64,000 nt of DNA from Alkalispirochaeta sp. (GCA_965601925.1 OZ271854.1:768001-832000); one strand, 5' to 3'. Counted from the first letter of the stretch, positions 1-64,000 are shown. Translations and numbers: made by a program. The notes: generated from the sequence alone by a model not told the origin.

Positions 1-289
1 CGGGACCGCTGAACTGCCGCGCAATGATGGGCTCGCCCTCGCCGCTGTACAGATAGAGACCCGGTCCGCCCTCCTCAAGCAGTTCGAGGTCGGCGTAGGC
101 GGAGAATATCTCCTCGGTGGAATCGGCACCGATACCGATCGCCGACAGCACCGTCGACTTGCGACGTTCTAACTCGTTGCGTTCAACCATATCGATCGTA
201 GAGGTGTGCGCCGCCGAAAGCAGTATTCCCATCGTAAACGTCACAATGAACGTAAACGCGATGACGTATACCATACCTTCTTTTTTCAT
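1..289 (-). CDS. NqrC/RnfG-like FMN-binding subunit, N-terminal part (runs off the window)
   Basis: Manual translation MKKEGMVYVIAFTFIVTFTMGILLSAAH...RNELERRKSTVLSAIGI...ARQFSGP: N-terminal TM helix followed by NqrC-like N..L.RK..VL.A.G and FSGP(GLWG) segments; G-rich SD upstream. Confidence 0.6.
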   Translation of the reverse strand, partial: MKKEGMVYVIAFTFIVTFTMGILLSAAHTSTIDMVERNELERRKSTVLSAIGIGADSTEEIFSAYADLELLEEGGPGLYLYSGEGEPIIARQFSGP

Positions 290-317
290 AAACACCCCCC
301 ACTCTTTGAATTGCATT

Positions 318-376
318 GTACCGTACCGGACGGTACCGGTGTACTGAATAGTACAATTCATGAGTGGGATGGTCAA
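318..376 (-). promoter_or_regulatory. sigma70-like promoter (TTGACC-N17-TACTAT) with downstream operator palindrome GTACCGT-N5-ACGGTAC
   Basis: -35 at 376-371 and -10 at 353-348 on the minus strand; inverted repeat at 318-336. Confidence 0.6.
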
Positions 377-408
377 GTTTTTTCGTTCCGGGAAAATATA
401 CTCGTCTT

Positions 409-852
409 TCAGGAGACGAAGATGGAGTAGAGCTCCTCGTTACTCTTCGCTTTGAGCATCCGCTTGCGTATCTTGTTGTCCTTTAAGAGACGGCTCACCT
501 CGGCCAGAAATTGCACGTGCGGTCCGGTACCGTCGCGGGGAGAGAGCGTCATCACGAATATCTGCGACGGTTTGCGATCCAGGCTGTCGAAGTCGACCTT
601 TTTTCGCGTCACACCGATGCACGCGACGAGCGCATCGACGGCATCGGTCTTCGCGTGCGGGATGGCGATACCGTGTTCCATGCCGGTAGACGTATTGTTC
701 TCGTGATCCAATACGTCGGCAAGGGCGGTCTCCGCGTCGGCCAGGCCGCCGTGCTCTACGAGGATCGCGATGAGCGATTCTATGACCGAACGCTTGTCGG
801 TCCCGGCCAGGTCGGTTGTCACAAGATCGGGTGTCAGTACCTCTCGAAGCAT
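409..852 (-). CDS. PTS EIIA (fructose/Ntr-type) domain protein
   Basis: STGMEHGIAIPHA phospho-His motif, DFDSLD, H.Q.LAEVSRLL. Confidence 0.9.
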   Translation of the reverse strand: MLREVLTPDLVTTDLAGTDKRSVIESLIAILVEHGGLADAETALADVLDHENNTSTGMEHGIAIPHAKTDAVDALVACIGVTRKKVDFDSLDRKPSQIFVMTLSPRDGTGPHVQFLAEVSRLLKDNKIRKRMLKAKSNEELYSIFVS

Positions 853-929
853 GTCAAACAGCGTAGTGGGAAGCGCATCATACGGTCAAGATTGGCCGCA
901 CCGGCAAATAGAGCGTATATTCAGGTGAA

Positions 930-1424
930 ATGGTAGCGTCGGCATTTCGATATGTGCGCAACGTGGTAGTGCTAACCGCGGTATGGGTCGTACTCAATGA
1001 GCGGCTCACACCCTCGATTCTCCTTGCCGGCGTCGTCGTTTCTGCAATAGCGCTTTTAACGACGAATCGCCTCATTCTCAAGGGAAGCTATCGACGGCAG
1101 TACCCATTTCGTCTCCGCAGCGCCGCGATGTACGTCGTACGTCTCGTCGTCGCGATCTACGTCGCCGGTTTTCACGCCGTGCGTCACATGATGACCGGCA
1201 ACGTAAGCGTGCGCGTCGTGGACGTTACGACGGACTTGGCAAACGATTTCGCCGTCTCGTTGTTGGCGAACTCGATCACCCTCACGCCGGGTACCGTTAC
1301 GTTGGATCGCGAAGGACAGTGCCTACGCGTACTGTGGCTCACCACCGAGGTGCCGGATCAAGAAGAGACCAACGCCCAGGTAAAGGGTCAGTTCGAGCCC
1401 CTTCTCCGAGAGGTGACGCGATGA
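930..1424 (+). CDS. mnhE: Na+/H+ antiporter subunit E
   Basis: LLANSITLTPGTVTLD motif. Confidence 0.9.
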   Translation: MVASAFRYVRNVVVLTAVWVVLNERLTPSILLAGVVVSAIALLTTNRLILKGSYRRQYPFRLRSAAMYVVRLVVAIYVAGFHAVRHMMTGNVSVRVVDVTTDLANDFAVSLLANSITLTPGTVTLDREGQCLRVLWLTTEVPDQEETNAQVKGQFEPLLREVTR

Positions 1425-1681
1425 CGTTTCTCCAGGCGAGTCTGATCGCCATCTTTCTCCTCTCCGTCGGCGGCATCCTCAGGATACTCATCGGACCGAC
1501 GGTGTGGGACCGACTCCTCGGCATGAGCTTGATCTCCTCGAAGATTATCGTCGCGATCGTAGTCGCCTCGGTTATCACCGATCGGTCGTTTCTGATGGAT
1601 ATCGCAATCATCTACAGCCTTCTCGGATTTCTGTCGAGCGTGCTTATCGCGCGCTTCATAGAGCGAAAGGGCGAGTCGTGA
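1421..1681 (+). CDS. mnhF: Na+/H+ antiporter subunit F
   Basis: GPTVWDR and DIAIIYSLLGF motifs; ATGA overlap with mnhE. Confidence 0.9.
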   Translation: MTFLQASLIAIFLLSVGGILRILIGPTVWDRLLGMSLISSKIIVAIVVASVITDRSFLMDIAIIYSLLGFLSSVLIARFIERKGES

Positions 1682-1989
1682 TCGTAGCACTCGGCAGAGC
1701 GTTAGTCCTGCTCGGACTTCTGTTTGTCGCCGCGGGCGTGTACAGCGTGTTGCGCTATCGCGAGTTCTACTCCCGCATCGTCATTACGGCCAAGGTCGAT
1801 ACGGTCGGCTTCATCACCCTCATGGTGGGGCTAATGCTTCTGGAAGGCGCGACGTTCGCCTCCTTGAAGGTGCTTATCATCATCGTGTTCGAGATGCTCA
1901 CCTCGCCGTTATCGACACACGCGATCGCCCATTCGGCGTACGCCGCCGGATATCGCATCGAACGCGAAGAGGATCGCGATGGGCGTTGA
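1678..1989 (+). CDS. mnhG: Na+/H+ antiporter subunit G
   Basis: FYSR...AKVDTVG and TSPLSTHAIA motifs; GTGA overlap. Confidence 0.9.
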   Translation: MIVALGRALVLLGLLFVAAGVYSVLRYREFYSRIVITAKVDTVGFITLMVGLMLLEGATFASLKVLIIIVFEMLTSPLSTHAIAHSAYAAGYRIEREEDRDGR

Positions 1990-2533
1990 CGCGATTCTCC
2001 TGTTACTGGTCGTGGTACTGGCGGCCGCGACGATCTGGACCCGCATCTTGCGTCACGCGATCGTGTTCGTCGGCGTATTTTCTCTGATCATTTCGTACCT
2101 GTATCTCTACTATGGAGCCCCGGACGTCGCAATCGCCGAGGCGGTAATCGGGAGCGGGTTGGTGATGCTCCTCTATCTGACGGCGATCAAGCGCTATCGC
2201 ACGTACACCGTGTGCGTCGTGGACGAGACGGTCGACCGCATCGAGGACGCGACGATCTACGACCTGTCGGTGTCGCGGCAAGGTCGGGTACTGGAGGAGA
2301 TCGAACGCTTCTGTCTCTCCCGTGAACTCGAACCGCAGATCGTCTTCACCCCCGAGACGGTGGAGTCGGTACAGCAGGACGGGCGCTACGACCTCATCGT
2401 CCGTCGCGAGGCCGATGACGTAACCGTGATGGGTCGTAACGATAACTTCCTGGTGGACGAGCTCGAAATGCTGTTCATTCTCCATTCTCAAGAGCTCTCG
2501 TGTTCCTTCGTGCGATTTGGAGAGGAACCGTGA
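1979..2533 (+). CDS. DUF4040/MbhD-like antiporter subunit with soluble C-terminal extension
   Basis: GAPDVAIAEAVIGSG motif, three TM helices then an acidic soluble tail. Confidence 0.8.
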   Translation: MGVDAILLLLVVVLAAATIWTRILRHAIVFVGVFSLIISYLYLYYGAPDVAIAEAVIGSGLVMLLYLTAIKRYRTYTVCVVDETVDRIEDATIYDLSVSRQGRVLEEIERFCLSRELEPQIVFTPETVESVQQDGRYDLIVRREADDVTVMGRNDNFLVDELEMLFILHSQELSCSFVRFGEEP

Positions 2534-2817
2534 TTCGATCGATTCTCGTTTCGTTGCTTGTGACGACGGCCTTTGCCGGCGTCATGTACCTCAGCATCGC
2601 TCACCCCGACACGGTCAATACCGGAGAGGTGACGCGCTACTTCGTGGAGAACTACGAGGACGATACCGGAGCGCGCAATGCGGTGGCGGCGATCTATCTG
2701 AACTACCGCGTCTACGACACGCTGTTCGAGGCGCTGCTCCTGCTGATCGCGATCGTCGGTATCGTACACTTCTTCAAGATCGGAGCGCCAAACATGAAGG
2801 AAAAACGCGATGAATGA
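2530..2817 (+). CDS. MbhE-like (MrpA/B fragment) antiporter subunit
   Basis: TGARNAVAAIYLNYRVYDTLFE motif. Confidence 0.85.
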   Translation: MIRSILVSLLVTTAFAGVMYLSIAHPDTVNTGEVTRYFVENYEDDTGARNAVAAIYLNYRVYDTLFEALLLLIAIVGIVHFFKIGAPNMKEKRDE

Positions 2818-3199
2818 ATCGCATAGCTTCGTATCCACGATGACGGGATTTCTCTATCCGTTCGTAATCGTCTTCGGGTTCTACGTCATTCTGAACGGGC
2901 ACAATACGCCGGGCGGCGGCTTTCAGGGCGGCGCTATTCTGGCCACTCTGTTCATCGGCCGCTTTATCGTTAATCCCCTGAACGATATCGACGCACACCT
3001 CCTCCACGATATCGAGCAGGCACTCTTTTCGCTCATCATCGCGGTGCCGGTCCTCTTTCTCTTCTATCAGGTCAATCGGGCGTATCCGGTGCTCAATGAG
3101 GCGTTTTTGGTGTTGATGAACGTGCTTATCGGAATCAAGGTGTGCCTCGGCCTCACGATCGTAGTGTTTCGGTTCGGCTTCGACGAGGAGTCGCAGTAA
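2810..3199 (+). CDS. mnhB: Na+/H+ antiporter subunit B
   Basis: GHNTPGGGFQGG motif. Confidence 0.9.
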   Translation: MNESHSFVSTMTGFLYPFVIVFGFYVILNGHNTPGGGFQGGAILATLFIGRFIVNPLNDIDAHLLHDIEQALFSLIIAVPVLFLFYQVNRAYPVLNEAFLVLMNVLIGIKVCLGLTIVVFRFGFDEESQ

Positions 3200-3200
3200 G

Positions 3201-3569
3201 ATGAACGTCATATCGTCAATCGGTCGCTACGTCACCGCCCAAAACGTGAGCATCCTCTTGTTTTTCATAGGTGTGCTGGGACTGGTGCTGCAAAAGAACA
3301 TTTTCAAGACGATCATCTCGATCAACATCATGGACGCTGCAGCGATTCTGTATCTCATCACCGTCAATTATATTCCCGGCAGCGTCCCGCCGGTGAGTCC
3401 GCACGGAGCGGGTCCGGTCGCCGATCCTCTGCCCCAGGCGCTGATGATAACGGCAATCGTGATCGGGATTTCGGTGAGCGCGGTCAGTCTGGCGATCTTC
3501 ATCAGTCTCTTTCGACGCTACGGCTCGGCGGATTGGGAGACGGTACTCAAGCGGGCATATAGCAAGTGA
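3201..3569 (+). CDS. mnhC: Na+/H+ antiporter subunit C
   Basis: DPLPQALMITAIVIG motif. Confidence 0.9.
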   Translation: MNVISSIGRYVTAQNVSILLFFIGVLGLVLQKNIFKTIISINIMDAAAILYLITVNYIPGSVPPVSPHGAGPVADPLPQALMITAIVIGISVSAVSLAIFISLFRRYGSADWETVLKRAYSK

Positions 3570-5176
3570 CGCTGTTATGGATACCGGTCCTCGCGCCCAT
3601 ACTCGTGGCGGCGGTCGGATACTACCTCCCTAGACGCGTGTTGCGCTACGTGCAGCTGGCGTTTCAACTCATTCAGGTGTCCTTGGTGACGCGTCTGGTG
3701 ATTGCGGTGCGCACGAGCGGGCCGCTCAGGACGGTGCTGGGGCTGTGGCCGGACGGAATCGGTGTCTCTCTGGAGGCCGACATCGTCGCGGCGGTCTTGG
3801 TAGCGCTCGTCGGATGGTTGTATCTCTTTCTATTGCTCTTCAACCACCGCAAGCTATACATGAATCGTCTCTTTCAGTTTCTTTTGGGTGCGTTGCAGGG
3901 ATTGCTGATCGCCATCTTCGTCTCCGGCGATCTATTCAATATCTACGTGCTGCTCGAGCTGTCCACGCTCGTGATCAGCATTCTGATCATGTACAAACGC
4001 GACAAGCAGGCGATTTACAACGGGATGGTCTACGTGATGATCAACCTGGCGTCGATGTCGTTCATGCTTCTGGGCGTGGGCATGGTGTATCGCGTCTTCG
4101 GGACGCTCGATCTTTCGCTCATCGCCGACGGAGTGCGCCGCGCAGGTGATCTGCGGGCACTGATCATACCCTACACCCTCGTGATGACCGCCGTGGGAGT
4201 GAAGTCGGCGTTGTTTCTGCTCTTTGCCTGGTTGCCCCCAGCACACGGTGCGCCGAGTGCACCGTCGATCGTGTCGGCAATTCTGTCCGGTCTCCAGGTG
4301 AAAGCGGGTGTATATCTCTTCATTCGGCTCCAGGCGATGTTCGCGCCTGCATTCTCCAACGAGACGTACTTTCTCATCATAGGGGTTCTCACCTCGGTTA
4401 CCGGCTTTTTGTTCGCAATCGCCCAGAAGGATATTAAGCTCATTCTCGCGTATCATACGGTGTCGCAGGTGGGCCTGATCATCGTGGGGTTGAGTGCGGG
4501 TACCAGCGAGGCGTGGTGGGGCGGTGTGTACCACATCGTCAACCATGCGTTATTCAAGGGACTCCTCTTCCTTACCGCCGGCCTCATCACCCACGTCTAC
4601 AAGACGCGCAACGTCGCAGAGATTCGCGGTGTCTTCCGGCGCATGCCGCTGGTCACTTCGGCGGCGATCGCCGGTGTGCTCGGCATAACCGGCGCGCCGT
4701 ACTTCAACGGTAGCGTCAGCAAGTACCTGATTCAATCGGGGTGGAGAATGTCCGCGGGCGAGATTGCGATTCACGTGATCAATCTGGGAACGGCGATCTC
4801 ATTCACAAAGTTTTCCACGATCTTCTTCGGTAAGCCGCCTGAGGCGGTACGTGCTCGTCGACGCCAACCCGACCCGTTCACTACGACCGTTGCGTTGATA
4901 ATGGGCGGCGCATGTTTGGCGGGAGGCGTCGCGGCCGCGCCGATTTTGCGCGCGTTGTTCGGTACGAACATGAGCGTCGACGGCGCCTACTACGCCGAGA
5001 AGACGCTCTTCTTTGCCGCGACGGTCGCTATTGCGGTAGCGACGTACGTGCTGGTCGTCAAACGCACCACATTATTCGATTCCATACGGCGTATGCACTT
5101 TGCATTCAACGATATCGTGGCGGGAGTATTGGTGTTCTTCGTCGCCACCGCAGCGTATCTGTACTTCACCGTGTGA
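3566..5176 (+). CDS. mnhD: Na+/H+ antiporter subunit D (copy 1)
   Basis: GDLFNIYVLLE, WLPPAH, HIVNHALFKGLLFL; NuoL/M/N-like membrane transporter. Confidence 0.9.
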   Translation: MTLLWIPVLAPILVAAVGYYLPRRVLRYVQLAFQLIQVSLVTRLVIAVRTSGPLRTVLGLWPDGIGVSLEADIVAAVLVALVGWLYLFLLLFNHRKLYMNRLFQFLLGALQGLLIAIFVSGDLFNIYVLLELSTLVISILIMYKRDKQAIYNGMVYVMINLASMSFMLLGVGMVYRVFGTLDLSLIADGVRRAGDLRALIIPYTLVMTAVGVKSALFLLFAWLPPAHGAPSAPSIVSAILSGLQVKAGVYLFIRLQAMFAPAFSNETYFLIIGVLTSVTGFLFAIAQKDIKLILAYHTVSQVGLIIVGLSAGTSEAWWGGVYHIVNHALFKGLLFLTAGLITHVYKTRNVAEIRGVFRRMPLVTSAAIAGVLGITGAPYFNGSVSKYLIQSGWRMSAGEIAIHVINLGTAISFTKFSTIFFGKPPEAVRARRRQPDPFTTTVALIMGGACLAGGVAAAPILRALFGTNMSVDGAYYAEKTLFFAATVAIAVATYVLVVKRTTLFDSIRRMHFAFNDIVAGVLVFFVATAAYLYFTV

Positions 5177-5324
5177 GGCGCCGGTGTGCCGCGAAAAGGG
5201 GCCGCGGTATGTCGATGAGCTCCGTTTTTCGCTATCTTTGTAGGATGAAACGCACCGTGCCGGCTCCTCCGTATGCACCGCAACGTCGCTACTCGACAGT
5301 GCGCCGACGGACGCGTAAACGCCG

Positions 5325-6953
5325 ATGATTCCCTTGTGGATACCCGCCGTCGCTCCGATACTCGCCGCGGCGGTCTTCTATTACCTCCCGCGAAACGCGA
5401 TGCGCCGCTGTATGCTCGCGTTTCAGCTGGTCCAGGTAGCGCTCGTCACACGCCTCTTGGTTGCAGTACGGGCGAACGGACCGATACGAACGATCATCGC
5501 CGGTTGGCCCGATAGCGTCGGGATTGCACTGGAGGCGGACATCGTCGCGGCGCTTCTGGTGTCTCTGGTCGCGTGGATCTACGTGGCGTTGCTGATCTTT
5601 GCCACGCGTAAGCTGTACGCCGACCGGTTGTTTCAGTTCCTGTTGGGCACGCTCCAGGGCGTATTGGTGGGTATCTTTCTATCCGGCGACCTCTTTAACA
5701 TATACGTACTGTTGGAACTCGCGACGCTCGTTACCGGCATTCTCATCATGTATAAGCGGAGCAAGCAGGCGATATACAACGGCATGATCTACATCATGGT
5801 CAACCTGTCGTCGATGTCGTTCATGCTCATGGGTATCGGCATGCTCTATCGCGTCGTCGGGTCGCTGGATCTGCTCCAGATTGCCGCGGCGGCGCAGACC
5901 GTCGACGGTCGTGCTCTCGTCGTGCCGTACGCTTTTTTGATTACCGCAATCGGGATGAAATCGGCGCTCTTCTTCCTCTTCGGCTGGCTGCCGCCGGCTC
6001 ACGGTGCGCCCAGTGCGCCGTCGATCATATCGGCAATCCTATCGGGCCTACAGATTAACACCGGCATCTATCTGTTCATCCGTATGCAGACGCTCTTCGC
6101 GCACGCGTTGGCAACCGACGAGCTATTTCTGATCGTCGGCACCCTGACCTCCGTCGCCGGCTTTCTGCTCGCCGTCGCACAATCCGATATTAAGTTGACT
6201 CTCGCCTACAGCACTATCTCCCAGGTAGGACTGATTATCGTCGGTCTGACCCTCGCCGATGAGACGGCGTGGTGGGGGGCGGTCTATCACATCGTGAGCC
6301 ACGCCCTGTTCAAGGTGCTCCTCTTTCTGAGCGCCGGGGTGATCGTCCACGTGTATCATACGCGGGAGATATCCGCGATTCGCGGCGTCTTCCGTCGCAT
6401 GCCGCTTGTCGCCGTGGCGATGGCGGCCGGACTCTTGGGAATCACCGGCGCCCCCTACTTCAATGGAAGCGTCAGCAAGTACCTCATCGGGACCGGATGG
6501 CCCGCCGGATTCGGCGAGATCGTCATGCATGTGCTCAACGTGGGAACGGCGCTGTATGCCGTCAAGTTGGCGACGGTGCTCTTCGGGCCCGTATCCGAGA
6601 GTGCACGGCAACCGACAACCGACGGCGCACAGGTACCTCGGCAGCCCGACCCGTTTACTACCTCGGTGTTGTTGATCCTCGGCGGTGCAGTGTTCGTCGG
6701 CGGATTCGCGGCCGGTCCGATCGTGCCGAACCTGCTCGGCGTAGCGCCATCCGTGGACGGCGCCTTCACGACGGCAAAGGCGATAACCTACGCCGCTACC
6801 ATGGTGGGTGCGCTCGTCATATACGCCGCGATCGCCCGCTTCGAGGCCCTACCCGAGCGCGTCCGTCGATTTCACTTCTCCTTTAACGACATGATCGCGG
6901 GAGTGTTACTCTTCTTCGGCATCACGACCGGATACCTGTACTACGCGCTGTAG
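5325..6953 (+). CDS. mnhD: Na+/H+ antiporter subunit D (copy 2, tandem paralog)
   Basis: Collinear with copy 1 along its whole length, same motifs. Confidence 0.88.
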   Translation: MIPLWIPAVAPILAAAVFYYLPRNAMRRCMLAFQLVQVALVTRLLVAVRANGPIRTIIAGWPDSVGIALEADIVAALLVSLVAWIYVALLIFATRKLYADRLFQFLLGTLQGVLVGIFLSGDLFNIYVLLELATLVTGILIMYKRSKQAIYNGMIYIMVNLSSMSFMLMGIGMLYRVVGSLDLLQIAAAAQTVDGRALVVPYAFLITAIGMKSALFFLFGWLPPAHGAPSAPSIISAILSGLQINTGIYLFIRMQTLFAHALATDELFLIVGTLTSVAGFLLAVAQSDIKLTLAYSTISQVGLIIVGLTLADETAWWGAVYHIVSHALFKVLLFLSAGVIVHVYHTREISAIRGVFRRMPLVAVAMAAGLLGITGAPYFNGSVSKYLIGTGWPAGFGEIVMHVLNVGTALYAVKLATVLFGPVSESARQPTTDGAQVPRQPDPFTTSVLLILGGAVFVGGFAAGPIVPNLLGVAPSVDGAFTTAKAITYAATMVGALVIYAAIARFEALPERVRRFHFSFNDMIAGVLLFFGITTGYLYYAL

Positions 6954-6980
6954 ATTGTCGTACGTAATCGCGACACGCAT

Positions 6981-7550
6981 CTACGCAAACCGTCCCTGTA
7001 AGAATCGATCGACATGACCTTCCGGATCGATGTCGGGGACTCGGTGCGCCCCGAACGCGCTACGGAGGAGGGTGGAAAACACCAACGGCCCGAACAGCGC
7101 AGTGATGCCGCTCATCGGCGCTTCCGGTCGCAGGACACCCTCGTCTTGGTATCGCCCCAAAAGATCGCCGATCCGTGAAAACACACCGAAGGGCGCCTCC
7201 AACGCGTGCACGAGGTTGGGGACGCGCTCGATCTCGGAGAAGATTACCAGCAATAGTCGGCTGTTGCGTACCGCCGCCGTCCGATACGTCGTCACGACCC
7301 GCGATAGATCGGCGCGGATATCGCCGGTGTACGTCGACGCACTCCGTAACTCGTTCCACGCCGGTAACGCCGCCACCGCCCGTTGTATCAACTCCTCTTT
7401 ACTTCCGTAGCGCCGAAAGAGCGTCACTTCGCTCATATCGGCCGCAGCCGCCATATGAGCGGTCGTCGCTCCGGTATACCCCCGCTCCGCTACAACCCCA
7501 ACTACGGCAGCATAGACCGCCTCGTCGGCAATAATCTTCGGCACTTCCAC
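6981..7550 (-). CDS. TetR family regulator
   Basis: GYTGATTAHMAAAADMSEVTLFRRYGSKEEL HTH. Confidence 0.9.
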   Translation of the reverse strand: MEVPKIIADEAVYAAVVGVVAERGYTGATTAHMAAAADMSEVTLFRRYGSKEELIQRAVAALPAWNELRSASTYTGDIRADLSRVVTTYRTAAVRNSRLLLVIFSEIERVPNLVHALEAPFGVFSRIGDLLGRYQDEGVLRPEAPMSGITALFGPLVFSTLLRSAFGAHRVPDIDPEGHVDRFLQGRFA

Positions 7551-7571
7551 CCCCTTCTTTCATCGTATCAT

Positions 7572-7630
7572 ATGAAAGTATTGACTTACAATAAAGCACC
7601 GCCTATGCTTATGTTAGTAATTACTAACAT
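7572..7630 (+). promoter_or_regulatory. Promoter TTGACT-N17-TATGCT with perfect 20-bp operator ATGTTAGTAATTACTAACAT and a degenerate second copy
   Basis: -35 at 7581-7586, -10 at 7604-7609, palindrome at 7611-7630, related site at 7572-7591; lies between divergent TetR and Fe-S genes. Confidence 0.75.
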
Positions 7631-7642
7631 TAGGAGGTCGCT

Positions 7643-8626
7643 ATGAAGGTGCTCAGTACCGTAAAACATGCGATTCAGTCGCAGATCATCAAGGTTCCGC
7701 TGGCGATCATGGACGGTGTAGAGCGAAGGACGCGAGAGGCGCCCGGCTCTATTCACGGCACTGAGGACTCACCCATGCGGTTCGATATCCTCCGAGAGGG
7801 GATGCGGCTGGAGGAGGAGCACCCGCCGGTCGCGGGGTTTCCTCGTACCGTTCCCCATATCATGGGAAGCATGCGGAACATCGTGAAATCGGTCGCCGAT
7901 TTTCGCAAAAATCCCGAGCGCGGGCGAACGACGATCGATCCCGAAGAGCTGAAGGAGTTGCGTACGTTTGCAAAAACGGTGGGGGCGGATACGGTCGGCT
8001 TCGCGAGGGTACCCCGTGAGTGGGTGTTTCGGAACACCGCAGTGCTGTACGATCGCGCCGTCGTGCTTGTGATGGAGATGGATAAACGGCGTATGGCCAA
8101 AGCGCCGAACCCGGACACGGCCGTCATGGTGCACGAAACTTACAACGCCCTGGGGCAAACCTCCAACAAAGTGGCCAACTGGCTACGCGAGCGCGGCTTT
8201 CGAACCCACGCCGGCCACCCCCTCTCGGGCATGGCACTCTATCCGCCGATGGCCGCCGCCGCGGGACTCGGCGCGCGGAGCTTAGCCGGCCTCCTCATCA
8301 CTCCTGAGTTCGGCCCGCGTGTCCGCCTCGCGGCCGTATTCACCGAGATCGAGAACCTGCCGGTCTATCAGGGCGACGATCACGACTGGATCATGGACTT
8401 CTGTAAACGGTGCGGTATCTGCGTCAAACAATGCCCGGCGGGAGCGATATTCGACGATCCGGTTCCGCACAAGAACGGGTTGTTCACCTGCGTCGACGAC
8501 GGAGAGTGCTTTCGTTACTTCGCCACGAACCACGGGTGCTCGGTGTGTATCAAAGTATGTCCGTTCAACAACCGCCCATACAACGAGTTGAAGGCTGCGT
8601 TCGAAAAGCACGGTGAGCAACGATAG
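7643..8626 (+). CDS. Reductive dehalogenase/QueG-like 4Fe-4S dicluster protein
   Basis: GADTVGFA, AGLG...GLLITPEFGPRVRL, FCKRCGICVKQCP and CSVCIKVCP; AGGAGG SD. Confidence 0.8.
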   Translation: MKVLSTVKHAIQSQIIKVPLAIMDGVERRTREAPGSIHGTEDSPMRFDILREGMRLEEEHPPVAGFPRTVPHIMGSMRNIVKSVADFRKNPERGRTTIDPEELKELRTFAKTVGADTVGFARVPREWVFRNTAVLYDRAVVLVMEMDKRRMAKAPNPDTAVMVHETYNALGQTSNKVANWLRERGFRTHAGHPLSGMALYPPMAAAAGLGARSLAGLLITPEFGPRVRLAAVFTEIENLPVYQGDDHDWIMDFCKRCGICVKQCPAGAIFDDPVPHKNGLFTCVDDGECFRYFATNHGCSVCIKVCPFNNRPYNELKAAFEKHGEQR

Positions 8627-8947
8627 GAGTCATACTCGCCGGAGTCGAGCGCTCGCCCACCGAGGCGAAGCGTGCCTCGTCCTCGCACCGACTTCGGCCT
8701 CGTTCAGTCCACAATCCGACGACCGTCGTCTTTTCGCGTTCGATCGAAACCGCGCGATACCGGCGCGATCCGTGAACATCTTCTTCCGTACGTAACCCTT
8801 GACGGAACGGAGTGTCCGGACGTCACGCTCATCCGTGCGCAGGCCGTGGAGGACGAGTTCACGCACGTCCGTCCACCGCGCGTACTCACAGCGGAATCGC
8901 AACAACGGTCAAGACGAAGGCGCGTAACGGTAGTACTTTTGCATTAG

Positions 8948-9883
8948 ATGGCGATCACATTTCGGACCGTGTTGGCCCTCCTCGCGGAAGTCCAACGAGA
9001 CGTGCGAAGGAGAACCGACCTCAAGACGCTCGCCGAACGCGCCTCTCGCACGCCGACTCATTTCCAACGCGTCTTTCGCGCGATGATCGGCGAGAGCGCC
9101 AAAACGATCGTCGCACGGACCGCGATGGAACGCGCCGCAGCGGCGCTCCTTACGACCGACGCGTCGATCCTGGAGGTGGCGTTGGACAGCGGGTTCGAGA
9201 GTCACGAGGGATTCACCCGCGCATTTCGACGCCATTTCGGACAAAGCCCGGCTCAGTACCGACGGCGCGGATTCCGCGGCGTCGGAAACGAGAAGCTCGC
9301 GGGAGACCGCGCCGTGCGGCATCGCGATATCGCGGGTGCCGTAGCGCCGTGTCTCGGCCTCTTCCGCACGTCGATTTCGAAACGAATTTCAAGGACTACC
9401 CACGACAGGAGGATCCTAATGGAATACACGATCGAAAAGAAACACATTCCCGAGACGCACGTCCTCGTTATGCGCAAACGCACGTCACCCGACGGTATCG
9501 CGGATACGCTGGCGGAGGTGCTGCCGCAGGTCTTCACATATGCGACCGGCAAGGGTGTGCCGCTCGCGGGTCCGCCCTTTTGTCGCTACCGCGACTGGAA
9601 CGCGAGTGGCGTCACCGTCGAGGCGGGGCTACCGGTGGGGGCACCGGCAGAGGGTGCGGGCGATATCGTCGGAGATACGATTCCGGCCGGAACCGTCGCC
9701 TCGACGATTCACATCGGCCCGTACGACACCCTCAACGAGGCGTATGCGGCGGTCGAAGCGTGGATGAAGAGACACACCCTGACGGCCGCCGACGATCCGC
9801 ACGAAGTCTACCTCACCGATCCGGGACAAGTGCCGGACCCCGCGCAGTGGCGGACTGAGATAGTGTGGCCGTTGGCGGAGTAG
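8948..9883 (+). CDS. AraC-family regulator with C-terminal GyrI-like effector domain
   Basis: SILEVALDSGFESHEGFTRAFRRHFGQSP; HIGPYDTL..AY, EVYLTDP, RTEIVWP. Confidence 0.9.
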   Translation: MAITFRTVLALLAEVQRDVRRRTDLKTLAERASRTPTHFQRVFRAMIGESAKTIVARTAMERAAAALLTTDASILEVALDSGFESHEGFTRAFRRHFGQSPAQYRRRGFRGVGNEKLAGDRAVRHRDIAGAVAPCLGLFRTSISKRISRTTHDRRILMEYTIEKKHIPETHVLVMRKRTSPDGIADTLAEVLPQVFTYATGKGVPLAGPPFCRYRDWNASGVTVEAGLPVGAPAEGAGDIVGDTIPAGTVASTIHIGPYDTLNEAYAAVEAWMKRHTLTAADDPHEVYLTDPGQVPDPAQWRTEIVWPLAE

Positions 9884-9979
9884 CGGCGGTGGGACCGACG
9901 CCATCATCCCGACCGACCCGCGAGAAGGTCGGCCGGCTGCGACCGATACGATAGGTCGCCGCATGGTGGACGTCTACTC

Positions 9980-11350
9980 TTAGGCCGCCTCGACGGGTCG
10001 GGCGTTCATCACGGTTCGCAACGTGGCGCGATACCACAGGTGCGCGACGAGTCCGGAGATGAGATTCGCGACGGCCAGTCCGAAGAAGATACCGGCGACG
10101 GCAAAGAAGCGCTCCCCTATCACGGCAAGAGGGATCGCCAGAGCGAACATGCGAATGAGCGACAGTGCGGCGGCGGGCATCGGCCTGCCGAGGGCGCTGA
10201 ACGCCGTATTGACGAGGAGCATAGTGCTTTGACCGGCGTAGGACGCGCCGACGATCAGGAGATACAGGACCGTTACGCGGGTGATGCCCGGCTCGCCCCT
10301 GTTGAAGAGCGCCGCGATGGGCTCGGCGGCAAAGAGAAAGAGCACCAATATCAACGCGCTCCACACGATCGAATAGAGCGTCGCGTACCGCATACCTTGT
10401 TGGGCGCGCTCCGGCTTTCCGGCGCCGATGTTCTGCCCGGTGAATGGGCCGATGACGGCGCCGAGCGCCATAACGAATGTGAGGGCGAACATCTCTATTC
10501 TCGAGGCCACTCCGTAGCCTGCAACCGCCTCGGGACCGTGTGAAGCGACCAGACGCGTCAAGACGCCGATCGAAACGGGGATGATTACGTTCGTCGCGGC
10601 GGCGGGAAGCCCGACGAAGAGTACGCGCCGCCACGAGTCCACTACCTCTTCGACCGTCGGAGCGGCGAGCGTTATCATCTTTTGCTTCACGGATAAGATG
10701 ACGAGCGAGACGACCAGGGTCGTCGCTCGCGCCAAAACGGTCGCAAAAGCGGCGCCGAAGAGACCCCACTCGGGGAACGGACCGATGCCGAAGATGAACA
10801 GCGGATCAAGCACGAGATTCACCAAGACGGCGACGAGCATGACCACCGACGGGGTGAGGGTGTCGCCGGTGGAGCGGATCGCGTTATTCCCTACCATGGG
10901 AATGACGACGAACGGTACGCCGATGTACCACATAACCATGTACCGCCGGATGAGGGGTATCAGCCGGGTGTCGGCGCCCAGGGCGCGAAAGAGAGGATCG
11001 ATGGTGAGAATACCGACGACCACCACGACCGCTACGATCAGCACCGACAACACCAACGCGTCGGTCGTGAGACGTTGGACATCTCGCTTGTTACCCTGAC
11101 CGATCGCGCGCGAGACGACCGAAGAGGTTCCGATACCGAGTCCCAACGCGATGCTTTGGACGACAAGCACGACCGGAAACGTGAAACTCATCGCCGCAAG
11201 CTCGTCGCCGCCCAACCTGCCGACAAAGTACGTGTCGACGAGGTTGAACATCACCATGCCGAGCATACCGAGGATCATGAATCCGGTGAGGGTGAGGATC
11301 GTCGGGCCGATGGAACCGGCAACGAACCGGTCGCGCCGCGGTTGTGTCAT
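9980..11350 (-). CDS. MATE family efflux transporter
   Basis: NLVDTYFVGRLG, NLVLDPLFIFG, GAAFATV. Confidence 0.92.
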   Translation of the reverse strand: MTQPRRDRFVAGSIGPTILTLTGFMILGMLGMVMFNLVDTYFVGRLGGDELAAMSFTFPVVLVVQSIALGLGIGTSSVVSRAIGQGNKRDVQRLTTDALVLSVLIVAVVVVVGILTIDPLFRALGADTRLIPLIRRYMVMWYIGVPFVVIPMVGNNAIRSTGDTLTPSVVMLVAVLVNLVLDPLFIFGIGPFPEWGLFGAAFATVLARATTLVVSLVILSVKQKMITLAAPTVEEVVDSWRRVLFVGLPAAATNVIIPVSIGVLTRLVASHGPEAVAGYGVASRIEMFALTFVMALGAVIGPFTGQNIGAGKPERAQQGMRYATLYSIVWSALILVLFLFAAEPIAALFNRGEPGITRVTVLYLLIVGASYAGQSTMLLVNTAFSALGRPMPAAALSLIRMFALAIPLAVIGERFFAVAGIFFGLAVANLISGLVAHLWYRATLRTVMNARPVEAA

Positions 11351-11360
11351 GGGATCTCCT

Positions 11361-11801
11361 TTACAGTAATGCGACGATATGCGCGTGAATCGTTTCTACG
11401 ATCCGTTTGGCGTCGGCTTGTTCCTCCGGAGAGAGCGCCCGGGCGATGGAGTCCTCAAGCTCGCGTCGAAACCGGCGTATTGCCGGCAGCAACCGGTCGG
11501 CCGCCTCGGTCGTGTGTAACCGGCTTACTCGTGCATCGGCGACATCCCGCACGCGACGCACCAGCCCGGCGCGCTCCATACGCCGAATCATCTTGGCGAC
11601 GGTAGGCTGCCGAACGCCCGCCACTTCCGCGAGCTGCACTTGGGTCATACCGGGCGTCTCGTGCAAGCGCTGGATGATCGTGTGTTGACCGGGATGGAGT
11701 CCGAGGCGCGCCAACCGCTCGGAAGCAAGATGCCGCATATCGCGACACAGCATCGCAAGAGCAAAACTTAAGCTTTCGTCCCACGCTTCGGTATCGTCCA
11801 T
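11361..11801 (-). CDS. MarR family regulator
   Basis: GMTQVQLAE...PTVAKMIRRMERAGLVRR..D..DAR. Confidence 0.92.
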   Translation of the reverse strand: MDDTEAWDESLSFALAMLCRDMRHLASERLARLGLHPGQHTIIQRLHETPGMTQVQLAEVAGVRQPTVAKMIRRMERAGLVRRVRDVADARVSRLHTTEAADRLLPAIRRFRRELEDSIARALSPEEQADAKRIVETIHAHIVALL

Positions 11802-11810
11802 ACAGTCGCC

Positions 11811-11856
11811 ATTATATAGCCGGCTATATAATAGTTACCCGTAACCGCCACGTCAA
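11811..11856 (-). promoter_or_regulatory. Promoter TTGACG-N17-TATTAT overlapped by perfect 22-bp MarR-type operator ATTATATAGCCGGCTATATAAT
   Basis: Palindrome at 11811-11832; -35 at 11856-11851; -10 at 11833-11828. Confidence 0.75.
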
Positions 11857-11940
11857 ACACGTCGTACTCCTCTGCCGCCGTGGGTGGTGATAAACGCAGC
11901 GGTGTTCCACGGCGCGAACGGTTCACCCGGTTCGACGCCC

Positions 11941-13407
11941 CTACGGAATGAAGTTCATCGCATGGACGCCGCGAACCACCGGCAGCCGGACGGCCGTGCG
12001 CTCCAGACGCGGCCGGCTCCCGTCGCGCGCTACGTTCCAGAACTCGATAGCACCGGGCCCCATGGGATCTTCGTGGTCGTTGTAGATCACGACCGCCAAG
12101 GAATCTCCGTCGGCGTCAAACATCGCCGCCTCCGGTAGAGCGCCCTCGAACCCGTACTCGTCGGTCACCCACGTCAGCTCACCGGTATCGCGATCGAAGG
12201 TCAAGAGAGACAGTGAGTTCATCCGCGCTCCGGGCCAGAACGAGAGGACGTCAGGGAGGTAGGTACGTCCCATGTTAACGGTCACGACGAGGTCCTCGGC
12301 TGCGTTTACGGCGAAGCTCTCCGCACTCTGACCGACGGGAATCCGCGAGACCAACTCGTGCGCCGCCGCATCGCTCCGGTCGAAGCGGATGGACCACATC
12401 TCGCTGGGCGGATTAATGAGATTTCTCAGAGGCGGCGGAAATCGGTCCCAGTTGATCTCGGCGGTGAGGTAAAACCGTCCGTCGGCGGTAAATTGGCCGT
12501 AGGTGACGGTATATCCGCCGGTAATACGCTCGCCGTGAGGTTCTATCGATATCCCCTCCTCGCCGTTGCGACGTACCCGGTAGAACAGAACCTCCCCTGC
12601 GTTGATCCCGACGGCGAGGAAGTCGCCGGACGGATGCCAAAAGACCGAACTCACCTCTCGGGCCGGCTCGCCGGCCGCGTCGAAAACGGGGAAAAAGCTG
12701 AACGTCGCGGGGTCGTCGAGCGTCGCAGTCGGCAACACGGCCAACTGGCGGCCTACCTCCGTACCGCCGACCGCGAGATACGCTCCGTCGGAGCTCACGG
12801 CGATGTGCGATACCCCGTCCGCAACCTCCACGGTCATAACGTCGGCCGCCTCAACACCGGCGCCGATATCGACGACCGTCAGCGTCCGCCCCGGTGGGAA
12901 CTGATCGATCGGAAGCACCTCCACCGCGTCGTCGATTCGTCCCGCCGTCTCCACCACGTAGATCGTCTCACCGTTCGGGGAAACGGCGATGATCTGCGGC
13001 CACGATGTTACCGAGTTGGACGCCGGTATCTGCGCTACGCGAGCATTTGTATCGACAAGGGGCAGCTCGATCACCGAGAGGGTGTCCTCGTCGCCGGGAA
13101 CCTGGCGTAGCAGACCGTCGGCGTACGCCGCCGCGATCATGTCCGCGTCCGACGCGGCGAGAAGATAGCGCCCGTCAAATCGAGTCGTCTCGGCGATAAC
13201 GGGAGCCGAGGAAGCACGCCGAAGATTGACCGCCGCAACGGCAACGGTGCTGACGAAAACGAGCAACACAACGACGACGAGCCCCGCCGGCACGGCGAGG
13301 ATGATCAGCAATCGGCGGCGAGCCGTCCACTTCTTCGGTGTCGATTCTACGGAATAGTGATCCACGATGGTCCTCCACAAACGTAATGGTACCGGCAGTG
13401 TACGCAT
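11941..13407 (-). CDS. Membrane-anchored beta-propeller (lactonase-like) protein; start uncertain
   Basis: N-terminal TM helix; propeller blade repeats AVSPNG, AVSSDGAYLAV, WHPSGDFLAV, FTADGRFYL, FDADGDSLAV. Confidence 0.7.
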   Translation of the reverse strand: MRTLPVPLRLWRTIVDHYSVESTPKKWTARRRLLIILAVPAGLVVVVLLVFVSTVAVAAVNLRRASSAPVIAETTRFDGRYLLAASDADMIAAAYADGLLRQVPGDEDTLSVIELPLVDTNARVAQIPASNSVTSWPQIIAVSPNGETIYVVETAGRIDDAVEVLPIDQFPPGRTLTVVDIGAGVEAADVMTVEVADGVSHIAVSSDGAYLAVGGTEVGRQLAVLPTATLDDPATFSFFPVFDAAGEPAREVSSVFWHPSGDFLAVGINAGEVLFYRVRRNGEEGISIEPHGERITGGYTVTYGQFTADGRFYLTAEINWDRFPPPLRNLINPPSEMWSIRFDRSDAAAHELVSRIPVGQSAESFAVNAAEDLVVTVNMGRTYLPDVLSFWPGARMNSLSLLTFDRDTGELTWVTDEYGFEGALPEAAMFDADGDSLAVVIYNDHEDPMGPGAIEFWNVARDGSRPRLERTAVRLPVVRGVHAMNFIP

Positions 13408-13576
13408 CGCTCGTACATGTCGGCCTCCGCCGGAGTATAGATTTTGCCGCCCGCCGGGATGACGGCGGTGTGCTACGATCGCCGTATATCGCACGGCGCA
13501 TAGACGTTCTATCGCAGGACGCATGACGCGGCGTGATGATGCGTGTTACGTTCCAGTCGGTCGCCGGTGAGTACCA

Positions 13577-14836
13577 ATGAAGAAAAACCGAGTATCCGTC
13601 GATGCTCCGACGTACGCTGCGGAGTCGGCCTCCGGCAGGCTTCGACTCACGACATCGGGAAGCATTACCGCGCTGTTGGGGATCGTGTGTGTAGCCGCCC
13701 TCCTCTTGAACGCTGTCGGTTCCCACGAGGCGGTGCGCCTCAGAGATCCGATCCTCGCATCGTTGGCAGTAATCGTGCTTCTGATCCTCGATCGATTCGT
13801 CGAAGGTCGCTACGGCGCTCGTCCCTCACGTACCGTCGGAGCGATTGCGGTGGCGGCACACGCGCTACTGGTGGAGGCGGTCACGTGGACCGACGGCCTG
13901 ACCTATACGCTCGTTCTCTATCTGACGCTCCCGTTTCCCGCTTTTTTTCTGCTCGGCAAGCGCGTAGGTATCGCGATGAGCGCCGGTCTATTCTCGTGGT
14001 TCACCCTAAAGTTCGCGCTCTTCAAGCCCGGTTGGATGAGCGATCCGGCGACGATGAACACGTACCTCCTCTTTTGTATCTGTCTGGCCGTCATCACCGC
14101 AATGGCGCTCGTCGTCCGCCGAGAGCGACGGCATCGAATGCGGACCGAGGAGTTGTTGCGCGAGCTCGAGGCGTCCCATACAACACTTGAACAGTATGCG
14201 GGCCGAGTCGCCGAGCTGGCAAAGACAGAAGAACGCAACCGTTTAGCGAGGGACATACACGACAGCATCGGGCATTATCTCACCGTGGTCGGTGTCCAGC
14301 TGGAGAAGGCGCTCGCCGTCGCCGCGGAGAGCCCGGACGAGGCGCTTGAGGCGATTCGGACCGCGAAGCGGCTCAATGACATTGCGTTAACCGATGTTCG
14401 CCGCTCGGTCGGCACCCTCCGCACGAGCGCTGCACCGTTCAAGCTGCGCCCCGCCCTGGAGACGCTGATCGCGGATCTGGAGGGGCTTCCGTTTCGCGCG
14501 GAGTTGGAGTTCGACGGCGACGAAAACCGTCTGTCGACGCAAGAGCTCATCGCGCTCTACCGTTCGGCACAGGAAGGGCTGACGAATGTCCAAAAGCACG
14601 CACGCGCCGACAACGTGCGCATCGCGGTGAAGGTAGGACAAGAGAGCGCAACGCTCTCGGTCGACGACGACGGGATCGGATTCTCTGCAACGGGGCGTGT
14701 GGGCGGCGGTTTCGGACTCCAGGGAGTACGCGAACGGTTGGAGACGCTCAGCGGTCGTCTCACGGTATCGAAGAGCGCTCTGGGCGGCATGCGGATGCAC
14801 GCCGTCATTCCGCGCATCAACCGATCCGGTACATGA
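13577..14836 (+). CDS. HisKA_3 sensor histidine kinase
   Basis: EERNRLARDIHDSIGH, QEGLTNVQKHA, DDGIGF, GFGLQGVRER. Confidence 0.93.
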   Translation: MKKNRVSVDAPTYAAESASGRLRLTTSGSITALLGIVCVAALLLNAVGSHEAVRLRDPILASLAVIVLLILDRFVEGRYGARPSRTVGAIAVAAHALLVEAVTWTDGLTYTLVLYLTLPFPAFFLLGKRVGIAMSAGLFSWFTLKFALFKPGWMSDPATMNTYLLFCICLAVITAMALVVRRERRHRMRTEELLRELEASHTTLEQYAGRVAELAKTEERNRLARDIHDSIGHYLTVVGVQLEKALAVAAESPDEALEAIRTAKRLNDIALTDVRRSVGTLRTSAAPFKLRPALETLIADLEGLPFRAELEFDGDENRLSTQELIALYRSAQEGLTNVQKHARADNVRIAVKVGQESATLSVDDDGIGFSATGRVGGGFGLQGVRERLETLSGRLTVSKSALGGMRMHAVIPRINRSGT

Positions 14837-14851
14837 AGGAGGCGAGTCGGA

Positions 14852-15529
14852 ATGGAAGAACACAACGACATTCGCGTGATGGTGGTCGATGATCAAGAGT
14901 TAATGCGTGACGGCCTCATTGCCGTGCTTCAGCGCCAATCGGGAATCGCGGTGGTCGCGTCGGCCGCCGACGGAAAAGAGGCGCTCCAGCGGGCCCAGGA
15001 GGCGCAGCCGGACGTCGTGCTGATGGACGTCAGAATGCCGGTCATGGACGGTGTGCGGGCCGCCGCCGAGTTTCGCGAGCGTATGCCCCACATCGGTATT
15101 CTCATGCTCACCACCTTCGATGACGAAACCTACGTTGTGGAGGCGTTGCGCGCCGGAGCGGTGGGATACATTCTCAAAAACATTCCCGCAAGCGATCTGG
15201 CCGATGCGATACGCATGGCGCACAAACGCATCGTGCAGCTCGATGAGGCGGCGGCCCAGCGTGTGGTTGACGCGCTCGTATCCAAACGAGTCGAGGAGAG
15301 ACGCCCATCAATGCCGACCGGGGCGGCGGAAAGTTTGACCAAACGCGAGCAAGAAGTCATGCATCTGGTCGCCGAAGGGGAAAATAACCGCGAGATCGCC
15401 GAGCAGCTGTTCATCTCCGAGGGTACCGTTAAGAGCCACATCTCGAGCATCCTCGGCCGTCTCGGGTTGCGAGACCGTACGCAAATCGCGGTGTTCATGT
15501 ATAGAAACGGGTCTCGCACCGAAGAATGA
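14852..15529 (+). CDS. NarL/LuxR family response regulator
   Basis: VVDD, DVRMPVMDG, LTKREQEV...NREIAEQLFISEGTVKSH. Confidence 0.95.
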   Translation: MEEHNDIRVMVVDDQELMRDGLIAVLQRQSGIAVVASAADGKEALQRAQEAQPDVVLMDVRMPVMDGVRAAAEFRERMPHIGILMLTTFDDETYVVEALRAGAVGYILKNIPASDLADAIRMAHKRIVQLDEAAAQRVVDALVSKRVEERRPSMPTGAAESLTKREQEVMHLVAEGENNREIAEQLFISEGTVKSHISSILGRLGLRDRTQIAVFMYRNGSRTEE

Positions 15530-15720
15530 GACGCGTCGCACGCGGCTATGGGCTCCGCCGCCCTGCCGGGACGCCGCGAGTCGCATCGGTCGGTGCATTG
15601 CCGCGACGCGTGCCCCAGGTCGCCCGAGTAGCCTCATCCGTATCGAGTCTGGTCATCACACCTTCCACATGATTTTCGAACATCGCCCGTGCTAAGCTCG
15701 ACCCTGAGGAACGCGAAGCA

Positions 15721-16446
15721 TTGGATATCTTCATCTTTCGCCACGCACAGGGTCACAACAACCTTCCGGTCTCGTCGCTCCCGCTCTCCGCCGACGAGAT
15801 ACGACACCGTTTGGACGCACCGCTTACCGAACGCGGGCACGAGCAGGCGCGTCATCTCGCCGACTACGTATCCGCACGATGGAGCGAGGAGGAGTACGGC
15901 GAATACGGCCGCGTATCGTTTTGGTTCTCTCGCCTCTATGCGTCGCCCATGCACAGAACCGCCGACACCGCTAATGCACTCTCACGAAAGCTCGGTATCC
16001 CGATAACGTTCGAGCCGCTAATCCACGAGTGCGGCGGGCTCTCACATCGCGAGGAGGACGGTACGGTCATTACCGTGCCGGGACTATCGCGATCGTTCTA
16101 CCGGAAGCACTACGAAGACGCGGTGATTCCCGATGAGATTACCGAGGACGGCTGGTGGAAGACCGAGCGTCCCGAGACGTCGGCCGACTGGGACGAACGG
16201 GCGCGCGTGTGGTTGCTCAAGGCGAAGGAACTTCACGGCGGTGAGGACGAGAGCATCGCGATCGTCACCCACCAGGGGTTCTTTCAAGCCCTTATGCGAC
16301 GCCTGTTGGATGCCGTGGGCGAACCGCTGTGGTTCACCATGCTGAACACCGGCGCGACTCGCGTGCATTTGGGGCCCGACGGTCAGACGGTCTTCCGCTT
16401 TGTAAATCATCTCTCTCACTTGCCGAACGACCTCATAACCGGATGA
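15721..16446 (+). CDS. Histidine phosphatase family protein
   Basis: RHAQ (RHG-like), LTERG..QA, SPMHR, VTHQG. Confidence 0.85.
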   Translation: MDIFIFRHAQGHNNLPVSSLPLSADEIRHRLDAPLTERGHEQARHLADYVSARWSEEEYGEYGRVSFWFSRLYASPMHRTADTANALSRKLGIPITFEPLIHECGGLSHREEDGTVITVPGLSRSFYRKHYEDAVIPDEITEDGWWKTERPETSADWDERARVWLLKAKELHGGEDESIAIVTHQGFFQALMRRLLDAVGEPLWFTMLNTGATRVHLGPDGQTVFRFVNHLSHLPNDLITG

Positions 16447-16560
16447 TCGGGGAGCCTCGGTAACGCCGTCACCTCCGAGGTGGCGTGCCGGCACGGCAGC
16501 GTGGGAGGGAGACGCCCGGGCCCGCTGTCATCACCCCGAGAATAGCGGCATAATGCGGTT

Positions 16561-17478
16561 GTGGAACGGTTTCAACGCATAGCGATACCCGAGGGCGAGT
16601 CACCTCTCACAAAGCATATCGATCGATTTCAGCGATACTCCGAGCAGCCGATTGCGGTCTACCAGGATAATGCGGACTCCGAGGCCGAGCTGGCGCGCCG
16701 CATCGGCGAGGCGGACTGCGTACTGATCGGATGGGGTTCAAGACTGTCGCGAGAGACGATCCTGGCGTGTAGTCGTCTTTCGTACATCGGTTTGGCCGCG
16801 ACGTTATTTTCCGGCCCCGGATCAAACATCGATCTGGAGACGGCTCGAGAGCGCGGCATTGCAGTTTCGGGCGTCTCGGACTATGGAGATATCGGCGTCG
16901 TCGAGTTCGTCCTGTGCGAGATCATACGGCACATTAAGTACGGAGCGGAGAACACGGAACTCGGCAGTCACTGCGTGGGTATCGTCGGCGCAGGTGCGAC
17001 CGGCTCGAAGGTGGCACACGCGCTACATAGCCTGGGTGCCGACACCCGCTATTTCAGCCGTAGCCGCAAGCCGGATTTGGAGCGTCTGGGCGTGCGATCG
17101 ATGCCGCTCGCGGAGTTGCTGCGCAATGCCGACGTCGTCTCCCTCCATCTCCCGCGAAACACGCATCTTTTGACGGAACGAGAGATGCGCGTCTGGACGG
17201 GGCACAAGCTCTTGATCAACACATCTCTGGGCTTACCCGTCGAGCGCTCGGCAATGGTGAGGTGGTTACAGGATCCCACCAATAGATTCGTCGCCGACGC
17301 CGACGGGGCGGTGGGCATACGCGATATCGCTGCCCACCGAGATAATGCGTTCTTATACGAACACTACGCGGGACTCACCAGCGAGGCGCAGGGGCGCCTG
17401 ATCGATAAGGTGGAGCAGAACATCACGCAGTTTCTACGAGACGCGGCGTCTCATCCCCGCCCGAATAGATCCAGCTGA
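16561..17478 (+). CDS. D-isomer 2-hydroxyacid dehydrogenase-like NAD-binding protein
   Basis: NIDLETARERGI.V, GIVGAGATG, DVVSLHLP. Confidence 0.8.
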   Translation: MERFQRIAIPEGESPLTKHIDRFQRYSEQPIAVYQDNADSEAELARRIGEADCVLIGWGSRLSRETILACSRLSYIGLAATLFSGPGSNIDLETARERGIAVSGVSDYGDIGVVEFVLCEIIRHIKYGAENTELGSHCVGIVGAGATGSKVAHALHSLGADTRYFSRSRKPDLERLGVRSMPLAELLRNADVVSLHLPRNTHLLTEREMRVWTGHKLLINTSLGLPVERSAMVRWLQDPTNRFVADADGAVGIRDIAAHRDNAFLYEHYAGLTSEAQGRLIDKVEQNITQFLRDAASHPRPNRSS

Positions 17479-20400
17479 CTCTCGGGCGCCTTGGGTGGCC
17501 GCGCCGGCTCCGGTTGGAGGCGATCAAGCAGGTCCCGTTCTATGTCGTCTAAGAAGGGACTCCGCGCGTTGGTGTACTCCCGCCCGAAGAGGACTCGACG
17601 CGTCGCGTTGGTGAGGTAGAGATATCGCTTTGCGCGGGTCATCGCAACGTATAAGAGCCGACGCTCCTCCTCAATATCGGTCCGGTCGCGAAAGAGCGTG
17701 TACGGGAGGAGTCCGTCCTCGCAGCCGACGACGAACACGGCGGCAAACTCCAACCCCTTGGCGGCGTGCAACGTCATGAGCGTCACCTTCTCACCGGCGC
17801 GCTCGTATCGATCGAGATCGCTTCCGATATCGATGGATCGCAAAAAGCGGTCGTGATCACCACCGAAGCGATCGGCAACGCTGAGGAGTTCCCGGATCTC
17901 TGCGTCATCCGACTCCTTCCCGACGATCGGGTACTCCGCACGCAAGACCGACAACGCCTTGGTCACCGATATCTCCTCGAGGCGACGGCCGCCGGTACCG
18001 AAGAGCTTGCGATTCGGTTCGATCCCCTCGCGGGCAAGACGCAACGCGACGACGCGGTTACGGGGGTTGCGATAATGTGTAAGAAGAGTGATGAGACGGC
18101 TCGCACCGCCTGATCGAAATCGCGGTCCGGTGTCGATGCGTTGATACGGTACGTGGTGGTCCAAAAGCGCCTTTTCGATCGTCGACATTTGGCGCCGCGT
18201 GCGACAGAGTACGGCAAAATCGGAGAGACTCTCGATTCCGTTGGCGGCGTCGCCGGCGGCAACCTCCGAGTCCATGGAGAAAAACTGCAACCCGCCTAAC
18301 AGGTCCTCGATCGTGCGGGCAACGAACTCAGCCTCGCTCCGGTCGGTGCGCGCCTCCACGATCCGGACATTGACGCCCGTAGCGACGCCCTCAAGGCCGT
18401 TCTCCGATTCAACGTCGAGAACTTGGGTGGAGGCGTTCAGAATGCGAGCGGAACAGCGGTAACTCGTGGTCAGGTGATGCACCCGCGCATCGGGATAGTC
18501 GGTTTGAAATTCGCGGATATACCGTACCATCGCTCCCCGGAATCCGTAGATCGCTTGGTTAGGGTCGCCGATGACGCAGAGGTTGGCGTCGTGTTCCGGC
18601 GCCAGGGTACGGAGAAGGCGATACTGTGCCTTGTTTACATCTTGGTACTCGTCGACCAATATCCATCGCACGCGTTCGCGATAGCGCCGCCGAAACGCCG
18701 AGTCGTTCTCGAGTCTGAGGATCGGCAGTCGAAGGAGATCCTCCAGATCAAACGCGTTGATTTCGCGCAGTAGCTGCTCGTAGGCGTCAAAGAGCTCGGC
18801 GAAGAGTGTATCGTCATACGCGATGTCCTCAGCGGACGCAAGCTCTTCCTTCGCGGTCCCGATACGATTCGACAGCGCCGAACGTTCACGCGATGAGGTG
18901 TGTGTACCGATCGACGGCACCTCACGCAGCAACTCGGCCCGCTCCGTAGCGTTAATTATGGAGAAGGTCGCATCTCTCCCGAGTTCCGACGCACATTCCC
19001 GCAGAATCGAGAGCCCGAAGGCGTGGAAGGTCGCGATCGTCGGCTCGGTACGCTCCGACGGGGCGGCCCGATCGGCCAGGAGTGCCCGGAGCCGTTCGCG
19101 CATCTCGGTCGCCGCTTTGTTGGTAAAGGTGAGAGCCAGAATTGAGGCGGGGTGAACGCCGGCCTCGATGAGGTGGGCGACGCGGGTGGTCAACGTCTTG
19201 GTCTTGCCGGTTCCCGGCCCCGCGAGGATCAAGGCGGGTCCGTTATAGTCCGTAACCGCTTCGCGCTGGGCCGCATTCAGCCCCTCCGTAAGACTCGTCG
19301 GGACGCCTTCTGCCGCCGCTCCGTCGCGGGAGTCGGCCTCCTCGCCCGCGGCGGCTCGGTCGATTGGCTCGCGTGCCGTCGGCGCGGGTGTCTCCGCCGG
19401 GCCGGCGTCCGCCGCGGCGTCTACGGACGTCGGAGGCTCTTCCCGGTCGTCCATTCCCGTCTTGAGCGCGTGCAACGCCGAGAGATCGAACTCTACCAAC
19501 GCTAAGGGAGCCGGCGGCGGAACGCGCGCGATATCGGCGAAGAGCGAATCCTGGTCGCGACTCGACGGCCGCTCTCCTTTCGCAAATACGCGAACACGCC
19601 CGTACTCGCCGTCGTATCCCTCATCGACGACGACCTCCCGTCGCCGAACGCGACGTATCGCCTCGGCAAAGTGCTCGCCGCCTATCGCCTCGCACCGAGA
19701 TGCGTCGGCTTCCCGCAGAATGGAAAGCTCGCTACCCCCCTTCGTGAGGATCGCCTGATACGCTTGGGCCACGCGTTTTGATGCGGGCCCGACGCCGAGG
19801 AGTTCCGAGAGTATCTCCTTTAAGGGTACGAGAGGGTAAAACGGTGTCTTATGCGATCGCCCGTCGACGGAATCGCGGTCGGCAAGCTCCGCAACGCGGC
19901 TGAGCACCCCCTGCGTCACCGGCTTACCGCACACCGAACAGATGCCGCCGTGGCGAATCGTCTCCACCGGGTCCCATCGAATATTGCACTTTCGGTGGCC
20001 GTCGAAGTGATACTTCCCTTCCTGAGGAAAGAACTCGATCGTTCCCAGAAAGCCGGCATTCTCACCACGTCTCATCGCCTCGACGATTCCCGCGTACGAA
20101 CGCTCGGTGTCGAAGAGATTGGCCTCGCGCCCCAGTTTCTCCGGGGAGTGGGCGTCGGAGTTGGAGACCAGCGTAAAGCGGTCCAGCACACTGCACATCC
20201 AGTTCATCGGGGGGTCGGACGAGAGCCCCGTTTCCACGGCGTGAATGTGGTGCGAGAGGTCGCGAAAACACTCCTCCACGGAGTCGAAACCCGACTTCGA
20301 TCCGAGGGTGGAGAACCAGGGAGTCCAGACGTGAGCGGGAATGAAGAAGATATCCGGTGAGGCCTCCAACACGATTTCCAGAAGATCGCGCGAATCGAGC

Positions 20401-20813
20401 CCCAGAATCGGACGTCCGTCGGAGGTAATGTTGCCGATACGCGACAGGCTCGCCTGGATCTTCTCGACCGTCTCGAAGTCCGGCGCGCATATGACGTGGT
20501 GAACCTTTCGTACGCGCCCGTCGAACTTATAGATACAGCTGATTTCGGACGTCAGCATGAATCGCACGTCGCCCGGCACCGACGGCTCGCGATCGATGAG
20601 ACGATACTCGGGCCGCAGCGAGAACAGCCCCTCTTCGGCCGGCTCGAACTTCTCCTTGAGCTCAGCGGTCCACGCGGGATGCGTGAAGTCTCCGGTACCG
20701 ACGACGCCGATACCCTTTACCCGCGCCCAATAATCCAGGTGTTCCGGGGTGAGATCCTTGCTGGTTGCCCGCGAGTAGTGCGAATGGATGTGGAGATCGG
20801 CGATAAACTTCAC
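17451..20813 (-). CDS. PHP/EndoQ-family nuclease domain fused to UvrD/PcrA-type helicase
   Basis: ADLHIHSHYSRATS, GTGDFTHP, NSDAHS, GKYHFDGHRKC; helicase motifs AGPGTGKT, LVDEYQD, GDPNQAIYGFRGA, TLHAAKGLEF, EERRLLYVAMTRA. Confidence 0.92.
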   Translation of the reverse strand: MKFIADLHIHSHYSRATSKDLTPEHLDYWARVKGIGVVGTGDFTHPAWTAELKEKFEPAEEGLFSLRPEYRLIDREPSVPGDVRFMLTSEISCIYKFDGRVRKVHHVICAPDFETVEKIQASLSRIGNITSDGRPILGLDSRDLLEIVLEASPDIFFIPAHVWTPWFSTLGSKSGFDSVEECFRDLSHHIHAVETGLSSDPPMNWMCSVLDRFTLVSNSDAHSPEKLGREANLFDTERSYAGIVEAMRRGENAGFLGTIEFFPQEGKYHFDGHRKCNIRWDPVETIRHGGICSVCGKPVTQGVLSRVAELADRDSVDGRSHKTPFYPLVPLKEILSELLGVGPASKRVAQAYQAILTKGGSELSILREADASRCEAIGGEHFAEAIRRVRRREVVVDEGYDGEYGRVRVFAKGERPSSRDQDSLFADIARVPPPAPLALVEFDLSALHALKTGMDDREEPPTSVDAAADAGPAETPAPTAREPIDRAAAGEEADSRDGAAAEGVPTSLTEGLNAAQREAVTDYNGPALILAGPGTGKTKTLTTRVAHLIEAGVHPASILALTFTNKAATEMRERLRALLADRAAPSERTEPTIATFHAFGLSILRECASELGRDATFSIINATERAELLREVPSIGTHTSSRERSALSNRIGTAKEELASAEDIAYDDTLFAELFDAYEQLLREINAFDLEDLLRLPILRLENDSAFRRRYRERVRWILVDEYQDVNKAQYRLLRTLAPEHDANLCVIGDPNQAIYGFRGAMVRYIREFQTDYPDARVHHLTTSYRCSARILNASTQVLDVESENGLEGVATGVNVRIVEARTDRSEAEFVARTIEDLLGGLQFFSMDSEVAAGDAANGIESLSDFAVLCRTRRQMSTIEKALLDHHVPYQRIDTGPRFRSGGASRLITLLTHYRNPRNRVVALRLAREGIEPNRKLFGTGGRRLEEISVTKALSVLRAEYPIVGKESDDAEIRELLSVADRFGGDHDRFLRSIDIGSDLDRYERAGEKVTLMTLHAAKGLEFAAVFVVGCEDGLLPYTLFRDRTDIEEERRLLYVAMTRAKRYLYLTNATRRVLFGREYTNARSPFLDDIERDLLDRLQPEPARPPKAPESQLDLFGRG

Positions 20814-20934
20814 GCCACAACGGTAGATGTTCTCGCCTATGACATCAAGGTCGCCGGTGCATCCGCCTCGAGTGTCAGAAGGCGCCGCACTGGGACGCGA
20901 TCGGGCCGTTCTTTTCCACCGGGAGCCACGCCCA

Positions 20935-20984
20935 TTGTCAAGTATCGAGCATTGTTCTATATTATAAAAAAAGAACAACGTTCT
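20935..20984 (+). promoter_or_regulatory. Promoter TTGTCA-N17-TATATT with two GA(A/G)C-N3-GTTC operator-like sites
   Basis: Sites at 20946-20958 and 20972-20984 upstream of the DUF4260-TetR pair. Confidence 0.6.
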
Positions 20985-21006
20985 ATGTTTCAGAAGGAGT
21001 ATCAAG

Positions 21007-21426
21007 ATGGAAATTCGATCGGAACCTATCGCGGAGCGGATAGAGGGAACCACCCGAACGGGGACGTCGGGAGTCGGTGGACCGCACGTTTTTTTGCGCC
21101 TCGACGGCCTGTCCACGCTCGTCGCCGCGACCATCGTATATCGAACGGTGGGCGGGAGATGGTCGTTGTTTGCACTTCTCTTCCTGGCGCCCGACCTCTC
21201 GATGGTCGGATATCTCGCGGGGCCGCGAATCGGCGCGATAGCGTACAACCTCTTCCACGGCATCCTGCTCCCGGTGACGGTTGTGATCTTCGGGGTCGTC
21301 TCGTCGTATCAGCTCGCGATCCATATCGGACTGGTCTGGTTGGCCCACATTGGACTGGATCGCGCGATCGGATACGGGTTCAAATACCCGACGGCGTTTC
21401 GGGATACCCATTTTCAACGGGTATGA
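21007..21426 (+). CDS. DUF4260 family membrane protein
   Basis: LRLDG, LAPDLSMVGYLAGPRIGA..YN..H, HIGLDRAIGYGFKY. Confidence 0.85.
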   Translation: MEIRSEPIAERIEGTTRTGTSGVGGPHVFLRLDGLSTLVAATIVYRTVGGRWSLFALLFLAPDLSMVGYLAGPRIGAIAYNLFHGILLPVTVVIFGVVSSYQLAIHIGLVWLAHIGLDRAIGYGFKYPTAFRDTHFQRV

Positions 21427-21439
21427 AGGGGAAAGAACA

Positions 21440-22087
21440 GTGGCGTACAGACGCACGGAATCGCGGCAACGCCATATAGCCGCCGTACGGGATACGATGA
21501 TCGAAGCGGCGACGGCACTCGTGCGGGAGGACGGACTCTCGGCGCTCACCGTCCGAGCCGTGATTGGTCGCGCAGGGTCGTCAATCGGCAATTTCCACCA
21601 CTACTTCGGCGACAAGGCGGGGCTCATACGAGAGGTGCTCAACCGCGTCATCGACGAGATATTCGCGACCGTCGATCGCGCCGCCGGTAACGAACCACCG
21701 GGTCCGCGACAACTCGCGGTAATGGTATACACCGGTATCACTGAAACCATGAAACAACGGCGTCTCGCGAGCGCATTATTTGCCGGAGAGCCGGGAGAGG
21801 CGACCCGAAGAGTGGTAACGCAGCGCCTCGTCCAACGGGTTGAAACGACGTTTGCCGCGTACGAGTCGTCGGGACGGCACGATTTCCCTGCCGAGTCGCC
21901 GCTTGCCGCGGCGATGTGGCAGGGAACGATCACGATGGTAGTAGAAGTGCTCCTGTCCGGGGATTTGAGCATCGACGCACATTCGGCGGCGTGCTCGTGC
22001 GCAGCGTGGAATCTCCGAGCGATCGGCGTGAGCGACGGCGCTGTGGAAGATGCAGTCGCCCGGCTTGAAGCGGTCCGGACGGCGTAG
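21440..22087 (+). CDS. TetR family regulator
   Basis: LTVRAVIGRAGSSIGNFHHYFGDK HTH. Confidence 0.88.
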   Translation: MAYRRTESRQRHIAAVRDTMIEAATALVREDGLSALTVRAVIGRAGSSIGNFHHYFGDKAGLIREVLNRVIDEIFATVDRAAGNEPPGPRQLAVMVYTGITETMKQRRLASALFAGEPGEATRRVVTQRLVQRVETTFAAYESSGRHDFPAESPLAAAMWQGTITMVVEVLLSGDLSIDAHSAACSCAAWNLRAIGVSDGAVEDAVARLEAVRTA

Positions 22088-22293
22088 GGGAGCCGCAGCC
22101 GGGAATCGCCGCACGGGAGTCGTCTTATCCGCCCGAACCGTCCGACGGCGCCGTGGCCTCGATGACCGCTACGGCGCGGTTTCGGGCGCCGTCGCCACAC
22201 CTCTCGTTGAACGCCTCACCATGAACAGCTACCGAAATCGAAGGACGCACTGAAACCGTAATTCGTCATCGTGTGACCCTTTACCTGAATCGT

Positions 22294-22343
22294 AACTTGA
22301 CAATGTAAACTTCTTTAGCGATACTGAGTTGACAGTGTCTACC
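22294..22343 (+). promoter_or_regulatory. Promoter with two TTGACA-N-TGT operator-like palindromes
   Basis: CTTGACAATGTAAAC and GTTGACAGTGTCTAC upstream of SDR-TetR; AGGAGG SD follows. Confidence 0.6.
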
Positions 22344-22359
22344 AAGGAGGGACGTAGCG

Positions 22360-23160
22360 ATGAGAAAACGTGAACGGTGGGTCGCAAAGTTCGGACCGTG
22401 GGCGGTCGTGACCGGCGCGTCGGACGGGATAGGGCGTGCGTGTGCGTACACCCTTGCGGAACGGGGTATGAACGTCGTACTGGTCGCCCGACGGCGGGAG
22501 GTTCTCGATGAGATCGCCGGTGACATCGAGCAACGTCACGCGGTGAACACACGCGTCGTGTCGGTGGATCTGGGGGAGCGCTCCTCATTCGATCTCCTCG
22601 CCCGCGAGACGGCGGATATCGACGTGGGTCTCCTTATCGCCTCTGCCGGATTCGGTACTTCGGGACCCTTCATCGAGTCGGATATCGAGACCGAACTGTC
22701 CATGGTCGACTTGAACTGCACCGCATTGATGGCCCTTACCCACCACTACGGTAGACGCTTTGCGAGTCGGCGACGGGGCGGCATCGTACTCATGAGTTCC
22801 ATCGTCGCGTTTCAAGGCGTGCCCTTTGCGGCCGACTATGCGGCGACCAAAGCGTACGTCCAGACGCTGGCCGAGGGTCTCCGTCTGGAGTTGAAGCCCT
22901 ACGGCGTCGACGTGCTCGCCTCGGCTCCCGCCCAGGTACACAGCGGATTTGCCGCACGAGCCGATATGCGCATGGGTCGGGCGCTCACTCCCCACCACGT
23001 GGCGCGCGGTACCATCAACGCTCTGGGCCGACGCGCGACGGTACGCCCCGGTTTCCTGTCGAAGTTTCTCGAGGCGGTTCTGAAGCTGCCGCGCGCGTTA
23101 CGAACGCGGATCATGAAGGTGGTAATGGGCGGTATGACCGCACACCGCCGTGCCGCGTAA
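22360..23160 (+). CDS. SDR family oxidoreductase
   Basis: TGASDGIG, YAATK. Confidence 0.93.
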   Translation: MRKRERWVAKFGPWAVVTGASDGIGRACAYTLAERGMNVVLVARRREVLDEIAGDIEQRHAVNTRVVSVDLGERSSFDLLARETADIDVGLLIASAGFGTSGPFIESDIETELSMVDLNCTALMALTHHYGRRFASRRRGGIVLMSSIVAFQGVPFAADYAATKAYVQTLAEGLRLELKPYGVDVLASAPAQVHSGFAARADMRMGRALTPHHVARGTINALGRRATVRPGFLSKFLEAVLKLPRALRTRIMKVVMGGMTAHRRAA

Positions 23161-23770
23161 GGGCCGAACACCCGGCGATCTCCGCGAAGCGTGCGTCGCC
23201 GAGGCGTTACGGATCGTGGAACGCGAGGGAGTAGAGAGCCTGAGCATGCGCGAAGTCGCGAGAAGACTCGGCGTGTCCCATCAGGCGCCGTACAAGCACT
23301 TCGCGAGTCGCGACCACATTCTCGCCGAGATCGTTGCGCGCGCCTACGGGAGCTTCGTGGAGTATCTCGAGGCGATACCCGAGACCGATAACCCGGCGGA
23401 AGATATGGCCGAGATGGGACGCAGGTACGTGAGATATGCGCTGACGCATCCTCTTCAGTACCGCCTCATGTTCGAGAGTCCCTTACCGGAGCCGCGTCGC
23501 CATCCGGAGATGATGCGTCGCGCCGATCGCGCGTTTACGCTTCTTCGCACATGCCTGAAACGAATGCCGGATCGGTGGACGAACGCCCTCGGCGACGACG
23601 CCACCGATACCGATGCACTGTTCGTATGGGCGACTCTGCACGGTTTGGCGAGCATATCACGCTCCTCGGCACTCCATACACTGACGCTTCCCGACTCGGT
23701 TATCGAGAATGCGGTACGCGATGCATTGATCAGAATCGGTGTCGGTATCGGAGTGGAGGGGCGATCGTAG
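23150..23770 (+). CDS. TetR family regulator (WHG-type C-terminal domain)
   Basis: LSMREVARRLGVSHQAPYKHF; WATLHG. Confidence 0.92.
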   Translation: MPRKGRTPGDLREACVAEALRIVEREGVESLSMREVARRLGVSHQAPYKHFASRDHILAEIVARAYGSFVEYLEAIPETDNPAEDMAEMGRRYVRYALTHPLQYRLMFESPLPEPRRHPEMMRRADRAFTLLRTCLKRMPDRWTNALGDDATDTDALFVWATLHGLASISRSSALHTLTLPDSVIENAVRDALIRIGVGIGVEGRS

Positions 23771-23816
23771 GTCGCGCTCCTTGTCCCGCCCCATTGAAAG
23801 TCGTACTTTCGTGACG

Positions 23817-25211
23817 ATGAACAGCCGAACTTCCCGCCTGGGCACCGACCCGACCCACCGTGTTCTGATGCGCCTGGCGCTTCCCGCCACCGCGAGCCTC
23901 CTCATCAATGCGACTTACAACGTCGTCGACTCCCTCTTCGTCGGACGCTTCGTCGGCACCGCCGGACTCGCCGCCGTCGGCCTCAACTTCCCGTTGATGA
24001 TCATGCTCATCGCAATGGGCATACTCGTCGGTGTGGGCGGTTCGGCACAGATTTCGCGACGTCTCGGCGCGGGCGATCCCGAGCGCGCCAACCGCGCCTT
24101 TGGTAGTTCATTGCTCTTGATTGCGACGCTCGGCGGATCCGTCATCGCTTTCGGTTCGCTCTTCTCACCCTTTTTGGTGCGCGTACTCGGTGCAAGCGAC
24201 GCGGTCTTTCCGATGGCACACCGGTACTTCGTGATCATCGTGTTGGGCTCGCCGCTGTTGATCGCCAACCAGGCACTCAACAACGTAGTGTACGCCGAAG
24301 GTGCCGGGACGGTAGGATTCGCGGCGCTTAGTATTTCGAGCATCATGAACATCGTACTGGACTGGCTCTTCATCGTCCGTTTCGGGTGGGGTGTCGGAGG
24401 CGCCGCGTGGGCTACGGTCATCAGCCAGGGTGTGGCGACGGCGATCATGCTCGGGTACTTCGCACTGCCGTACAGTCAACTCCGCCTCCACGTCTGTATG
24501 TGCCGCGCCGATATGTGGGAGACGGTGCGCGTCGGATTTTCCGCGTCGGTACGCACCTTGTCTGTCGTCTTTATGGCGCTGGTCATCAACCGAGCGGCGT
24601 TTCGAGCCCAGGGAGACCTGGGGATCGCGGTGGCGTCGGTGGTGTTTCGGGTCGTTAGCATCGTGGTACTTCCCGCGTTCGGCATCAATCAGGCGTATCT
24701 GCCGGTGGCGGCGTACAACTACGGCGCGGGAAAACACAAGCGCATGGTCAGCGCTACCTGGCAGTCGATTTTAATGGCCCTGGCGATCTGCTTTACGGCG
24801 AGCATCGCAATATCGATTCTGTCTATACCGATTGCGGAGCTGTTCAATAACGACGAAGCGTTCATCGCTACAGCGTCGCGGGGATTCCGCCGTTCCTTCA
24901 TCCTCACGCCCTTTATCATTTTTAACTTGGTCGGCGCGGGGCTCTTTCAAGCGCTCGGCGACGCGCGACGCAGCTTGTTGATCTCTCTTTCGCGCATGGT
25001 CTTTTTCATGTTGCCGCTCCTTGTGGTACTTCCGCGCTTTTTCGGCCTGGACGGCATCTGGCACTCGTTCCCGATCGGGGAGTTCTTCTCGGCGGCGTTT
25101 GCCACGGCCGTCACCCTCCCCCACTTGATGCGCCTGAACGGACACGGCGCGCTCGACGGATCCGCCGCCACGCCCTTAGACTCCGCGGAACCGGTGGCGA
25201 AGCGGGCGTAG
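23817..25211 (+). CDS. MATE family efflux transporter (MepA-like)
   Basis: YNVVDSLFVGR, NIVLDWLFI, GAAWAT, YNYGAG. Confidence 0.92.
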   Translation: MNSRTSRLGTDPTHRVLMRLALPATASLLINATYNVVDSLFVGRFVGTAGLAAVGLNFPLMIMLIAMGILVGVGGSAQISRRLGAGDPERANRAFGSSLLLIATLGGSVIAFGSLFSPFLVRVLGASDAVFPMAHRYFVIIVLGSPLLIANQALNNVVYAEGAGTVGFAALSISSIMNIVLDWLFIVRFGWGVGGAAWATVISQGVATAIMLGYFALPYSQLRLHVCMCRADMWETVRVGFSASVRTLSVVFMALVINRAAFRAQGDLGIAVASVVFRVVSIVVLPAFGINQAYLPVAAYNYGAGKHKRMVSATWQSILMALAICFTASIAISILSIPIAELFNNDEAFIATASRGFRRSFILTPFIIFNLVGAGLFQALGDARRSLLISLSRMVFFMLPLLVVLPRFFGLDGIWHSFPIGEFFSAAFATAVTLPHLMRLNGHGALDGSAATPLDSAEPVAKRA

Positions 25212-25351
25212 AACTGCGTGAAGACTTCGCCGCTGCACGAAGCGATTCGACTGCGCGCGCACGATGTCGGCGGACTCGTCCCCGGAGGCCGTTGTGATCG
25301 AGTTCTCGGATGCCCCGGCGAAGCCGGTGCAGGCCGAACACTGGAGTAGCG

Positions 25352-26299
25352 CTAACCCAACCGTATCCGCGGATTAAGCAGCGCAAAGAGCAGATCGGCG
25401 GCCAAATTTGCCAGGGAGTAACACAACACGATCAGCACGGAGATCGCTTGGAGCACCGGCAGGTTCTTCTGTGTCACGGCAGTAACCAGCAGCGATCCGA
25501 TTCCCGGGTAGTTGAACACACTCTCGATAACGACCAATCCACCCATGAGCCAACCGATCGACAAAGCGATAACAGCGATAGTCGGCAGGAGCGCATTGCG
25601 CAGCACGTGACCGAGCACGACTCGGCGACGCCGTAGTCCCTTAACGATGGCGGTACGCACGTACGGTTTTTTAAGCTCCTCCAGCATTCCGGCTCTCGTG
25701 ATGCGGGTGATATACCCGACAAGCACCAATCCGGCCGTAGCGGCAGGCAGCGCCAGCGTGCGTAGCCATTGCCACAACGACATATCGGAACCGATTGAGG
25801 TAGTAGCCTGAAACCATCCCAAGCCGATCGCGAAGACGTTGATCAGAAAGACCCCGGTGACGAACTCGGGCAACCCGACTACCGAAAGCGACAGTACCGA
25901 GATGACGTTGTCGACCCACGTGTCCTCCCATAGCGCGGCAACCAGCCCTAAGGTCAACGACAGCGGCACGATGAGTATGAGCGTAAACCCGGCCAAACGC
26001 AGCGAGTTTCCCAGCCGCGCAACGACCAACGGTCGGACCGGCGGGTTTCCGGCGGTGAAGGAGCGCCCCCAGTCGGCGGTGACGAAACCGCCAAGCCAGT
26101 TAAGATAACGCCGGAGCGGGGGTGTATCGAGACCGAACTCGGCGTTGAAGTTCGCCACGGCAACCGGTGAGGCGTCCCGGCCAAGCACCAATCGTGCGAC
26201 GTCGCCCGGTAGTAGACTGGTAAGGGCGTAGATGACGAAAGAGGTCACCAGTAACGTCAACACCAACAACAAAAGACGCCGTATGACGTAGTTGGTCAT
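25352..26299 (-). CDS. Peptide/nickel ABC transporter permease (DppB-like)
   Basis: YVIRRLL, PYVRTAIVKGL, HVLRNALLP, ESVFNYPGIG, LNPRIR. Confidence 0.92.
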   Translation of the reverse strand: MTNYVIRRLLLLVLTLLVTSFVIYALTSLLPGDVARLVLGRDASPVAVANFNAEFGLDTPPLRRYLNWLGGFVTADWGRSFTAGNPPVRPLVVARLGNSLRLAGFTLILIVPLSLTLGLVAALWEDTWVDNVISVLSLSVVGLPEFVTGVFLINVFAIGLGWFQATTSIGSDMSLWQWLRTLALPAATAGLVLVGYITRITRAGMLEELKKPYVRTAIVKGLRRRRVVLGHVLRNALLPTIAVIALSIGWLMGGLVVIESVFNYPGIGSLLVTAVTQKNLPVLQAISVLIVLCYSLANLAADLLFALLNPRIRLG

Positions 26300-28365
26300 C
26301 CGGGCGCCCCCGAGTGGGGCCGGTGTGAAGCCTGCATCGCCCGGAGCTGATCCAGTCGGTAGTGACAACGAATCTCAAGGCCGTTGGCGGTAGTGCGCGT
26401 CGGCGGTGCGGTCGTCTCGCAGATCGAACCGATCTTACGGGGACAGCGGGTGTGAAACGCGCAGCCCGTTGGACGATTTCTCGGCGACGGAGCCTCCCCG
26501 GTAAGGGCGATCGGGTGCCGCCTGACGCGGGGATCCGGGAGCGGAATCGCCGAAAGCAGCGCCTCGGTGTAGGGGTGCGAGGGCGCGGCCAACACCGCAT
26601 CGGTCGGACCCTGCTCCACAATCTCGCCGAGGTACATCACCGCGATGCGATCGGCCAGATAGCGCACGACCGCCAAATCGTGGGAGATGATCACATACGA
26701 AATACCCTCGCGGGCGCGTAGATCCTTCAATAGGTTGAGAATCACCGCTTGGACCGAAACGTCCAGCGAGGAGGTCGGCTCGTCGGCGACGATCAGCGCC
26801 GGCTTAGATGCAAACGCCCGCGCGATCGCCACCCGTTGTTTTTCGCCGCCGGACAGGCGCGACGGCAGACGATCGTAGTACTTCGCGGGTAACCCGACCG
26901 CGTTCAACAGCGCCTCAACGCGCGAGCGCAGCTGCGTTCGATCCGCCGATTCCGGCGCAAGCTTGCGGATCGTCCTCCCGATCGTCTGGCCGACGGTACG
27001 GTACGGATTGAGCGAATCGTCCGGATTCTGAAACACGATGCGCAGATTGCGGAGCGTTTCACGCTCGCGATCACCGAGGCGCAGCGCGATGGGCCGATCC
27101 ATGAGGCGAAGCGAACCGCGGTCCGCCTCCGCAAGCGCGAGAATTGAGCGTGCCAGCGTCGTCTTGCCGCTACCGCTCTCGCCGACCAGGCCGAACGTCG
27201 AACCTGCGGCGACACGAATTGACGCTCCGTTGAGCGCTTGAACGACGTCGCGTGTGGCGCGGCCGGGCAACAACGACGTTCGACGCGGGGCGAACCACTT
27301 GACGATATCGGTCGCTTCCAGCACCGGCGGCCGCGCCGACGACGACCGGACGGCGTGCCGTCTATTCGGCAGCTCCGCGCCGGGTAACGAAGTGTCGCGC
27401 CAGTGCCAGCAGCGAACCGTGCGCCGGTCTTCGATGGGCTCCAAGGGCGGCTTCTCGGCGTGACACTTGGCCGTCGCCAGGGGACAGCGCGGGGCGAATA
27501 CGCACGCCGAGCTGCGCTCCGCCAAGGACGGCGCTATCCCCGAGATCGTCGTCAGCCGCGAATCGTCGCCGGTCGCCGCACTGGGAAGGCACGCGAGCAA
27601 GCCCGCAGTGTACGGGTGGCGCGGCGCGGTAAAGAGCGCGTCGACCGGGGCGCTCTCCATTACCTCGCCCGCGTACAACACCGTGACGTAATCGCACAAC
27701 TGCGCTACGGCGCCCAAATCGTGGGACACGTAGAGCGCTGCGGCGTGTTCGGCGGCGATAAGGTCGCGCAGCAGATCCAGAATCACCGCCTGGGTCGTTA
27801 CGTCGAGTGCGGTCGTCGGCTCGTCGAGCACCACGAGCGCGGGACGGGTGCTCAGCGCCATCGCGATCATGACCCGCTGCAGCATACCGCCGGACAGTTG
27901 GTGCGGATAACGCCGTATCACGCGCTCCGGATCCGCAATCTGCACCTGCCGCAGCGCCGCGACGGCTCGGTCAATCGCCGCGGACTCCGAGAGGTGGTCG
28001 TGACGCCGCGTAGTCTCGGTCATCTGTCTCCCGATACGCAACGACGGATTCAGCGCCTCCATCGGGTTTTGCGGCACCAGCGTGATCCGGGAACCCCACA
28101 CCCCCTCGAGCTCGCGATCGGTCATCGTGTGTAAATCGGCATCGCCGAACCGGATGCTACCCTTGGTGATTCGCGCGTTGTGGGCCAAGTAGCGCATGAT
28201 CGCCAGGCCGAGGGTCGATTTTCCGCTCCCGCTCTCACCGACCAAACCGTGCGTCTGTAACGGCAAGATTTTTAGATCGACGTCCCGAATCGCGTCGAAC
28301 CACCGCCTCCCGATCTTGTAGCCGACCGAAAGGCCGGCTACGTCGATGACCGGTCGTGGGGCCAC
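26296..28365 (-). CDS. Peptide ABC transporter ATP-binding protein (fused DppD-DppF)
   Basis: Two GESGSGK Walker A motifs, LSGG signatures, Cys-rich oligopeptide C-terminal motifs. Confidence 0.93.
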   Translation of the reverse strand: MAPRPVIDVAGLSVGYKIGRRWFDAIRDVDLKILPLQTHGLVGESGSGKSTLGLAIMRYLAHNARITKGSIRFGDADLHTMTDRELEGVWGSRITLVPQNPMEALNPSLRIGRQMTETTRRHDHLSESAAIDRAVAALRQVQIADPERVIRRYPHQLSGGMLQRVMIAMALSTRPALVVLDEPTTALDVTTQAVILDLLRDLIAAEHAAALYVSHDLGAVAQLCDYVTVLYAGEVMESAPVDALFTAPRHPYTAGLLACLPSAATGDDSRLTTISGIAPSLAERSSACVFAPRCPLATAKCHAEKPPLEPIEDRRTVRCWHWRDTSLPGAELPNRRHAVRSSSARPPVLEATDIVKWFAPRRTSLLPGRATRDVVQALNGASIRVAAGSTFGLVGESGSGKTTLARSILALAEADRGSLRLMDRPIALRLGDRERETLRNLRIVFQNPDDSLNPYRTVGQTIGRTIRKLAPESADRTQLRSRVEALLNAVGLPAKYYDRLPSRLSGGEKQRVAIARAFASKPALIVADEPTSSLDVSVQAVILNLLKDLRAREGISYVIISHDLAVVRYLADRIAVMYLGEIVEQGPTDAVLAAPSHPYTEALLSAIPLPDPRVRRHPIALTGEAPSPRNRPTGCAFHTRCPRKIGSICETTAPPTRTTANGLEIRCHYRLDQLRAMQASHRPHSGAPG

Positions 28366-28366
28366 A

Positions 28367-29263
28367 TCAGTCCTCGTTACGTAAGACACGGCGCAGTCCG
28401 TCGGACATCAAGTTGACGCTGATGATCAGCAACGCGATCGCCGCCACCGGATACCACAGCTCCCACGGTGCATCGGCAAACTGGGTACGGGCGTCGAGCA
28501 CCATCCGGCCCCATTCCGGCGACGGTGGTTGCACGCCCAACCCGAGGAATCCGAGGGAGGTCACCAAGATGATCGCGTAGGAGAAGCGGAGCGCGGCCTC
28601 GACGATAACGACCGGCCACACGCCGGGCAGAATCTGGCGCAGCACGATGTGTCCGATCCGCTCACCGCGTAACCGCGCCTCTTCGATGTAGCCGCGATCG
28701 CGTATCGAGAAGGTCGCGCTCCGGGTAACGCGAGCGATAATGGGGACGTACACAATGACAATAACGGCGGTAAGGCTGATATTCTGTGCGCCCAACAACG
28801 GGACGATCCCGGTTTCGCGGGCCGAGAGGACCGGAACGATCGTCGAAATCGCAACCAGTGCGAGCACCATGGTAGGGATGGACACCAAACCGTCGAGCAC
28901 ACGAGAGGCGATATCGTCCACGACGCCGCCCACATAGCCCAAGAGTAGTCCTAACGGCGCGCCGAGCACTACCGAGAGCGCGGTGGCGACCAGAGGCAAT
29001 CCGATCGTCTCCCGCCCACCCCACAGTAGGCGACTCAACACATCGCGCCCGCGCTGATCGGTTCCCAGGCGGAAGGTCTGCGACGGCGCCTGGCTGACCA
29101 GTGCGCGGCGACTCTCGAGTCCGATGTCGGTACCGCGGATCACCCGGTCGAAGGGATACGGAGCGAGCGACGGACCGAGCACCGTGACCACGAGAAAGAA
29201 CGCTACGCCCACACTGCCCGCCAGAATCGACGGGCGTGCGAGCAACGTTTTGACGACCGTCAT
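28367..29263 (-). CDS. Peptide ABC transporter permease (DppC-like)
   Basis: LGTDQRGRDVLSR, LGFLGLGVQPPSPEWG. Confidence 0.92.
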   Translation of the reverse strand: MTVVKTLLARPSILAGSVGVAFFLVVTVLGPSLAPYPFDRVIRGTDIGLESRRALVSQAPSQTFRLGTDQRGRDVLSRLLWGGRETIGLPLVATALSVVLGAPLGLLLGYVGGVVDDIASRVLDGLVSIPTMVLALVAISTIVPVLSARETGIVPLLGAQNISLTAVIVIVYVPIIARVTRSATFSIRDRGYIEEARLRGERIGHIVLRQILPGVWPVVIVEAALRFSYAIILVTSLGFLGLGVQPPSPEWGRMVLDARTQFADAPWELWYPVAAIALLIISVNLMSDGLRRVLRNED

Positions 29264-29271
29264 TGTACCGA

Positions 29272-30882
29272 CTACCTGACGCTTACCTCGCGAAAATCGG
29301 TCCGTCCGGGAAATGGATGCATATCTAAGCCGACGACCCTGTCGTTGTGCGCACCGACGACGGGGCGGAAGTAGGGGATGAGGATCGGACCCTCGGCGAG
29401 GAAAATACCGCTTATTGCGTCGTACAGCTGCGCTCGCTCCGTGAGGTCGGCCGTTCGAGACGCCTCGGCCGCGAGTCGATCCAACTCCGCATTGGACCAC
29501 GCGGACTCGTTGAACGCGGCACCGGTCGTGTAGGCGACGCTCAAGTACTCCTGCGGCGTCGGCCGCTCGCCCCAGGCGGTCATGCCCAACTGGGTGTTGA
29601 TCCAGTTGTTGTCGCCGTCGGCGTAGTAGACGTTCTCCGGCACAACGGTGAGATCCACGAAGATGTTCGATTCGCGCCACTGCTGTTGGAGGAACTCCGC
29701 AACAAGACCGTACTCCCACGTATCCCCGACGTAGAACTCGACTTCGATACGAGCCTGCCCGTCGACCGTGCGTACGTAGCCGTTGCCGGTACCGTCCGCG
29801 GCAACTTGAGCAATCAACTCTCGGGCGCGTGCGGGATCGTGCGGTTGATTCTCTTGCGGGTTGTAGAGCGCACCATACGTTGGACCGATTGGATCGTTAT
29901 TGCCGACCACGCCCGCGCCGTCCAGCGCATCGAGGTTGATCAGCTCGCGATCGGTAGCGTATTTGAACGCCTGTCGAATCCGCACGTCTTCTCCGATCGA
30001 GCCGTCGTCGGCACGCAAGCGAACGACCGGATGGGTGTTGGTCGGTCGATTGAGCACCGTCGCGTCCGGTACGCGTGATAGCGCTGCGACCAAATCGTCG
30101 GGAACCTTGATGATGAAGTCCAAAGCGCCGCTGCGAAACGCGTCGAGCTGTGACTGATCGTCGTCAAAGAATACCAACTCAACGCGGTCGAGTGCCGGCC
30201 GACCGGCCCAGTAGTCTGCATTGGCGTTGAACACGGCGCGCTCGTCCGGCGCATACTGTTCCAAGACAAATGCACCGGTACCGTTGAAGTTGACGTACGG
30301 ATCCGCGCCGTCGGCGATCACGTTGACCGCCTCACTTTGGCTGGAAAGAATTAGCGAGAAGCGCGACGCGACGCCGAAGAGGAAATCGGCGTTCGGTTCT
30401 TCGAGTCGAAAGACCACCGTTAGCTCGTCGAGCGCTTCGACGGTCCACGACGCGCTTCCGTCCTCGCGCGTCCCCAACAGTCCTACGATCGACGAGCCCT
30501 CGCGCACTAATCGGTCGAACGTAAAGACGACGTCCTCGGCGTCGAACGACGATCCGTCTTGGAAAGACACATCGGGTCGCAAGAAGAACGTGAACGTACG
30601 GCCGTCCGCACCGGTCTCCCATCCGGTCGCGAGGCTGGGCGCCAATGAGCCGTCCGGCAAGATTTCGACCAGGTAGTCGTACTGTAATCGGTTGAACATC
30701 ACCTCCGGATCGTTGGCGCCGAGCGCCGGATCGATTGTGGTGAGTTTACGCAGCCCGACGCGAAGCACCTGCTCAGGTGCGGCCTCCGATTCCTCCTCGG
30801 CACTCGGCGCCGCGTACAGGGCAAAGGATACGAACAGGAGGAACAATGGGGTAAGAAGCCGCAACAAGCGTGTATTGTGCAT
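29272..30882 (-). CDS. Peptide ABC transporter substrate-binding protein (family 5)
   Basis: Signal peptide; LAPSLATGW, LRPDVSFQDG, GTGAF, RIRQAF. Confidence 0.92.
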   Translation of the reverse strand: MHNTRLLRLLTPLFLLFVSFALYAAPSAEEESEAAPEQVLRVGLRKLTTIDPALGANDPEVMFNRLQYDYLVEILPDGSLAPSLATGWETGADGRTFTFFLRPDVSFQDGSSFDAEDVVFTFDRLVREGSSIVGLLGTREDGSASWTVEALDELTVVFRLEEPNADFLFGVASRFSLILSSQSEAVNVIADGADPYVNFNGTGAFVLEQYAPDERAVFNANADYWAGRPALDRVELVFFDDDQSQLDAFRSGALDFIIKVPDDLVAALSRVPDATVLNRPTNTHPVVRLRADDGSIGEDVRIRQAFKYATDRELINLDALDGAGVVGNNDPIGPTYGALYNPQENQPHDPARARELIAQVAADGTGNGYVRTVDGQARIEVEFYVGDTWEYGLVAEFLQQQWRESNIFVDLTVVPENVYYADGDNNWINTQLGMTAWGERPTPQEYLSVAYTTGAAFNESAWSNAELDRLAAEASRTADLTERAQLYDAISGIFLAEGPILIPYFRPVVGAHNDRVVGLDMHPFPGRTDFREVSVR

Positions 30883-31083
30883 AGCAATTCCTTTAGAGGC
30901 GGTGTGTCGCCCGCGCCCGAGTTTTGATTTGAGCTGTACTAGTACAGTTGTAACTCGGCGTGTTATTGCAATATACCCTCGCCGAGCGCCCGCGGTGAAG
31001 CCGAAGCGGCCGGAGATTGAAGTTTCAACGCCGCGACGGTGAGCGGCGGGAGCGGCCGGCGGCGAAGCGGGCGTAGTACCGCA

Positions 31084-31956
31084 TTACGTCGTAAACCGAG
31101 GATCGTGCGGTCGCGCTACAACCGCCGAAAGGGCTCGAACGGCGGGAAACTCGGCGACGTCTTTCCGGTGCACCCAGTAGGTTCGCACAACGGGGAGTCT
31201 CGTCGTCGGTTCCACGATACGTACCGAGTGGCGTGACGCTTCGGCAATGACTCTTGGAAGCGCCGTTATTCCCATACCGGCAGCGGTACAACCGAGCACG
31301 GCATCGAGTCCTCGAAACTCCTGCGTGCTCCGTGGATGAATGCCGGACGCGGAAAACCACTCCTCGAGAGCGGATCGATATCTACACCCTCGCGGAAACG
31401 CAATGATAGCATCACGCTCGCCGGGTGGACCGGGAGCACGTTCGAGTGACGTAACGAGGACCAGTTCGTCCTCTCGTACGAAGTGACGTTGCAGCGCCTT
31501 GTCGGTGGCGTCGCTCTCAATAAAGGCGGCGTCGAGCCGATAGTCGAGCAGTCCCTCGATAAGCGTTGCGCTTTCCTGCGTATCGATCGAAAGCCTGAGG
31601 TGCGGTAACGCCGAATGGACGGTCCGGGCGACGTGCGGAAGGTGCACCGCCGCGAATGTGTCGGTCGTCCCGATTCTCAGCTCGCCGGAGAGGTCGTTCC
31701 CCAGAGCAAAGGTACGATGAATCTGTTCAACCGTTCCCAGGAGCTTCTCCGCGTGAGGAAGGAGTCGACGGCCACTCGGGGTGAGCTCCATACCGCGACT
31801 CTTGCGAAAGAAAAGCTGCGTTGAGAGCGTTTCCTCAAGTTGAGCGATCCGAGCCGATACGTTCGGCTGCACGTAATGCAGCGCCTTAGCGGCCGCCGAA
31901 ACCGATCCCAGTTTCGCCACCGTTGCGAAGACGCGAAGCAGTCCGATTTCCACCAT
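31084..31956 (-). CDS. LysR family regulator
   Basis: GSVSAAAKALHYVQPNVSARIAQLE. Confidence 0.93.
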   Translation of the reverse strand: MVEIGLLRVFATVAKLGSVSAAAKALHYVQPNVSARIAQLEETLSTQLFFRKSRGMELTPSGRRLLPHAEKLLGTVEQIHRTFALGNDLSGELRIGTTDTFAAVHLPHVARTVHSALPHLRLSIDTQESATLIEGLLDYRLDAAFIESDATDKALQRHFVREDELVLVTSLERAPGPPGERDAIIAFPRGCRYRSALEEWFSASGIHPRSTQEFRGLDAVLGCTAAGMGITALPRVIAEASRHSVRIVEPTTRLPVVRTYWVHRKDVAEFPAVRALSAVVARPHDPRFTT

Positions 31957-32043
31957 GATATGAGATAATATATCACCGAAAATGATGGATAGATACATTA
32001 TTTATTGTTATTCATTATGCTACATTTCTAATACTATCGCTGT

Positions 32044-33054
32044 GTGAGAGACCGACGGACACCGACGTTGCTATTCGCGCAGATACTATTCGTTCTCGCT
32101 TGGAGCTCCGGATGGTTGTCGGCGGAGATCGCCGTTCGATACGCCACGACACCCCTCATTCTCGCCCTACGGTTTTCCGGAGCTACACTCATGCTATCGT
32201 GCCTGTGGTTGATACGTTGCCTGGCGAACCGTGTCCCGCAGCCGGCCGGTACGGAATCGTACGGTAGCTCGCACGGCTCCCGGCGGCGATCGATCGGACG
32301 CGCCGCGCTGATCGGCATCCTTTCTCAAATGGTGTGGCTCTGGGCCGTGTTAGAGTCGCAGCGGCGCGGCGTGTCGCCCGGAACGAACGCGTTGATAAAC
32401 GCGACCCAGCCCTTTGTGACGGCGATCGCTCTCTCGGTGGTGTTACGGGAACGCACGAGTCGGCGAGTATTGGCCGGCATCGTAGTCGCCGGTATCGGAC
32501 TGTTTCTCGCCGTTCGGGACGATCTTCGGGGACCCGGCGCCGATGCGCGGGCCTTGGCGATTCCACTCATATCGGTAGCCTCCATGACGTGCGCGATCGT
32601 ACTGCAGCGCGCGACCTCGCGTTACAGCACCGCTCCCGACGGACACGGACCTGAACACCTACTGATTCAAACGGCGGCCTCGGCTGCGGTCGCGCTCCTA
32701 CACCTCGCGATAGTGGGCACCGGGGATATTCGATGGAGTGTGCCGTTTGTCGCGACGCTGGCGTGGATCGTCCTCGTCTCCCATATCGCGAGCTACGCGC
32801 TCTTTTGGTACTTGGTGGCTCGCACCTCGCCGACTCGCGCGTCCGCGCTCTTACTTGCAAGCCCCCCGACGACGATCATCCTAAGTGCAATACTATTCGG
32901 CGAGCGATTGGGGACGGTCGAGATAGTGGGAACTTCCATCGTGGTGGCCGGCTTGGCTCTCGCCCAAGGGCGGAGCGTGCCGGACGGGAGGCGGGCGATC
33001 GCAGCTCGTCGGAAGTGCACGCGAAATCCCGCGGCACGGAAATGCTCGCAATAG
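32044..33054 (+). CDS. DMT/EamA family transporter
   Basis: Multiple TM helices, WSSG, LALRF, two EamA repeats; divergent from LysR. Confidence 0.85.
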   Translation: MRDRRTPTLLFAQILFVLAWSSGWLSAEIAVRYATTPLILALRFSGATLMLSCLWLIRCLANRVPQPAGTESYGSSHGSRRRSIGRAALIGILSQMVWLWAVLESQRRGVSPGTNALINATQPFVTAIALSVVLRERTSRRVLAGIVVAGIGLFLAVRDDLRGPGADARALAIPLISVASMTCAIVLQRATSRYSTAPDGHGPEHLLIQTAASAAVALLHLAIVGTGDIRWSVPFVATLAWIVLVSHIASYALFWYLVARTSPTRASALLLASPPTTIILSAILFGERLGTVEIVGTSIVVAGLALAQGRSVPDGRRAIAARRKCTRNPAARKCSQ

Positions 33055-33265
33055 CGCCCCAGACCGCATCCCGTATCAAGCAGCACTTTTCCGCGCGCCG
33101 GACCGACGCGGTCGGCGATCCGCGCCGCCAGCCGATCAGTTGTCGAGTGCTTCAAACGGGCCGAATCGACATCGAAGCCCAGGTGAAACGTCAACATCCG
33201 CCGTCCGACGCGGTCGTCGGTCCGGACGGCGTGCTCCGATCGAGTGTCTATCCGAGGGCGTTCCG
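33010..33265 (-). pseudogene. 5' remnant of a class I SAM-dependent methyltransferase
   Basis: TDDRVGRRMLTFHL...VLLDTGCGLGRYCEHFRAAGFRV contains motif I; the frame then degenerates into antisense of the DMT gene. Confidence 0.55.
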
Positions 33266-33311
33266 GGACTATCCGGCGATTCGGTGTCGCGACCGATCCG
33301 TCGAAAGCGCC

Positions 33312-34067
33312 TCAGTATACGCTCGCATCGGCCTCGAGGTCGGCCGAGTCGGTATCCACCCCCTCAACGGGAAGCTGCCCGGGAGCAAAGTGATCGGGGC
33401 ACGGTTGGCGCCCGGGCAAGTCGCACTCTCGATAGTGGTAGCGTCCGATCTCGTGCGCCTCGCGAAGATCCCGGAGGGTAAATACCGAATCGGTGTGGTC
33501 CGTCCCGCTATGACACACGACGCACGATGTCGAGGAGCGTGAAAAGAGCTCGCCGGTACCGCGGAACCAGTAGTAGTCCCACTGCTCCGCCGCAAAATCG
33601 ACCTCTTCCAGGGCGCGCTCGGACTTCTGCATGACAAAGACGTTGTTGAGCACTCCGGCGACGATCTCGTCCGAGACGCGTCCGACCGATCCGTCGGCGT
33701 TACGCTCGGCCGAGTGGCTGTCCATGAGGATGATGGTTCCCGGTGGAAAGACGTCACCCTCTCGCAGCGCCTGGTACGCCCCCTCTTGGATATACATATG
33801 ACGTACCGTGCCGTCCGGTCGTCCGATCCGCGCGTAGTTGATGTACTCTTCTCGGTAGCGGTCGGGCAGTGAGACGAGCGCCTCCACACTCAAAGGCGCC
33901 GCGCTACCCGGCTCGTATCCGACGACGTTCCGTACTATGCCGGTCTCGACGGCTCGATCCTCGAGAGTCGAGACGACCTCGATATCGGGACGACTCTCGA
34001 TGAAAAAGGAGCCGAGCACGATAAGCACGCATAGAACGAGGACCGAGGGAAGAATAATACGCTTCAT
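33312..34067 (-). CDS. Cytochrome P460/c'-beta family c-type cytochrome
   Basis: N-terminal signal/TM; Y..I.RPDGTVRHMY, FPPGTIILMD, FVMQK, late CVVCH, DSVFT. Confidence 0.75.
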   Translation of the reverse strand: MKRIILPSVLVLCVLIVLGSFFIESRPDIEVVSTLEDRAVETGIVRNVVGYEPGSAAPLSVEALVSLPDRYREEYINYARIGRPDGTVRHMYIQEGAYQALREGDVFPPGTIILMDSHSAERNADGSVGRVSDEIVAGVLNNVFVMQKSERALEEVDFAAEQWDYYWFRGTGELFSRSSTSCVVCHSGTDHTDSVFTLRDLREAHEIGRYHYRECDLPGRQPCPDHFAPGQLPVEGVDTDSADLEADASVY

Positions 34068-34202
34068 GTTTCCACCTGCAATATGAGCACCGATAGTGTG
34101 TCGCGATGACAATTTCATGATATCGTGGAACGGCGCCGACGGTGAAATAGCAAAACACTATCGCTCGATAACCAACATGTATCGCAGACGTCGACGGCTC
34201 CG

Positions 34203-34568
34203 TCAGACAACGTCCATCCCGGAGCGGATGGTTACAATCTTTTCCGTCAGGTAGGCCTTCACTCGCGTGAGCTCCGCTATCGTACGCGAAATCTCTTCGA
34301 TCTTATGCCCGATATGGACGATCTGATCGGCGGCCGTAAGCTCGCCGGCGTCCCACGCCGACATGAGAGAGCCGATCTCGGCAAGGGAGAAACCGGCCGT
34401 CTGCGCGCGCCGTATCATCGCGATCCGCTCCACCGCATCTTCGGTGTAGGTCCGATAGTTATTCTCCAAGCGCTCGACAAATCGTCCGTCCAAGAGACCG
34501 ATCTTCTCGTAGAACCGAATAGTGTGCCGCGGAAGGCCCGTGCGTACGCATAGCTCATGTATCTTCAT
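34203..34568 (-). CDS. MerR family regulator
   Basis: MKIHELC..TG...TIRFYEKIGLL, NNYRTY, GFSLAEI. Confidence 0.93.
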   Translation of the reverse strand: MKIHELCVRTGLPRHTIRFYEKIGLLDGRFVERLENNYRTYTEDAVERIAMIRRAQTAGFSLAEIGSLMSAWDAGELTAADQIVHIGHKIEEISRTIAELTRVKAYLTEKIVTIRSGMDVV

Positions 34569-34587
34569 AAAAAAAATCGCTCGTCAG

Positions 34588-34619
34588 TTGACTATGAAGT
34601 GTACTTCATACTTTATCTT
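34588..34619 (+). promoter_or_regulatory. MerR-type long-spacer promoter with dyad TATGAAGT-GT-ACTTCATA
   Basis: TTGACT at 34588-34593, 20-bp spacer containing the dyad, TATCTT at 34614-34619. Confidence 0.75.
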
Positions 34620-34650
34620 CTCGCTCGCACCCGTTGCAAGGAGGTTTGAG

Positions 34651-35469
34651 ATGGGAAGAGAACAGAGAGCGGTTCTGATTACCGGCGCATCGAGCGGCAT
34701 CGGTCGCGCCACGGCAACAACGTTTTACCATGCCGGCTGGAAGGTCGTCGCCGCCATGCGCAACCCGAAGCGAGACGCACCAATCGTGAATGGAGATCGG
34801 TTCTTACCGGTCACAATGGACGTCACCGACGAGGCTGAGATCGAACGCGCCGTCGCAACGGCGGTCGACCGCTTTGGACGAATCGATGTGCTCGTCAACA
34901 ACGCGGGGTACGGCCTCACCGGTCCGCTCGAGGGTATCACAGCGGACCAACTCAGCCGTCAGTTCGATGTCAATGTGTTCGGCGTGGCGGCGGTGATACG
35001 CCGCGTCCTGCCGACGCTCCGAACACAGAGAGACGGAGTCATCATCAACGTGTCGTCCATCGGGGGTCGCATCGCCTTCCCCTTTGCGTCGGCGTATCAC
35101 GCGACGAAGTTCGCCGTCGAGGGGCTGAGCGAGTCGCTGCGTTTTGAGCTCCGCTCCCACGGTATTCGCGTCAAGGTCGTCGAGCCCGGTGGGATACGGA
35201 CCGACTTCATCACCCGCTCGCAAGAGTTGGCGCGGCACTCTGACTATGAGCCGCAGCTCTCGCGCATGGCCGACATGACGGCGCGACTCAACGATCGCCT
35301 CCCCGGACCGGAGGGTGTCGCCGCAGTGATTCTGCGCGCCGCAACGGATCGGTCCGACAGACTACGTTATACCGCGAAGGCGGGACCGTATCTGACCATG
35401 AACGCGATCTTGCCCGATCGCCTCTGGCGGCGCATGGTGGGCGGGATGCTGGAGCGCCACGCGGGATGA
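34651..35469 (+). CDS. SDR family oxidoreductase
   Basis: TGASSGIG, NNAG, YHATK. Confidence 0.93.
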   Translation: MGREQRAVLITGASSGIGRATATTFYHAGWKVVAAMRNPKRDAPIVNGDRFLPVTMDVTDEAEIERAVATAVDRFGRIDVLVNNAGYGLTGPLEGITADQLSRQFDVNVFGVAAVIRRVLPTLRTQRDGVIINVSSIGGRIAFPFASAYHATKFAVEGLSESLRFELRSHGIRVKVVEPGGIRTDFITRSQELARHSDYEPQLSRMADMTARLNDRLPGPEGVAAVILRAATDRSDRLRYTAKAGPYLTMNAILPDRLWRRMVGGMLERHAG

Positions 35470-35738
35470 GAAGGCGGTTCGGCGTGGGCTTGTTCTCCAC
35501 GGCCGTAATCCGTTCCGTGGCGCCGTAACGCGTCGGCCGCCCTCCTCTGGGACGGCGAGCGAATCGGGTGAGTTCTCTCCGATCACACCGACTTTCGAGC
35601 CTCACGGGAACCGACGGTGTGACGCGGGCGGTCGATCTCCCGGCCCGATGTCGCAGCGGTATCGAGACGTTAGGGTCGACTCTCGCGCATCGTACACGAG
35701 CGGAGACCGAAGCGAAAGCGTGAGGGTTGCGACCGGAC

Positions 35739-36041
35739 TTAGTTGAGCACCATGATCGTGATGACGGCGCCGATGGCGACGGCGACGCCCCACGCGACCT
35801 TGTGCGACCCGGGAGCCTCGCGGAAAACGACCTGCGGGTCCTTGGTCTTGGCGCGGCTCTCCTTTAGGGTCATGTTCCCACCGGGGAACACGATGAAAGC
35901 GAGCCCGACGATCACCAGCCCCGGCCCCGCCGCAAGTAAACGCAACGTGAAGCCGGCGTCGCGAAGCATCGTAACGGCAAACCACGAGAAGACGAGACCG
36001 ATGAACACGATGAAGATTCCCAAGAAACGACCGAGTTGCAT
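35739..36041 (-). CDS. Small membrane protein, unknown function
   Basis: Three hydrophobic segments; SD upstream. Confidence 0.6.
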   Translation of the reverse strand: MQLGRFLGIFIVFIGLVFSWFAVTMLRDAGFTLRLLAAGPGLVIVGLAFIVFPGGNMTLKESRAKTKDPQVVFREAPGSHKVAWGVAVAIGAVITIMVLN

Positions 36042-36289
36042 ACCGCTTCCCCCCGGGCGGGATGGTATACCGTAGGAGATATCGATGGAAAGCCTCGTGG
36101 TGACCAAAGAGGATGCAACTAACGTTCAGAGAAGCATAGATCGATCCGCGCCGAGGAGCGGCGCGATGTAAATGTACACCCTGAACGCGCCGGAAACGTG
36201 CCGACTCCACCATGCCGCGAATGTTTCGTCTCCAGCCGGCTCTCGCACAGCCTTGCGGCCCGCCATGGTTTTTCCTACTATTGGGACCT

Positions 36290-36694
36290 ATGTTTTACAC
36301 CTTCCCCGAGGGCACCACGGCGGTTGTGATAGCCGACTACGATCGCCCGTATCCCGACCCGATCGCCGTGCGCGCCGGCGACCTCATCCGGCCCGACCTC
36401 GAGCGCACGAAGGAGACCGACTTCCTGGGCTGGACGTGGTGCCGCGGGCCGGACGGTCGCGAGGGCTGGGTACCGAACGGCTGGGTCACGCGAGGCGCCG
36501 ACGGCTGGCGTATACGCCGCGACTTCTCGGCGCTGGAGCTGTCGGTCCGCAAGGGCGATCGGATGACCCTTGACTTCAGTGAGAGCGGCTTCGTCCACGG
36601 CCGCCGCACGGACGGAGAGGTCGGATGGCTACCCGACGCCGTGGTGGAGCTGACGACGGGAGACGCGACCGCCGATCGCGATCGTGAGGACTGA
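36290..36694 (+). CDS. Tandem SH3-like domain protein
   Basis: VIADYD..YPDPI.V.AGD...GWTWC...GREGWVP, followed by a second ELSV.KGD...GWLP repeat. Confidence 0.8.
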   Translation: MFYTFPEGTTAVVIADYDRPYPDPIAVRAGDLIRPDLERTKETDFLGWTWCRGPDGREGWVPNGWVTRGADGWRIRRDFSALELSVRKGDRMTLDFSESGFVHGRRTDGEVGWLPDAVVELTTGDATADRDRED

Positions 36695-36802
36695 GACCAC
36701 CCGACGTCAACCCGATCGCGCTGCGGTTGACCGTCGTCGACGGTCCGGAGGAACTTGCCCGGTCCTACGGGAGCCCGTATCTTCGGGGAAAAGGGGGGAG
36801 TC

Positions 36803-37585
36803 ATGACAAGAAAAGTGGGCTTGGTAGCCGCACTGGTCGTGTTAACGTCGTTCTCCGTGTCCGCTCAGGCGGTGGCGGTCGATCCGAGCGCACCGGGGGA
36901 GCGAAACGTGGTATATCGCACCGCCGACGGGGTCGAGATTGAAGCGTACCTCGCGCTTCCCGAGGGTTCCGGGCCGCATCCGGCGGTGGTGCTCATCCAC
37001 GAGTGGTGGGGTCTCAACCACGACACGGTGCTACTCGCCGACGCTCTGGCGCGTGAAGGCTTCGTCGTTCTCGCCGCCGATGCGTTTCGGGGCAGCGTCG
37101 CGGATACGCAAGCGGCGGCGCGGGCGCAGGTGATGGGAACGCCTCGGGTGCAAATCGCCTCCGATCTGGACGCTGCGTTTGCGTTCCTTGCCGCTCATGA
37201 GGCGGTCGATGCGTCGCGGATTGCGAGTTGGGGTTTTTGCTTCGGCGGGACGCAGTCGATGTTTATGGGGACGAGAAACCCCGATCTTGCGGCGATCGTC
37301 ATCTTTTACGGTTCCGGTCCGATACAGGAGGTCGATAACCTCGGCGTCATGGCGCAGAACGGACCGGTACTGGGAATCTACGGCGAGAACGATCCGGTCA
37401 TCACCGTTGACGAGGTTCGCACCTTCGAGGGTGCACTAAACGCAGCCGGCGTCGACAATACGATTGAAATCTACGCCGAGGTCGGGCACGCTTTTGTAAA
37501 GAGCGACACCTACAACGCCGGCGGCACGCCGGAACGCGCCTGGAGACAGGCCGTCGATTTCCTCAAAGCCGTGATCGGGGGCTGA
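36803..37585 (+). CDS. Secreted dienelactone hydrolase family protein
   Basis: Signal peptide; HEWWGLN, GFCFGG, GHAF. Confidence 0.9.
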   Translation: MTRKVGLVAALVVLTSFSVSAQAVAVDPSAPGERNVVYRTADGVEIEAYLALPEGSGPHPAVVLIHEWWGLNHDTVLLADALAREGFVVLAADAFRGSVADTQAAARAQVMGTPRVQIASDLDAAFAFLAAHEAVDASRIASWGFCFGGTQSMFMGTRNPDLAAIVIFYGSGPIQEVDNLGVMAQNGPVLGIYGENDPVITVDEVRTFEGALNAAGVDNTIEIYAEVGHAFVKSDTYNAGGTPERAWRQAVDFLKAVIGG

Positions 37586-37619
37586 AGGTGAGCCCTGCGG
37601 GGCGCAGGGTTGTCGTCGG

Positions 37620-38270
37620 TCACCGACTCCGCGCCTCGGAGACGGCATCATCGAGCCACCACTCCCAGAACGCTTTGCGCCGCAGGCTCTCCGGTTCGGA
37701 GGTGACCGTTGTCGGGCCGCAGAGATACGCCCGGCACGCGTGCCACGGTGGATCGAGCTCGTAGGGGTCGTAGTCGACATCGCGTCGATCGAGGTCCACG
37801 CCGTCGAGGAGCAGTACGTCCTTCAATGCAGCCGAGAGGGTAGCCGCCGCCGCGGTACCCGCCATGATCGCCGCCTGAACCGCCGGATCGTCTCTATCGG
37901 TGTGATTGGTAAGCGCATTGTCGAGGTACGTCCACCAATCGGAAACCGCGCCGTGTAACGAGGTGGGTAACGACTCGCCGGCGAGCCACCGGTCCACCCA
38001 GTGCAACAGCTCATGGGGCGTCTCATCGTCGGGAAACGCGGCCTCCCAGGTCGGCAACACCTTCCGCGATGTAATGCAAAAGAGTCTCGTGCGTCGCACG
38101 TGGCCGATCGCGCGAGGTTTCGCACTGGCGTTTCCGGGCGCTCCCAGCCCGCGGTAGACGTGGTAGCGCCGGCCGATCTCCAGATGGCCGTCGGGATTCG
38201 CCTCCAGTGCGGCGCGGCACGCAGCGATGATTTCAACCATTGTCGTCTCCGTCGGTTCCGCCACTTGCAC
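37620..38270 (-). CDS. Imm5 family immunity protein
   Basis: NPDGHL...R, RRTRL...KVLPTW..FP.D, DPYELD...A...Y, RKAFWEWWL recalled as the Imm5 pattern. Confidence 0.7.
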   Translation of the reverse strand: MQVAEPTETTMVEIIAACRAALEANPDGHLEIGRRYHVYRGLGAPGNASAKPRAIGHVRRTRLFCITSRKVLPTWEAAFPDDETPHELLHWVDRWLAGESLPTSLHGAVSDWWTYLDNALTNHTDRDDPAVQAAIMAGTAAAATLSAALKDVLLLDGVDLDRRDVDYDPYELDPPWHACRAYLCGPTTVTSEPESLRRKAFWEWWLDDAVSEARSR

Positions 38271-38308
38271 CCTCCCTCAACCGCATCACGCGGATAGCCG
38301 TCCGTCGT

Positions 38309-38842
38309 CTACCGGCCCTTTCGCCTCCCCGGCGTTCGATCCCGCGGCAGCGCTTTCATCCGGCGCATCAGGTCGGCTTCGATCGCTTTCTTGTTGATAC
38401 AGTACTCGATCGATTCGCGGAACGTACCGGGCTTCTGCTCTCTGATCAGCGCGTCCCTGATCCCCACCGGGCTGAAGCCGATGCCGTCGTCGTCTTTGAA
38501 CCCGTACACCATCGGCGTTCCGTGCGTGAAATCGGTGTCGCGCCCCATCTCCCAACGACCGCCGGCGTGACGGATGAGCACTTCTCCGAGATACGCGAGG
38601 ACGGCGCGATCGAAGTGATTCTGCGAGAAGGGAATCCGGTCCGTTCCGACCAACACATCGAGGTAAAACGCCTCTACGGTATCCACCATCTCGATGCTGT
38701 AATCGACGGACGTGGTTGCGTAGCGCTTGCTTTCCGCTATCGCTTGCCGCAGGTCCTCGATCAACATCGGAATCTCGACCTCAAAATCGTGAAACTCGTC
38801 CAGTAACGTTCTATCCATGATAAAGCGCTCCCGAGAAGTCAT
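38309..38842 (-). CDS. Hypothetical protein, putative immunity (DUF3806-like motif)
   Basis: DYSIE...E and AYLGEVLIRHAGGRW; co-oriented directly upstream of Imm5. Confidence 0.5.
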   Translation of the reverse strand: MTSRERFIMDRTLLDEFHDFEVEIPMLIEDLRQAIAESKRYATTSVDYSIEMVDTVEAFYLDVLVGTDRIPFSQNHFDRAVLAYLGEVLIRHAGGRWEMGRDTDFTHGTPMVYGFKDDDGIGFSPVGIRDALIREQKPGTFRESIEYCINKKAIEADLMRRMKALPRDRTPGRRKGR

Positions 38843-38882
38843 AACCGCACGGTGTCGTCCCCTCCGCGTCCTGCCGTCCCGA

Positions 38883-39464
38883 TCAGCTTCTCGGGACCGG
38901 GCGGGTACGCCTCGGGTGCAACCAGCGACCGAACACCCGCATAATGAGCGGCATAAGCACCCACGTCATAAATACGATCATCAGCGCCGAGGTAATGAAC
39001 GCCGCGACGATACGCCCCACGTACCCCGAAATGAATGCCGCGGTGGGTGGAAGGAGAAACGACGTGAGCGGCGTCAGGACGAGCCACAACACGGAGGCTT
39101 GTCGCAGGCGCGAAAGTGGGGGCGCGCTCGGCGCGTCAAACCACACCTCGTACCCCGTCGCTTCCTGAATCTGAGGGCCACCCTCGAACCAATCGTCCGC
39201 CTCGGAGATGATCTCGTCGTGCGCGGGTGAACGCTGCCACGCCTTGAAGTGCTCATCCGTGTCGAATGTTATGGACAACGTATACGTCCCCGCCGCCTCG
39301 TTCTGAGGCGGCTTCATGACACTGATGCTCCGATACCCTTCGAAGGTGCTCATCGCCTGTATGACTCGTTGCAACCACTCGTCGTGGCGCTCCCGAAAGC
39401 CCGGTTTAATCGATCGGACGATGACGATCGTAGCCTGTGTTTCCGCCTTGTTGTGCAAGGACAC
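38883..39464 (-). CDS. Antibiotic biosynthesis monooxygenase-like protein with C-terminal TM helices
   Basis: IKPG..E...W, FDT.E...AW..S, TGYEVWF, MTWVLMP; AGGAGG SD. Confidence 0.8.
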   Translation of the reverse strand: MSLHNKAETQATIVIVRSIKPGFRERHDEWLQRVIQAMSTFEGYRSISVMKPPQNEAAGTYTLSITFDTDEHFKAWQRSPAHDEIISEADDWFEGGPQIQEATGYEVWFDAPSAPPLSRLRQASVLWLVLTPLTSFLLPPTAAFISGYVGRIVAAFITSALMIVFMTWVLMPLIMRVFGRWLHPRRTRPVPRS

Positions 39465-39747
39465 CTGCGACCTCCTACTAATAGATATCATTACGGGGCC
39501 GGCGGTGAAACGAGACCCCTGTGCGTGTCGACGAGGTCATAGTACGCGCCATCGACAAACTCGGCAACGCAACTTGGGAGTCGCCGTCGGTAGCGCGCCG
39601 GATCGACGCGGCCGGAGCTCTCATGTCTCAACGCGACCGGCCGGCCGGTGAGAATAACCGCTGTATTCCCGACGTGTAAGATATAGATTGTTTCGATACC
39701 GGACCGCGGCCCGGTTCAACGGCCCTTGCTCGTCGGAGGAATAAGGT

Positions 39748-40146
39748 ATGACAAAGCAGACCATCGTTGCGTGTCTTGTAGTGTTGGGCGCCGCCGCACC
39801 GATCGTGGGTCAGGTCGTCGTACCGGCTCAACAGCAGTTGACGCTACTGGTAGACGCTCGCTACCGTGCGTCTCACGGCTGGGGCCACGTGTTTGAGTGC
39901 ACCGTACGGCGCGTTATCTCCGGCGCACCGACGGACGAGGTAATCCTCGTAACGGTGTACGGCGCCGCGGACCCATCGGACGCTCCGCTTCAACCGTTTG
40001 AGGAGCACCACGACGTGGTGATGACGTTTACACGCAATCCCGATCGGCGCCACGGCCCGCCACCGGGTTTCACCGACTCCGGCGGTGACTATTGGGTGTT
40101 GCAGACGGTTGATGTCCCCGTCGCTCCCGACGCGATCGTGGAGTAA
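39748..40146 (+). CDS. Hypothetical secreted protein
   Basis: GGAGG SD, signal peptide-like N-terminus. Confidence 0.55.
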   Translation: MTKQTIVACLVVLGAAAPIVGQVVVPAQQQLTLLVDARYRASHGWGHVFECTVRRVISGAPTDEVILVTVYGAADPSDAPLQPFEEHHDVVMTFTRNPDRRHGPPPGFTDSGGDYWVLQTVDVPVAPDAIVE

Positions 40147-40234
40147 GATCGGCGATCAAGAGACGGGACGCCGCCCCACCCCGTGGGTCCAACAAAACCT
40201 TGATAAATCCCATATCTGCTGTAGCATCGTTTGT

Positions 40235-40726
40235 ATGAAGAAAGTAGTAGCAATCGGTGCATTGGTAGCGATGGTGTCGTTCTCCGCCTTCGGCCAAACG
40301 TTGGAAACCGCGTTCTCAAACGATTTTGATGCCTGGGAGTTTGACGGTACCACCATCGAGACGGCCTTTAGCGACGACTGGGACGCCTGGGAGTACGGTA
40401 ACTCGATCGAGATCGAGACGGCGTTCGCCGAGGATTGGGACAACTGGGACGTCGGGCGCAATACGACGCTGGAGACGGAGTTCAGTGAAGATTGGGACGC
40501 CTGGGAGATCACCAGCGGCGCAACCACGGTTTATGTGAACACCCAATTCTCCGAAGATTGGGATAGCTGGGAAGTCACCGGCGACGCGACGGGAAGCATG
40601 GAAACGAGCTTCTCCAACGATTTCGACGAATGGGACATCGACGTCGACTTCTCGTCGGTCTCGGAAGAGGTGCGCGCGGCGATCATCTTCGTGCCGATCT
40701 TCATCAGCTCGATTTACGAGGGGTAG
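40235..40726 (+). CDS. Secreted acidic protein with six T.F..D(F/W)D.W repeats
   Basis: Signal peptide MKKVVAIGALVAMVSFSAFG; six internal repeats; hydrophobic C-terminal helix. Confidence 0.75.
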   Translation: MKKVVAIGALVAMVSFSAFGQTLETAFSNDFDAWEFDGTTIETAFSDDWDAWEYGNSIEIETAFAEDWDNWDVGRNTTLETEFSEDWDAWEITSGATTVYVNTQFSEDWDSWEVTGDATGSMETSFSNDFDEWDIDVDFSSVSEEVRAAIIFVPIFISSIYEG

Positions 40727-40801
40727 TTCCGACCGGTACGAGCGCCGCGTCACGGTCGCGCTTCCCATACGCACGCCGACCGCCGTTTCATTCCACCCAC
40801 G

Positions 40802-41209
40802 CTAAAAGGCGATTCGAATCGTCGGCAGCACTCGCTTGTCGCGTAACACGGCAAAGCCTTCCAGCGCGCCTTCGATACCCCCTTTGTGTCCGACGCCGCG
40901 GGGCTCCAGCGCCGAGAGTTCGGCGACCGTTAACGGTTTAATCACCTCGACAACTCCATGGTCGGTCCGCCCGGAGCGGGCGCCTTCGGCCTTAAGCGCC
41001 TGTGCAGCCAGGTAGCGCATCTCTCCAAAGAGGTACGGCAGGGAGACGACGCACGGCGTCATATCGTCGAGGCACTCCTTCAGGAGCGCGACTACACGCC
41101 GGTCTCCGGTTGGATTGCGCGCGATCTCCCGTAACGCCGCCGCCTTGAGCGTCACATCCGAGGATGCGAGATCCTCGTGCAGCTCGCGATACTCGCGGCC
41201 GTCCAGCAC
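40802..41209 (-). CDS. Hypothetical helical (HEAT-like) protein
   Basis: GGAGG SD; L.SSDV..K.AAL..I and LLKECLDD...R..AA.AL helical repeats. Confidence 0.55.
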   Translation of the reverse strand: MLDGREYRELHEDLASSDVTLKAAALREIARNPTGDRRVVALLKECLDDMTPCVVSLPYLFGEMRYLAAQALKAEGARSGRTDHGVVEVIKPLTVAELSALEPRGVGHKGGIEGALEGFAVLRDKRVLPTIRIAF

Positions 41210-41413
41210 CGTCCGACTCCTCCTTCTATCCCACTACGAATACGACGCCGCTGTGAACTCGCCGTCCACGCGGCCATCCTACCACGCCCAGGGCAGCGAT
41301 CGCGAGAGCTAAAAAACGTGTGCCGGTCGGTGTTGCGTGTCGTCATACGGTGCATCGGACACGGTCCGCTCTCGTCTCCAATTCCCATTAGGATCGCTTT
41401 TCTGAACTTTTGC

Positions 41414-41457
41414 TTGACTTTTATCATTACGTTACGTAACGTTTCGTAATGATAAAA
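41414..41457 (+). promoter_or_regulatory. Promoter TTGACT-N17-TAACGT inside a 39-bp near-perfect palindrome covering the TetR start codon
   Basis: TTTTATCATTACG at 41419-41431 and CGTAATGATAAAA at 41445-41457. Confidence 0.75.
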
Positions 41458-42087
41458 CAAACACCCAGTGGCGTAAGCACGAGTGAGAAGCAAAAGCGGG
41501 GGCGTCCACGGAGCGAGCGTGCACGACACGCAATTTTGCGCGCCGCTTTCGAATTGTTGCAGGAGGTGGGACCCAAAATGATAACCGTTGAGGCCGTGGC
41601 CGCGCGCGCCGGCGTAGGCAAGCCGACGATTTACCGCTACTGGGCAAATGCGCAGGAGCTTGCGATGGCCGCAATCATCTCGCGGTTGGCAAGTATGGAA
41701 GAGGCGCATTACCCCACGTCGATACCCCAGTCGGCATCACCGCTGGACGATCTGCGTCGGCAGGTTCAGTGGATCATTCGAGGATCTTCGTCGCACGAAG
41801 GTAATCAAATCATGAAAATGCTCGCATCCGTAGAACATAGCGGAGAGTTGTTTGAAGCATTTCGGGATCAGGTCGTCCTCGATCACAGGAGTGAGAGCCT
41901 GTCGATACTCCGGAGAGCCGTCGCGGTCGGACAGATCAGAACCGATGCGCCGCTTGAGGAGGCGGTCGATCTCCTCCACGGAGCGATTTTCTTTCGTCTG
42001 GTTTCGAGCCACGCACCGGTCACTCCGGAGTTTGGTGAGCGAGCCGTCGATATCATCATTCAGGGTCTGGCAGAAGTAGAGAAATAG
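41449..42087 (+). CDS. TetR family regulator
   Basis: RGRPRS, TVEAVAARAGVGKPTIYRYW. Confidence 0.92.
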   Translation: MIKQTPSGVSTSEKQKRGRPRSERARHAILRAAFELLQEVGPKMITVEAVAARAGVGKPTIYRYWANAQELAMAAIISRLASMEEAHYPTSIPQSASPLDDLRRQVQWIIRGSSSHEGNQIMKMLASVEHSGELFEAFRDQVVLDHRSESLSILRRAVAVGQIRTDAPLEEAVDLLHGAIFFRLVSSHAPVTPEFGERAVDIIIQGLAEVEK

Positions 42088-42142
42088 CCCACGTAGCATT
42101 CCGCATCATCTCACGTTGGAAATATGGGAAAGGAGCATCCAT

Positions 42143-43219
42143 ATGATGAAAAGAATAGTGAGTAGCGCGCTCACCGGCGCGGTACTTCTTATGTTGATCG
42201 GTTGTACCGGCGAGGCGGAAGTGTCTACGCCCACAATTGATGAAATTCAGCGCGAGGACGGGGTGCCGGTAGAGACGCGAATCGTCGAGCCTGCCAGCTT
42301 CCGGTCCTACTACACCTTCACCAGCAGCTTGCGCGGGGCCGAAGAGTCGACCGCGTCGGCGCTGATCGTCGAAGAGGTCGCCGCGGTGCTTCACGAGGTC
42401 GGCGATTTCGTCGAGCGTAATACGCCTGTCGTGACCTTTCCTCCCGACAATCCGACGTTGGGCTACGAGCAGGCGCGGGTGAATCTTTTGAGTGCCAGGG
42501 CCTCGTACGAGCGGGTTCGCGGGCTCTTTCAGGATCAGGGCGTTTCGCAGCAAGCCTTCGACGACGCCAGAACGCAATATGATCTTGCTCGCGCGAGGTG
42601 GAACAACGTGCAAAACATCACCCAAGTCCGCGCGCCGATCTCCGGCTTTATCACACGCATCAACGTGTTCGAGTCGGACAATGTACGAAGCGGCGACCCG
42701 CTCTTCACCGTCTCCGACTACACCGAAATCTTGACCACCGTGTGGCTCACCGACCGTCAAGCGCGCAATGTGCGGGTCGGCCGGCCGGCGCGCGCGATCT
42801 GGCAGGACCACATCGTCGAGGGGCACGTCGTACGAATCGACCGGGCGATGGATCAGGAGCGCAAGGCGTTTGCAACGTGGTTGCGCTTTGACAACCCCGG
42901 GCGGCTGGTCAACAGCGGCGTCACGGCGATCGTCGAGATCGAGACCTATCGCAACGACCGGGCGGTCATTCTCAACCGGCGCGAGGTGATCGACGACGAG
43001 GTGATCGGGACGTACGTCTATCTGGCGCGCGATGGCCGCGCCGTTCGCGTCCCGATTCGGATCGACCGCACGCAAGGACTCTTTGTCGAGGTCGCCGAGG
43101 GCATCACGATGGGCGAAGAGGTGATCACCGTCGGAGTCGACCGCGTCAGCGACGGGGTGCGGATCCAGGTGGTAGAGCAAGAGCCGCTGTTGGTGCAGCA
43201 GCAAGACCCACAAGAGTAG
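42143..43219 (+). CDS. RND efflux membrane fusion protein (lipoprotein)
   Basis: Lipobox LIGC; GDFV, VRAPISG, G.PLF. Confidence 0.9.
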   Translation: MMKRIVSSALTGAVLLMLIGCTGEAEVSTPTIDEIQREDGVPVETRIVEPASFRSYYTFTSSLRGAEESTASALIVEEVAAVLHEVGDFVERNTPVVTFPPDNPTLGYEQARVNLLSARASYERVRGLFQDQGVSQQAFDDARTQYDLARARWNNVQNITQVRAPISGFITRINVFESDNVRSGDPLFTVSDYTEILTTVWLTDRQARNVRVGRPARAIWQDHIVEGHVVRIDRAMDQERKAFATWLRFDNPGRLVNSGVTAIVEIETYRNDRAVILNRREVIDDEVIGTYVYLARDGRAVRVPIRIDRTQGLFVEVAEGITMGEEVITVGVDRVSDGVRIQVVEQEPLLVQQQDPQE

Positions 43220-43231
43220 GAGGAACGAGCG

Positions 43232-46200
43232 ATGTTTTTATCGGATCTTTCCATCAAACGCCCGATCATGATGTCGATGGGGCTGGTAGCGCTGCTCTTG
43301 TTCGGTGCGATCGGGTATTTCAATCTCCCGCTCAACTTGCTGCCGGAGATCGAGATTCCGATCGTCACGGTCACCACGGTGTTTCCCGGCGCCGGTCCGG
43401 ATCAAGTCGAGACGCAGATCACCACGCTGATCGAAGACGAGGTGGGCACGATCAGCCAGATCGACAATATCCAGTCCTTCAGCCTGGACAGCGCGGCGGT
43501 GGTGATCATCCAGTTCGAGTTGACCAAGGACGCCGATGTCGCCACCCAAGAGGTGCGCGACCGCGTCGCCTTGATCGTCAATGAACTGCCCGAAGAGGCC
43601 GACGAAGCGGTGGTCGAGAAGATCGATATTACCGCCACGCCGATCGTCAACATCGTGATGAGCGGCGACCTCGACCCGGTTGTGCTCAGCGAACTCGCCG
43701 ACACCACGGTGAGCGATCAATTGTCGCGTATCGCGGGGGTCGGCACCGTCTCGATCGCCGGTCGGCGCGAGCGCGAGATCCGCGTCGAGTTCGACAATCG
43801 CGTGGTCTACGAGAACGAGATCAGCTTGGTGCAGGTGGCGCAGGTGCTGTCGGCGGCCAACGTCGCGACTCCGGGCGGCAACATCCAAGCGCAGGAAATG
43901 GATTTCTCGGTGCGGATGGAGGGCGAGTTTGCCGCGGTCGACGAGTTGGCGGCGATCGACATTCCCACTGCGGTCGGGTTGCGCCGCCTCGGCAGTATCG
44001 CAACGGTGTACGACGGGGGAGCGGACGTGCGCGAACGCGTCTCGTTCTTCGACACCGTTGAGGACGAACGCGATGCGCAGTCGCTGTTGATCAGCGTCAT
44101 TAAGAGTCCCGACGGTAACACCGTCGACGTGGCCGACGCAGTTATCGATGCGCTCCCCCGTATCCAGGCGTCCTTGCGGGCCAACGTCGGCTTGCGCGTC
44201 GTCTCCGACGACTCTACCGAGGTACGCGGAGCGGTCGAGGATACGCTGACCAACATCGGGCTCGGCATCGCGCTTACCGCGCTGGTGTTGCTGCTCTTTC
44301 TGCGCGACATACGCTCTACGTTGATTGTGGCGCTCACGATGCCGATGTCGATTATCCCGACCTTTCTCGCGATGGATGTGCTGGGGTTATCGCTCAATGT
44401 GATGTCGCTGATGGGCATCTCCACCGCGGTCGGCGTGTTGGTCATGAATTCGGTAATCGTGATCGAGAACATCTTTCGCCACACGGCGCTCGGAGCCGAC
44501 CGTGTGACCGCAGCGTCCAGGGGTACATCGGAGATGGTGATCGCGGTGATAGCGTCGACGGCCACCAACATCGCCGTCTTTCTCCCGTTGGCCGGTGTCA
44601 GCGGCGTCGCCGGCCTCTATTTATACGAGTTCGCCCTGGCGATCACCTTCGCCACGCTCTTTTCGCTCTTGATTTCATTCACCCTTACGCCGATGCTCGC
44701 CTCTAAGCTCTTGCCCGAGAGCACCGCCACCAAGAAGTCCGGCGGCGGCCGGTCGGGCGCCGTATTCGTTGCGCTCGAACGGGGTTACAAGGGGCTCTTG
44801 GAAAAGCTCTTGGTAAAGCGTTGGCGCAGCGCGGCGCTGGTGGCCGGTGTGTTTGTCGCCTTCGTCGCAGCGATGTCGCGGTTCGGCGGCATACCGTTCG
44901 AGCTGCTGCCGATTCAGGACCACAGCAGAATCGTGGCCGAGGTGGAGCTGGCACAGGGAACGGACCTGGACGTCACCGCCGAAACCCTCGCCGAGATCGA
45001 ACGGCGGATCGCGACGCACGATGAGGTGGTAACGATCACCACCACCCTCGGTTCTACCTCCGAGACCAACGTCGGCACCAACGTGGCGGTGGCCGATATA
45101 CGGCTGGTAGATCGGGAGCTTCGCGATCGTGACAACATCGTCGCGGGGCGCATCGCGGCCGACCTGGCGACCGTGCCCGGCGCGCTCATCAAGGTCGGTG
45201 CGCGGCAATCGGGCGCGCTGGACGCCGGTGCACCGGTCCTCTTTTATCTCCAGGGCGAAGACACCGAAACGCTCGCGTCGCTGGCGCGAGAGCTGCGTCC
45301 GCGATTGCAACAGATCCCGGGAATGATCAACGTCGATATCTCGGCCAAGGCGGGGCGGCCGGAGGTGATTCTCATTCCCGACCGCATCAAGATCAACGAT
45401 GCGGGGCTCACGGTGCAGGACATCGCCATCAGCATGCGCGCGGCGGTCGAGGGTATGGTAATGACCACTTTGCGCGAGGGGGGCGAGGAGTACGACATCC
45501 GCGTCACACTCAACGACGAAGATGTATCGGGTTACGACGATATTACCAATATCGTGATTCCCACCCGCGCCGGCCTGTTGCCGTTGGGCCACTTTGCCGA
45601 GGTGAGCGTGGCTCAAGGTATCAACCAGATCTTGCGCGAAGACCGCTGGGAATCGGTGCAAATCACCGCCGACTTGGAGCCGGGCTACGTGCTCGGTGAG
45701 GTATCGGCACCGATCGAAGAGACGGTCGCGGCGATGGGGCTACCCCCGGGCTATCAGTTTAGCTGGGGCGGCGACGCCGAGAGCTTTAGTGAAACGGCGC
45801 CGCAGCTTCTGTTCGCCTTTGCTTTGGCGATCATCCTGACCTACATGCTTTTGGCCGCCATCCTGGAAAAAACGCGCCAGCCGTTGCTGATTCTTTCGAC
45901 GGTGCCGCTCTCGTTGATCGGCGTTGTGGCGGCGTTCTACATGACCGGGCTGTCGATGAATATCATCTCGATCCTCTCGATCATCATGCTGGTCGGTATG
46001 GTGGTCAACAACGCGATCCTGATTCTGGACTACGCCAACCAACTACGCACCGAAGGCCGAAGCCTGCGCGAGGCGCTCATCGAAGCGGCGCCGACCAAGC
46101 TCAAGCCGATTTTGATGGCCAACACCGCCACGATCCTCGGCATGCTGCCGATGGCGCTGGGGATCGGCGCGTCGGGTGTGGAGTTCCGCCAGCCGATGGG

Positions 46201-46327
46201 TGTGGTCTCGATCGGTGGGTTGATAACCGCGACGTTCCTGTCGCTATTCGTGATCCCGGCGTTGGAGATCGTGGTCGAGTCGCGCACATCGCGGCGCGCC
46301 GGCGGCGCGACGGCGAGCGGTACATAA
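43232..46327 (+). CDS. RND efflux transporter permease (AcrB-like)
   Basis: SIKRP, IVVIENI, GMVVNNAILILD, KPILMAN, 1031 aa. Confidence 0.95.
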   Translation: MFLSDLSIKRPIMMSMGLVALLLFGAIGYFNLPLNLLPEIEIPIVTVTTVFPGAGPDQVETQITTLIEDEVGTISQIDNIQSFSLDSAAVVIIQFELTKDADVATQEVRDRVALIVNELPEEADEAVVEKIDITATPIVNIVMSGDLDPVVLSELADTTVSDQLSRIAGVGTVSIAGRREREIRVEFDNRVVYENEISLVQVAQVLSAANVATPGGNIQAQEMDFSVRMEGEFAAVDELAAIDIPTAVGLRRLGSIATVYDGGADVRERVSFFDTVEDERDAQSLLISVIKSPDGNTVDVADAVIDALPRIQASLRANVGLRVVSDDSTEVRGAVEDTLTNIGLGIALTALVLLLFLRDIRSTLIVALTMPMSIIPTFLAMDVLGLSLNVMSLMGISTAVGVLVMNSVIVIENIFRHTALGADRVTAASRGTSEMVIAVIASTATNIAVFLPLAGVSGVAGLYLYEFALAITFATLFSLLISFTLTPMLASKLLPESTATKKSGGGRSGAVFVALERGYKGLLEKLLVKRWRSAALVAGVFVAFVAAMSRFGGIPFELLPIQDHSRIVAEVELAQGTDLDVTAETLAEIERRIATHDEVVTITTTLGSTSETNVGTNVAVADIRLVDRELRDRDNIVAGRIAADLATVPGALIKVGARQSGALDAGAPVLFYLQGEDTETLASLARELRPRLQQIPGMINVDISAKAGRPEVILIPDRIKINDAGLTVQDIAISMRAAVEGMVMTTLREGGEEYDIRVTLNDEDVSGYDDITNIVIPTRAGLLPLGHFAEVSVAQGINQILREDRWESVQITADLEPGYVLGEVSAPIEETVAAMGLPPGYQFSWGGDAESFSETAPQLLFAFALAIILTYMLLAAILEKTRQPLLILSTVPLSLIGVVAAFYMTGLSMNIISILSIIMLVGMVVNNAILILDYANQLRTEGRSLREALIEAAPTKLKPILMANTATILGMLPMALGIGASGVEFRQPMGVVSIGGLITATFLSLFVIPALEIVVESRTSRRAGGATASGT

Positions 46328-46351
46328 CGAGTTTGTAGGAAGGACGCAGAG

Positions 46352-47743
46352 ATGAAACATTCCATTGTCTCAATGAATCGAAGACGCGCGAACGGTGCGC
46401 TCGCAATACTGGCGGCGGTGGCCCTCACGGCCGTCGCGCCGGCCACGGGCTTTACCCAGCCCCGCACGCTCAGCCTCACCGAGTATTTGGCTCTGGTGGA
46501 AGAGGGCAGCCTGCAACTGGAGATATCGCGCACCGACCGCGTTCTGGCGGAGGCGGGAGAGCGTGTGGCGCGTTCGGGTCTCTTGCCGTCCGTCGGCGGG
46601 GAGGTGGGCTACACGCGTAATTTCATCGATATCGAAACCGGTCAGGCGGCGTTCGCCGACACTAACACCGACCTTGGAAGCGGTCTCATTCCGGTTATCA
46701 GTCAACCGAGGGTAGTCAGCGACGACAACGAGTACTCGGCGGGGGTCTCGCTCTCCCAGGTCTTCGACTTGGCTACGGTGCGGTCGTTCGATGCAAGCCG
46801 GCAGTTGACCGATCTTACCTACACGGTGCACGAGGCGACCCGCCACCGCGTTCTGACAACCGCCAAACAGCTCTTTTTTCAGACCCTTTTGCTGCAAGAG
46901 GTGTTGCTGGTACGCCGAGCGTCCGAAGAAGCGGCGTTGAACAACTTTTTGGATACGCAGAATCGGTTGGAAAACGGACTGGCAACGCAGCTGGACGTTC
47001 TGACGGCCGAAGTCGACTGGCAGATCACGCGACCGGACACGACGCAGGCCGAGCGCGATTTGGCCGTAGCGCAGCAAAGCGTGCGCACCTTCGCCGGATT
47101 GCCGCAACACGGCGATCTCGTTATCACCGGCAGCCTGGGTGAGTATCCGCCGCCGCCCTCGTTTGATGGCGCGTTTGACGAACGAATCAACCGCCCCGAC
47201 TACCGGGCGCTTTTGGGCGAACGCCGGTTGCGCGAGATCGAGATCGGCGTCCGGCAGGCCGCGTTTTATCCCAGCCTGTCGGCGTCGCTGACCTACGGGT
47301 GGGAAGCCGGTGACGACGGGTTCGACCTGACCGCCGACGACAGCGATTTTTTTGCAGCCGGATTCACCGTGACGATCCCGCTCTTTTTGGGCGGCGCTCG
47401 CTTTGCCCGTTTGGAGCGCGCGCGCCTGGAGTTGGTTCAGAACGCGAGCGAAATTGCACTTACCGACGAGAACATCGCCACCGAGATCGAGACGATACGG
47501 CTCACCCTCGAAGAGGCGAGTGTGCGCATCGAGTCGGCCGAGCAGACGCGCGAGACCGCCGAGCGCGCGTACGCGGTCACGCAGACCTCCGTTGCCAACG
47601 GCCTGTCGACGCAGCTCGAGCTGCAAAGTGCGCGCGTTCATCGCGATCAGGCGCGGCTCAACTATCTCACGGCGGTCTTCGACTACCTGATCGCCTATTT
47701 CGATTGGCAACTGGCCACCGGGCGCGGTGACCAAACTCTGTAA
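46352..47743 (+). CDS. TolC family outer membrane protein
   Basis: Signal peptide; two OEP repeats (NG..TQLDVL.A, FYPSLS). Confidence 0.9.
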   Translation: MKHSIVSMNRRRANGALAILAAVALTAVAPATGFTQPRTLSLTEYLALVEEGSLQLEISRTDRVLAEAGERVARSGLLPSVGGEVGYTRNFIDIETGQAAFADTNTDLGSGLIPVISQPRVVSDDNEYSAGVSLSQVFDLATVRSFDASRQLTDLTYTVHEATRHRVLTTAKQLFFQTLLLQEVLLVRRASEEAALNNFLDTQNRLENGLATQLDVLTAEVDWQITRPDTTQAERDLAVAQQSVRTFAGLPQHGDLVITGSLGEYPPPPSFDGAFDERINRPDYRALLGERRLREIEIGVRQAAFYPSLSASLTYGWEAGDDGFDLTADDSDFFAAGFTVTIPLFLGGARFARLERARLELVQNASEIALTDENIATEIETIRLTLEEASVRIESAEQTRETAERAYAVTQTSVANGLSTQLELQSARVHRDQARLNYLTAVFDYLIAYFDWQLATGRGDQTL

Positions 47744-47880
47744 CAGCTCATAGGCCCGCTACCGGCCCGACGAGGGCCGTTTGTGCCGCGCTCAAACTGC
47801 CCGCGGGCGGGCTGTGCGGGAGCAATAGGTGCCGACACGATCGGCAAACACTTCCATTTTGATTGAGAGGAGCTGTCCCC

Positions 47881-48843
47881 ATGTTGGACAAGAACGTGTA
47901 CCAAAGCGCCGCGACCTTACCGAGCAGCGGCGGACAACGAACGCGCGCACTGTACCGCAGCCGCGGCGTCGCAGCCTTCGTTGCATTGTTGTGTCTGGTC
48001 GCCGCGACCGGCGCGCTGTGTGCGCAAGAGGCCGCCGACGACCAGTCGTCCGAACCACCGCAGGGCTGGTTTTTCGGCCTCGGAGCGGTGGGACTGGCCA
48101 ACATCGAAGACGGGCCGCGTGCGGGACTCCAGGGGCGCGTCTGGTACCAACATCCGCTGTTCCACCGCACCGGATCGCTTTGGGACCCCGCGCGCATCGA
48201 GGTTGGCCTCGCCAATCGTTGGACGCCGGTTTCTAACGAGGTGACCGCGTCGGTATACTTTGAGCCGATCGCCGTCTTCGACGTGACCGCCAGCGTGACC
48301 TTTCAGACGCAATACGACCAGTTGCTGGACGCAACAGGCTACTATCGGCTCACATCGTACGATGAAGATCCGACCGACGAGATCGACGAACGCTATACCA
48401 CGCAATCCGGCCTCGTATATCGCGTAGCGCCGCGCGTGAAGGCGGCGTTTGCCGGCTTTATCGCCGCGCATACCGTGCAGATATCGTATGTGGACTACGG
48501 CGCCGTCTCGGACGACTCCGACGACTTCGATTACTACTTGGACGCCCCTGCAGGCATCTCCGAGGTCTTGAACGAACGCGACATGTGGATTCGCAACAAC
48601 ACGGTGGTGCTCTATCAGGTGACCGACGAACTGAATCTGGGACTAAACAGCGTGGCCGACACGGTGCCGGACGCCGATCGAACCAACTACCGCCTCTCGT
48701 TGATCGGGCTCTACGACCGCCCCTTGCGTAACGACTGGAACCTCGGGCTGGTCGTGGTCACCGGCGCATACCTGTCGCACCGCTGGCTGGAAGGCGAACC
48801 GGACCTTACCGTTGTCGTCGAGTTCAGCCGCCCATTACGATGA
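47881..48843 (+). CDS. Putative outer-membrane beta-barrel protein
   Basis: Signal peptide; alternating amphipathic strands rich in Y/W; terminal strand VVVEFSRP. Confidence 0.55.
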   Translation: MLDKNVYQSAATLPSSGGQRTRALYRSRGVAAFVALLCLVAATGALCAQEAADDQSSEPPQGWFFGLGAVGLANIEDGPRAGLQGRVWYQHPLFHRTGSLWDPARIEVGLANRWTPVSNEVTASVYFEPIAVFDVTASVTFQTQYDQLLDATGYYRLTSYDEDPTDEIDERYTTQSGLVYRVAPRVKAAFAGFIAAHTVQISYVDYGAVSDDSDDFDYYLDAPAGISEVLNERDMWIRNNTVVLYQVTDELNLGLNSVADTVPDADRTNYRLSLIGLYDRPLRNDWNLGLVVVTGAYLSHRWLEGEPDLTVVVEFSRPLR

Positions 48844-48964
48844 AGGTGGCCTTCGTTCTATGCCGGGACCGCCGGCAGTGTGCGGAAGAAGGCGGGTAGA
48901 CGAAGTGATGCGTTGCGTTAGGGCTCGTGTCTATGGCGTGAGCGCCCGCTTTCACTCGACGCCT

Positions 48965-49675
48965 CTACGCACTCCCGTCCGGCCATCCGTCGCGTATCTC
49001 GCTCCCATCCCCCGATGTGCTGAAATCGTTCCGTTCCGCAAGACCCGAAACGAACGTGGTGCCGTTCACGTCGAGGTTATAGAGCTTGCTTTCGGTAATG
49101 ATCGTGCTTTCCATCGCAAGGTCGCGGAGCCGCGCCCCTCTCAGGTCGCAGCGGTGGAAGAGTGTTTTGAGTAGGGTTGCCTCGGACAAGTCGCTCTCTT
49201 GCATGAAGACGTCTGAGAACGCGGCGCGCGTCAAATCGGCCCCGACCAGCGCAGTTGCATCCAAGTGGCCGCCCCGGCACTCAGTTTTGTGCCACCTGCT
49301 GTCGGTAAGATCGGCAGAATCGAAGCGGCACCCCCGCAAGCCGCTGCCGGAGAGGTCGAGGTGACGCCCTTGTACCCGTGCAAAGTCGCAATCGACGAGG
49401 CGCATATCCTGCGCTCGGACGTCGGTCATATCGGCTCCGGTGAAGTTGAGGTTTGTGCCGACTACTCCCTCAAACCGAGCGCCGCTCAGGTTTGCACGCT
49501 CGAACGAGACGTCGTCCAAAACTGCCAGGTCGAAGATCAATCCGGAGAGATCCAGGCCCGAGAAATCTACGTGAGAGAATAGCGGGTTCCTTTTGGGACT
49601 GTGGTTCTTGGTCCACCGGTCGTGTCGATCGAGGGCCGCGGCGATCGCCGTTCGGGTTGCTCGTGTCGTGTCCAT
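48965..49675 (-). CDS. Pentapeptide repeat protein
   Basis: ANLSG ARFEG, ADMTD, ADLTD, ADLTR, CDLRG repeats. Confidence 0.88.
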   Translation of the reverse strand: MDTTRATRTAIAAALDRHDRWTKNHSPKRNPLFSHVDFSGLDLSGLIFDLAVLDDVSFERANLSGARFEGVVGTNLNFTGADMTDVRAQDMRLVDCDFARVQGRHLDLSGSGLRGCRFDSADLTDSRWHKTECRGGHLDATALVGADLTRAAFSDVFMQESDLSEATLLKTLFHRCDLRGARLRDLAMESTIITESKLYNLDVNGTTFVSGLAERNDFSTSGDGSEIRDGWPDGSA

Positions 49676-49838
49676 CTTCCTCGGCCCGAAAAGCCGGCAG
49701 CCCCTCCTTGCATGACCGCGAATGCGGCGACGCCTCAAGCTCGCTATCGACTGCGCCGCACCCTTGCATGACGCGCTGACAACCGCACCCGTCAGGATTG
49801 CCGGCGTACGTTAGCGATTGACGCTCGGCCGGCCTATC

Positions 49839-50369
49839 TCAGGGCAGACGGTCGATCAAATCCAGCCGTTGCACGCACGGATGCCGCGCCTTGACCAAGC
49901 CCAACCGGTGCAGCCGTTTCATGATGATCAGGCGGTTTTTCACTCGTCGGAGCTCGCGTATCGTGTCGATCGGCAGTGTTTGCCATGCTCGCGCAAGTTC
50001 TTCGGCCTCGTCGATCGACAGGGGGAGGTCCTGCGCCCACGCGATGATGCGATCGGGATTTAGAACATCGCGGTCGCTATCGGGCCCCAGCCGTTCTATC
50101 GCTTTTAGGCGCGTGTACATTTCGGAGTATCGAAACAACTCCGAATCCTGCCGGTGGCGCGTGGATAGGATCGCGTAACACCGTACGGGAACCTCGATCC
50201 ACTGCACCTCCGGCGCCTCTTCCGGGCGTGCAAGCTTTGCGTTTGCGTACGCAAGCTCCGCCAGCCCGAGCCAGTTGAAATCCTGCGAGGCGGCATCGGC
50301 GGCGCCAATCCAATCCAGCACCTCGGCCGGTGGTACGCCCAGAACGTCGCGGAACGTGGACGGGTTCAT
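49839..50369 (-). CDS. Hypothetical protein (putative immunity by context)
   Basis: Protein-like helical ORF inside the array; no family recognised. Confidence 0.5.
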   Translation of the reverse strand: MNPSTFRDVLGVPPAEVLDWIGAADAASQDFNWLGLAELAYANAKLARPEEAPEVQWIEVPVRCYAILSTRHRQDSELFRYSEMYTRLKAIERLGPDSDRDVLNPDRIIAWAQDLPLSIDEAEELARAWQTLPIDTIRELRRVKNRLIIMKRLHRLGLVKARHPCVQRLDLIDRLP

Positions 50370-50372
50370 CGT

Positions 50373-50459
50373 CTACACCGTATCGTGTAATCGACGGTGG
50401 CCAAAAGCCAACTCACGCGCCGAACGGTGCGCCTCTTCGTTCTCAATATTCAGGGGCAT
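50373..50459 (-). pseudogene. Truncated VapB (Rv0623-like RHH) antitoxin
   Basis: GGAGG SD followed by MPLNIENEEAHRSARELA, then an unrelated tail and stop at 28 aa; no toxin gene follows. Confidence 0.6.
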
Positions 50460-50620
50460 AGTCCCTCCTAAAAGAAAAACCTCCTCCTGGGAGGAGGATG
50501 CCGCATCGTATTCGCGCCGTCAATGTGAGACTTCCGCCGGCGACTCGCGGTCCATCCCGAACCGACCTCGAACCATGCCACCGGCTTGTATGAGTGCTTA
50601 TCGTTTTCTATGATCGCGCC

Positions 50621-51304
50621 ATGGCGAAACCGTATTTCCAGCGCTACAATGAACTGGCCGACGCGTTGGAGCGTGCCTATCACACGGAAGTCGTTGAGAG
50701 AACTCCTGCGATGGTCGAGAGGAAATCGGCGGCCCCGCGAGGGTTTCGTAAGCTGGTCGATGAAAAGAGCTATGCGATTCCCGAAGACTACCTGTCGATT
50801 CTTGAGATCCCTAACACCCTTGCGCTCCGTTTCTTCTACGACATCGATGAGGCGCACCGGGGCGCCGGTGAGTTCAAAATCAGGTCGTTCTACTCCGCGC
50901 TCACCTCGAACAAAGATCCCAAGCTCTCCAACACCTCGATGCACAGCGAAGAGGACATCGAGATTCTGAAACACTTCAGGATTATCGACGAGCATCCGTT
51001 TTCCGGAGACTTCAAGCTGGCGGCGTTCTACAAAAAGCCCGGCGCCTCGCCGCCGGCGATACCGCAGATCTACTTTTACGACCGCGGCACGTACTACCCG
51101 ATGAACCTCGACTACTTCGGTTACTTGGACGCCGTGTTGGACCTGGCCGGGATCGCCAACTGGCAGTACCTCTTTTGCGACGTAAATCTTCGCACCGCGG
51201 AGTATCAGCACATCCACGAGGATCTGAAGCGCGGTATCGAAGCGGTCGCGATGCTCTTTCCCGACAAGGACCTCTCACGCTACGAGCAGTTGTTGGCGAA
51301 GTGA
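50621..51304 (+). CDS. SUKH/SMI1-like putative immunity protein
   Basis: IPEDY, GEFKI, FRIID, IYFYD, MNLDYFGYL...GIANWQY shared with the 55.5, 58.0, 59.3 and 60.8 kb paralogs. Confidence 0.6.
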   Translation: MAKPYFQRYNELADALERAYHTEVVERTPAMVERKSAAPRGFRKLVDEKSYAIPEDYLSILEIPNTLALRFFYDIDEAHRGAGEFKIRSFYSALTSNKDPKLSNTSMHSEEDIEILKHFRIIDEHPFSGDFKLAAFYKKPGASPPAIPQIYFYDRGTYYPMNLDYFGYLDAVLDLAGIANWQYLFCDVNLRTAEYQHIHEDLKRGIEAVAMLFPDKDLSRYEQLLAK

Positions 51305-51461
51305 CGTCGATCCGTGGGGCAAAACCCGTCCGTGTCCGTCGATGTGCGATATGCTCGCCGCGGTAGGGCTGCTTCTCGGCCGGCGGCATCGAGCGAATCG
51401 TTCCGAGCTGCAGTAGATTGGTAGTGTCGGATCGATATCACAACGGAGAGATGCAACCACG

Positions 51462-52130
51462 ATGAAAGCGTTATCTGCATTGAAAGCTGAGCTGGCGAAC
51501 CTGAAGGTAGCGAAACAGGGAAAAATCTGGCCCGAGGAACGGCCGGAAGTCTGGCTCGATTATGTCCAAGAGCTGGGAATAACCCCGCAAGACTATCCCC
51601 AGCTTTTGGAAATTGTACGAGAGTCCGACCTGGAAGGTGCGTACGAAGGGTGCTCTCCTGAAGAGTGCATTCCGGTTCATGCGTGGCGGGCGATCGCTCA
51701 ACTCAAACAGCCGGATGCCGTTCGAGATCTGTATGAGGTGCTGATCGATGAAAAAAATGAAGAGGCCTTCTGGTTCAAGATAGAGTTTCCGACCGTCATG
51801 CAGACGATCGGTCCCGATGCGATACCCCTTTTGTCTGCGCTTCTTCACGATCACGATTCCGACTGGGGATACAAAATGCTTCTCGTAGAATCGTTACTGC
51901 CGTTTGCGGCGAGCGATCAAACCCATCGTTCGGCGGTCATCCGGAGCGTGCATGACGTCCTGCGGGACTACCAGAATCATGACCCCGAGTATATCGGCGC
52001 GATCATCAAAGAGATCCGGAAGATACATCCGAAAGAGATCTCTGAGACCGTTGTCACGATCATGAAGAATGACGGCTATGATCTGTCCGGTCTGGAGCGT
52101 GACGAGGACGTCTGGCTGTATATCGAATAG
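51462..52130 (+). CDS. DUF1186-like helical repeat protein
   Basis: W.DY..LGIT, PVHAWRAIAQL, W...EFP.V...IGP.AIP.L. Confidence 0.55.
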   Translation: MKALSALKAELANLKVAKQGKIWPEERPEVWLDYVQELGITPQDYPQLLEIVRESDLEGAYEGCSPEECIPVHAWRAIAQLKQPDAVRDLYEVLIDEKNEEAFWFKIEFPTVMQTIGPDAIPLLSALLHDHDSDWGYKMLLVESLLPFAASDQTHRSAVIRSVHDVLRDYQNHDPEYIGAIIKEIRKIHPKEISETVVTIMKNDGYDLSGLERDEDVWLYIE

Positions 52131-52179
52131 CGTTCTTGGCCTCGGCGCGGAGCGTCCTCTTCGATCGAGGTTGAACGTC

Positions 52180-52956
52180 TCACCGGGTAATCTCCACCGT
52201 GCCCTTGGCCGCGAGCTCGTCCAAGCCGCGCACCCGTTTCGGCTCGTCGGCTGCTTCGTCGTGGAACGACCCGAGATCGAGATGGCGCAACTTCGGCAAC
52301 GCCAACAACGGCGTGAGGTCTTCCAGGGCGCGGCATCCGTCCAGAATCAGCTCGGCAAGCTCCCCGAATGCGGTAATCGCACCGATGTCGACCAGGTCGG
52401 TACAGTCGGAGAGGTCCAAGTAGTTCAGCCGCTTCATCGGAACAAGGTCGTCCAGGGTGCGTAACCCAGCCAGCGTCAACTCCAGCTCTTCCATATTGAC
52501 CAGCGCCGACAAATAGCGCGTGTCGTGGGCGATCTCGTCGCCGACGATCTTGAGCATCCGCAACTGCGGCAGGTTCACGATCGTCTCGAAGGTGACAAAG
52601 CCACCGGCCACCAAGTGCAGCGACGGGACGCTCGCCAAGAGCTCGATCGGACCGATATCGGTGTCGACCGGTAGTGTCTCGACCGAGACGTACTCGACGT
52701 GGTGCACCAGCGGCCACCAGATCGGCGCGGGCTGGCCGGCGATGACGTTTGTAGCCACCTCCTCCCACAGCTCGGTGGCGCATGCACGGTGGTAGGAAGG
52801 CCACCGGCTGAGCTCCGGGTGCGCCAGTACGTAGGCGGTCGCTTCGCGCTGCCGGCGGGCGTCCTGCACACGCACCGTATCGATCAACGGCCGCCAGTTG
52901 CGCTTGGAAGACTTGCGCGCCAAGATCGCGTCGATCTGAGTATGGAGATCGTTCAT
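52180..52956 (-). CDS. Leucine-rich repeat protein
   Basis: LRMLKI, MEELEL, LNYLDLSDC, LAELILDGC, LRHLDL. Confidence 0.8.
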   Translation of the reverse strand: MNDLHTQIDAILARKSSKRNWRPLIDTVRVQDARRQREATAYVLAHPELSRWPSYHRACATELWEEVATNVIAGQPAPIWWPLVHHVEYVSVETLPVDTDIGPIELLASVPSLHLVAGGFVTFETIVNLPQLRMLKIVGDEIAHDTRYLSALVNMEELELTLAGLRTLDDLVPMKRLNYLDLSDCTDLVDIGAITAFGELAELILDGCRALEDLTPLLALPKLRHLDLGSFHDEAADEPKRVRGLDELAAKGTVEITR

Positions 52957-53120
52957 TCATTACTCCGTTGCGATGAGCGAGCCGCCACGTGTGCGGTACG
53001 CCCGAGCGCCGGTTTGATCAACACGCCGGCGTCGGTCGACTCGAACACCACCTCCGTCTCGGGCTGCAGGTCGAAACGGTCGCGCAGTTTTGGGCTTGTT
53101 CTCCCAGCCACCGTCTCCGA
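52953..53120 (-). pseudogene. Degenerate AbrB/MazE-type antitoxin
   Basis: PKLRDRFDLQPETEVVFESTDAGVLIKP resembles the SpoVT/AbrB fold; N-terminal strand eroded; stop overlaps the LRR ATG. Confidence 0.6.
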
Positions 53121-53138
53121 TAAGCGTGACGCGGACAC

Positions 53139-53523
53139 ATGACCCAACAGGAATTGTTAACCAAGTTTACCAGTTTTTCGCCACATTGACCTCGACGACG
53201 ATTGGCCCGACTACATCGGCGAGCTCGGTATTACGGACGCCGACGCGCGTATGATCGCGGAGCTCCTGCGCGAGAGCGATCTCAACTTGGTCAGCATCGC
53301 GCATACGTCTGAAAGAAATTACCCCTTGCATCTATGGCGGACGTTGGCACAAACGAGAGAGGCTCGCTATCTCGACGTGCTATTCGATCTCCTGGTCGAC
53401 GAGAAACATGAAGAGGCGTCGTGGTTTCGGACAGAGTTCCCGCTGATCACTTCGGCCGGTCCGCTATCCCATTCATTGAAAAACACCTCCTTGGACGTGG
53501 TTCCTCATTGACGTTCAACAGCC
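53139..53523 (+). pseudogene. Frameshifted, truncated paralog of the 51462-52130 gene
   Basis: MTQQELLTKFTSF / HIDLDDDWPDYIGELGIT...PLHLWRTLAQ...DEKHEEASWFRTEFPLI / HFGRSAIPFI across two frameshifts. Confidence 0.7.
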
Positions 53524-54174
53524 TCAATAAAACCGCGCCAGGTCAAAACCCATCCGTTTGGAGAGCTCATAGTAAGATTCGTCTGGGTCCAGACCGGCGG
53601 CCGCAAAGACTTCGGCTCTGTGGTCCGAGAACCGCAGATCGTATCGGTTCAGGTTCCGCAACTCCTTGTCGACCAAAACCGGGTTGTGGATATCATCCTT
53701 TCGTCCCATTGCGTACAAGATGTACTCCGCAAGAAACACGGTGGGGATGGTCGCCGGGGTTACATCGATCGCTTCAACCTCTTCCAACCCCATCCCGGCC
53801 ATGGGAATTTTCAACTCGCCTTTGATCAACTGTGCTTCGCTGATCGTCTTTATGGACAACGCCTCGGGAAACTCCAACTCGTGTGGATCGACCTGCGTGA
53901 AGCCCACCGTGGCGAACAGCCCGTCGACGAGAAACCCAAAGGGAATGAACACTCCCGGGATAACCGTGCCGGTGAAATCGGGCAACGCTCCGGCGCTCGT
54001 CTCGGCGTAGATCTCCACTAAGGCTACGCCTTCGGGCCACCTGCTCAACGGGTTGTCGGGCCGGATCAGCCCCGCCTTCACGCACTGGTCTTGGATGTTC
54101 AGCATCACCCGTCCAAAGGCGAACTCGTTCGGTGCGATTTGGACGGAAAAGAGGTCGCCCGGTTTCGGTTTCAC
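53524..54174 (-). CDS. Imm26-like immunity protein
   Basis: N-terminal KPKPGDLFSVQI....FAFGRV motif; GGAG SD. Confidence 0.65.
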   Translation of the reverse strand: MKPKPGDLFSVQIAPNEFAFGRVMLNIQDQCVKAGLIRPDNPLSRWPEGVALVEIYAETSAGALPDFTGTVIPGVFIPFGFLVDGLFATVGFTQVDPHELEFPEALSIKTISEAQLIKGELKIPMAGMGLEEVEAIDVTPATIPTVFLAEYILYAMGRKDDIHNPVLVDKELRNLNRYDLRFSDHRAEVFAAAGLDPDESYYELSKRMGFDLARFY

Positions 54175-54197
54175 GACTGATAGTCTCCCTTTTATCG

Positions 54198-55508
54198 TTA
54201 CGGCGTGTTGTAGCCGAACCAGTCTGCAAGGGGCCGGCCGTGGTTAAGGAAATCCCAGAAGCTTTGCGGTTCGAATATTTCGCGCATCTCGTGGTCCCAA
54301 TCGACGGTCGACGGGTCGGCGTCGTCTTTGCTCTGTCGGTGGAAATGGCGGCCGTTCCCGCTGCCGTCGTTGTAGAACTCGAGCAGGTCCAGGAAATCGT
54401 AGTCCACCGGGGTGTTCTGTTCGGCGACGACATCGTTCATGTGGGTCATCACCGAAAGATGCCGATTGGGCAGGATTGCGTTGGCGGCGTTTTGCCAGCC
54501 CCAGGCGTGGTTCAAGAGGCCGAAGCCGTTGTGGACGCGGTAGAGGGCGGCGATCGAGGCGGGGACACGCCAGTGTTCTTTCGCCGGAGCTTCGCCCAGG
54601 CGCGGGTCGTCGGTCGGCGGCGCGCCGACCAAGAGCGTTGTGGAGGAATACGCTCCCTCGTAGTGGCCGGCGTTGAGATTCTCTACCGCGTACAACAGAT
54701 AGTCATTACCGTCTACGCGCAGCGCCAGCACGCAGATCAAGCGATCGAGTAAGGCGTCCAGAAAGGGCGCCGCGTGCCGCTCCACCGGCTGAAAGACCGC
54801 CGTAACCAGTTGGTCAAAACCAAGCCCCGCCAACTCCCGCCAATGGAAGTCGTCCGGCGCATTATCCAGTGGGGCGACTTGGACCGCATCCGGTTCGGAC
54901 TCCGGAAAGGCGGCGGCAACCTCCAGTGCGATCACGCGCCAGCCGTGGTCCAGTACGAAGCGGTGCAGGCGCTCCGATTTTTGCGTCGAGTAATCCTGCG
55001 CGGTAAGCTCGTCGTATTCTCGGCGAGCCGCCTCGTCCAGCTGCGCCTCGAAGCGCTCGGCCGTCCACCACAGGCGCCGAGAGCGGCTGTGGACCGAGTG
55101 TCCCTTTTGATACTCCACGACGCGCGCGGAGGCTTGCCCAAACCGCAGGTCTTCGGAGTCTGCGGCGGCATCGCCCGGAGCGGCAAGCGTGCGCTGCTTC
55201 TCCTCGCGCGCACCTTCGAGCTCCTCGCGCGACAGGGCGCGAATCTCTTCCTCGTAGGCGAGGTGACGCCGATAGAGCTCGATCGAGGGCGCCTGGTCGC
55301 GCTGTTCGTACCACCAGTGGCCCAGGAGCCACCGCACGCTCTTTTCGGCCGGCGCTTCGGCCTTCTCTTGCGCCGGAATCTCGACGGTGGTGGCTCTGCC
55401 GAACGTCTCAACCTCCACCGTCCAGGTGTCGCCGGAGACCGCCACCAGCTTGGCCTCGAATCCGTTGAAGGCGCCGCCTGTTATCCGAAATACCGATCCT
55501 ATCTCCAT
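54198..55508 (-). CDS. NusG-type KOW domain fused to a C-terminal SUKH/SMI1-KNR4 domain
   Basis: IGSVFRITGGAFNGFEA...VEVETFGRATTVEI; VPASIAALYRVHNG...LEFYNDGSGN...VDWDHE...SFWDFL. Confidence 0.7.
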   Translation of the reverse strand: MEIGSVFRITGGAFNGFEAKLVAVSGDTWTVEVETFGRATTVEIPAQEKAEAPAEKSVRWLLGHWWYEQRDQAPSIELYRRHLAYEEEIRALSREELEGAREEKQRTLAAPGDAAADSEDLRFGQASARVVEYQKGHSVHSRSRRLWWTAERFEAQLDEAARREYDELTAQDYSTQKSERLHRFVLDHGWRVIALEVAAAFPESEPDAVQVAPLDNAPDDFHWRELAGLGFDQLVTAVFQPVERHAAPFLDALLDRLICVLALRVDGNDYLLYAVENLNAGHYEGAYSSTTLLVGAPPTDDPRLGEAPAKEHWRVPASIAALYRVHNGFGLLNHAWGWQNAANAILPNRHLSVMTHMNDVVAEQNTPVDYDFLDLLEFYNDGSGNGRHFHRQSKDDADPSTVDWDHEMREIFEPQSFWDFLNHGRPLADWFGYNTP

Positions 55509-55517
55509 GTAACTCTC

Positions 55518-56393
55518 CTATCGTGAGCTCGTGCGCCCGGTTTCGCGATAGCGCGCTTCGAACGCGGCAAAGTGTTCTTGGTGATGATCAAAATCCAAAA
55601 AGGGAAATGACCCTGGCAGTAGCGTTATGCACCGGTGTAGGTATTCGTGGATCAAGTCCAGACGATCAAACGGCGTGTCGGTGACCGGTTCAAAACCCCG
55701 CAAGCGCTCGTCGACGCGCGTGCCCACGTGCAACGACCAGGTGAGATAGAGCTGATCCCTATTCTTCGCCACGATCGTCTGCGGGTCGATGTAGAAGTAC
55801 TGCCAACACCGCACCATCGCCGACGCGGCCATCGCCGTGAAGTACTCTTCAAACGACGTGAACGGCAGCCGGTACACAAAGCCGCTGTCGTAGAAATAGA
55901 ACTCGGTGGGAAACGCCTCGGAGTCGATCTTCACACAACCGAACTGCGGCGTGTACTCCGGGTCGTTGTAGGCGGTCGTGCTTTCGATCCAGCGCATATC
56001 GGTTGGGATCTCGGCACGACGTTCCAGTCCGTGTTGCGCAAACTTCCGGGTGGCCTTATCCCAGAACTCGACGGGATACAGAAACGTATCCAGGATACCG
56101 TTGATGTACGTTCCGCCCGATACCACTCCTTCGTCGGGCGTTTGCGACCTTCGGTTCCATCTGGTTTTGAAACTTCCCAGATAGAACAGATCGCGTTGAG
56201 CATCGGGAAACTCGATTCCCGCCTCGTCTCTAATCGTTGCGATGCGCGAATCGATTTCGGTTTCAAACAACTCCGTCTTGCCCGCCAGGTACTTCTTCAG
56301 CTTTTTGTGCGAGGCTTTCTGCAACTCGATTCCAACCGACTCGTTGGTTGCCCCTTCAACGAAATCATACAGTAGTTGGATTACGTTACGCAC
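55518..56393 (-). CDS. SUKH/SMI1-like putative immunity protein
   Basis: GIEFPD, GGTYI, FYFYDSG..Y.L...FEEY....WQYFY similar to the 50621 gene. Confidence 0.55.
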   Translation of the reverse strand: MRNVIQLLYDFVEGATNESVGIELQKASHKKLKKYLAGKTELFETEIDSRIATIRDEAGIEFPDAQRDLFYLGSFKTRWNRRSQTPDEGVVSGGTYINGILDTFLYPVEFWDKATRKFAQHGLERRAEIPTDMRWIESTTAYNDPEYTPQFGCVKIDSEAFPTEFYFYDSGFVYRLPFTSFEEYFTAMAASAMVRCWQYFYIDPQTIVAKNRDQLYLTWSLHVGTRVDERLRGFEPVTDTPFDRLDLIHEYLHRCITLLPGSFPFLDFDHHQEHFAAFEARYRETGRTSSR

Positions 56394-56418
56394 GCGAACT
56401 GGTCCCCCACACAGTGTA

Positions 56419-56769
56419 TCACCCCGGCCCATCCAACAACGCTTCAAAGTCGGCGCAGATCTCGGCATCGTACCCTTCGGCCCGGTAGGATTGGTGAAGC
56501 CGACGCGCACACGCGACTTGGTCTTCGACCGATACGTCGCCGAGGGGCGATACCTCTACCCTGAACTTGAAAAAGAGAAATCCATCCTCTTCTCGCGTGC
56601 GCACCGCGTCGTGATCCTCGTTCTGCGCAACCTGAATCCAGTTGCGTTGCCAATCGAACGAGCGCCGCGTGCGCCGCACAAAGCCGTCCAATCGCGCCAT
56701 GCGGTTCAGGAGCTCATTCAATGAGATCGCCGCGTCGACCATCACCAAGAATTGGCGCTCGTAGTCCAT
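56419..56769 (-). CDS. Hypothetical protein (putative immunity)
   Basis: NEDHD...DGFLFF.F.VEV and CADFE.LL; co-oriented with downstream immunity-like genes. Confidence 0.5.
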   Translation of the reverse strand: MDYERQFLVMVDAAISLNELLNRMARLDGFVRRTRRSFDWQRNWIQVAQNEDHDAVRTREEDGFLFFKFRVEVSPLGDVSVEDQVACARRLHQSYRAEGYDAEICADFEALLDGPG

Positions 56770-57044
56770 GGGAGGATCGTCCCCTGTTCGTGTGCTCTTG
56801 CAAACCATTTGCGTATTCTCGAGGTAGTTTAGCAGATACTTCGGTCTCGAAGTGCGAACTCTGTAGGGTACGTTCCGTGCCGAGTTTCTTCTCTATCCGG
56901 AGCTGGGAGCCGCGTCGCGTCGGGGAGTTATCTTTTTTTCCTCGTGCCTCGCACAATGACGGGGTCGGTGCTCGAGGTTGCCGGGGATATCCACCAGGAG
57001 TACACTGAGGTTCTAAGGGCCCTGGGTCCGGAGTGATGAACTGA

Positions 57045-57830
57045 ATGAAACATACGCATCGCGTCTCAAACCACGTAACCCCTGAGATGCATAATGATTT
57101 TGCCCGGGCCGGTATTATATTCGGTCCGGGCTTCGACGCATTTGACATCACCGAAGACGATGAGGCGTGGCCACGCGTGCGTGAGTTGATCGCGAAGCAC
57201 AAGTGCGTAGACTTTGAATCCACCAAATTTACTAAGAAAGAGATCGGTACAGCGCCGAACGCGGACGTAACGCCAAGCTGGCATCACGGGTACCCCCAGC
57301 CGGAGGACGACTTCGGATATCTCGAAGCAACCTTCGATCTGAGCGATCACTGCCGTGCGTGCGGTATCGGCAAGCGCCAGATCGCGCCGTTCAGGTTCAA
57401 GAAGGAGCCGGCGTGGGGCAAGCGATCGGTGCTGCAGCTCAACTGGGTGTTTGACGAGTACTTCACCACCCCGGAGACGTGGGACGCGGTGTTCCGGCCC
57501 CGGGGGATCGAAAGCATGCCGGTCGTGCATCACCGCAAGAGCCACGAGTTGTCGACGGTTGTGCAACTCGCGGTACCGGACCGCGTGGATCTCGTCGGCA
57601 TCGAAGCGTACCCGAGCGAGGTTTGCGAGAAATGCGGGCGGAGGAAGTACCTGCCGATTAGGCTGGGCTTCTTCCCAAGCCCCGAACCGTCAACGTGCGC
57701 GCTGGCGAAGTCGAACCAGTACTTCGGCAGCGGCGGCAGCGCGTTCAATTCGGTGATCGCGGACAACGCGATGGTCAATGTCGTGCTGGAGGCGAAGCTG
57801 AAGGGCGTCTCGTTCTGGCCTTGCGGCTGA
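57045..57830 (+). CDS. Cys-containing hypothetical protein (putative immunity)
   Basis: GYPQPEDDFGY, CRACGIG.RQ.APFR, QLNWVFDE, CEKCGR.KY. Confidence 0.6.
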   Translation: MKHTHRVSNHVTPEMHNDFARAGIIFGPGFDAFDITEDDEAWPRVRELIAKHKCVDFESTKFTKKEIGTAPNADVTPSWHHGYPQPEDDFGYLEATFDLSDHCRACGIGKRQIAPFRFKKEPAWGKRSVLQLNWVFDEYFTTPETWDAVFRPRGIESMPVVHHRKSHELSTVVQLAVPDRVDLVGIEAYPSEVCEKCGRRKYLPIRLGFFPSPEPSTCALAKSNQYFGSGGSAFNSVIADNAMVNVVLEAKLKGVSFWPCG

Positions 57831-57839
57831 AAGCTTTGC

Positions 57840-58002
57840 CGGACAGACCGAGCGTGGTGCTCCCGACCGGCGCCTCTACCAGCGTGAAGAGCGCGGCGAG
57901 TTGATCGGCAGAAAACACTGTAAAGCGGTCCCGAAAATAGTGGCTGAAGTGGGCGTAGATACCGTGAAACGAATAGTCGTCGGGACCGTCGCGAACGTGC
58001 AC
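57840..58002 (-). pseudogene. Internal gene fragment
   Basis: DDYSFHGIYAHFSHYFRDRF..FSADQLAALFTLVE is protein-like but lacks a credible start and degenerates into antisense of the 57045 gene. Confidence 0.35.
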
Positions 58003-58003
58003 C

Positions 58004-58618
58004 CTATCCGCTGATCCGCACCGAGTCGTGGAGCTCGTAGAAGCCTTCCTTGGTGAACTCGGGAAACAGCCGATGCATGTTGGCGATGATCCGCTCGGAG
58101 ATGCCGCCTTCGGGGTTCAAGATGATCCGTTGCCAGTACGCCACGCCTTTGGTGTACTTCAGCATCTGGAGGTAGCCCTTGAAGTCGAGGTTGAGCGCCT
58201 TCGTGTCACCGTCAAAAAACGTAATGAAGAAACCCCGCTCCGGCTTATCCACATAGAACCCAACGCCGGCTTCGGGATAGAAATAGTCCACGACGGTGAA
58301 GTTCCGCATCACCGGGAACTCATCAGGATGGAAGTCTACGTCGCCAATGAGCACCTGCTCGATTGGCAGGATGTTGAACGTTCCCTCGAGCTCGATTGGG
58401 CTGTGTTGGTTGGTCTTCCACGTCACCTTCCACCGCTCGATCGCCGAGTAAAAGCGCACCAATTCCGCATCGAACGTGAGCGCTTGATCCACGCGGCCCT
58501 CTGCGTTCTCGATCAGTGTGTTTTCGATGAGGTCGATGGTATCTCGGTGTGAACGCATAGCCCTATTTAGGGGCAGATCGTATTCTTGCACATACTCATC
58601 GAACACCTGTTTGCTCAT
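58004..58618 (-). CDS. SUKH/SMI1-like putative immunity protein, copy A1
   Basis: ELVRFY, EGTFNILPIE, VVDYFYPE, LNLDFKGYL..L.YTKG..YWQ; GGAGG SD. Confidence 0.65.
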   Translation of the reverse strand: MSKQVFDEYVQEYDLPLNRAMRSHRDTIDLIENTLIENAEGRVDQALTFDAELVRFYSAIERWKVTWKTNQHSPIELEGTFNILPIEQVLIGDVDFHPDEFPVMRNFTVVDYFYPEAGVGFYVDKPERGFFITFFDGDTKALNLDFKGYLQMLKYTKGVAYWQRIILNPEGGISERIIANMHRLFPEFTKEGFYELHDSVRISG

Positions 58619-59240
58619 GATTCCTCCGTCGGTTGTATCGCATCCCGTCTCAGCGTTCGTCCCGGTCGGCGTCTTCCGCCGATGCTTTGCGTCCCCTTTA
58701 CGCGCCCGCGCCTCACCGCTCGTAGCGCTGCATGCTCGCCGGGTGGTCCGACGGCGCGAGAAGCCGCCGCGTCTCCACCAGCTTGCCGGGGTGGTTGACG
58801 TCATAGGCGCTGTCTGTGGCGACGGTGGTCCACTTGTAGGTGTTGGCGCCGAAGAGCTTGAAAAAGCGGCTTGCGGTGATCGTTAACTCTGAATCGACCT
58901 CTTCCACAATCAAGCACTTGCCGTACTCCTTCCAGTCCTTCGGCGACCGGTCCGAGACAAAGCAGTGGTACAGCGCGGTGCCGTCGCTGGTCTGGTAGTG
59001 GTCGATGCGAAAGAGGAAGCGCTTGGTCGGCGGCTTCCTTTTGGCCGCCCGCTCGTAGTAGTCCGGTTCTTCGAGCGTTTTCAACGGAATCATGCCGAAC
59101 TTGTTTTTCACCTTTGGTGAGGCGAACCGGTTCATCGCCTCGAGCTTGCGGTTGTAGTCGTCCAGATCGGGCACGCGGTTCGCCGCGATCGCCGCCACCT
59201 CGGCCTCAAAGAAGCGGTCCAAAAAGTCGATTACGTTTTC
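58013..59240. repeat. Direct repeat unit 1 (about 1.2 kb)
   Basis: Matches 60849-62076 at a constant offset of 2836 bp. Confidence 0.92.
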
Positions 59241-59243
59241 CAT
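58713..59243 (-). CDS. Hypothetical protein, copy B1
   Basis: Duplicated at 61549-62082; SD present. Confidence 0.65.
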   Translation of the reverse strand: MENVIDFLDRFFEAEVAAIAANRVPDLDDYNRKLEAMNRFASPKVKNKFGMIPLKTLEEPDYYERAAKRKPPTKRFLFRIDHYQTSDGTALYHCFVSDRSPKDWKEYGKCLIVEEVDSELTITASRFFKLFGANTYKWTTVATDSAYDVNHPGKLVETRRLLAPSDHPASMQRYER

Positions 59244-59312
59244 CGTGGTTCCCCCTTGTGTGGTCGGCGTTCGGGCGCCCTTGCTCCTGCCCCGTCAATC
59301 ACGGCGCGCACG

Positions 59313-59939
59313 CTACCGATCGATCCGCACCGAGTCGTACATCTCGTAAAAGCCCTCGACCGTTACCTCGGGAAAGAGCGCGTGCATCTTCTCGATAACC
59401 GGGCTCGAGGTTTTCACGATCGGCTCGATGACACTCTTCTGCCAGTACGCCGCGCCCTTGGTGTACTTCAGCATCTCCAGATAGCCTTTAAAGTCAAGGT
59501 TGAGCTTATCGGTATGACCATCAAATTCATGGTAAAACAAGCCTTGTTCAGGTTTGTCTAAATAGAACCCAACACCGGCTTCGGGATAGAAATAGTCCAC
59601 GAGGGTGAAGTTCCGCATCACCGGGAACTCATCAGGATGGAAGTCTACGTCGCCGATGAGGACTTCCTCGATCGGCAGAATGTTGATCGTCCCTTCGATG
59701 TCGACGCCCAACTCGGGTTTGAGCGTCCATTTGACGGTCCAGCCCTTCAATGCGGCGTAAAACCGCTTCATTTCGTCGTCTAAGTTGAGCGCGGTATCTA
59801 CTCCGAGACCCTCGCCTCGAAATATTTTGAGATTGTTCTCGAAAGAACTGAACTTTTCTTCGTTTGCCATCTCCCATGCAAAGAGATGCTTGTTACAGTT
59901 TTCAGCGAAGTATTTTTTTAGCTCGGTCTTATCGATCAT
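59313..59939 (-). CDS. SUKH/SMI1-like putative immunity protein, divergent copy A3
   Basis: Same C-terminal motifs as A1/A2, divergent N-terminal half. Confidence 0.65.
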   Translation of the reverse strand: MIDKTELKKYFAENCNKHLFAWEMANEEKFSSFENNLKIFRGEGLGVDTALNLDDEMKRFYAALKGWTVKWTLKPELGVDIEGTINILPIEEVLIGDVDFHPDEFPVMRNFTLVDYFYPEAGVGFYLDKPEQGLFYHEFDGHTDKLNLDFKGYLEMLKYTKGAAYWQKSVIEPIVKTSSPVIEKMHALFPEVTVEGFYEMYDSVRIDR

Positions 59940-59974
59940 CTCTGGCTCCTCATACCCCGGTATCCCTCGCGCCG

Positions 59975-60023
59975 GTGCATTGCGGCACCGGTATGCTCCC
60001 AGCCTACCGGTGCCGCGATGCAC
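59975..60023. repeat. Strong inverted repeat (18/19-bp stem, 11-nt loop)
   Basis: GTGCATTGCGGCACCGGTA ... TACCGGTGCCGCGATGCAC between vapC and A3. Confidence 0.8.
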
Positions 60024-60040
60024 AACCGATGTTTGGGGAG

Positions 60041-60457
60041 CTATACGAAGGGATTGAGAACCTCAATCCCGCATTCTTCGAAGTCTTTCACGTTACCGGT
60101 CGCAACCGCCAGCAGATTTGTGCGGGCGATTGAGGCGATCTGTGCGTCCAACGCTGCCAGTGGTCGGCCCAACGCCCTACGGCGACCGACGATCTGCGGA
60201 TAGATCCGCGCTGATCGTTCGTCGAATGCGAGAATCCGTTGATCGAATCCTTGTCGTACGAATCGCTCGAATCGTTCCTCGAGGTTTCGACGGCGCTTGC
60301 CGTCCGGCAAAACCCACAAACCGTATCCGATCTCGGCGATCGTGATCGTCGAAATAAATAAGCCGCCGGCATCTTGTTGGTTGAGCCATTCTATGACCAC
60401 TGGATCGGGCGACCGGCTCATGACGGCCGACACGACGTTGGTATCGAGTAGCGTCAC
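60041..60457 (-). CDS. vapC: PIN-domain VapC toxin
   Basis: LLDTNVVS, STITIAEI..G, DAQIASIA, ATGNVKDF. Confidence 0.95.
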   Translation of the reverse strand: MTLLDTNVVSAVMSRSPDPVVIEWLNQQDAGGLFISTITIAEIGYGLWVLPDGKRRRNLEERFERFVRQGFDQRILAFDERSARIYPQIVGRRRALGRPLAALDAQIASIARTNLLAVATGNVKDFEECGIEVLNPFV

Positions 60458-60684
60458 GTATCGAATCCGACCGGCTCGTGCACCTCGCGCGGCGGCAACC
60501 GGAGCTCGACGCCGTCGTTTTCGAAACAGCTGAGCGCCAGGTCGCCGAGACGCTCAGGCGCGTTGACGGTATACGCGAGGATTTGCCGTACTTCCTCTTC
60601 CATCGACACTCCATGTTTCGCGGCGCGCATCCGGAGACGGCGATAGACCTCCGCATCGATCTTTCGAACACTCAGGCTGTGCAT
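60454..60684 (-). CDS. FitA-like ribbon-helix-helix antitoxin
   Basis: LSVRKID.EV...LR.RAAKHGVSMEEEVRQIL; 4-bp overlap with vapC. Confidence 0.9.
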   Translation of the reverse strand: MHSLSVRKIDAEVYRRLRMRAAKHGVSMEEEVRQILAYTVNAPERLGDLALSCFENDGVELRLPPREVHEPVGFDT

Positions 60685-60703
60685 CCGATCCTCCTAAGAC
60701 CAA

Positions 60704-60721
60704 TGATAGCGTGTGCTATCA
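60704..60721. promoter_or_regulatory. TA operator TGATAGC-N4-GCTATCA
   Basis: Palindrome upstream of the antitoxin; TGCTATCA is the half-site known for Neisseria FitAB. Confidence 0.65.
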
Positions 60722-60839
60722 CCGCCGGCAAGTGCCGGCACGACTGCTGAAGCGTCGCCGAACTGCGAGACGATCGGGGCCGGTCTTGTAGCGGCCTCGG
60801 CGCACATCGGTCCGGACCGTCAGCCGCGAACAGCTCACG

Positions 60840-61454
60840 CTACCGATCGATCCGCACCGAGTCGTAGAGCTCCAGAAACCCTTCCTTGGTGAACTCGGGA
60901 AACAGCCGCTGCATGTTGGCGATGATCCGCTCGGAGATGCCGCCTTCGGGGTTCAAAATGATTCGTTGCCAGTACGCAGCGCCCTTGGTGTACTTCATCA
61001 TCTGGAGGTAGCCCTTGAAATCCAGGTTGAGCGCCTTCGTGTCACCGTCAAAAAACGTAACGAAGAAACCCCGCTCCGGCCTATCCACATAGAACCCAAC
61101 GCCGGCTTCGGGATAGAAATAGTCCACGACGGTGAAGTTCCGCATCACCGGGAACTCATCGGGATGGAAGTCTACGTCGCCAATGAGCACCTGCTCGATT
61201 GGCAGGATGTTGAACGTTCCCTCGAGCTCGATTGGGCTGTGTTGGTTGGTCTTCCACGTCACCTTCCACCGCTCGATCGCCGAGTAAAAGCGCACCAATT
61301 CCGCATCGAACGTGAGCGCTTGATCCACGCGGCCCTCTGCGTTCTCGATCAGTGTGTTTTCGATGAGGTCGATGGTATCTCGGTGTGAACGCATAGCCCT
61401 ATTTAGGGGCAGATCGTATTCTTGCACATACTCATCGAACACCTGTTTGCTCAT
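60840..61454 (-). CDS. SUKH/SMI1-like putative immunity protein, copy A2
   Basis: Near-identical to A1 with C-terminal substitutions. Confidence 0.65.
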   Translation of the reverse strand: MSKQVFDEYVQEYDLPLNRAMRSHRDTIDLIENTLIENAEGRVDQALTFDAELVRFYSAIERWKVTWKTNQHSPIELEGTFNILPIEQVLIGDVDFHPDEFPVMRNFTVVDYFYPEAGVGFYVDRPERGFFVTFFDGDTKALNLDFKGYLQMMKYTKGAAYWQRIILNPEGGISERIIANMQRLFPEFTKEGFLELYDSVRIDR

Positions 61455-62076
61455 GATTCCTCCGTCGGTTGTATCGCATCCCGTCTCAGCGTTCGTCCCG
61501 GTCGGCGTCTTCCGCCGATGCTTTGCGTCCCCTTTACGCGCCCGCGCCTCACCGCTCGTAGCGCTGCATGCTCGCCGGGTGGTCCGACGGCGCGAGAAGC
61601 CGCCGCGTCTCCACCAGCTTGCCGGGGTGGTTGACGTCATAGGCGCTGTCTGTGGCGACGGTGGTCCACTTGTAGGTGTTGGCGCCGAAGAGCTTGAAAA
61701 AGCGGCTTGCGGTGATCGTTAACTCTGAATCGACCTCTTCCACAATCAAGCACTTGCCGTACTCCTTCCAGTCCTTCGGCGACCGGTCCGAGACAAAGCA
61801 GTGGTACAGCGCGGTGCCGTCGCTGGTCTGGTAGTGGTCGATGCGAAAGAGGAAGCGCTTGGTCGGCGGCTTCCTTTTGGCCGCCCGCTCGTAGTAGTCC
61901 GGTTCTTCGAGCGTTTTCAACGGAATCATGCCGAACTTGTTTTTCACCTTTGGCGATACGAACCGGTTCATCGCCTCGAGCTTGCTGTTGTAGTCGTCTA
62001 TGTCCGGTAGGCCGTCGGCCACAATCGCCGCTACCTCGGCTTCAAAAAAGCGGTCCAAAAAGTCGATCACAGGGTC
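60849..62076. repeat. Direct repeat unit 2 (about 1.2 kb)
   Basis: Matches 58013-59240. Confidence 0.92.
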
Positions 62077-62082
62077 CATCAT
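61549..62082 (-). CDS. Hypothetical protein, copy B2
   Basis: Identical to B1 except within the N-terminal 45 aa. Confidence 0.65.
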   Translation of the reverse strand: MMDPVIDFLDRFFEAEVAAIVADGLPDIDDYNSKLEAMNRFVSPKVKNKFGMIPLKTLEEPDYYERAAKRKPPTKRFLFRIDHYQTSDGTALYHCFVSDRSPKDWKEYGKCLIVEEVDSELTITASRFFKLFGANTYKWTTVATDSAYDVNHPGKLVETRRLLAPSDHPASMQRYER

Positions 62083-62315
62083 CCTCTCCTTGTTCGGTCG
62101 CCGATACGCGGCTCATACGGGTTCTTGGTAGTCTCGTGACCTTATCATAGCGCGATTCGTCTCACCATTCGCGTGGTGCAGATGAGATTGACGCACGACC
62201 GCGTCACAATACGATGAGAACGCGAAGCCAAGACCGACAGCCTGACCACTGCGGCGAAGGCGGCAGCTGCTATGGAGTAGCGGTGGCGACGGCGCGTGGA
62301 CGCTCAACGCACGCG

Positions 62316-62897
62316 CTACGTGCGGCGGGCCCATGCGACGACATCTTCGGGAACCAACTTGGGCTCCACCAGAATGAACTTTGCCTCCGCCCCCTCAAAA
62401 AAGAGCTTGTCGGTCGGCCGCAGCAAGCTGTTGACGACTACACGCCGGACGATCGCTACGGTAGCGCCGGCATCTCGCGCCAAGAGTTCGCGTACCGTGT
62501 CCCGCATCTTCAGAAATTGCGGCGGTGCCTCGATCGGTTCTTCTTGATCGTCGTAGTCCCGTGACGAGACGTAGTAGACGTGGTGCGGACGAACGACAGA
62601 ATCGATCCCCGCCTCACGTATCCGCTCTACTCTGACCAGCGCGCTGAGCTCGGGCCGCTCTTCGATCCATCGACCAACCGCCTCGATCAAACCGGCGTAA
62701 GGCTCGACGTATTCGGGCGCGAGCTTACTATCGAAGTGCCTTACGATGATCGACCTACCGGCCGGAGCATCGGGCGCGAAGTACAACGTGCCGAGTGTAC
62801 TCGCTAAAAATCTCTTGAGGCCCAGCTCGTGCTTTCGGGCGGCGAAGGTGTGATCGAGCTCACTCTTTTGCTCGTTCCGTCCGTGAGCCGGTTGCAC
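62316..62897 (-). CDS. Hypothetical protein; start uncertain
   Basis: Protein-like 193-aa ORF; no family recognised. Confidence 0.5.
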   Translation of the reverse strand: MQPAHGRNEQKSELDHTFAARKHELGLKRFLASTLGTLYFAPDAPAGRSIIVRHFDSKLAPEYVEPYAGLIEAVGRWIEERPELSALVRVERIREAGIDSVVRPHHVYYVSSRDYDDQEEPIEAPPQFLKMRDTVRELLARDAGATVAIVRRVVVNSLLRPTDKLFFEGAEAKFILVEPKLVPEDVVAWARRT

Positions 62898-63055
62898 CGT
62901 TATGCCATGCCGAACGCGGCCAGATCCAACGCGACGAGCGACACCATCAGCGGAAGAAAGCGCCGATCGATTGGTCGCTTACGAGTCTCGACCTCCGCTG
63001 AAGCCGGGCGGTCGCCGCATACGGTTTTCGATGCAACTGGTCCGCGTGCACGCGG

Positions 63056-63775
63056 TTACATATTGACGTCGGCGGTTGCGGGCATTGTGATAATTTTCGG
63101 GCAACTTGCGGCGCTGAGTGAATCGATCGTCGTCACGAGTTGCACGACGTCGTGAACCGGAATGAGCGACGCGTCCGTTTCGCGCAACACTTCATCTCGC
63201 GAGACCGAGAGTCCGTGCTCACTCGCCATGTACCCGAGGTTCATGAGGGTGACCGAAATTCCGTCTCCTCTGACGATCTCCCGAACGGCGTTCGTCAGAC
63301 CCCGCATCGCTCCTTTGCTCGCGGAAAACGCGACTTCGCGGCCGTTATTGTGATCTTCTCCCCACGTAGAGCCGATGAATATCATCGTCCCGGAACTCGA
63401 CGCGCGGAGAAGCGGGATTGCCCCCTGCGTATGGAGTATAAGCGACAATACATTCGTCTCGATCAGTTTACGTGACTCGACGTGCGGAGAAGACGAGAAA
63501 TCGTACTCCTCGCTGAACGCCGTTTGCTCCCAGATACCGACGTTGTAGATAAAAAGATCAATCGCGGTTTCCCCGATACGATCAAAGACGACGCGGGTCG
63601 ATTCCTCAGGCTTAGAAAGGTCCGCCTCTATCCAGACGACGTCCCCAACGCCGCGATCAAGATACGCCGGTCTTGACCGTGACACGACAAACAGCCGCGT
63701 CTCTTTCTCCGATAGGCCCTCGGCAAGAGCCTGACCAAGGCCGCGAGACGCTCCGTATATCAGCACTGTCTTCAT
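63056..63775 (-). CDS. SDR family oxidoreductase (atypical, F in place of catalytic Y)
   Basis: GASRGLG, YNVGIWE, FSASK. Confidence 0.85.
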   Translation of the reverse strand: MKTVLIYGASRGLGQALAEGLSEKETRLFVVSRSRPAYLDRGVGDVVWIEADLSKPEESTRVVFDRIGETAIDLFIYNVGIWEQTAFSEEYDFSSSPHVESRKLIETNVLSLILHTQGAIPLLRASSSGTMIFIGSTWGEDHNNGREVAFSASKGAMRGLTNAVREIVRGDGISVTLMNLGYMASEHGLSVSRDEVLRETDASLIPVHDVVQLVTTIDSLSAASCPKIITMPATADVNM

Positions 63776-64000
63776 CGCGTCAATATAATACCGGCTCAGA
63801 TTACCGGGACAGTGTATTTGGTAGCGGTACAAGACGGCATCGAATTGATAGAATCGGTTAGGAAGTCACGAGCGACGTGCACATGGGACGGCTGGTTCCG
63901 GCCGATGGTATGCGGTATCATCACCGCACCATGAGTGGGATTTCGGCGCGATGTTGGAGAACGAGACGGTCGTGATGCCGCACTTGCTGCCACAGTAGCT

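Follow-up and report, generated by a model that had tools for sequence, protein, structure and literature searches.

A toxin-free gene island in Alkalispirochaeta sp. that probably stores immunity to NucA-type nucleases of other bacteria

Polyimmunity loci and the linkage of SUKH immunity proteins to NucA nucleases and PVC export have both been published already (Zhang 2011, 2012). In the survey of PMC3482391, Tox-NucA is listed with the motif "GH, N, N, E", PVC export and SUKH immunity (Table 2), and Imm26, LRR and HEAT are listed as immunity folds. That paper found extended polyimmunity loci in four groups only, the proteobacteria, bacteroidetes, firmicutes and actinobacteria, and noted an excess of immunity genes for Treponema denticola. 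Divergent orphan SUKH proteins are described as binding and neutralising effectors (10.1101/2025.05.03.651265). For the toxins of eCIS particles (EATs), Geller et al. 2021 describe most as having no immunity genes, call it a mystery that antibacterial eCIS toxins have none alongside and, in their treatment of this point, do not mention orphan arrays (PMC8213781).

The locus analyzed here lies in a 64,000-nucleotide stretch of an Alkalispirochaeta sp. genome (GCA_965601925.1 OZ271854.1:768001-832000, hereafter the window), and its closest published category is the heterogeneous polyimmunity locus, as set out by Zhang 2012 (PMC3482391). An earlier note, made from the sequence alone, had bounded an array of immunity genes without toxins at 48965..62897, but the island goes on to about 74700 (genome ~842700), where it ends at a broken IS481 (73834-74661). 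Positions past the window are given as window-equivalent coordinates (genome minus 768000), the part beyond it being L001:4005-14700, or 64005-74700. The island thus measures ~26 kb with 37 ORFs, about twice the length first reported, and runs 10.7 kb beyond the window. Where the earlier note had counted about 17 small, mostly acidic, mostly minus-strand ORFs, there are 20 and one gene fragment; the strand bias holds in this part (16 minus, 4 plus), while acidity is only modestly enriched, as pI falls below 5.6 in 10/16 measured window proteins and 24/33 measured island proteins, compared with 53% of the 1698 ORFs of at least 300 aa genome-wide. Beyond the window lie 16 further small ORFs, including a plus-strand block, and orientation over the whole island is mixed, in three blocks. 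Genes abut or overlap (gaps of -11 to 275 nt), and their GC content is 0.50-0.65 with a single exception of 0.38; a low-GC gene lies at 69297-69680. On a short-read contig, the junction between flank and island is unbroken over 45000-58103, support that is not independent of the assembly because the reads likely come from the same source sample.

Six island genes are paralogs of one another and form a divergent clade of the SUKH superfamily that Pfam misses. Five are in the window, as the earlier note had proposed: 50621..51304 (plus strand), 55518..56393, 58004..58618, 59313..59939 and 60840..61454 (all minus); the sixth is at 71722-72423. The Pfam SMI1_KNR4/SUKH models match 0/6 island copies, and SMI1_KNR4 matches just 5/128 family members; in all, 313 clusters (50% identity) reach E <= 0.001 for the clade. 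The paralog at 50621, the only one modeled, gave a structure of pLDDT 93, an earlier fold prediction from 11 sequences (pLDDT 55) having been discarded. SUKH structures or Tdi1 make up most of its top ten fold matches, which include 5j1b, 2icg, 2prv, 3d5p, 2pag, 3ffv, 6itw and 8g0k (Z 3.2-4.8). The best VIA matches are Knr4 5j1b (Z 4.8, rmsd 5.1, 156 aligned), 2icg (4.7) and 2prv (4.5), followed by 3d5p (4.2), 2pag (4.0) and Syd (3.7), each Z being below 5 and individually weak; 2icg, 2prv, 3d5p, 2pag and 3ffv are the SUKH structures named in PMC3113570. Foldseek returned no match to the model at E <= 0.001, the A3 profile matched no PDB sequences, and scanning metagenomes with family B gave no matches. 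The predicted fold of 50621 is SUKH-like, in keeping with an immunity protein. The six copies fall on five tree branches, a number forced by the starred branches, so the genes appear to have been taken up separately, and the paralogs would have arisen through separate acquisitions plus one local duplication. The copy at 50621 sits on a branch of its own, and 55518 (A3 profile E 2e-54, with 55518 itself in the profile alignment) is sister to a toxin-linked gene (100/100).

The local duplication covers 57979-59269 and 60810-62103, which are 95% identical and share a 792-bp identical core, over which the same short-read contig has ~2x depth. Each copy carries a SUKH-clade paralog (58004 and 60840, 97% amino-acid identity) and a member of a second family, family C (58713..59243 and 61549..62082, both minus strand, 95% amino-acid identity). 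With ~23 differences per gene, dN/dS is 0.35 for 58004/60840 and 0.29 for 58713/61549; these values may reflect selection in a donor. Homologs of family C lie downstream of related toxin C-terminal cassettes or their remnants in 8/18 metagenome cases and at L031:8097, making family C, from its gene neighborhoods, a candidate new immunity family.

The neighborhoods of the SUKH clade in other genomes point to its targets. There, clade genes are found directly downstream of a single nuclease domain of Tox-NucA type, often carried on eCIS-core (DUF4157/PVC) proteins. In genome loci picked by the immunity gene, 17/17 toxin-profile matches, 6 of which were used to build the profile, have a clade gene immediately behind them, at -11 to +15 nt; in 37 metagenome loci, a clade gene directly follows 18/20 toxin matches. 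A reverse search of 251 Flavobacteriaceae genomes gave six new toxin matches, four followed by a clade gene and two without one. Counted from the immunity side, only 17/47 distinct clade genes in the genome loci (after dropping 6 duplicate rows) and 18/56 in the metagenome loci stand behind a toxin, and many of the loci are close kin. The toxins conserve a G-H, N, N, E motif (H, N, N and E in 20/20 rows) and have weak Endonuclea_NS_2 matches, strong eCIS_core matches in Pfam and an HhH tail. The eCIS_core domain is present in the toxins of L014 and L047 and has no match in the full-length Chryseobacterium toxin of L030, so for the Chryseobacterium group we infer the delivery route. A gene from an Aquimarina genome that lies 7 nt downstream of a NucA-type toxin with an eCIS core (L047) is 77% identical to 59313. 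When 59313 was modeled in complex with the nuclease domain from L047, the score was 0.36 against 0.01 for the best control, with runs sharing at least 56% of contacts and a partner pLDDT of at least 85. This lends weak support, as the mark that it reached was attained by 116/157 solved and 2/215 mismatched pairs, yet at scores <=0.60 by only 18/157 solved pairs and by both mismatches.

Toward the left edge, the island is more varied, much as the earlier note had described it. A pentapeptide-repeat protein (48965..49675, minus; PF00805 E 2e-24) marks the edge, followed by an unclassified 176-aa ORF (49839..50369, minus) with 0 matches in Pfam, NCBIfam, PADLOC, PHROG and plasmids. A HEAT-repeat-like protein (51462..52130, plus; HEAT_2 E 0.001, below cut-off) has a fragmentary paralog at 53203..53511 (plus; 42% identity over 88 aa), and between them lie an LRR protein (52180..52956, minus; E 1e-7), with weak matches in an array of a second spirochaete, and a fragment of an AbrB-type antitoxin lacking a toxin partner (52953..53147, minus; TIGR01439 E 0.025), which shares 71% identity with another copy (genome 151618-151731). 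The Imm26-like gene (53524..54174, minus) matches PF15428 with E 5e-4 over residues 4-59 only, at 20.7 bits against a curated cut-off of 23.3. In the KOW-SUKH fusion (54198..55508, minus), a weak KOW/NusG N-terminus (E 0.0016-0.13) precedes a SUKH-like C-terminus; its atlas value is 0.94-0.95, in a cluster where 33% of members carry SMI1_KNR4. Imm5, which had also been mentioned, gave no match. The next ORFs are an unclassified one of 116 aa (56419..56769, minus; no matches) and a double-CxxCG protein (57045..57830, plus) whose resemblance to Imm11 (PF07791 E 0.19) is faint at best; it has one plasmid homolog by tblastn, with no toxin beside it, and none in 151 Bacteroidota genomes. Plasmid tblastn found no match for 49839, the Imm26-like gene, the KOW fusion or 56419. 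A start-less fragment (57838..57995, minus) derives from the DUF7674 gene found beyond the window at 68770-69138 and is 77% identical in nucleotides to genome 836878-837035.

Further right, a hairpin with 23-bp arms (59975..60023) separates paralog 4 (59313) from a type II toxin-antitoxin pair at 60041-60684 (NF047863 E 5e-16), made up of a PIN/VapC toxin (60041-60457, minus; PF01850 E 4e-12) and a FitA-like RHH antitoxin (60454-60684, minus; PF22513 E 1e-16). This FitAB pair had escaped the earlier note, as had three unrelated polymorphic-toxin candidates in other parts of the genome. A 193-aa ORF without significant matches (62316..62897, minus) and a short-chain dehydrogenase (SDR; 63056..63775, minus; PF00106 E 7e-26) follow, and a frameshifted Tdi1 lies at about 65990-66550. 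Lipoprotein-like ORFs are also found beyond the window. The SDR, the pentapeptide protein, the TA pair and the broken genes all count against an immunity reading of the whole island. Immunity is supported by neighborhood or family for ~9/37 ORFs and more weakly for ~2 others; ~20/37 have no immunity evidence.

None of the corresponding toxins turned up in the genome (96.7% complete, one contig). We found no eCIS_core (the same search was positive in 3/5 control genomes), no Rhs core, Phage_base_V (VgrG domain), sheath or tube, and no match to the NucA-type toxin profiles; within the island, there were no polymorphic-toxin Pfam or toxin-profile matches, the only toxin being that of the TA pair. 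No cognate toxins linked to the island's genes were found in this genome. With no such toxin found, the island genes likely shield the host from attacks by its neighbors. Taken together, the island is probably a toxin-free patchwork of foreign genes, at least nine of them likely immunity genes against nuclease toxins, chiefly of NucA type; the immunity-library reading gains from the adjacency of paralog and family C homologs to toxin C-termini in other genomes. The candidate immunity proteins would inhibit, by binding to them, the nucleases that other bacteria inject, chiefly NucA-type ones predicted to travel on eCIS (phage-tail-like) injection systems. The genes would have been acquired separately, on five branches, from the toxin-immunity tails of other bacteria with the toxins left behind. 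Homologous or illegitimate recombination, with no dedicated recombinase, may then have reshuffled them, leaving the duplicated module with its identical core, the gene fragments and the frameshift, and the TA pair may help to retain the region.

The island could instead be neutral debris, a recombination sink for pieces of foreign toxin-immunity tails that protects against nothing, with immunity genes over-represented only because a cell that takes in a toxin half is killed by it. The fragments and the frameshift (HEAT, AbrB, DUF7674, Tdi1), the unrelated cargo (SDR, TA) and the mixed orientation are all as such a sink would predict, and so is its absence from all 16 same-genus genomes searched. 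No island DNA turned up in a search of 30 relatives, and the records that do carry it stem from a single sample. An empty insertion site in relatives was not established: the relatives' AcrB/TolC matches correspond as orthologs to a different paralog (genome 61436-66013), and none of the flanks showed synteny. Debris does not, however, readily explain why one clade was acquired five separate times at one site and nowhere else in 5 Mb, why all six paralogs are intact, most with an SD-like upstream sequence, or why a second spirochaete MAG holds the same families in one similar array. We therefore regard this explanation as unlikely. A promoter scan was at chance level (4 vs 4.8 expected), and an Rfam search gave 0 matches.

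An anti-phage defense island of unknown systems is suggested by the strain-specific distribution, the TA pair and the many unclassified ORFs, but PADLOC matched 0/34 island proteins at E <= 0.001 and the classifiable families have toxin-immunity contexts, making this explanation very improbable; PHROGs gave one weak KOW match among 29 proteins. Also hard to sustain is the idea that the genes serve as cognate or reserve immunity to three ~3100-aa proteins with shared N-termini and variable tips (genome 1.34, 4.15 and 4.32 Mb), which are this genome's own polymorphic-toxin candidates. Such toxin systems do exist here, and 5/6 genomic matches of a 165-bp element (73411-73579) fall either at the right end of the island or within two of the toxin arrays. 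The neighbors of these toxins, however, are lipoproteins, whose sole match to an island protein (the right-end lipoprotein) is a signal peptide; one tip is M23-peptidase-like and none matches the NucA profiles. This reading has very little probability left.

A distant site-specific recombinase filling the island in the manner of integron cassettes (CALIN) or of an rAID-type system, for which an integron integrase above cut-off at genome 3568638 and the small foreign ORFs and TA pair typical of cassette cargo would speak, is largely refuted and scarcely credible, since the genome's own attC profile (11 attC-like repeats) has 0 island matches at E < 10, a generic attC scan gave one island site against a background of 0-3 per 26 kb, genes abut or overlap in mixed orientation, and no family of repeats turned up between the genes. 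The tyrosine recombinase matches (3.33, 3.57 and 5.02 Mb) are all distant from the island, and no terminal direct repeat >9 bp was found, in line with the proposal that the island was assembled without a local recombinase.

The locus defines a SUKH clade and a second family, both labeled hypothetical by annotation pipelines. These two families are new, as are the lineage, which as of 2012 lacked reported extended loci and here has a polyimmunity library without a recombinase, and an orphan defense apparently aimed at eCIS-type cargo; a search of literature titles and abstracts found no description of orphan arrays against eCIS toxins. The natural targets of eCIS particles are in question, and orphan immunity in a bacterium without an eCIS points to bacteria as victims. 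It is conceivable, though less likely than not, that two distant spirochaetes without contractile injection particles independently hoard immunity to the eCIS nucleases of Bacteroidota and Bacillota; this would be the first genomic footprint of free eCIS particles killing bacteria across phyla so frequently as to select a dedicated orphan defense, and it would bring two unannotated immunity families, with further ones likely in the set of 20 unclassified ORFs. The product of 59313 and the Aquimarina eCIS-core nuclease form a ready test pair.

Compared with the polyimmunity loci of PMC3482391, the island likewise has many unrelated immunity families and several SUKH versions (here SUKH clade x6, family C x2 and Tdi1, with Imm26 and KOW-SUKH weak), and likewise no polymorphic toxin cassette between immunity genes. 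It departs from the classical form given there, with short gaps and one orientation, in its three blocks, and also in the TA pair and SDR inside it and the lack of an adjacent XerC/D. "AID-like", the label first given to it, holds only loosely, because the defining features of rAID are missing. Like AID/rAID-1 of Bacteroidales, as described in bioRxiv 10.1101/471110, it is an orphan immunity array of tens of genes. Whereas rAID-1 has a 5' XerD recombinase, the island has only the broken IS481 at its edge, and rAID-1 is co-directional, has a GC content of at most 41% and carries recurring motifs between its genes, unlike the island, which is richer in GC bar one gene and has no such repeats. 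The toxins matching the island are eCIS/PVC-type, those of AID/rAID-1 Bacteroidales T6SS. The island's pairing of SUKH with Tox-NucA has the same toxin motif, immunity superfamily and export route as in PMC3113570 and PMC3482391, and differs from the published pairs in a clade missed by Pfam, an HhH-tailed toxin partner and the orphan state of the genes here, although the supplements of those papers may list members. By the functions listed in Table 1 of PMC8213781, none of the 13 validated EATs is a NucA nuclease; the partner toxins share with the eCIS toxins of that study a DUF4157/eCIS-core N-terminus joined to a C-terminal toxin, which in some cases has an adjacent immunity gene.

The island is larger than the earlier note had proposed, which was about 17 small, mostly minus-strand ORFs in 14 kb (48965..62897). 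The dense packing and strand bias hold for that span (20 ORFs and one gene fragment, 16 on the minus strand), but the island really covers about 26 kb and 37 ORFs, and its right end is a broken IS481 at about genome position 842700, past the window. On the left, an AcrB/TolC-like and outer-membrane gene set precedes the first island gene (AcrB-like transporter and TolC-like gene, window 43232-47743); in relatives, the best matches to these AcrB/TolC genes correspond to another paralog (genome 61436-66013). The genome, in which the window spans positions 768001-832000, is a single 5.05-Mb contig, 96.7% complete, and its three FlaA genes mark it as a spirochaete. In short-read data from what is probably the source sample, one contig of 136 kb covers the left flank and island continuously up to window position 58103. 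A search of 30 relatives (16 of the same genus) found no island DNA except for one 80-bp match (E 8e-4). GC is only slightly lower in the island (0.56-0.61 versus 0.61-0.63 in the left flank) and GC3 is close to the host's in most of its genes; a gene with a GC of 0.38 looks like a recent arrival.

Pfam names few island genes. The LRR and pentapeptide proteins anticipated earlier were recovered, together with SDR, Tdi1_C and DUF7674; HEAT and the anticipated Imm26 gave weak matches, and a FitA/PIN toxin-antitoxin pair had been overlooked. PADLOC returned no match for 34 island proteins. Two unclassified acidic ORFs right of the window (L001:5310-5927 and L001:10996-11694) are faintly alike (E 0.03) and may be a further family. 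One copy of a palindrome roughly 55 bp long lies in the island (genome 840803-840859); this repeat is scattered between genes across the genome, with 13 other sites.

The five SUKH-like paralogs read from the sequence (named by window start: 50621, 55518, 58004, 59313 and 60840) do form one family, joined by a sixth, 71722, beyond the window, with the pattern W..GxF..WQY..LFP. Searched with a profile of this clade, the genome yields these six and no others, 98 further genomes of the same order yield nothing, and 3 of 400 genomes sampled from the phylum have a match; 313 representative proteins match at E <= 0.001; the Pfam family SMI1_KNR4 is detected in only 5 of 128 clade members. The top ten fold matches of a clade model (pLDDT 93) include Knr4, 2icg, YobK 2prv, 3d5p, 2pag, Syd and two Tdi1-type structures, each weak (Z 3.2-4.8); one of the latter, 6itw, we take to be Tdi1-type, its own title giving just Atu4351. 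Foldseek ranked 3d5p first, again weakly (E 0.019). Although these scores are individually weak, five of the structures (2prv, 3ffv, 2pag, 2icg and 3d5p) are those by which PMC3113570 defines SUKH, and we read the family as a putative divergent SUKH clade.

As the earlier note had advised, we examined the neighborhoods of homologs, and clade genes lie directly behind toxin domains. One toxin domain precedes the clade gene in loci of Flavobacterium, Chryseobacterium, Aquimarina and Ruminiclostridium. In genome loci picked by the immunity gene, a clade gene is directly next in 17/17 toxin-profile matches, 6 of which had built the profile, and 17 of 47 distinct clade genes are behind the toxin, after dropping six rows repeating one contig. 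In 37 metagenome loci it is next in 18/20 toxin matches, with 18/56 clade genes behind the toxin. Because both sets were selected by the immunity gene, we also searched from the toxin in 251 Flavobacteriaceae genomes; the next gene was of the clade in 4 of 6 new matches, another gene in one and none in one. The toxin conserves G-H, N, N and E, matches Endonuclea_NS_2 weakly, and carries HhH at its C-terminal end. It often bears an eCIS core, the mark of phage-tail-like injection systems; one full-length Chryseobacterium version gave no eCIS_core match. From these features the partner is assigned to the Tox-NucA class, listed with PVC export and SUKH immunity in a table within PMC3482391. The island gene 59313 is 77% identical to a gene 7 nt behind an eCIS-core NucA-type toxin in Aquimarina (L047). 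Its predicted complex with that nuclease domain weakly supports pairing (score 0.36 versus 0.01 for the best control; of the 157 solved pairs 18 reached this level, as did both mismatched pairs that passed), with at least 56% of contacts common to runs and partner pLDDT of at least 85. One eCIS-core-motif NucA toxin with a clade gene (L088:5827-10696) sits on an apparent small integrase-bearing mobile element. Homologs of family C (58713 and 61549) follow a cassette related to this toxin at L031:8097 and in 8 of 18 metagenome matches, in largely related loci: two behind long cassettes, which have their N-terminal part in common with full toxins, and six behind short remnants.

That the array lacks cognate toxins is borne out genome-wide: eCIS_core (positive in 3 of 5 control genomes), Rhs core, Phage_base_V, donor toxins, sheath and tube, and both toxin profiles (clade partner and family C cassette) had no match in this genome, the sole match in the donor toxin, sheath and tube search being AAA. 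Candidate polymorphic proteins do occur in this genome: three, each about 3100 aa long and all on the minus strand (genome 1338965-1348417, 4152466-4161678 and 4315336-4324689; L125-L127). Their signal-peptide N-termini are near-identical and their C-terminal tips unrelated; one tip resembles an M23 peptidase, and NCBIfam gave no match for the other two. The next gene is lipoprotein-like or small, and orphan tip cassettes trail two of the three. Judged by sequence, they are a candidate spirochaete polymorphic toxin system; island proteins had no match to these loci beyond a signal peptide. A 165-bp non-coding element has six genomic hits (841411-841579, window-equivalent 73411-73579; 1324451, 1329923, 4142861, 4151684 and 4265166), one at the right end of the island and four in the genome's own polymorphic arrays, at junctions between an immunity gene and the next cassette; it may mark recombination junctions or shared origin.

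In a tree of 48 rows chosen from the loci gathered (26 toxin-linked, 16 orphan, 6 island), the island copies require five changes, every one forced by starred branches, which suggests that clade genes were acquired about five times and duplicated once. Toxin-linked genes are the sisters of 55518 (100/100) and of 59313 (100/96). The duplicated module of family C and clade genes has an identical 792-bp core, its copies differing on either side of it, and exact tracts of 51 and 31 bp are common to paralogs, as homologous recombination or gene conversion would give. The duplicated genes have dN/dS of about 0.3 with few changes. Turnover is evident from partial HEAT, AbrB and DUF7674 genes and from a Tdi1 with a frameshift. 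Low-GC Flavobacteriaceae are unlikely to have been direct, recent donors, given the host-like GC3. An integron origin is unlikely: the genome's integron integrase is 2.7 Mb away, the attC profile from that integron has no match in the island and a generic attC scan there is at background. No recombinase adjoins the island, in keeping with the proposed assembly without a local one. The chromosomal integron regions (genome 3548000-3569600, 2160000-2202000 and 3734000-3739000; IntI above cut-off) have attC-like repeats some 125 bp long, other attC clusters at a distance from the integrase, and several copies of a 1.8-kb IS directly behind attC sites.

Similar arrays occur elsewhere. A Spirochaetales MAG has a 24.8-kb contig composed of the same families (L018, L057, L058, L076; the entries G032 and G214 share this contig and count as one case), with six of its seven clade profile matches, repeated Tdi1, two family C genes, Imm11, Imm22, LRR/DUF6892, WD40 and PIN genes, and an internal 3-kb duplication. 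Neither eCIS core nor toxin was found in its roughly 160 contigs, and its clade copies branch apart from those here; it is an independent polyimmunity array. The clade is also present in similar arrays of Bacillota MAGs, where L022, L026 and L032 are long arrays of small immunity-like genes, with Tdi1 in the first two.

The earlier note is thus right in outline. About 9 of the 37 island ORFs are well supported as predicted orphan immunity genes, and two more weakly. The AID-like label also needs refining. The island is a putative orphan immunity cluster that would work like the heterogeneous polyimmunity locus of PMC3482391, but single orientation is a feature of that locus which the island lacks, and we therefore file it as a variant; it is not of the type of rAID-1, the Bacteroidales orphan system (10.1101/471110). 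Orphan SUKH proteins are reported to neutralize effectors (10.1101/2025.05.03.651265). By the account in PMC8213781, eCIS toxins mostly come without immunity genes, and none of its 13 listed toxins is described there as a NucA nuclease. Literature searches at the level of titles and abstracts found no published account of orphan arrays against eCIS toxins, and published supplementary tables may include the clade. Orphan immunity as a concept is already known, as is this class of toxin-immunity pair; new here, and directly testable, are the candidate immunity families, their occurrence in a spirochaete and an apparent focus on eCIS.
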